Positions 1 to 16,914 of a stretch of 16,914 nt of DNA are shown here, in pieces; the first letter of the stretch is position 1, and the number at the start of each line of letters is the position of its first letter. Origin of the DNA: Candidatus Heimdallarchaeota archaeon (lineage in GTDB: Archaea; Asgardarchaeota; Heimdallarchaeia; Heimdallarchaeales; Heimdallarchaeaceae). Location of the stretch: assembly GCA_018238545.1 (NCBI GenBank), contig JABCTC010000061.1, positions 1 through 16,914 on the forward strand. The letters run 5' to 3'. The notes below the pieces were generated by a model. That model was not told the origin of the DNA, searched no databases, and saw nothing but the letters and a program-made list of their open reading frames with translations. Position numbers and translations under genes: made by a program.

Positions 1-2
1 TC

Positions 3-674
3 ATTAGAAATTCTTCAGGTTCAATAGATTATCATCAGGAACATTATGTGTTTCTAGATGAAGGTGAGTTTTTGAATTGCACTGACTTTTTTGTTGAAGT
101 AAATGTGGCATTCGAATTCCAAAGTTTTAACGAATCTGGAAATATTAAGCTTGAATTTTTGAGTAGCTATGACTCAAACTCTTCTTTCTATTCAAAATCA
201 ATTGGCTATCTCTCGATTTATCATCAAGAATCTAATAATATGACTAATTATAGTCTGGAATATACTCACACTACTGGTGGTGTTTGTGGAAGTCGACCTA
301 TGGATAGCTATCCAATAATAAACGAAGTTATTTTTAGAGCTAATCGTACTGGTAGTACATTCTCTTTACAAATAGTGGATCCTAGTAGCGATACAATCAT
401 TTTGTCAGATCAAACAGGTTCTTGCATAAATTCTTCATTAAATCATATTCTTATAGACTACAAAACAAATTCAAGGAATGATAATTTTAATGCTACAGTT
501 TCTGATTGTTTTATGATGCTCGAAATAAATGCCACCTTCCCAACGCTCCCTCCAACATCTATTCCTAGCTATCCAACTGGGATTTCATTTAGCATTGGTT
601 TTTCAGGTATCCCTGCTCTTGCTGTTATGGTAGGTATCTTGTTTTATTCAAAATCGGTTAAGAAAAGAAAATAG
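3..674 (+). CDS. Secreted/cell-surface protein with C-terminal membrane anchor (5'-partial)
   Basis: Frame is open from position 3, so the gene starts left of the window. S/T/N-rich, with many N-x-S/T sequons, a Pro/Thr linker (PTLPPTSIPSYPT), a hydrophobic helix (GIPALAVMVGILFY) and a basic tail (KSVKKRK). Confidence 0.7.
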   Translation: MRNSSGSIDYHQEHYVFLDEGEFLNCTDFFVEVNVAFEFQSFNESGNIKLEFLSSYDSNSSFYSKSIGYLSIYHQESNNMTNYSLEYTHTTGGVCGSRPMDSYPIINEVIFRANRTGSTFSLQIVDPSSDTIILSDQTGSCINSSLNHILIDYKTNSRNDNFNATVSDCFMMLEINATFPTLPPTSIPSYPTGISFSIGFSGIPALAVMVGILFYSKSVKKRK

Positions 675-678
675 TTAA

Positions 679-701
679 CTTTTATTTTTTCAATTTTTTT
701 T
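679..701 (+). terminator. Oligo-T archaeal-type terminator
   Basis: T runs (ctttttattttttcaattttttttt-like) directly after the stop at 674. Confidence 0.45.
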
Positions 702-804
702 GAATAATATTAATACTTCTTGGGAGAATTTTATTGTTTATTCTAATCCATTAAGGTATGCCGAATTATTATTATAGAGAAAATAATACTATTCATTGGG
801 ATTC

Positions 805-822
805 AGACAATAAGTATTGTCT
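805..822. promoter_or_regulatory. Palindromic operator-like site AGACAATA-AG-TATTGTCT
   Basis: Perfect 8-bp inverted repeat with a 2-nt spacer, about 40 bp upstream of the ATG at 863. Confidence 0.45.
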
Positions 823-862
823 TATACTTTGAATTCACAAGAAATATCCCGGTGGAAAAGGC

Positions 863-1039
863 ATGAAAGAAAACCAAATAACTGAACAAAACTCTGAAAC
901 TAGAATAGAAGAAGTATTGAATGATAATATTGTAGATAAAAAACAAATCAATCCAGTATTGAAGGTGATTTTTCTAGGTATATTAACTCTCTTAACTATT
1001 ACATCTGTTGCAGCTTTAAATTTTTCAGAAAAGAAATAG
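863..1039 (+). pseudogene. 58-aa N-terminal fragment of a membrane-anchored protein (not in ORF track)
   Basis: MKENQITEQNSETRIEEVLNDNIVDKKQINPVLKVIFLGILTLLTITSVAALNFSEKK*. GGTGG RBS-like site at 851-855; acidic N-terminus followed by a signal-anchor helix; ends abruptly where the opposite-strand USP fragment begins. Confidence 0.55.
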
Positions 1040-1242
1040 ATGACATCTATTTTAGTGTTGAAATGTTTGTTTAACTCTCCTGCTATTAGTATTACGGTTC
1101 TAGATTTTGCTGTGCCATCAACAATGATCAAAGCTTTCTCTATAGGTGGTTGCTCAATTTTAACAGAAGGGAGGAGCTCAGAAATCTTTTTTAGAGTATC
1201 TTCTAAAATGACCTTCTGTTTATTGGGATCCATAATGCTCAT
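1022..1242 (-). pseudogene. Universal stress protein (USP)-like N-terminal fragment
   Basis: IEKALIIVDGTAKSRTVILIAGELNKHFNTKIDVIYFF matches the USP beta1-alpha1-beta2 pattern (kkILVavDGS..s..al..a..la......l.vlhv). The rest of the 135-aa ORF (835-1021) is the antisense of the 863 gene. Confidence 0.55.
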
Positions 1243-1326
1243 TACGCTTCACTAAAAAGCAAACCTAAAAAAGTTTTAGATATGAATATCAAAATATTGC
1301 TCTTTAAGGGGTTGTAGCTTTGAAAT

Positions 1327-1971
1327 ATGATGTGTGTAGAATTTTCTTGTATTGTGATAGATGGACATGGATTAGCATCAGTTATTCTTTCTTACAATAC
1401 TTCTGCAGGATGGACAGATATCCCAATGACAGAAACAGAAGAAAATAGATATTCTGTCAGTCTTACGAATTCGGAATCACTTCACTGCATTCTGTATAAG
1501 ATTTCCGCAACTGATAGTTTAGAAAATACCCAGGTAAGTACAACACGTGAACTAATCTTTCATGAAACGATTTTACCTGAAGTAACAGACATCAAACTTG
1601 ATCCTAAAAGGCCTAAGAGCGGGGAAGAAGTGGAAATATCCTTTAATGCTTATGATTCATCTGGATTGAAAAAAATCGTTTTTTCCTACAATTTTGAAGG
1701 AATTTGGAAGAACAAATCAATATACGATGTAGAACAAGAACATTTCAGTGTGATTCTCCAGATACCTGAAGAAGGAAGTGTTATTCAGTTCAAAATTTAT
1801 GTATTTGATGTTTGGGAAAACTGTTACATAACTGAGATAATTTCTGTTGATTTAAACGTTAGTTCCACAGATGTTTCGCCACTATTTATTGTATTAGCTA
1901 TTACATTTTTGTCTTCAACTTATCTGTTGAGTAAGAGAAATGGTAGAAAAAACAGGTTCAACAAGAACTAA
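1327..1971 (+). CDS. Surface protein with two Ig-like repeats and C-terminal TM anchor (probably 5'-truncated)
   Basis: Two repeats of D..G...V.LSY.....W....(M).......Y/F.V.L.......I.Y/FKI...D...N; C-terminal hydrophobic helix plus basic tail; no signal peptide, and an in-frame TGA at 1321. Confidence 0.65.
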   Translation: MMCVEFSCIVIDGHGLASVILSYNTSAGWTDIPMTETEENRYSVSLTNSESLHCILYKISATDSLENTQVSTTRELIFHETILPEVTDIKLDPKRPKSGEEVEISFNAYDSSGLKKIVFSYNFEGIWKNKSIYDVEQEHFSVILQIPEEGSVIQFKIYVFDVWENCYITEIISVDLNVSSTDVSPLFIVLAITFLSSTYLLSKRNGRKNRFNKN

Positions 1972-2078
1972 CAAACTTTTCTATCAAACATTTTTTCTTT
2001 TTTTGATCACTTCTCTTAAATTTAACATTGTGATAAGATATAGAAAGTCTATTTAATGAACAAGAGGTTAAAATAAAT

Positions 2079-2900
2079 ATGCCTAATATAGAGACTAATG
2101 ACATCATGACATACTATGAAATTCAGGGACAAGGGGACCCCCTCATATTCGTTCATGGAGGTTTAGTTACTTCTACTATGTGGCAATATCAAGTAGATTA
2201 CTTTTCTAAGTTCTATAAAGTTATTACATATGATATCAGAGGGCATGGAAAAACAGGAATTTCACCATTAAGAAAATATTCCATTGAATTATTTGCAGAT
2301 GATCTAAAAAAATTAATTGAAAAATTGAAAATAACCAAACCTATTATATGTGGGTTATCCTTGGGTGGAATGATTGCGCAAGCTTATGCCACGAAATACC
2401 TGCAAGATTTGAAGACACTAATCTTGAGCGATACTGCCATTTCAACCTCTTTAACATGTTGGGATAAACTTATGGTTTACATTTTATTTCCAAAATGGAT
2501 AATGATACCGACATTGCGTATGATGGGTGTGAGAAATTTTATCAAGTTTTCCTTTTGGTTTGCAAAATTAACAAGAGGAAAAGAGTGGATTGGCAATAAA
2601 GAAATTGAGGAATATGAAAGAAATGAAATGCTGAAAATGGACAAAAAAGAGTATTTGAAAGTATTCGGAGCCATTTATGATTTCAAACTTCAAGATTTAT
2701 CTAAAATAAATTTGCCTACTTTGGTTCTTAATGGTGAGAATGAATCAAAGTCCGTGCATTATCATGCAGAAGTAATGAAAAATTTAATGCCAAATTGTAA
2801 ATCAGGAATTATACCTAACGCGGGACATACTTCAAACCTTGAAAATCCCAAGGAATTCAATAAAGCTTTGAAAAAGTTTCTTAATACACATCAAAATTAA
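2079..2900 (+). CDS. Alpha/beta-fold hydrolase (enol-lactonase/MenH-like)
   Basis: FVHG oxyanion motif, YDIRGHG, nucleophile elbow GLSLGG, LVLNGENE, catalytic His in AGHTSNLENP; GAGGT RBS upstream. Confidence 0.92.
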   Translation: MPNIETNDIMTYYEIQGQGDPLIFVHGGLVTSTMWQYQVDYFSKFYKVITYDIRGHGKTGISPLRKYSIELFADDLKKLIEKLKITKPIICGLSLGGMIAQAYATKYLQDLKTLILSDTAISTSLTCWDKLMVYILFPKWIMIPTLRMMGVRNFIKFSFWFAKLTRGKEWIGNKEIEEYERNEMLKMDKKEYLKVFGAIYDFKLQDLSKINLPTLVLNGENESKSVHYHAEVMKNLMPNCKSGIIPNAGHTSNLENPKEFNKALKKFLNTHQN

Positions 2901-3039
2901 AAAAATCTTCATCTCTACTCATAGCTAGTGAATTTTGGAAAAATTACTTAAATGTTATGCTTTCTTGAGTTAAATCAAATTCTTCAATAACAATATGTCA
3001 TTGCATTAAAGAAAAGCAATGTTTCTATTCAATTTGGAT

Positions 3040-3053
3040 AAACTTTAAATAAA
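3040..3053 (+). promoter_or_regulatory. Archaeal TATA-like promoter
   Basis: AAACTTTAAATAAA about 40-50 bp upstream of ATG 3093; AGGAG RBS at 3079-3083. Confidence 0.4.
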
Positions 3054-3092
3054 GCGAAACACTGCTTGTATTAAGTTAAGGAGCGGAAGAAT

Positions 3093-3641
3093 ATGGAAAA
3101 ATGGAAGGAAGAAATGTCTGCTATTCAAAGTGATATTGGTAGAGAAAGAAGAGCCACTTTTACAGCTCTTCCCGGTATTCAACCTTTGCTACCAACAGAC
3201 CTCGATCAGAAGAAAAGTCAGTTACAAGCTATAATTGATCGGTATCAAAACGGTGTAGTTCCCCAAATGAAGAAAGAGGGAAGAAATAACTTGATCTTTC
3301 ACAGCATCTATTATGCATTATTAACTGTATTTGCTGTGTTATCGTTTTTAAATGTAGGAACAGATGTGATTGCTCTACTTGGAACAATCGGTTTAACTGT
3401 AGTGGGAGGAGGTATTGATTTGCCAGCTATGATAAAAAGAATTATTCAAATGGTGAAACACATGCCTCTTCTAGAAAAATCAGTTAATTATTTCAACTTA
3501 GAACTAGGTTTAGCAAATGACTTTGAAACACTAGACAAATTAGAGGAAACACTAGAAAAGATTTCACATAAATCATTATCGGATTACAAAGAGTTCATCA
3601 AAATACTAATAGACATTAAGGAAATAGAAGATAATCGATAA
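3093..3641 (+). CDS. Hypothetical membrane protein with two TM helices
   Basis: Hydrophobic hairpin (LIFHSIYYALLTVFAVLSFL / VIALLGTIGLTVVGGGI) flanked by charged helical regions; own RBS and terminator. Confidence 0.7.
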   Translation: MEKWKEEMSAIQSDIGRERRATFTALPGIQPLLPTDLDQKKSQLQAIIDRYQNGVVPQMKKEGRNNLIFHSIYYALLTVFAVLSFLNVGTDVIALLGTIGLTVVGGGIDLPAMIKRIIQMVKHMPLLEKSVNYFNLELGLANDFETLDKLEETLEKISHKSLSDYKEFIKILIDIKEIEDNR

Positions 3642-3678
3642 CAAGATTTCTTGGAAATCTTGAATTTTTATTTTTTTC
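3642..3678 (+). terminator. Stem-loop plus T-tract terminator
   Basis: Perfect 9-bp stem CAAGATTTC-TTG-GAAATCTTG (3642-3662) immediately after the stop, followed by ttttta ttttttt. Confidence 0.65.
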
Positions 3679-3794
3679 AATATGATAGCAATAATTTTGA
3701 ATCACAAATGGGTTCTAGAAGTGAATAGCTGAAACATACTTTCATATACTCAAATGAAGTATTTATCTTCAATAAATATCTCAGAGGTATAATC

Positions 3795-4751
3795 TTGTTA
3801 AAGGCTGTTGATATAACTAAAGTCTATCCCTCAAATAGAGTAAGAGCATTAGAAAAATTTTCTATTGATATCAAACCTGGTGAGATAATGGGTTTACTCG
3901 GACCGAATGGAGCTGGTAAGTCAACTTTTGTGAGAATTGCTGTTGGAGTCTTGGATAGAGATTTAGGCTCATTATCAGTTTGCGGATATGATTCTGATTC
4001 AGAGAGGAAGAAGATCTCAAATTTAGTTTCATGGATTCCTCAAGAGGGAACCTCTAAGATGATTCTGAATAGAACTGGGCGAGAAAATATAATCTATTAT
4101 TCTTGGATAAAAGGATTATCGAGAAAAGAATCAGAACGAAGAATTGATGAGCTTTTGGAGAAATTGAATATTGACAAAAGGATATTAAATAAAACCTATC
4201 GTATTATGAGTGGAGGTCAAAAACAGTTAACTAACATTATTAATGGCTTGATTATGGATTCAAAATTGTTGTTCTGTGATGAGATATCTGTAAGTATTGA
4301 TCCAATTATAACAAAGTCAATTTATGATTATCTCAGAGAATACACCTCTGATGGACGCGCTGTTCTTCTTACTTCACAAAATATATCTGAAGTGGAAAAT
4401 CTTTCAGATCGAATAGCAATAATTCAATCTGGAAAGTTAGTGGCACTTGATAAACCACGAGAAATTTCTAAAAAAATACTGAAATATGAGGTAATTGATC
4501 TGATATTTGAGAATGACGTAGTTGAAAATAAGGCTTTTTCAAGTTTTAATTCTGAGTTAGAAGAACAAAAGTATTTTCAATCCGAAGAGCTCAATAATAA
4601 TGTTCTCCATATTAGGTCAGATAATGCTAATAAACTACTCAAATCTATCCTGGTTTTACTAGAGAAATATTCCTTGAATCCATCGATAGAATCTGGTAAA
4701 GCTAATCTTAGCATGGCTCTTCAAATGTTGAAAAAGGAGGAAGAAAAATGA
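3795..4751 (+). CDS. ABC-2 type exporter ATP-binding subunit
   Basis: Walker A GPNGAGKS, Q-loop WIPQE, signature MSGGQKQ, Walker B LLFCDE; TTG start after GAGGT. Confidence 0.93.
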   Translation: MLKAVDITKVYPSNRVRALEKFSIDIKPGEIMGLLGPNGAGKSTFVRIAVGVLDRDLGSLSVCGYDSDSERKKISNLVSWIPQEGTSKMILNRTGRENIIYYSWIKGLSRKESERRIDELLEKLNIDKRILNKTYRIMSGGQKQLTNIINGLIMDSKLLFCDEISVSIDPIITKSIYDYLREYTSDGRAVLLTSQNISEVENLSDRIAIIQSGKLVALDKPREISKKILKYEVIDLIFENDVVENKAFSSFNSELEEQKYFQSEELNNNVLHIRSDNANKLLKSILVLLEKYSLNPSIESGKANLSMALQMLKKEEEK

Positions 4752-5590
4752 AAACTTTTTATGCAAATTTCTGGAGAGAAATGAAATACAATCTCGGTCG
4801 GAGAGGTGTATGGATGGGACGATTGGTAAATGTTTCTGTCTCCATACTTACAGCTTTTGCAATGGGAATCATCTACTCTTTCAGTTCTGATGCTCAATCG
4901 ATTGTGGGAATAGCTAATGTAGGCTTATTTCTTTTAACTGGTTTTTTCTTACAGTATTTAGTTCTTTCAAGTGTAACTATAGCCCCAAATACTTTTTGGA
5001 GTGATATAAGGAATGGATCTTTTGAATTCATTTTTTATTATGAATTTAGTATCTCTGAATATATCTTTGGGATTTACTTTGCCCAATTCATTATAGATTT
5101 CGTTATTTCTCTACCTTTTCTAATAGCAATTATCATCGTAGCAGCAATAAATTCAATTCCAGTTATTTTAATCATCGCTTTCATAGGTTTTCTCATTTTT
5201 TCTTTCTTATGTTTATTTTCTATTACAATGTTGTTCGCTTCACTCTATGTTCTTAGTAAACAATTTATGGGTTATCACGGAGCTGTTACTTATATAGCCT
5301 ATTTCGTATGTGGTGTCTATTTCCCCATTTTAGGATATCTCTCTCTCTTTGGACAAACAGCAGGATGGGCGATAATTGGAATAATCTCTATTTTTCCATA
5401 TACACAAGTATTTGATATTGCTAGATATATTATTTTTGGTTCAAGTTACACCCTCGCCTATCCTGCACTTTGGGTTGCTTTTCTGATAATGATTTCCAGT
5501 TCGATTATTTTTTATTTCTTATCATTAATTATTTTCAGGAAAGGTTTCAAAAATCTGAGAAAGGAAGGGTTCGCAGCTTACCGTTACTAA
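4748..5590 (+). CDS. ABC-2 type exporter permease
   Basis: About 6 TM helices, DIRNGSFE motif (E..GT.E-like), late FP/P..Y motifs; ATGA overlap with the ATPase stop and GGAGG RBS. Confidence 0.88.
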   Translation: MKTFYANFWREMKYNLGRRGVWMGRLVNVSVSILTAFAMGIIYSFSSDAQSIVGIANVGLFLLTGFFLQYLVLSSVTIAPNTFWSDIRNGSFEFIFYYEFSISEYIFGIYFAQFIIDFVISLPFLIAIIIVAAINSIPVILIIAFIGFLIFSFLCLFSITMLFASLYVLSKQFMGYHGAVTYIAYFVCGVYFPILGYLSLFGQTAGWAIIGIISIFPYTQVFDIARYIIFGSSYTLAYPALWVAFLIMISSSIIFYFLSLIIFRKGFKNLRKEGFAAYRY

Positions 5591-5660
5591 TTATCTCACC
5601 CAGAAAATTTAATATCAAGTTATACTACTTTCTAGAAAGAGTTGAATTCGAGGGAATAAA

Positions 5661-6764
5661 ATGAATAAGGAAGAACAACCATTAACCCCTACATTGCCTT
5701 ACGTTTTTCAAACCAAAGTTACTCAACAAGGCATTATAACAATCCCTTTCTCTTTGAAATTAGTTTTAGATAATCATTATCTGTTCAACTTTCAACCTCT
5801 GAAAAGTGAAATCATTTATTCCCAGGTTAAACAGATAAAACACTCAGGACAAAGACAATATGTTTCTTGTCGCATTAAATCTCCTTTCTTACAAAAGGGA
5901 GATGAAGTAAAGGTTACCATAGTCAAGGAATTTAAAGCTTCAGAAGAGTTTACTGTTGATGATGAAGATGAAGAGTATTCCCTTCTTTTTAACCAAACTG
6001 TTAGATGTTTGTTCCTGTACTCTTTTCAAGAGAAAGATGAAATCTTAACCGCAGAAGAGAGCAAGGACTTTCTAGGAGAGCATCCAAATTTCACTAGGCA
6101 TGAGTTTATCAAGAACTCCCTTGATCTGCTTAATAAGAAAGATGATATATTCACAAAAGAGGAAAAAGAATTCTTTGATATATTACGTTTCAAAAATTAT
6201 GCGGTAATTAGGTTCGTTGGGAAAAAACGCGCTTTGAGTTTTGATGTCCTTCAGCAAAAACCTTCAGAAGAGGCAAAGAAAGCCTATGAAACACATATCC
6301 CATTTGTCTTTATTGTGCTTACGAAGATTGATTATACGCAATTTTTACTCTCTCAACATCTTAGGACTAGGTTCAAACTCTTTCTAGATAAATTTCAAAG
6401 TGTGTCATCTTATCTTCCTTATGTGATTAAGGAGTTTTCTTCACTTCTACAGAGCGATATATTTGAGATAATGACAAAGTTTGATGATAGTACAAGAAAA
6501 TTCAATAGCCTTGATGATGTGAGATTCTGGTTTTTTATACCAGCTGAATATCATGATTTAATCAAGAAAATCCAGATGGAATTTTACTCAGGAAAGAAGT
6601 TTGTAAAAATAAACGAGTTGATAGAATCAATGAAAACAGAAAAGGGAAACACTGAGGCAAAACAACTAGTAGTTAATGCAATAGAATGGTTGTATAGGCA
6701 CCAAGTAATCAATGTAAGAGAGATGGATGGAGAGAAAATAATGGAGATATATAAGATTGAATAA
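5661..6764 (+). CDS. Multidomain putative regulator: N-terminal AbrB/SpoVT-like DNA-binding region, C-terminal winged-helix-like region
   Basis: TKVTQQGIITIP..LK..L and LQKGDEVKVTI resemble AbrB/MazE swapped-hairpin motifs; acidic linker EEFTVDDEDEEY; C-terminal VKINELIESM...VVNAIEWLYRHQVINVRE resembles wHTH. Confidence 0.5.
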   Translation: MNKEEQPLTPTLPYVFQTKVTQQGIITIPFSLKLVLDNHYLFNFQPLKSEIIYSQVKQIKHSGQRQYVSCRIKSPFLQKGDEVKVTIVKEFKASEEFTVDDEDEEYSLLFNQTVRCLFLYSFQEKDEILTAEESKDFLGEHPNFTRHEFIKNSLDLLNKKDDIFTKEEKEFFDILRFKNYAVIRFVGKKRALSFDVLQQKPSEEAKKAYETHIPFVFIVLTKIDYTQFLLSQHLRTRFKLFLDKFQSVSSYLPYVIKEFSSLLQSDIFEIMTKFDDSTRKFNSLDDVRFWFFIPAEYHDLIKKIQMEFYSGKKFVKINELIESMKTEKGNTEAKQLVVNAIEWLYRHQVINVREMDGEKIMEIYKIE

Positions 6765-7563
6765 ACACAACAAGAAGATAAATTCTCAAGTCATAAGCTT
6801 CTATTCTTATAGAGGTGGAACAGGAAAATCAACCATCGCTTCGAACCTTGCTATCATCTCCTCAAAAAAATACAAAACAATTCTAGTTGATTTAGATCTC
6901 TATTCTCCTCAATTAACATATATCTTTGAGAAAACAAGTGAGAACTACATAAATGATTATCTGCACTCCTCTCTCTTTACATCTAAACATGCTAAAAATC
7001 GAATTGAAAGCTTAGATGAGGTGATTTGTGAAAGCTCGTTTAAGAACCTTGATTTAGTATTGGCAAACCCTAGGATGTCTCTTACTGATAACACAATTTT
7101 ACATGATGAAATAATTACAAAAAAGGTTTTTCCTTGCTTCCAACATATGATAGAATTACTCAAAACCCAATATGAAGTAATAATCCTCGATTGCCCTGGA
7201 GAATTGAATTACTATACACTTAATGGTATAGCTGTAGCAGATAGAGCTGTAGCAGTAAGTATTCCCACCATTGCTAATGTTAAGGGAATGATAGAGTTAT
7301 TGAAAATTTTTAGTTCTGCACTTCAAGGTAAAAAAACTGATATTATTCTGATGATGATAACCCCAAGACCATCAAAAACAAAAGTAGAAAAATTAGAGAA
7401 ATGGAAACAAGAACTGGAAAAATATTCTCTAGAAAATTATCTTTGTTTTGATTATTCAGAAAATATTGCTTATAGGCATCAATTTGAAGATGACTTCTTT
7501 TATCTCCCAGAAGAAGAGGAGTATCAGAAATTGGAAGAATATTTGGCAGCAATTCTGAAGTGA
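6757..7563 (+). CDS. MinD/ParA-family (SIMIBI) ATPase
   Basis: Deviant Walker A SYRGGTGKST, switch I ILVDLDLYSP, Walker B YEVIILDCPG; overlaps the upstream stop. Confidence 0.9.
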   Translation: MNKHNKKINSQVISFYSYRGGTGKSTIASNLAIISSKKYKTILVDLDLYSPQLTYIFEKTSENYINDYLHSSLFTSKHAKNRIESLDEVICESSFKNLDLVLANPRMSLTDNTILHDEIITKKVFPCFQHMIELLKTQYEVIILDCPGELNYYTLNGIAVADRAVAVSIPTIANVKGMIELLKIFSSALQGKKTDIILMMITPRPSKTKVEKLEKWKQELEKYSLENYLCFDYSENIAYRHQFEDDFFYLPEEEEYQKLEEYLAAILK

Positions 7564-8891
7564 TTAAAATGGAACTCAAAACTTTACTATCACTGAAGAA
7601 AAAGGGAAAATGGATACATTATAATCTGATAAATCAAACAATGGTAAGAACTTCTCTTTCTCCAACAGAGCTAGATAGATCTCCTGCAGAAATCAAGAAA
7701 GAGCTGTTGTATGGAACAGATAAGGATTTGTTAATTAAATCTAATAGACATTATTATCAACAAGTTAGAGAAGAAATTACGAAGAGAAGAGAGTGGAACA
7801 CGCCTTTTCTATCAAGAAGTGAAGTAACTGTAACCTTATGGTACGATTGTAACTTTGCTTGCCCATATTGTTACCAAAAAGAAGAATATTATGATAAGGC
7901 AAAAGAAAGTGATGAAATCAATATTGAAAAGGCCATAGAATTCTTCAGAATAAAATCAAAAAATGGTGAGTTTCCTCCAAAAACTGTAGTTTTGATAGGT
8001 GGTGAACCTTTACTAAAAGGTAAGAAAAATAGAGATACTATAATAACACTCCTGAGAGCTCTCAATAAACTCTTTCTTGGAATTGAAATACACGTTATAT
8101 CCAATGGATATTATTTAGAAGAATATGCGGATACGCTTTCCCAATTCAATAATTTGAATATCGGATTAACAATTACGCTAGGATCTACAAGAAAGAAACA
8201 CAAGTTTGAAAGAATACTTAGAACTAAAAATTCAGAAGATACTTTTGAAAAAATATTTGTAGGCATGAAGTATTTTAGGAAGCAAATTCCTAAAGGTGGA
8301 ATTGTTATTAGAATGAATTTTGGACCAGATTACAACGAAGTAAATGAAACTACGGATTTGATGTATTTGATTAAAGAAGAAATACCCAATGTGAAATTTG
8401 AACTTTCTCCAGTCGTCTCATTTTCTAACCATCAAGAAATCAGTCTAGGTTTTTTCAAATTAATTAAGGAATTGATGATAAGCGAGGACTTCTCAAAGTC
8501 TTTCAAAATGAAATTAAATGATAATCTATATTACTTGTTACGTAATTCAATTCCACAACTAACAAAAAAAGAAATTTCATCAAAAAAGAAAATATGTAGT
8601 GCTGTTCTTTTAACAACAAACTATGATTTGTTTTCTGATTTCCAAATTCAACCTTGCGAGGATTTTAGAAACTATGAGAGTATAGATGGCGTCAATTTGA
8701 AGATATCAGAAGCTTTCATTGAATATCTTGATAAGAGAGTTGAGCAATGTATAGACTGTCCATTTTTTGTGGGATGTATCTCACATCCCTGTGAGATAGT
8801 AAAAAGAGCAACTCTAGAAAAAAGAGTTTGTTATGGGAGAGAACTATTACCACTTTTACAAATTATTGAAGAATTTTATTTAACAAAATAA
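7560..8891 (+). CDS. Radical SAM/SPASM-domain peptide maturase
   Basis: CNFACPYC (CxxxCxxC), GGEPLL, ISNG; C-terminal Cys array C-x19-C (QIQPC)...CIDCPFFVGCISHPC...C typical of SPASM; about 80-aa N-terminal extension compatible with a RiPP recognition element. Confidence 0.9.
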   Translation: MIKMELKTLLSLKKKGKWIHYNLINQTMVRTSLSPTELDRSPAEIKKELLYGTDKDLLIKSNRHYYQQVREEITKRREWNTPFLSRSEVTVTLWYDCNFACPYCYQKEEYYDKAKESDEINIEKAIEFFRIKSKNGEFPPKTVVLIGGEPLLKGKKNRDTIITLLRALNKLFLGIEIHVISNGYYLEEYADTLSQFNNLNIGLTITLGSTRKKHKFERILRTKNSEDTFEKIFVGMKYFRKQIPKGGIVIRMNFGPDYNEVNETTDLMYLIKEEIPNVKFELSPVVSFSNHQEISLGFFKLIKELMISEDFSKSFKMKLNDNLYYLLRNSIPQLTKKEISSKKKICSAVLLTTNYDLFSDFQIQPCEDFRNYESIDGVNLKISEAFIEYLDKRVEQCIDCPFFVGCISHPCEIVKRATLEKRVCYGRELLPLLQIIEEFYLTK

Positions 8892-8940
8892 TAGGATAAA
8901 TTTAAAAGAGTGTATGTCACTTAGAAGACAAGGTGATTCA

Positions 8941-9132
8941 ATGGGAAGAAGAGATAAAAATACAGAAGATAAATTAACATTTGAAGTAATTATAAGAAAT
9001 ACAGTAACAAGTGGAGCACAATCTAGTATTCAAACTGTTAGTGATCCACCTAGTGATTGTCCTGGTCAGTGTGGGCAATCTGATTTAGGATCTTCGCTTA
9101 GAACCTCAGCCTGTGATATATTATTGTGGTAA
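8941..9132 (+). CDS. Putative RiPP precursor peptide (63 aa)
   Basis: AGGTGA RBS at 8931-8936 favours ATG 8941 over 8914; MGRRDKNTEDKLTFEVIIRN leader-like part plus S/T/G/D/C-rich core (DPPSDCPGQCGQSDLGSSLRTSACDILLW); directly downstream of the rSAM/SPASM gene. Confidence 0.75.
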   Translation: MGRRDKNTEDKLTFEVIIRNTVTSGAQSSIQTVSDPPSDCPGQCGQSDLGSSLRTSACDILLW

Positions 9133-9164
9133 TAAGCAATATTTAAGTTATCGAAAATATCTAA

Positions 9165-10853
9165 TTGGTGTTTACAATACTATTCTCTTTTATTTATTTG
9201 AAGAAAAATCATCCATTAAGAACATGTATACTAGAAACTAGTAAACTTTTTTGTGATTATTCAGCTTCAGATTCTGATTTTATAGAATCTGTAAGAAAAA
9301 TATTAACTGCTTCGGAATCTCAATCATTAAAAGAAGAAGAGTTGTATACAATAAAATCTGCTGTAGATTGTATAGAAGTATTTCTAGCAGATTATGATTT
9401 TAAAAGGTTTGATGAAATTTGTTCAAAAGCAAAATCTGTAGGATATCGTGAAAGCTTTATTGATTTGCTACTCTTAAAAGGTTTGATTTTAAGTTCTTTG
9501 AGTATGTCTGGCTTAAATCGCAATTTTAGAATAAGCGAGAAAGAGAAGATTTTCTCTTTGTTAAAAGAAGTTGATTTACAAAAAAACATCTATTTTGATT
9601 TAATATATGGAAAATATCTCTTCATAAAAGGGAATGAGCAACAAGCGTCTATTCTTTACGAAGATCTAAAAAACAGAATCGCTCAAGATGACTGTGCTTC
9701 ACAGGTTATCATTTTGAATCTTCTCTCTTGTATATATGAACGTGAGCCTTCCAAACAGATTAGTATCATAAACGAGGGGATGAATGGTACTTGCTTTTAT
9801 TGGAACTTCGTTATTCAATATATAGACTTCTTAACACAAAGGGGAAAATATGTAGAATTACTTCAAGAAGGTTCTATCTTCTTGCAAAAATTAGATGAAA
9901 ATAAAGTAATAGAATTACTTCACAAAAAAGCACATATATTAAACCATATGATCAAAGCATCTTATAAATTGAATGAACAAGCTAAAATGAATCATTACAC
10001 CCAGCTTTTTAGAGAAGCTCTAGACGAACTTCCGGATGATAACCATGGATTGAAGAGAAATTTTGAGTTTCTTAAATTCACACATGAAATTTTGTATCAA
10101 GCATTTTATGAAGAAAAATTACAAATTGATTTGAGTGATAAGAAAATCCAAACTTTTAGTAAAAATCATTATGTGAAAATGTTGCAATCATTTCTTATAG
10201 TGAACCCACTAATAAATAGACTTATTCAAGATGGTGAGTTTGATCAAGCTTCTCTTTTTATAAATAATATAGAGAAAGGAAAAGGATACTCACAATCTAC
10301 TGATGAGTTAATAACTTTCATGAAATACTTCTCTCTTTCACTTCTCATTGATAAATCCCTAAAATGGAAGAAATATAACAGTAAGAATTATGAAGGGAAT
10401 CAGACTGAAGTGGCTTTAGCTTATTTAGAAGAAGGTACAACATATCTAGGTGAACTAGATTATTCATTCAAAATAGCTTCTTTTCTTCAAGAAATTATCT
10501 TGAAATCGAGATTAGGTAGATTGAATGAAGTTAAAGAAACAGTTTTAGATGATATACAACTAACTGAAGGTTATGATCGTATACTTGCACTGATGGTTTC
10601 ACTTCTTTATTATTCTGGTAATGAGGAGATAGAAAAATTTCACAAAACTAAACAAGTGTTGCTTTTTGAATTAGACAAATATAAGGAACTGAGTTCTTAC
10701 AGTATTTGGAAAGAAAATATGAATAACCTCTTTTCATTCCTAGATGTTAAAGATAAAGTTCTTTCTACAAGGAAAACAACCTTCTTAGATATAGAACAAA
10801 TTAAGTCTTATACAACCTTCTTACAAAATCAGATCCATAAACAAATGGTATAA
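9165..10853 (+). CDS. Large alpha-helical (TPR-like) repeat protein
   Basis: Amphipathic helix pairs with TPR-like signatures (YGKYLFIKGNEQQASILYE; FLTQRGKYVELL; LIQDGEFDQASLFI; SRLGRLNEVKE). Start codon uncertain. Confidence 0.6.
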   Translation: MVFTILFSFIYLKKNHPLRTCILETSKLFCDYSASDSDFIESVRKILTASESQSLKEEELYTIKSAVDCIEVFLADYDFKRFDEICSKAKSVGYRESFIDLLLLKGLILSSLSMSGLNRNFRISEKEKIFSLLKEVDLQKNIYFDLIYGKYLFIKGNEQQASILYEDLKNRIAQDDCASQVIILNLLSCIYEREPSKQISIINEGMNGTCFYWNFVIQYIDFLTQRGKYVELLQEGSIFLQKLDENKVIELLHKKAHILNHMIKASYKLNEQAKMNHYTQLFREALDELPDDNHGLKRNFEFLKFTHEILYQAFYEEKLQIDLSDKKIQTFSKNHYVKMLQSFLIVNPLINRLIQDGEFDQASLFINNIEKGKGYSQSTDELITFMKYFSLSLLIDKSLKWKKYNSKNYEGNQTEVALAYLEEGTTYLGELDYSFKIASFLQEIILKSRLGRLNEVKETVLDDIQLTEGYDRILALMVSLLYYSGNEEIEKFHKTKQVLLFELDKYKELSSYSIWKENMNNLFSFLDVKDKVLSTRKTTFLDIEQIKSYTTFLQNQIHKQMV

Positions 10854-11131
10854 TGGGGTTGAACCAAGTACTGTTGATTTTTTTTCGGTTTATTAGTAAT
10901 TTCTTAATTATAAATCAGAAATTCAATTTTTTTGACTTATGACCACAATGATGCAATAAACTGAAATTCAGACCTTGTTTAAAGGTCTACTTCTTGGAAC
11001 TTCCTCCATATTAGAAGTAACAAGCATTTACATGATAATGCAAATCTATCTCACGTGTCAAACGAAACACATTTATTTTGTATATTATGGTAAATTTCTC
11101 ATTCTTTTTTACTAAAAATCAGAAAATATAT

Positions 11132-11147
11132 AAACTTTATAAATAAA
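11132..11147 (+). promoter_or_regulatory. TATA-box-like promoter of cas operon
   Basis: AAACTTTATAAATAAA (TTTATAAA at 11136-11143), nearly identical to the element upstream of 3093. Confidence 0.45.
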
Positions 11148-11188
11148 CTCAATATTGAATATTTGTTCATCTATTTATTTAACTCAAC

Positions 11189-11201
11189 TGTCAGTATGAC
11201 A
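11189..11201. promoter_or_regulatory. Palindrome TGTCA-GTA-TGACA upstream of cas8
   Basis: Perfect 5-bp inverted repeat between the TATA-like box and the cas8 start. Confidence 0.35.
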
Positions 11202-11233
11202 TAAATACGTATCAAAATTGGGGAAGAATAAGG

Positions 11234-12745
11234 TTGAAAGTAAAAGAATTGAAAATATCAACATATTCAAATTTTTGGTTAGATAATGGCATTGTTTCAC
11301 TCTATTCTTTAATTAAAAATTGTAAAGGTATTTCCAATTTAGAACTAACAAATGAAGAATTGTGTTTTACAATTAATGATTTAACTATCTTCATAGATCA
11401 ATTGAGAAACAATATACTTCGAGAAGTGAACCGAGTTCTTTTCTTCCAGATTCAAGATCCACAAACTAAACTTATCAAAATTGTAAGAAGACAGTATGTA
11501 ATTTCACAACAAGTAAAAGGTGGAGCACTTAAAGAAAAGATTTTCAATGAAGAACATGTAAAGCAACAGCTTGAGGATGCTTTTGATTTTGATACAAAAA
11601 AGAAGACTTGCGTTATATGTGGTAATGAATATTCAAAATCAAAGAATTTAACACAGACTGTATTCCCACTAGTTACTAAGATGAAAAGTCTAGGAGGAAT
11701 AAGAGGGAATAAAGAATATATTGATGTATGTCCAATATGTTATTTAGTTTCAGCTTCAGCCTGGTTGGATAATAATATTTATACAAACATCGATCCGAGT
11801 ACGAAAGGTTTCTCAATATTGCTTCTTCCAATTCAAAATAATTTGGTGAACTATTATAAAGTTAAAAAAATGATAAGAACTGTCACTGATATGCAAACCA
11901 CTAAAATGTCTAGCATATTAGTGAAATCAATAACTCAAGATAGGAAAAAAAGAAAAGTCAGAGGATATGAAAAATATTCCACATTATTATTACTTCTAGA
12001 AGAGTTGATGCATAAATTAAGAGAACCAGATTCTGATCCATTTTCAGCTAAGTTGAATGATTTAGTAAACACCGAATGGTATTCTCTAACAATCCCCCAT
12101 GGAGGTATGAAGAATATTAAAACAGAAATCATATCTATAGATCATAGGATTATTAATTTATTGAATACTCTTATTGAGAAGTATAACAATTTAAGAATAT
12201 ATTCAGATTTTGTTGACAAAATCTATGTTACATCTGATGGGAAACCAGATTTTGCTAGTGGCAAGAAGATAAAAGAATCTTTAGCCATGGCTCTAATTAA
12301 AAATGATCTAGATTTGTTCTGCACAACTATTTTTCCTTCTAGAGGTTTAACTGTATCATTTTCTTTTAGCAATATTGATTTTCTATTATACGAATGGAGG
12401 TTAAGAATTTTGAATTATGGAATGGAAAAACTCGAAGTCTTTAAAAAAACTGCAAACATCATTGCAGAGGTAAGTAAGAAAAACACAGGTCTCTTTTATA
12501 GATTAGATAAAACTAGAACTTTCTCTGATTTTCTTGAATCAATTAAAGATGCTGCACGGGGTATGGTTAGTCTAAGCTCATCTGCTGAACAAGGAGAAAC
12601 AAAGTATAAAATATCCCCAACAGCTTTTGATGATTTTCTGACATTACTACTTGAAAATCAACAACATTGGAAGGATATCAAGAGTATTTTAATTATTTAC
12701 ACAGCAATGTATTATTCAATAAAAATGAAAAAAATAAGAGGTTGA
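11234..12745 (+). CDS. cas8a1: Type I CRISPR large subunit Cas8a1/Cst1 (CXXC-CXXC family)
   Basis: N-terminal NFWLDNGIVSL, zinc motif CVICG...FPL...CPICY, helical Cas11-like C-terminus; first gene before cas7-cas5. Confidence 0.82.
   Translation: MKVKELKISTYSNFWLDNGIVSLYSLIKNCKGISNLELTNEELCFTINDLTIFIDQLRNNILREVNRVLFFQIQDPQTKLIKIVRRQYVISQQVKGGALKEKIFNEEHVKQQLEDAFDFDTKKKTCVICGNEYSKSKNLTQTVFPLVTKMKSLGGIRGNKEYIDVCPICYLVSASAWLDNNIYTNIDPSTKGFSILLLPIQNNLVNYYKVKKMIRTVTDMQTTKMSSILVKSITQDRKKRKVRGYEKYSTLLLLLEELMHKLREPDSDPFSAKLNDLVNTEWYSLTIPHGGMKNIKTEIISIDHRIINLLNTLIEKYNNLRIYSDFVDKIYVTSDGKPDFASGKKIKESLAMALIKNDLDLFCTTIFPSRGLTVSFSFSNIDFLLYEWRLRILNYGMEKLEVFKKTANIIAEVSKKNTGLFYRLDKTRTFSDFLESIKDAARGMVSLSSSAEQGETKYKISPTAFDDFLTLLLENQQHWKDIKSILIIYTAMYYSIKMKKIRG
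12410..12745 (+). CDS. cas11: Probable internally translated small subunit Cas11 (in frame within cas8)
   Basis: GGAGGT at 12396-12401 lies 8 nt before in-frame TTG 12410 (ATG at 12422); the product (107-111 aa) has the GLFYRLDKTRTFSDFLESI helical motif typical of Cas8 C-termini/small subunits. Confidence 0.55.
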   Translation: MNYGMEKLEVFKKTANIIAEVSKKNTGLFYRLDKTRTFSDFLESIKDAARGMVSLSSSAEQGETKYKISPTAFDDFLTLLLENQQHWKDIKSILIIYTAMYYSIKMKKIRG

Positions 12746-12749
12746 AAAA

Positions 12750-13673
12750 ATGAAAGATAAAATAAAAGGTATTAGCTTAACATGGTTATCAAAAGTAGAT
12801 CTCTCCAACTTAAATAGTGGAGAAGGAGGAAGCAATTATATTGATGTCAAGAAATTCAAAGCGAACAATATAGACTATCCATATGTTAGCGGACAAGCTA
12901 TGCGGCATTACATCAAATCAGCAATTAGAAGACTGGGTGCAGAAGGATGTATCTTAAATGAAAAAGGTGAAGGATGCCGAGATATTCAATCTTGTATAAT
13001 TTGTGATTTATTTGGTTTTATGTCTCCCAAAGCAAAAAGTGGGGCAGAAACAAGAATTTCTCCCGTAAAAGTGTCTCCAGCGATAGGATTATATCCATTA
13101 GATGAAAATATAACCGTAGATTTTCTAACAAGAAAGAAGTATAAAGGTGAAAAATATATCGGAGACATAGTTCATGTTGAACTTGCTCACAACCTTTATC
13201 GATGTGGAATTAGTATAGATATAAGAAGAGTTTCTGCTGAAGAAATTCCTAATTCAAGTGAAGCAAAAATTGAGCTTAAAGAATATGGAGGAATAGATCA
13301 AGCAAAAATTAGGATTAAATTGCTATTGCGAGCTTTATTATACTTAACCGAAGCTTCAAAACAATCTAGATTACTTACAGATTTCACACCAGATTTCTTG
13401 GTTATTACTTTTCAAAAGCACTTTTCAAACCGAATTCAAAAAGCTTTATCAATCCAAGAATACGAGAAATTAGATCTGGTTAGATTTGAAAGCATTATAA
13501 ATGATTTGAAGTTTGATGATAATATTATAATCGTGGGAATGCTGCCTAACACGATAAGAGAAGAGCAGAAAATTAAAAAAATCTTAGAAGAATCTGATAT
13601 CCCCATATTTAGTCCTAAGAAAGCTATTGAAGAATCAGTGAAATTGTTAGAAAAAATTGAAATATCTAGGTAG
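12750..13673 (+). CDS. cas7: Cas7/Cst2/DevR backbone subunit
   Basis: SNLNSGEG..N..DVKK, PYVSGQAMRHYIK, CDLFGFM, RISPVKVSPAI, KQSRLLTDFTPD motifs. Confidence 0.93.
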   Translation: MKDKIKGISLTWLSKVDLSNLNSGEGGSNYIDVKKFKANNIDYPYVSGQAMRHYIKSAIRRLGAEGCILNEKGEGCRDIQSCIICDLFGFMSPKAKSGAETRISPVKVSPAIGLYPLDENITVDFLTRKKYKGEKYIGDIVHVELAHNLYRCGISIDIRRVSAEEIPNSSEAKIELKEYGGIDQAKIRIKLLLRALLYLTEASKQSRLLTDFTPDFLVITFQKHFSNRIQKALSIQEYEKLDLVRFESIINDLKFDDNIIIVGMLPNTIREEQKIKKILEESDIPIFSPKKAIEESVKLLEKIEISR

Positions 13674-13674
13674 G

Positions 13675-14352
13675 ATGTGTAAATTGTTAGGTATACGATT
13701 TGATTTGGATCCTGTTAACTTTGTTTGCTTTAGAAATCCAATAACAAATAGCACAATATTAACCTACCCTATACCCCCTTTCACAACCATAATTGGATTA
13801 TTAGAATCTTGCTTAGGGAAACCATCGATTGAGAAACGTAATGATTTGAAAGAATTTCACCTTATAGATAAGGTTAGAATAGGATTACGAATTTTAGACG
13901 AAGGAAGTAAAAACAGAGAAATAGCCTTAATATTAAAGCTGAAAGAGGGAAGTGGGTCTTCACCTGTATTTAGAGAGTTTTTAGCATATCCAAAGTATAG
14001 AGTCTATCTTACTTCTGATAACAAAAGTTTACTTGAAAGAATTCACGGAGCTCTAAAAAATCCAAGACGGCCTTTATATTTGGGTTCATCTGATGACTTA
14101 GTTGATATTAGGAATATTAAGATGTTACCAATTCAGAAAGTTAAATCAAATTATATTGATGGTATTGGCTTTTACCCTTATCCTGATACTTCAACAATTC
14201 AGATACCATGGAAGTTTATGCAAATAGGAAAATCTTGGAATGTTGAAAAAGTACCTGTCTCAATACCAACCAGAGAGAAAATATTCTTTGATATCCCAAA
14301 GGAGGTATATGTGTTTGAAGAAGATAGAATTGAACTCTCACCCCCTAGGTAA
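13675..14352 (+). CDS. cas5: Cas5 (Cas5t/DevS-like)
   Basis: FRNP......TYPIPPFTTIIGLLESCLG, SPVFREFL, LKNPRRPLYLGSSDDLV; ATG at 13675 directly after the cas7 stop is the likelier start. Confidence 0.92.
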   Translation: MCKLLGIRFDLDPVNFVCFRNPITNSTILTYPIPPFTTIIGLLESCLGKPSIEKRNDLKEFHLIDKVRIGLRILDEGSKNREIALILKLKEGSGSSPVFREFLAYPKYRVYLTSDNKSLLERIHGALKNPRRPLYLGSSDDLVDIRNIKMLPIQKVKSNYIDGIGFYPYPDTSTIQIPWKFMQIGKSWNVEKVPVSIPTREKIFFDIPKEVYVFEEDRIELSPPR

Positions 14353-14530
14353 AGCAAATATTCATGGTTATGGGCAGACTCTCTGTGGTCATCAACGAGA
14401 TACTGTTATTTCATTTATGTATTTTCTAAAGCAAGAATCTGGATCAGTTAGAGCTTTCTGCAAAAGGTGGGCAATAGAATACAATCACTTTGTCCAAAAC
14501 ATGCTTTTTGTATGTTATTTTCATTGTTAG
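14309..14530 (+). pseudogene. cas3: Truncated Cas3 HD-nuclease N-terminus
   Basis: GGAGGT at 14301-14306, ATG 14309 (or TTG 14330); PLGK.....QTLCGH..D (first HD-domain His motif) ... LFVCYFH, then C* instead of the expected D.GK; position after cas5. Confidence 0.78.
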
Positions 14531-14855
14531 ACCTTCCCTTTGTTAGCAAGTTCAAGCCGTTCACGGATAGAAAAGCTTAAGTTTGACTCACGCTCCTCAA
14601 AATCAGCAATCGCATTGGTAATGTTAAAAAGCGTATTATTAAGCCTTATTATGGTATTGTTATAATCCATCAAAAGCCGTGCCTCTCCACCGGTTGCCTC
14701 ACGGGCCAGTTTCCGGCCACCAACGAACTCTTTGATAAAGTCCGCCTTAAACACAATATTGTTTCGTATAGTTTTCATTATACTACCCCCATTTTTGGAT
14801 TATTATAATTATCCAAGTAACAAGAAAATATAAGCCTAAAAATAACATACAAAAA
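14505..14855. repeat. 17-bp perfect inverted repeat pair (14505-14521 / 14839-14855)
   Basis: TTTTTGTATGTTATTTT at 14505-14521 and its reverse complement AAAATAACATACAAAAA at 14839-14855. Confidence 0.8.
14527..14778 (-). CDS. Hypothetical viral protein (83 aa, C-terminal coiled-coil-like)
   Basis: GGGGG RBS 7 nt before ATG; last gene of the minus-strand run, with its stop 2 bp from the cas3 His codon. Confidence 0.7.
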   Translation of the reverse strand: MKTIRNNIVFKADFIKEFVGGRKLAREATGGEARLLMDYNNTIIRLNNTLFNITNAIADFEERESNLSFSIRERLELANKGKV

Positions 14856-14923
14856 AACCACGTTGTCAAAAAATTAGTAAGTAGCGAAATTAAACCGTGT
14901 TCAGTCAAATAAACTGCAATCAT
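14783..14923 (-). CDS. 46-aa membrane protein (not in ORF track)
   Basis: MIAVYLTEHGLISLLTNFLTTWFFCMLFLGLYFLVTWIIIIIQKWG*; AAGGGGTG RBS; fills the gap between neighbours. Confidence 0.65.
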   Translation of the reverse strand: MIAVYLTEHGLISLLTNFLTTWFFCMLFLGLYFLVTWIIIIIQKWG

Positions 14924-14934
14924 AGGCACACCCC

Positions 14935-15141
14935 TTATTTTCTAATCAAGTCATGTTTCATTGCCCGGATAACGCCAGCAGGAAACCACTTTGTTTTTTT
15001 TACTTTAATAAGAACTTCGTCACCTTCAAACCTTACAATCTCACACCGGATATATTTTATACTTGAAGTATACCCGGCTAATTTAGGTGCATTCTTATCA
15101 AAAACAATCGCTTTGTGCATAAAATATAATGTTGTTTTCAT
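14935..15141 (-). CDS. Hypothetical basic viral protein (68 aa)
   Basis: GAGGTG RBS; tightly packed with neighbours. Confidence 0.7.
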   Translation of the reverse strand: MKTTLYFMHKAIVFDKNAPKLAGYTSSIKYIRCEIVRFEGDEVLIKVKKTKWFPAGVIRAMKHDLIRK

Positions 15142-15151
15142 GCCACACCTC

Positions 15152-15601
15152 TTAAAGTTTTCTTTTTATATAATTCACCAACCGGCCCAAACAATAAACG
15201 GGTAATGTAAAAATTGCAGTTCCAAACGAAAGCAAGTGAAAACATACCATAGCAAACAACCCCTTGTCTTTTACTGCCTGAACTACCTTTTTGTTTTTAA
15301 CCGCAAGGGCTTTCCTATCCGCCTCTCTAATAACATCTATAACATAACTTAAAGCAGCCGTGGCTTCTTTGGCAGTTACACCCTTATGCAAGGTTACAGT
15401 TACAGGCGTGTCATTATTTGTGAACTCATTTCTTGTGGCAAGTCCTATTGCAAACTTATCCTTAGAGCCCGGTTTGGCGGCCCCTATTCCAAAAGAGGAA
15501 CAGGGCAATATTACACACGTTGTGTTAAGCCGCCTCAAAACATCTATCCGAATCTTCTCCTCGTTTGTCAAACTATTATTTAATTCAGTTGTTGTTTTCA
15601 T
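15152..15601 (-). CDS. Hypothetical viral protein with C-terminal hydrophobic segment (149 aa)
   Basis: AAGGAAGTGA RBS; LFAMVCFHLLSFGTAIFTLPVYCLG segment followed by a basic tail. Confidence 0.7.
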   Translation of the reverse strand: MKTTTELNNSLTNEEKIRIDVLRRLNTTCVILPCSSFGIGAAKPGSKDKFAIGLATRNEFTNNDTPVTVTLHKGVTAKEATAALSYVIDVIREADRKALAVKNKKVVQAVKDKGLFAMVCFHLLSFGTAIFTLPVYCLGRLVNYIKRKL

Positions 15602-15616
15602 TTGTCACTTCCTTTT

Positions 15617-15826
15617 TTAGTATGTCATTCTAATCTGGTTCTGTTCTGTAAGGGTAGCACTGTAAAATAAATCATTTGACTTGCCATAGACACCATTCGC
15701 AAGGGCCTTAAAGTGATCACCGTCACCGTAATGTCCCTTATAATCACACGCAAGGCCTTTATTCCATAAAGTATCCCCCATCCTATCGTATACCGACATC
15801 TTATCCATACGTTCTTTTAGTGTCAT
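15617..15826 (-). CDS. Hypothetical viral protein (69 aa; start corrected from 15922)
   Basis: AGGGGG RBS before ATG 15826, which overlaps (ATGA) the stop of the upstream gene; begins MTLKERMDKMSVYDRMGD. Confidence 0.65.
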   Translation of the reverse strand: MTLKERMDKMSVYDRMGDTLWNKGLACDYKGHYGDGDHFKALANGVYGKSNDLFYSATLTEQNQIRMTY

Positions 15827-16005
15827 TCCGCACCCCCTAACGGCACTTTGTGGCCCTTTTTGTTCTTTCCTGATAAAACAATACCACGGCCCCCGCACTG
15901 GCTTGTGCCTTTTGCAGGACACTTCTCACAAGCCTGCAAGCCGTAAAACTGAACCGTCCAACACTCATCTGTCAAATTGCCTTGTTTGATGTTTAATACT
16001 TTCAT
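15823..16005 (-). CDS. Small Cys-rich viral protein (60 aa)
   Basis: AAAGGGGG RBS; C-x10-CxxC-x7-C pattern (ECW...ACEKC...QCGG). Confidence 0.7.
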   Translation of the reverse strand: MKVLNIKQGNLTDECWTVQFYGLQACEKCPAKGTSQCGGRGIVLSGKNKKGHKVPLGGAE

Positions 16006-16016
16006 AGATACCCCCT

Positions 16017-16244
16017 TTACTTTGCGTATAGTAATGTATTGTTTGCATTGCCAAAGCTTATAGGCAATACGAACTCCATTGCAAGTAAGTAGTTGTTAGC
16101 GCAAAGAGGACACACCACTTCGAGTCTATCTTTGCCCCTGTCTAACAACACGCCACCATTATCGTATTTCGCTTTGCATAGCGTGCATATAAAACTACCG
16201 ATAACCACGGGTCTTTTGTTATACTCAATAACCATATTGTTCAT
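16017..16244 (-). CDS. Small zinc-finger protein (CxxC-x21-CxxC)
   Basis: AGGGGG RBS; CTLC...VCPLC. Confidence 0.7.
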   Translation of the reverse strand: MNNMVIEYNKRPVVIGSFICTLCKAKYDNGGVLLDRGKDRLEVVCPLCANNYLLAMEFVLPISFGNANNTLLYAK

Positions 16245-16272
16245 AACGCCCCCTGTCTATTTAGAGTTAAGG

Positions 16273-16443
16273 TTATTCTTTGTCTAAATACGAAGGGTAA
16301 CAGGGCCTTCTTGGTTTAAGAGCACCACTTGAAAGAAACCAACGGTCTAACACCCGGTCAATTCCTTTTTCAAGCAAAGGAAGGCCACGGCTCACAAGTA
16401 CAACCCAACCAACGAAAACTAATATCCAGAATAAGAGTTCCAT
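16273..16443 (-). CDS. 56-aa membrane protein (not in ORF track)
   Basis: MELLFWILVFVGWVVLVSRGLPLLEKGIDRVLDRWFLSSGALKPRRPCYPSYLDKE*; AAAGGGGG RBS overlapping the end of the upstream gene. Confidence 0.65.
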   Translation of the reverse strand: MELLFWILVFVGWVVLVSRGLPLLEKGIDRVLDRWFLSSGALKPRRPCYPSYLDKE

Positions 16444-16445
16444 AA

Positions 16446-16844
16446 TTACCCCCTTTCAAGCCATATAACATCCGGCTTGCCATACGTTTTATAATCCCAT
16501 GAGACAGGGGCGGAGAGGTCATGCCACGGAGCCCGGCGGACAATCTTGAAACCAACACGTTCATAATACTTTCGTAAAAAACCGTCAAAACAAAAGATCT
16601 TGTTTGCGCCTTTACTTATGGCATAATCCATTGCTTCACGTCCGCAAAGCTTTGTTCCGGTATTGTTAAATAAGTTAAACAACTCTTTGTCATCAGTTAA
16701 TCCGAACCCAACACCGCCACCAATAGATACATACAAATCAGCTTTGTCAAGATATTCTTTTGTATGGACTGTTAAAAAAAACAACCGGTTACTAAAACAC
16801 AACTGTCTATTAAATTCTTTTGCATCTGTTTTAATGAATTCCAT
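16446..16844 (-). CDS. GNAT-fold acetyltransferase-like phage protein
   Basis: LFN...KLCGREAMDYAISKGA (motif A-like), CFDGFLRKYYERVGF (motif B, Y...GF), W....AP..WDY...GKPDV tail; AGGGGG RBS. Confidence 0.65.
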   Translation of the reverse strand: MEFIKTDAKEFNRQLCFSNRLFFLTVHTKEYLDKADLYVSIGGGVGFGLTDDKELFNLFNNTGTKLCGREAMDYAISKGANKIFCFDGFLRKYYERVGFKIVRRAPWHDLSAPVSWDYKTYGKPDVIWLERG

Positions 16845-16855
16845 AGCACCCCCTG

Positions 16856-16914
16856 TTATCTAAAAAAATACATTACTGCCAAGGTTACAATCAAGACCAA
16901 CACGGTTATAACTC
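16856..16914 (-). CDS. 3' end of a membrane protein (partial)
   Basis: ...VITVLVLIVTLAVMYFFR* ending just before the RBS of the GNAT gene. Confidence 0.5.
   Translation of the reverse strand, partial: VITVLVLIVTLAVMYFFR

Follow-up and report, generated by a model that had tools for sequence, protein, structure and literature searches.

What would an Asgard archaeon do with a peptide-modifying enzyme that is encoded among an exporter, a ParA-type ATPase and a helical-repeat protein? Asgard archaea are the nearest microbial relatives of eukaryotes, and no characterised radical SAM (rSAM) RiPP or peptide signal from them was found in the literature, where such clusters have merely been counted by genome mining. 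The question is raised by seven genes in a stretch of 16,914 nucleotides from Candidatus Heimdallarchaeota archaeon (contig JABCTC010000061.1), hereafter the window.

Layout and conservation of the locus

The seven genes were described in a preliminary description as co-oriented, and an ORF check of the window found each of them on the plus strand: an ABC ATPase (3795–4751), an ABC-2-type permease (4748–5590), a protein here called X (5661–6764), a ParA/MinD-family ATPase (6757–7563), an rSAM/SPASM maturase (7560/7569–8891), a small precursor (8914/8941–9132) and a TPR-like protein (9165–10853). Translational coupling had been proposed for three junctions. Two of the overlaps, ATGA at 4748 and the 8-nt TTGAATAA at 6757, are confirmed, and the latter, with its TTG start, is retained in loci L005, L008, L009, L016 and L021. 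The overlap at 7560 is doubtful, because the homologues in L005 and L006 are called from an ATG equal to 7569 and the GTG of L008 is out of frame. The sequences named as bounding terminators also exist, namely a 9-bp hairpin with a T-rich tail (3642–3662, plus strand), probably the terminator of an upstream 182-aa gene, and a T8 tract (10878–10885, plus strand), a possible archaeal terminator judged by its sequence, but terminator-like sites are no more frequent in the window than chance predicts (7 found versus 7.4 expected).

The cluster of seven genes holds up, and it is conserved. The genes for the rSAM enzyme, precursor, ParA, AbrB-containing X, TPR-like protein and ABC pair occur together wherever a contig is long enough, so that the refuting condition named in the preliminary description, rSAM homologues never lying beside a small ORF or these partners, does not hold. 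The full set is found in three further complete loci (L005, L006 and L016) and in L009, where twin precursors follow the helical-repeat gene. Gene order and lengths are preserved among homologous loci down to 34–39% identity. The ABC genes are attached in all close homologues; L030 has none directly upstream of X. For every gene dN/dS is below 1 in all pairs, with values of 0.05–0.29 for the six large genes (near-identical pairs left out) and 0.19–0.63 for the peptide. Within one Heimdallarchaeia genus, 3 of 24 genomes have the cluster, the same three carrying rSAM, ParA, X, precursor and TPR, and neither a precursor nor a TPR gene was found on its own among 30 genomes of the family. Searches of the phylum (399 genomes), in which each genome contributed few scored candidates, yielded no further full cluster beyond the genus; one of them missed G026, which a separate search detected. 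A weak rSAM match in G001 (27%), a weak peptide match in G004 with an internal stop, and the unrelated P0031/L025 were set aside. An Rfam search gave no match.

Maturase, precursor and exporter

The maturase matches PF04055 above the cut-off (6.7e-15), and its best PDB match is 5wgg, CteB. Its CxxxCxxC motif (C97/101/104, numbered from the GTG at 7560) is invariant in the alignment, as are seven SPASM cysteines (346, 366, 397, 400, 406, 411 and 424); the match to the SPASM HMM is weak (E 0.044). The order of these cysteines matches that of CteB (C344/362/400/403/409/413/432), with three assigned to AC1 and four to AC2, and this would leave the AC1 site open. In PapB and Tte1186 the open AC1 site binds a substrate cysteine (PMC10177961). 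An N-terminal extension of about 85 aa carries a conserved W-x-x-Y-N and is possibly an RRE, for which profile searches of this extension gave no significant match. The product is probably an rSAM thioether RiPP. This reading is weakened because the RRE is not confirmed and all family scores lie below the curated cut-offs: the best NCBIfam match is PapB (2.7e-17, below cut-off), and among the named maturase families (PapB, ScfB/SCIFF, Clo7bot and FxsB) none is above cut-off, the best score being 63 bits against a PapB cut-off of 340. As the enzyme layout suggests, the maturase would bind the leader of the precursor and form one or more Cys-to-carbon thioether rings from C44 and usually also from C58, with the conserved D39 and S52 as candidate acceptors.

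The conserved start of the precursor is the ATG at 8941, preceded by a GGTGA ribosome-binding site, and not the position 8914. The resulting 63-aa peptide has three cysteines, two of them conserved, so that the term Cys-rich, used in the preliminary description for the short ORFs of such clusters, is too strong. In the alignment it is divided into a conserved leader up to the invariant Gly25, a variable anionic core and a hydrophobic tail; the core motifs are D-x-P-x-x-C44 and S-x-R-[ST]-x-x-C58, that is, C-x13-C. Among seven precursors from six loci the first cysteine is invariant and the second is present in six, the precursor of L008 having a single one, while a conserved C-x3-D of the PapA type occurs in no allele other than that of the window. 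The cores carry a net negative charge and are hydrophilic; most membrane-active bacteriocins, by contrast, are not net anionic. A possible BRE/TATA box (8894–8907, plus strand) may serve the precursor; L005 and L016 have similar boxes, and both precursors of L009 are preceded by a duplicated one. The precursors match no family in Pfam or NCBIfam. Two other chemistries were dropped: a triceptide, for want of a conserved aromatic residue in the cores, and an AIP thiolactone, since AgrB is absent from the cluster and PF04647 was not found in the host genome (G000, 92% complete).

The ABC ATPase (318 aa; PF00005, 1e-23; TIGR01188, 2.6e-52, below cut-off) is of the DrrA/NodI-like exporter type and has no peptidase domain. 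The permease (280 aa) has six TM segments predicted from hydropathy, and its orthologue in L009 weakly matches PF01061. This ABC-2 pair would export the peptide product; neither a leader protease nor an importer is encoded within the cluster.

The proposed X–ParA switch and the allelic cassette

Protein X (367 aa) had been described as an AbrB/wHTH protein, and the fold of its predicted model (AF2, pLDDT 66) bears out both domains: residues 11–95 form a PHS018-like AbrB-type barrel (VIA Z 8.3 to 2glw), and residues 286–367 a long helix and a winged helix (VIA Z 9.6 to a kleisin winged helix). In the model it also has a central longin fold, overlooked earlier. Residues 109–274 are longin/uDENN-like, with VIA Z of 7.9–8.5 to entries of FLCN, Loki longin, Lst4, FNIP2 and C9orf72-SMCR8; five longin-containing entries align to this region over 122–136 residues at 3.5–4.1 Å, and the modelled secondary structure has the five-strand, three-helix longin topology. 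The region, which has no Pfam match, is assigned by fold only. The top Foldseek match of the whole model is 8yqg. Longin is a fold by which eukaryotes regulate trafficking GTPases.

The gene for the stand-alone ParA (268 aa; PF13614, 2.8e-20) is coupled to that of X by the 8-nt overlap. In its Walker A motif, SYRGGTGKST, the signature lysine is replaced by an invariant arginine, and an acidic C-terminal block is also invariant; no copy of this C-terminal motif was found in viral contigs. X lies immediately upstream of ParA in every locus read, even at 27% and 16% identity, and X–ParA pairs without RiPP genes were found in a sister genus. X and ParA are therefore an independent module, likewise overlooked in the preliminary description, which need not depend on the peptide. 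X would regulate ParA via its longin domain, bind DNA via its AbrB and winged-helix domains, and set transcription.

The TPR-like protein (562 aa) is an all-helical solenoid in its predicted model (AF2, pLDDT 63), in which neither a TM segment nor an HTH is seen. Its matches to TPR proteins are generic (Z up to 13) and include AimR, PlcR, RopB, NprR and Rap (Z about 10–11, or E >0.005). With a generic fold match and no HTH seen in the model, it is at most a candidate for an RRNPP-like receptor.

A break point at nt 7670 divides the locus. Upstream of it the window and L005/L024 share about 100% identity, downstream about 80%, and in near-identical strains dS rises from about 0.01 before it to 0.65–0.93 after it. 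The ABC, X and ParA proteins are 98–100% identical, whereas the peptide and the TPR-like protein vary in step with each other: between the window and L005 the TPR-like protein is 70% and the peptide 38% identical, and between L005 and L006 the peptide is 97% and the TPR-like protein 94% identical, and within the maturase the SPASM part (96%, versus 80% for the barrel) tracks peptide identity. The rSAM–peptide–TPR part is an allelic cassette, a feature overlooked before, and resembles the specificity groups of staphylococcal agr, where a fixed frame carries a swappable block of part of the maturase, peptide and receptor. Joint variation of adjoining genes also follows from simple co-transfer of a single DNA tract, and the divergent tract of the window extends into cas genes. 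The divergence of the cassette is mostly synonymous, with dN/dS below 1, and does not amount to evidence of positive selection; support for trees of the right half is poor. In favour of the cassette reading, run X1 contains a single left-half contig at depth 22 alongside a window-type cassette at about 12–13. A chimeric join at nt 7670 may also be the source of the allele difference; among the contigs listed none bridges nt 7670 with the window's allele. Tentatively, and with slightly less than even confidence, the cluster is divided into three modules: the ABC-2 exporter, the switch of X and ParA, and the specificity cassette of rSAM, precursor and TPR-like protein.

Possible roles of the peptide and relation to known systems

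The reading preferred here, although it falls somewhat short of an even chance, is a RiPP locus, accessory to one Heimdallarchaeia genus, in which a maturase and an exporter would furnish a peptide signal relayed by the TPR-like protein and X–ParA. That the peptide serves as a signal specific to the strain, with TPR and ParA as its readers, is held with marginally less confidence; the allele-matched TPR-like protein would bind it and act on the nucleotide switch of ParA. This is weakened because a cytosolic receptor requires re-entry of the peptide, yet the cluster provides no protease or importer. With the same biosynthesis, the product could be an archaeocin-like antagonist, which the ABC pair would export or against which it would give self-resistance, with the TPR-like protein as allele-matched immunity factor or chaperone and X–ParA regulating expression only. 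The patchy distribution (3/24) and the fast-evolving core fit such competition; the ATPase resembles DrrA and lantibiotic-protection ABCs, and archaeal lanthipeptides do act against other archaea (PMC12144867). Given anionic, hydrophilic cores, antagonism is judged rather unlikely. A soluble solenoid of 560 aa would moreover be unusual as a bacteriocin immunity factor.

Slightly less probable still is immunity of the FxsABCT kind, in which ParA-wHTH(longin) would sense invading DNA, the TPR-like protein would detect invaders and the RiPP would serve as alarm or antiviral product. ParA-wHTH and FxsAB-linked TIR-ParA systems have been proposed as immune systems, and the neighbours include cas8b-7-5 in the window, REase/Cas4-like genes next to stand-alone X–ParA pairs and, in L017, a HEPN-like gene; the cluster, however, has no TIR, nuclease or STAND effector, its ParA has no ConB2 PG motif and retains the second Walker A lysine, and the downstream gene in L005, L006, L009, L016 and G019 encodes a secreted surface protein, not a defence protein. 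Least probable of all is the absence of a secreted RiPP, the rSAM enzyme modifying a protein partner (CrpC/anSME-like) or the peptide acting within the cell unmodified or disulfide-bonded, with the ABC genes as passengers. Archaeal SPASM enzymes can cross-link proteins (PMC13692751), and the missing protease gene, the single cysteine of one precursor and the ABC genes not adjacent upstream in L030 would agree with it, whereas the leader/core pattern, the duplicated precursors of L009, the covariation of SPASM part and peptide and the ABC genes kept in all close homologues argue against it. Beyond the preferred relay, an Asgard signalling or kin-recognition system with swappable specificity groups, combining a thioether-cyclised peptide, TPR readout and a longin-regulated ParA relay, is improbable as a whole; if true, cell-to-cell signalling would make use of a GTPase-regulator fold of the eukaryotic type.

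The distribution is narrow (one genus, with stand-alone X–ParA in a sister genus), and each module has a bacterial or predicted precedent; no description was found of the combination of a peptide RiPP, a longin protein with ParA and a TPR protein. The locus nevertheless supplies parts that are small and expressible and that come in natural cognate and non-cognate alleles, so that chemistry and receptor specificity are testable in vitro with no need to grow the host. It also supplies a tractable longin and ParA pair with which to ask whether longin domains act on SIMIBI ATPases in Asgard archaea in the way that they regulate small GTPases in eukaryotes.

The likeness to staphylococcal agr lies in the swappable block and is an analogy only; the cluster has no histidine kinase and a different chemistry. 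Rgg includes an HTH and responds to an SHP peptide encoded separately, whereas neither an HTH nor a second peptide gene is seen in the cluster. What streptococcal Rgg/SHP-controlled RaS-RiPP loci share with it is an rSAM enzyme, a precursor and a quorum link, putative here, through a helical-repeat peptide receptor (PMC13361665, PMC8092268). With CteAB (thermocellin), PapAB (freyrasin) and Tte1186 it shares the 3+4 cysteines of the rSAM-SPASM enzyme, the N-terminal extension, an adjoining Cys-bearing precursor and the best sequence matches. It differs from ranthipeptide and sactipeptide clusters in scoring far below the family cut-offs, in having C-x13-C instead of six cysteines or a conserved C-x3-D, and in its extra ParA, longin-protein and TPR genes. 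The preliminary description knew of no RiPP cluster with a coupled MinD/ParA ATPase and an AbrB-wHTH protein; that no RiPP cluster carries a ParA does not hold, as FxsT-ParA accompanies the FxsAB peptide system of Actinomycetota (bioRxiv 10.64898/2026.10.19.760177). FxsABCT likewise clusters a peptide-modifying rSAM enzyme with ParA and repeat-sensor domains. There, however, ParA forms fusions with TIR/STAND modules and has an active TIR (FxsC) as its partner, and FxsB is a cyclophane-forming maturase, whereas here separate genes encode ParA and TPR, no aromatic residue is conserved in the core, and profile searches of the cluster gave no TIR or STAND match. The switch is closest to archaeal ParA-wHTH, for which profilin-longin-like fusions have been described in a preprint whose main text mentions no RiPP, ABC transporter, Asgard or Heimdall (bioRxiv 10.64898/2026.10.19.760177). 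Here too a ParA gene and a wHTH gene are coupled, and the wHTH follows an elongated helix and is fused to a longin-like domain. An 11-row ParA tree gave no resolved placement. In ConB2 the arginine replaces the second Walker A lysine according to the legend of the preprint, its text leaving the position unsaid (bioRxiv 10.64898/2026.10.19.760177), whereas here it stands at the first (RGGTGKST), and SPQL, without PG, follows sensor-1. X differs further in its extra AbrB-type barrel.

Gene content, conservation and surroundings of the cluster

The window constitutes the entire contig C75 of a genome of 3.63 Mb with 34% GC, and all seven ORFs assigned to the cluster (3795-10853, + strand) in the preliminary description are present in it. 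Two of the three gene overlaps proposed there are likewise present, while the one at 7560 is doubtful, the rSAM gene more likely starting at ATG 7569; the precursor more likely starts at ATG 8941. The hairpin and T-tract that had been taken as boundaries do exist, but terminator-like sites are no commoner in the window than expected by chance. A 'Candidatus Heimdallarchaeota' MAG carries close homologues.

Five close relatives of the rSAM protein (39-76% identity) are encoded in loci with an unchanged gene set and nearly equal gene lengths. The cluster is complete in L005, L006 and L016, is readable as far as the start of the TPR gene in L008, and in L009 carries two precursors after the TPR gene. 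The rSAM, ParA, X, precursor and TPR genes are held by the same three of 24 genus genomes, and dN/dS is below 1 for every cluster gene. In the distant locus L030, with identities to the window of about 27% (X), 42% (ParA) and 36% (rSAM N-terminus), the order X-ParA-rSAM is retained without ABC genes immediately upstream. Upstream genes vary from locus to locus; a 182-aa gene without a family match (3093-3641, + strand) is common to the window, L005 and L024 only, outside the conserved cluster.

Downstream lie type I-B cas8b-cas7-cas5 genes (11234-14352, + strand; PADLOC Cas8b, 1.6e-102), with no cas3 over the cut-off in the genome and no CRISPR array on the contig. Other loci have at this position a gene for a secreted surface protein (from L005:11403, L006:9792, L009:14127, L016:14103 and L046:572). 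The protein carries a signal peptide and a linker rich in Asp and Pro, and three of the five have a Big_7 match; there is a loose likeness, probably through composition, between the linker and the Asp-Pro stretch of the precursor. At 14523-16914, GC shifts sharply to about 40% with small minus-strand ORFs, one PHROG match (phrog_2563) and no match in the phage collection. A contig of sequencing run X1 matches exactly over 11001-14523 and continues into other DNA. The 14523-16914 region is either an integrated virus-like element or a misassembly. A separate rSAM-type gene, unlinked to the cluster, is split by a stop into two ORFs (L038:7439-8917, genome G001).

Maturase, precursor and TPR-like protein

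All ten Cys residues of the rSAM protein are invariant among homologues, and the seven C-terminal ones follow the order in CteB, where C344, C362 and C413 bind AC1 and C400, C403, C409 and C432 bind AC2; in thioether-forming enzymes, AC1, with three Cys ligands, coordinates the substrate thiol (PMC10177961). The top matches, PapB among family profiles and CteB in the structure database, are both weak, and thus the protein belongs to an unnamed family. In the alignment of seven precursors, the leader is conserved, a Gly, an Asp, a Cys and a Ser are invariant, and a second Cys lies 14 residues past the first in six. C-x13-C is by itself not rare (6 of 176 comparable short ORFs of the genome); the evidence lies in the conservation of this spacing across loci. 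From these sequences we infer that the rSAM enzyme forms one or more thioethers on the precursor. No protease gene is encoded in the cluster. Near-identical BRE/TATA-like boxes lie ahead of both twin precursors of L009 (13200-13403 and 13517-13714). The tail of the L005 precursor (9222-9416; T-C-D-F) resembles staphylococcal AIP-I; AgrB was not found in the genome of the window, and the resemblance is regarded as coincidence.

The TPR-like protein is modelled as all-helical and has no membrane segment, and its match to TPR solenoids is a generic one; no relatives were found beyond the cluster loci. In L008 and L009, its conserved N-terminal stretch reaches further upstream than the annotated ATG. 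The extended stretch of L009 offers no standard start codon, so translation may begin at ATT/ATA behind a GGAGGT site.

A probable allelic cassette and the X-ParA module

Identity between the window and L005 is about 100% over 1327-7669 and drops to about 80% at 7670, within the rSAM gene, and beyond; L024 agrees with L005 across this break. Between the window and L005, dS is 0.005-0.014 for the ABC, X and ParA genes versus 0.65-0.93 for the cassette of rSAM, peptide and TPR genes, a divergence that equals or exceeds the one from the more remote L016 lineage. L005 is 97% identical to L006 in the peptide, 94% in TPR and 96% in the SPASM domain, but 80% in the rSAM barrel. In run X1, possibly connected with the source sample, the left half of the cluster forms a single contig at depth 22, the window-type peptide-TPR allele occurs at depth about 12-13, and further alleles appear within rSAM. 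These observations fit cassette alleles co-existing on a shared frame. A chimeric join at 7670 is a possible alternative; among the run X1 matches listed, no contig spans 7670 together with the window allele. Linked transfer alone can also account for the co-variation of the cassette genes. By gene position and allele tracking, the TPR-like protein is a candidate receptor.

X (5661-6764) immediately precedes ParA (6757-7563) in every locus read. The structure model of X (pLDDT 66) has three parts: a PHS018-like barrel (Z 8.3); a longin fold, whose matches are folliculin, FNIP2, Lst4, C9orf72-SMCR8 and a longin entry from Lokiarchaeota (Z 7.9-8.5); and a winged helix (Z 9.6). The Z values are of moderate size, yet five longin entries align one and the same segment. 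Among the Atlas neighbours of X is a Heimdallarchaeota cluster in which 23% of the members have Folliculin. Longin domains occur commonly in Asgard archaea (10.1101/2020.10.19.343400). In the same family, two circular genomes (3,081,793 and 3,326,783 bp) carry a full-length X homologue (hhalign 95.9%) and ParA as a two-gene unit with no adjoining rSAM, and X-ParA is therefore an independent module. Pairs of X-like and ParA genes stand alone at L036:6740-8708 and L037:6988-8965 (genomes G029 and G026), where the Walker A motif of ParA is SFSGGVGKT, with Ser in place of the signature Lys, and DUF4365 REase-like and Cas4-like nuclease genes adjoin. A minimal pair in the genome of the window (C41:21669-22788) resembles a basic ParA-wHTH system: its helix-wHTH gene (116 aa) and ParA gene share an overlap of 8 nt.

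Possible function and comparison with known systems

The most likely chemistry, in which we have good confidence, would be cyclisation of the core by the rSAM enzyme via Cys thioethers, and the ABC-2 pair would most likely export the product. For the function, we tentatively favour a strain-specific signal that the TPR protein would read and a ParA-X switch would relay to transcription. An antagonist peptide with immunity is an unlikely reading, an immune alarm like that of FxsABCT somewhat less probable still, and a non-secreted or protein-modifying role the most doubtful.

In the literature searched, which included few subscription journals, we found neither this gene combination nor the AbrB-longin-wH architecture described, nor any account of allelic RiPP cassettes from Asgard archaea. 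In archaea, rSAM RiPP clusters are widely predicted and one methanogen enzyme has been characterised. ParA together with a peptide-modifying rSAM system is already known from FxsABCT, and rSAM RiPPs are linked to helical peptide receptors in streptococci (PMC13361665, PMC8092268). X-ParA is similar to the ParA-wHTH systems with longin-like fusions (2026 preprint, bioRxiv 10.64898/2026.10.19.760177), but differs from them in lacking the ConB2 motifs.

Follow-up and report, generated by a model that had tools for sequence, protein, structure and literature searches.

The question raised by this locus is whether a short open reading frame next to a radical SAM gene in a Heimdallarchaeota genome encodes the substrate of that enzyme and, if it does, what the enzyme makes of it. 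The stretch of DNA analysed here, referred to as the window, comprises 16,914 nt (G+C 32%) of a draft genome of 3.6 Mb in 128 contigs. On balance, the open reading frame at 8941-9132 is probably a genuine precursor gene for a peptide that is post-translationally modified by the neighbouring radical SAM enzyme. Its product most likely belongs to an unnamed and very narrowly distributed family of radical SAM peptides found in one Heimdallarchaeota genus. The first-pass annotation had proposed a precursor peptide of a radical SAM maturase, and synteny, a conserved leader and a Cys-bearing core make this the best reading of the gene. The features by which RiPP precursors are generally recognised are found here: linkage to a tailoring-enzyme gene (in three genomes), a conserved leader, and a few fixed core residues amid variable ones.

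Translation of 8941-9132 on the forward strand yields a putative precursor of 63 residues plus a stop, identical letter for letter to the peptide quoted in the first-pass annotation; Cys40, Cys44, Cys58, the CGQSD stretch (residues 44-48), the FEVIIR patch (14-19) and Trp63 are all present as described there. The peptide divides into a leader (about residues 1-34), a Pro-rich hinge (35-37) and a core (38-63) that contains C44-x7-S52-x-R54-x3-C58. The frame starts 49 nt 3' of the stop of the radical SAM gene (7560-8891) and ends 32 nt 5' of a gene for a helical-repeat protein (9165-10853); the peptide and helical-repeat genes are probably co-transcribed because so short a gap separates them. 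Both signals claimed for the gene can be read in the sequence: a Shine-Dalgarno-like AGGTGA (8931-8936, forward strand), 4 nt 5' of the ATG, and an A/T-rich, TATA-like box, AAATTTAAAA (8898-8907, same strand), centred about 39 nt 5' of it. A longer frame of 72 aa opens at ATG 8914, where the NCBI database copy (P0023) starts. The start at 8941 is favoured because the homologues use the equivalent start and because of the AGGTGA site; the homologues' own start codons are preceded, at 4-8 nt, by the weaker purine-rich AAGTGA, AGAGGA and AAGTGG. ATG-initiated frames of at least 63 codons appear in 88 of 5000 shuffles (1.8%) of the 306-nt spacer, and length alone is modest to weak evidence for a gene. 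The gene is judged real because homologous small open reading frames are conserved.

An A/T-rich box lies 30-50 nt 5' of every peptide copy, in the window and in two congeneric MAGs, L003/L010 and L004/L011 (loci L010 and L011 below). In L011, both of two tandem paralogues carry CAAAAGTATA[AT]AAA[CT]TAGAAA about 35-50 nt 5' of the ATG (L011:9140-9175 and 9455-9490), a duplicated promoter-like element. A promoter of its own is plausible for the peptide gene. At 31% G+C, such A/T boxes are not beyond chance. Separate transcription of the precursor genes is likewise plausible, because the L011 paralogues share the duplicated box and sit 1.8 kb from the enzyme gene. Scans for sigma-70 promoters and hairpin terminators gave nothing above shuffles; such scans are not applicable to archaea.

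The peptide has few relatives. A word-based search of 5.8 billion proteins returned a twin of 95% identity (P0002) as its sole match. Two more relatives, P0019 (61 aa, E 2.9e-11) and P0020 (66 aa, E 6.9e-5), emerged when 1.84 billion representatives were searched exhaustively with a profile. The sixth match of the profile search, a 3346-aa protein (E 4.7e-4), was set aside as partial and low-scoring. Small-ORF homologues occur in the two congeneric MAGs and in three more database entries. The distinct peptides number six, namely the window peptide (with its twin), P0019/P0022, P0020, P0018, P0003 and P0004, all from one genus-level lineage and together forming alignment A4; the homologues measure 61-69 aa and align over their full length. 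Of 399 Asgard genomes searched, 3 carry the peptide, all in one Heimdallarchaeota genus; a few metagenome contigs make up the rest of its known range. When the three carrier genomes were searched with a profile, no additional clear copy emerged, the leftover matches standing at E 0.25 and 0.75. Searched against the NCBIfam models, including those for SCIFF and other precursors, eight aligned peptides gave no match at E<=10.

Divergence in this family is uneven along the peptide. Met1, Gly25, Ile30, Cys44 and Ser52 are invariant in A4, and Phe14, Ile17, Pro36, Arg54 and Cys58 are present in five of the six sequences. Cys44 and Cys58, where both occur, are always 14 positions apart. The family signature consists of a leader patch F-[EKN]-[VI]-[IL], the Pro-rich hinge and a core C-x7-S-x-R-x3-C. 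The peptides have diverged in parallel with the enzymes, at 57, 34 and 19-29% identity for the peptides versus 76, 48 and 38-39% for the enzymes. The L011 paralogues P0003 and P0004 differ by dN 0.28 versus dS 0.53, and the window and L011b peptides by dN 0.65 versus dS 1.77; other pairs are saturated.

The expectation that the small open reading frame would be conserved beside a radical SAM gene is borne out by homologues with the same leader and a Cys-bearing core. Conservation of the Cys positions, on which the first-pass annotation had staked its reading, gives a split result: Cys44 and Cys58 are conserved, but Cys40 occurs only in the window peptide and its twin and is Leu in P0019, their closest other relative. 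The C-terminal Trp, singled out as a feature, is present in the window peptide, whereas the others have Met, Gly, Pro or Ile instead. Each aligned peptide has one to three Cys. P0018, the L010 peptide, has Cys44 alone and lacks both Cys58 and Arg54; no hidden second Cys was seen when the other downstream frames were read by eye, and the placement of its single Cys at C44 versus C40 depends on the alignment (A2 versus A4). At most two Cys-based links would therefore be conserved, not three, because Cys40 is unique to the window peptide and its twin, and a two-bridge product cannot be universal because P0018 has Cys44 only.

The radical SAM enzyme, the presumed maturase, is encoded at 7560-8891 (forward strand; 443 aa) and matches PF04055 at 56.1 bits (cut-off 29.5) as well as PF13353. 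Its CX3CX2C motif (C97/C101/C104) is invariant in the six sequences of alignment A3, in keeping with membership of the radical SAM superfamily. The protein has an N-terminal extension of about 85 aa and, within its C-terminal 100 residues or so, seven Cys that are invariant in A3 (346, 366, 397, 400, 406, 411 and 424). The SPASM pattern for two auxiliary clusters is C-x9-15-G-x4-C ... C-x2-C-x5-C-x3-C ... C. The spacing in the present enzyme, C346-x19-C366 ... C397-x2-C400-x5-C406-x4-C411-x12-C424, is SPASM-like in count and order and deviates in two spacings and the Gly. The SPASM model PF13186 does not match residues 321-443 at E<=10, and a genome-wide search with it finds four other genes and not this one. 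Seven rather than eight auxiliary Cys would, we presume, be consistent with a coordination site left open to a Cys of the substrate, such as CteB has. At the other end of the protein, the PqqD/RRE model PF05402, which matches other genes in the genome, finds nothing at E<=10 in residues 1-92; RREs are often too divergent for Pfam. In the AF2 model, residues 9-74 form three strands and then helices, with a pLDDT of 36-47 over residues 1-50.

The enzyme's best curated matches are peptide maturases. The first among the NCBIfam models is PapB (NF047865), at 63 bits against a cut-off of 340, and CefB, YhhB (third-best), FlmE/OhkG, Clo7bot, FxsB and DynA also match, all far below their cut-offs. Among solved structures, the relatives found by sequence are CteB, a thioether synthase (5wgg; best, E 3.2e-9), and the cyclophane synthase ChlB. 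The AlphaFold model (pLDDT 67, but under 50 at the N-terminus and in part of the Cys-rich tail) gives fold matches tied at Z 12-15 to ChlB, MoaA, anSME, TigE, SuiB, SkfB and CteB, with ChlB on top (9gmc, Z 15.1 over 294 residues). Its alignments to anSME and ChlB (Z 14.5-15.1) run as far as residue 442, through a stretch of low pLDDT. Thioether formers cannot be told apart from cyclophane synthases, anSME, MoaA or viperin by this ranking, and the modelled fold does not name the reaction.

A Cys-based crosslink is ranked likeliest because Cys44 and Ser52 are the sole invariant residues of the core, with Cys58 and Arg54 nearly so. No aromatic residue is conserved in the core of the six A4 peptides, which leaves cyclophane, streptide, darobactin-type or Trp-crosslink chemistry without a donor. 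A PapB-type motif is likewise missing, because no Asp or Glu stands at a fixed distance from either conserved Cys in A4. A crosslink from the sulfur of Cys44 to carbon, with a second from Cys58 where present, is accordingly put forward tentatively, with less confidence than the substrate reading of which it is part.

The alternative that survives best keeps the precursor as substrate of the same enzyme and changes the reaction to epimerisation, a C-C or C-O crosslink, or oxidation of Ser52 or a Cys; the Cys pair would then form a 15-residue disulfide loop or supply an auxiliary-cluster ligand. The fold and HMM matches leave room for this, since they do not discriminate: ChlB, anSME, TigE and SuiB score at least as well as CteB, and YhhB, FxsB and DynA are among the models matched. 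The invariant Ser52 or near-invariant Arg54 could be the target, and P0018 manages without a second Cys. Nonetheless, links of the cyclophane, streptide or darobactin type would lack the aromatic donor noted above, the sulfatase motif C/S-x-P/A-x-R is absent from the peptide alignment, the only invariant core residue besides Ser52 is a Cys, and the best curated and best solved sequence relatives of the enzyme are thioether formers. Non-thioether chemistry is on this evidence unlikely, if the least so of the alternatives.

The genes around the enzyme bear on how a thioether peptide, as preferred here, might be made and released. A row of six genes is conserved, in the order ABC ATPase, ABC-2 permease, 367-aa protein, ParA-like ATPase, radical SAM enzyme and helical-repeat protein. 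The order is the same in the window and L011, and in L010 up to the contig end about 280 nt into the helical-repeat gene. The first gene (3795-4751, forward strand, as are all in the row) encodes a DrrA-like ABC transporter ATP-binding subunit (PF00005, E 1e-23; TIGR01188 drrA subfamily, E 2.6e-52, below cut-off) and is also present in L010 and L011. Its stop is overlapped by the start of a gene (4748-5590) for a strongly hydrophobic, polytopic membrane protein, likely an ABC-2-type permease: the L011 orthologue matches PF01061 ABC2_membrane at E 1.2e-5 and 25.4 bits (cut-off 26.9), and the window copy at E 1.7. The 367-aa protein (5661-6764) is matched, in the same place in the row, by orthologues of 367 aa in L010 and 370 aa in L011; it has no Pfam, NCBIfam or PADLOC match, and its nearest ESM Atlas clusters are unnamed Asgard proteins (score 0.76).

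The fourth gene (6757-7563), which overlaps both of its neighbours, encodes a ParA/MinD-like P-loop ATPase (PF13614 AAA_31, E 2.8e-20), an unusual companion for a peptide maturase. Its Walker A motif reads RGGTGKS, with Arg replacing the signature Lys, and is kept in L010 and L011, where the orthologous gene likewise lies before that of the radical SAM enzyme. The RepA, MinD and KGGVGR-variant models match weakly, all below cut-off. A role as Fe-S carrier was considered and rejected: the NUBPL match covers the N-terminal P-loop only, and no CxxC was seen. The last gene of the row (9165-10853) encodes a 562-aa, all-helical, TPR-like solenoid protein, 34% identical to its L011 orthologue over the full length (E 4e-118) and 70% identical to P0028. 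It most likely starts at TTG 9165 or GTG 9168, where the N-terminus aligns with the ATG-initiated L010 orthologue. This protein has no family match, and the ESM Atlas was uninformative. Its AF2 model has about 28 helices (pLDDT 57, pTM 0.38) and generic TPR/PPR matches at TM about 0.2, and is too weak to support more than the label of alpha-solenoid.

The conserved unit can be delimited to 3795-10853 because the genes on both sides are not conserved in L011. Those 5' of the ABC ATPase have no conserved equivalent there, and the type I-B cas8, cas7 and cas5 genes that follow the cluster in the window (11234-14352) are replaced by a Big_7 Ig-domain protein (L011:10127-12049). The cas neighbourhood is thus incidental. 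A defence-system reading was rejected, PADLOC returning generic P-loop and viperin-core matches only and the cas adjacency being absent in L011. No conserved protease is found in the row. An alpha/beta hydrolase at 2079-2900, tried as leader peptidase, was discarded for want of a counterpart in L011.

Taken as a pathway, these genes suggest the following scheme. The leader would dock either on an accessory protein or on the N-terminal extension of the enzyme. Equipped with the CX3CX2C cluster and, probably, with two auxiliary clusters bound by the seven invariant Cys, the enzyme would take a hydrogen atom from the core, and the sulfur of Cys44, and of Cys58 where present, would be joined to a carbon of another core residue to give one or two thioether rings, with Ser52 and Arg54 as candidate acceptors or recognition residues. 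The leader would then be cut off by a protease, and the ABC-2-type transporter might either export the product or protect the producer. A bolder version, which we consider improbable, would make this a private RiPP class of Heimdall-group Asgard archaea with an undescribed crosslink (for example, from Cys sulfur to Ser52 or Arg54), an enzyme that works with the ParA-like ATPase and the helical-repeat protein, and a product secreted as a signal or antagonist.

Synteny ties the peptide gene to this row. The peptide gene lies directly 3' of the enzyme gene in the window and in L010 (enzyme 48% identical). No peptide gene follows the enzyme gene directly in L011 (enzyme 39%), where the helical-repeat gene comes between it and the tandem P0003 and P0004. 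Every peptide copy with readable context is therefore within one gene of the enzyme. From contigs of equal size (66097 and 16377 nt) we infer that P0019 and P0022 are linked to the radical SAM proteins P0025 and P0024, and another equal size (9957 nt) suggests the same for the helical-repeat homologue P0028 and the radical SAM protein P0007. The enzyme family is found in 3 of the 399 Asgard genomes searched, all of one genus. The protein search beyond those genomes gives three metagenome clusters (71-76% identity) and then weak matches at E 2e-9 or worse. Scanning metagenomes for the pattern of the enzyme alignment yielded L012 alone, a distant radical SAM gene in an unrelated neighbourhood (a thioredoxin reductase fusion), which was rejected.

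The same arrangement can be read as that of a peptide that is no substrate at all, but a small partner or ligand (for example, of the helical-repeat or 367-aa protein) or an unmodified signal or regulatory peptide, with the enzyme acting elsewhere. The L011 peptide genes, placed after the helical-repeat gene, away from the enzyme gene and behind promoter-like boxes of their own, fit such a role, as do the 32 nt between the peptide and helical-repeat genes in the window and the failure to detect an RRE in the enzyme. However, a leader-plus-core build with fixed Cys spacing and a hypervariable remainder is typical of precursors, the nearest curated relatives of the enzyme are peptide maturases, and all readable copies stay within one gene of it. 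A non-substrate role is for these reasons doubtful, and clearly more so than a different chemistry on the same substrate.

If the peptide is a precursor, as we favour, the known systems that it most resembles are the ranthipeptides and sactipeptides, including PapB/freyrasin, CteB/SCIFF thermocellin and the archaeal CrpC/CrpA pair of Methanococcus voltae (PMC13692751). In each, a radical SAM gene adjoins that of a short precursor whose leader is conserved and whose core contains Cys. The enzymes also share a CX3CX2C motif, a Cys-rich C-terminal region and an N-terminal extension of about 85 aa, and the clusters include an ABC transporter. CrpC is an archaeal SPASM enzyme shown to install a thioether (PMC13692751), and genome mining has located radical SAM RiPP clusters across archaeal superphyla, Asgard included, without their products (PMC12144867); the present locus is a candidate of that kind. 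The differences begin with the precursor. Freyrasin and SCIFF have six Cys, whereas the Heimdallarchaeota family has two conserved ones; the SCIFF precursor criterion is six Cys in about 45 residues, compared with one to three here. Unlike ranthipeptide and sactipeptide maturases, the enzyme falls far below the family cut-offs and has no SPASM or PqqD HMM match. To our knowledge, a ParA-like ATPase, a 367-aa protein and a helical-repeat protein of about 550 aa do not accompany characterised ranthipeptide or sactipeptide genes. Triceptide synthases are a second point of likeness, as ChlB has the highest structural Z and the YhhB model comes third among the NCBIfam matches. Every motif of a triceptide core requires an aromatic residue, whereas the core of the present family conserves none. 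ChlB appears as a multiple cyclophane synthase in reference 52 of PMC12912966. The literature found holds no description of the peptide family, the C-x7-S-x-R-x3-C motif or the gene row. As far as these comparisons go, the family resembles ranthipeptide and sactipeptide systems in outline and matches no curated precursor or maturase family.

A PapB/freyrasin-like ranthipeptide is what the first-pass annotation had read from the CGQSD motif, with a Cys44-Asp48 link and up to three thioethers from Cys40, Cys44 and Cys58. PapB is the enzyme's top NCBIfam match, and PMC9413430 documents its crosslinking of Cys-X3-Asp/Glu and tolerance of Cys-Xn-Asp with n = 0-6. However, Asp48, like Cys40, is confined to the window peptide and its 95% twin: the other five distinct peptides have T, I, V, V and I at this position, Thr being the residue of the closest relative, P0019. 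The Cys/Asp spacing that was expected to recur is therefore absent from the family, with no conserved Cys-x3-Asp/Glu of the freyrasin kind, and the enzyme reaches less than a fifth of the PapB cut-off. The pairing is, judged by the alignment, not part of the conserved design, and the Cx3D motif of the window peptide reads as a lineage-specific coincidence. The suggested likeness to SCIFF peptides fares no better: no aligned peptide matches a SCIFF model at E<=10, and the SCIFF maturase model TIGR03974 gives the enzyme 29 bits against a cut-off of 425. Membership of PapB, freyrasin or SCIFF families is thus not supported by the sequences, and a PapB-like product is very improbable. A chance open frame in the A+T-rich spacer, of the length that 1.8% of shuffles produce, is refuted by full-length homologues in five other sources that conserve start, length and motifs, and by a Shine-Dalgarno-like site as well, and can be dismissed.

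Other radical SAM genes in the genus may also belong to peptide-modifying loci. In a congener (G001:C1), the locus L005:1232-2856 holds a different small open reading frame with three Cys in its tail, directly 5' of and overlapping a distant homologue of the radical SAM gene. An in-frame TAA divides that homologue into 1378-2013 and 2059-2856, and the two genes are possibly a second precursor and maturase pair, now in decay. The window's own genome holds canonical SPASM genes at G000:C82:42328-43464 (reverse strand) and at about 84015, 100474 and 108027 on G000:C43 (reverse strand), the latter three on one contig within 25 kb. One SPASM gene of this genome has a PqqD-like element in the same 489-aa frame. 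The G000:C82 and G000:C43 genes are candidates for further radical SAM peptide loci.

The literature found includes no modified peptide characterised from an Asgard archaeon, and archaeal radical SAM peptides in general are barely explored. The locus described here is compact, comprising a single enzyme, a putative substrate of 63 aa in which only four core residues are fixed, and three accessory proteins that are conserved. It also corrects a motif-based shortcut that leads from Cx3D to ranthipeptide. If the product is an ordinary thioether peptide, chemistry of the ranthipeptide and sactipeptide type would extend to Asgard archaea. If the enzyme is active, the pair would represent a new precursor and maturase family, perhaps with a crosslink not seen before, and would open a way into the chemical interactions of Heimdallarchaeia. 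Should the private-class reading prove true, the archaeal lineage nearest to eukaryotes would gain its first natural product pathway open to characterisation.

Follow-up and report, generated by a model that had tools for sequence, protein, structure and literature searches.

A cas3 gene broken at its HD motif by tailed-phage DNA in a Heimdallarchaeota metagenome contig, very probably a chimeric join

Interspecies chimeric contigs were present in 69.4 % of the near-complete CAMI metagenome-assembled genomes (MAGs) obtained with MEGAHIT and in 20.5 % of those obtained with metaSPAdes (bioRxiv 10.64898/2026.10.15.759294). Among chimeras formed during MDA, more than 85 % are inversions, and most were primed by stretches of 2-21 nt (Lasken and Stockwell 2007, PMC1855051). 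Insertions that interrupt CRISPR-Cas loci in the cell have been documented as prophages in CRISPR repeats (Varble et al. 2021, cited in PMC10359306) and as IS in cas genes (PMC10359306), and type I systems without cas3 exist on mobile elements (bioRxiv 10.1101/154229). Viruses of Ca. Heimdallarchaeum have genes in common with bacteriophages; one of them, HeimV1, integrates by means of an integrase next to a tRNA gene, which was confirmed by PCR and coverage, and the CRISPR-Cas loci of these hosts are highly variable (PMC8813620).

The window analysed here is a complete contig of 16,914 nt (JABCTC010000061.1, positions 1-16914, hereafter C75) from a Heimdall-group Asgard MAG of 3.63 Mb in 128 contigs, 91.8 % complete and 4.2 % contaminated. 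It contains a cas3 gene that runs into phage DNA. In several respects it resembles the chimeras described for short-read MAGs: foreign DNA is present in one contig of a marker-passing MAG, the composition changes abruptly, a gene is cut in mid-frame and the native gene occurs in an independent assembly. It differs from these in that the join is accompanied by a 17-nt shared word in an inverted geometry. Short complementarity and an inversion near the join are traits of MDA template-switch chimeras, but these are mostly intramolecular, whereas C75 links two organisms, and an amplification of the sample is not indicated. With the prophage and IS cases the locus has the claimed outcome in common, an immunity disabled by insertion; those cases come with an integrase or transposase, with defined ends and with both junctions, none of which was found for C75. 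HeimV1 would have a host of the same family, and its bacteriophage-related genes are a further likeness, but the phage fragment in C75 comes without an integrase, a tRNA-adjacent site, or support by PCR or coverage. We consider C75 to be, with high probability, a chimeric join made in sequencing or assembly.

The cas3 reading frame starts with the ATG at 14309, has an AGGAGG motif upstream and ends with LFVCYFH, a cysteine and a stop codon, just as the sequence-only reading had described for the site where D-x-GK is expected. The first 215 nt of cas3 (14309-14523, plus strand), encoding the HD domain up to His72 of the HD motif, are the last host DNA. From there 2.39 kb of phage DNA (14524-16914) fill C75 to its end, and the far end of the element lies beyond the contig. 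The GC content is 30.9 % over 11234-14523 versus 39.4 % over 14524-16914. To the right of the junction the GC skew becomes negative and the coding strand flips, every gene being located on the minus strand. The change in composition and strand noticed in that reading is thus real, but its position at 14524/14525 had to be corrected to 14523/14524 after comparison with an intact allele: 14523 is the final host-matching base and 14524 the first foreign base. This first difference turns CAC into CAT, so that the histidine is retained. As a few bases may be common to both molecules at this point, the crossover itself may be located slightly left of 14523.

The genes preceding cas3 form one operon on the plus strand, as required for type I-B. 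They encode a cas8b-like large subunit of 503 aa with a CXXC-CXXC motif (11234-12745; PF09706 above cut-off), a Cas7 of the type I-B Cst2/DevR kind with 307 aa (12750-13673; TIGR02585 with 102.9 bits, above cut-off) and a Cas5t-like Cas5 of 225 aa (13675-14352; PF09704 and TIGR02593 above cut-off). The subtype model TIGR01895 scored below its cut-off on this operon. Cst2/DevR proteins of Methanococcales, Thermococci and Ca. Jettenia share about 50-54 % identity with this Cas7. An exact look-up of the Cas7 sequence retrieved a Logan contig of 6.9 kb (L015; run SRR32546279), which carries cas8b, cas7, cas5, a cas3 of 849 aa and cas6. Like the known type I-B operons of the Tneap/Cst type, this intact allele has the full set with cas7 Cst2/DevR and cas5t, while C75 is unlike them in its cut cas3 and absent cas6. 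Between 11001 and 14523 of the window 3523 of 3523 nt are identical to L015, the three complete cas genes included; L015 then keeps the cas3 frame. The 72 Cas3 residues of C75, the only cas3 codons in the window, are identical to the start of the L015 protein, which reads on with H-D-V-G-K, the predicted D-x-GK continuation. This Cas3, with HD nuclease and SF2 helicase, exceeds the cut-offs of TIGR01587 (281 bits) and TIGR01596 (50 bits), and Cas6 likewise that of its NCBIfam model. A second intact allele was found on a contig of JGI metagenome 3300040951 (L038): its sequence is identical to window positions 14100-14523 (424 nt) and to L015 over 2313 of 2313 nt, and its open cas3 frame extends over 701 codons until the contig ends. 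L015 and L038 provide the native continuation of the left side of C75, a feature by which a chimera is recognized.

Of the 45 other genomes in the order, 3 contain homologs of the intact Cas3, with 31-35 % identity. When 39 relatives were searched at the DNA level with operon and phage part, the only matches were by chance and about 50 nt long. A protein that clustered with the cas3 stub (P0132) was discarded as an unrelated protein of 38 aa.

These alleles also bear on the possibility that operon and virus-like genes constitute a single mobile element, a virus-borne type I-B Cascade without cas3 whose truncation has evolved. Such cas3-less systems have the precedent mentioned above. However, an allele in which cas3 and cas6 are complete matches this DNA with 100 % identity, hence without any divergence, cas genes are missing from all phage relatives, and the left 11 kb of the window look chromosomal, with close homologs named Heimdallarchaeota. 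This explanation is largely refuted by the identical intact alleles and has to be regarded as exceedingly improbable.

The remainder of cas3 and cas6 were absent from the MAG in a search of its contigs, which covers the binned contigs of a 91.8 % complete genome; searches with cas3 families retrieved just unrelated helicases below cut-off. Looking for the rest of cas3, as had been suggested, was thus successful in L015 and without success in the MAG. The missing part is compatible with a chimera as well as with a real insertion that has an unbinned far end. A strain-specific insertion is possible if L015 and L038 come from another sample than the MAG. That a tailed virus has truly recombined into the HD-motif codons of cas3 in the population of the MAG, with the intact allele persisting in other samples, is nevertheless unlikely.

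Neither a matching CRISPR array nor an adjacent cas1/cas2 was detected in the MAG; the search revealed only an array of four repeats on contig C26 and a cas1 fragment of 106 aa on contig C36. The array (C26 36260-36530, L014) consists of four identical 37-nt repeats with spacers of 39-41 nt and is situated in a plasmid-like island with no cas gene near. The cas1 fragment (C36 20604-20924, L023:1489-1809), the sole cas1 match in the MAG, is a 5' part that runs into an unrelated gene on the opposite strand and is possibly another broken or misjoined gene.

The foreign DNA had been called virus-like, and this is supported by its colinearity with short free phage contigs from other metagenomes (L016, L018, L025 and L026; 81-90 % nucleotide identity). 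All of its genes are on the minus strand. An 83-aa gene (14527-14778) has homologs of 75-78 % identity on the phage-like contigs L018, L025 and L026. It is followed by a hydrophobic, membrane-like ORF of 46 aa (14783-14923), conserved in the relatives, and by small genes of 68, 149, 69, 60 and 75 aa (14935-16244) that are colinear with L016 (90 % nucleotide identity) and L018 (81-83 %). The last gene encodes a GNAT-like protein of 132 aa (16446-16844; phrog_2563, E 2e-13), with distant matches annotated as acetyltransferase in Streptomyces phages; C75 ends 70 nt further on. The ORFs are intact and without signs of decay. Exact matches to these phage proteins are on record solely from C75, and a further piece of this phage was not present in the MAG, its small GC-rich contigs included. 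Neither the junction nor the phage genes nor cas5 gave anything usable in scans of contigs from IMG/VR, JGI metagenomes and GTDB; the single hit (L024) was rejected as a chance 22-mer in unrelated GC-rich DNA. The last 67 nt of the window (16847-16914) align to L016 with an upstream shift of about 400 nt relative to the adjacent DNA, thus the phage of C75 lacks two small genes of L016, an ordinary mosaicism of small-gene regions.

A larger relative is a 42-kb phage contig (L019; ENA ERZ23498622, scaffold_424), of which 20 kb were examined. It shares the GNAT-like gene (64 %) and the 75-aa gene (43 %) with the C75 segment and encodes a P22-like coat protein and portal, terminase, primase, RNA ligase, Erf, YqaJ and a Mom-like modifier. 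It also bears a long run of tiny genes. The best matches of its portal are in Vibrio and Shewanella phages. Run SRR13892597, one that carries this relative, originates from the Site F cold seep (PMC9357000). By gene content and gene order, the segment 14524-16914 is assigned to the small-gene region of a tailed phage.

Three of the relatives (L018, L025 and L026) span the junction position with 81-85 % identity, and in each of them the next gene is another small phage gene. They reveal a native continuation of the right side of C75 that differs from the cas3 sequence; none of the DNA found was identical to the phage DNA of C75. In C75 a purine-rich ribosome binding site (14540-14532) and an ATG (14524-14522) on the minus strand would represent the native start of this next gene, whose body is absent. 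The T and G of the ATG coincide with the final two host-matching bases. Ribosome binding site and ATG are at nearly the same spot in two of the three relatives and about 12 nt further on in the third. As a small phage gene starts here in the relatives, we infer for the phage side a cut where its next gene begins, with at least 2 bases shared with the host.

An integrase was encoded neither in 14524-16914, nor among the called genes near the junction point in L018, L025 and L026, nor within the examined 20 kb of L019, and cas genes were likewise absent from the phage relatives. The phage fragment looks adapted to a host different from this archaeon. Six of its seven genes are preceded by a strong Shine-Dalgarno motif, versus 11 % of 1358 long host ORFs. 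In tetranucleotide composition the segment is an outlier, ranking within the most extreme 0.2 % of 1452 windows, while the part of cas3 absent from C75, taken from the intact allele, is host-like. Among 398 other Asgard genomes, none was hit by the profile of the GNAT-like gene. The array on C26, the single one detected in the MAG, has three spacers, and these had no match to the phage. From these sequence features, the phage probably infects bacteria, though genes in common with bacteriophages are known from Heimdallarchaeum viruses as well.

The break exactly at the HD motif is real in the contig, and it is accounted for by a T-rich word of 17 nt common to cas3 and the phage membrane-protein gene. 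The host copy (14505-14521, plus strand; 13 of 17 bases T) is the exact reverse complement of phage positions 14839-14855, within the 46-aa hydrophobic ORF. In cas3 the word encodes Phe-Val-Cys-Tyr-Phe directly before the HD motif, in the phage Phe-Phe-Cys-Met-Leu-Phe. The location at the motif is due to the hydrophobic codons in front of it, which are T-rich like the codons of a phage membrane helix. Matches of 17 nt to the phage segment occur genome-wide with a frequency of 2.2e-6 per position; the identity at the junction is not a chance event. Both copies are native to their molecules: the host copy is present in L015 and L038, and the phage copy is exact in L026, with one mismatch in L018 and two in L025. 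At the junction position the phage relatives have no copy of the word. A role as phage promoter or terminal inverted repeat was dismissed, since the word lies in the conserved hydrophobic ORF of 46 codons and a promoter scan remained at chance level.

With this non-random identity at the junction, a temperate virus might be thought to have integrated site-specifically into cas3, with the core in the HD codons as attB, switching off interference while Cascade is kept. The remainder of cas3 is absent from the bin, as if located on an unbinned provirus end, and both the integrase-mediated integration of HeimV1 and the documented insertions into CRISPR repeats and cas genes provide precedents. The geometry is adverse. 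Between the junction and the phage copy of the word there are 317 nt, and this copy is inverted and lies inside the small membrane-protein ORF instead of beside an integrase. If the phage had integrated at a 17-nt core, the host word would be followed immediately by the phage DNA that lies behind the phage word; the order in C75 differs and is thus not that of an attL. Together with the lack of an integrase in the junction-spanning relatives and in 20 kb of L019, the cut of the phage side at a gene start, the Shine-Dalgarno usage and composition that indicate another host, and the intact cas3 of L015 and L038, this makes site-specific integration very unlikely. Of the features that a provirus would be expected to present, neither an integrase nor an att geometry nor an adaptation to the host is apparent in the sequences. 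The sequence-only reading had itself pointed out that integrase and att site were missing at this end, and the segment, its relatives and the position of the word bear this out. Its headline, a virus integrated in cas3 as an anti-defence event, is not supported: intact alleles exist, a search of the MAG gave no cas3 remainder, no cas6 and no second phage end, the phage looks suited to another host, and a further contig of the same MAG (C77, see below) combines several organisms.

An accidental capture of a phage fragment by microhomology within the cell, with deletion of the rest of cas3 and of cas6 in one lineage, would account for the absence of an integrase and for the lost genes. The shared word at the junction and the high variability of Heimdallarchaeum CRISPR-Cas loci agree with such an event. 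Against it, the phage DNA is undecayed, with intact ORFs colinear with free relatives, C75 ends in phage DNA and no return to host sequence was found anywhere in the MAG. Capture requires moreover that DNA of a foreign-host phage was present within the archaeal cell, and the MAG has other joins between organisms. We regard such a capture as highly improbable.

In the preferred explanation, a chimeric join, a Heimdallarchaeaceae-like chromosome with intact cas8b-cas7-cas5-cas3-cas6 would have been joined to 2.39 kb from the small-gene region of a tailed phage that co-occurs with it. The sequences present a native continuation on the left, a differing continuation on the right and a short shared sequence at the join, as would be expected for a chimera. 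The shared sequence comprises the 17-nt word in common with the nearby phage DNA and, by inference, two or more nucleotides, the TG in the ATG of the phage. The join was probably seeded by the 17-nt word. C75 is arranged as host word, 2 nt, 315 nt of phage DNA in opposite direction and the inverted phage copy of the word. Such an arrangement could result from a fold-back or template switch in amplification or library repair, seeded by the shared word. Alternatively, an assembler may have overlapped two dead-end contigs at a shared string of about 19 nt. When the phage segment was folded at minimum energy, its 3' end did not pair with the 17-mer, hence a fold-back is thermodynamically unsupported. 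Local inverted repeats across the MAG amount to 7 in all, and the joins of C77 have no inverted-repeat signature; these low numbers do not indicate a pervasive MDA fold-back. The smallest k-mer of common assemblers usually exceeds 17-19 nt. Thus a plain de Bruijn crossover at the shared string would need an extra step.

The chimeric join, which had been put forward as the alternative to integration, gains support from the intact alleles, the phage relatives, the shared word and from C77 as a second multi-organism contig. C77 opens with terminase and portal genes at 31 % GC. Midway through a transporter gene, at base 13533, begins a match to another Asgard family with up to 99 % identity; matches were obtained in 79 of 89 genomes of the group holding that family versus 0 of 29 in the host's own family. 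The transporter gene copies of that other family continue normally past the C77 breakpoint. At the end of C77 a shortened hdrA is followed by a bacterial msbA at 51 % GC. Joins were located near 11900, 13533 and 47700 (L010-L012), with genes cut at the joins, so that the contig is composed of phage terminase/portal DNA, another segment, about 34 kb of Thorarchaeia-like DNA and bacterial msbA. The Thorarchaeia-like part is up to 99 % identical to genome G348 in the part tested. C77 had been suspected from its GC step to be the far end of the provirus; it contains no cas3 remainder and is a different chimera.

Other regions of the window deserve mention in their own right. Between 3795 and 10853 there are genes for an ABC transporter (3795-5590), a radical SAM/SPASM protein resembling peptide maturases (7560-8891), a product of 72 aa whose C-terminal third contains three cysteines (8914-9132) and a helical protein of 562 aa, a candidate RiPP cluster of a Heimdall-group archaeon. 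The region of an alpha/beta hydrolase (1991-2904) is 90 % identical to C31:6174-7087 in the same MAG, and this pair represents either a recent duplicate or a second strain.

If the junction were true, a virus would disable CRISPR interference via the active-site codons of cas3 in a lineage close to the eukaryotes. It would be a case of viral insertion in cas3 itself and would tie a cold-seep phage group to a Heimdall-group host. As an artefact, the join in C75 serves as a warning only. Since C75 and C77 join several organisms, virus-host links, horizontal transfers and broken genes of this MAG need independent checks. The identical alleles hold cas3 and cas6, and the type I-B system of this lineage is therefore to be counted as complete.
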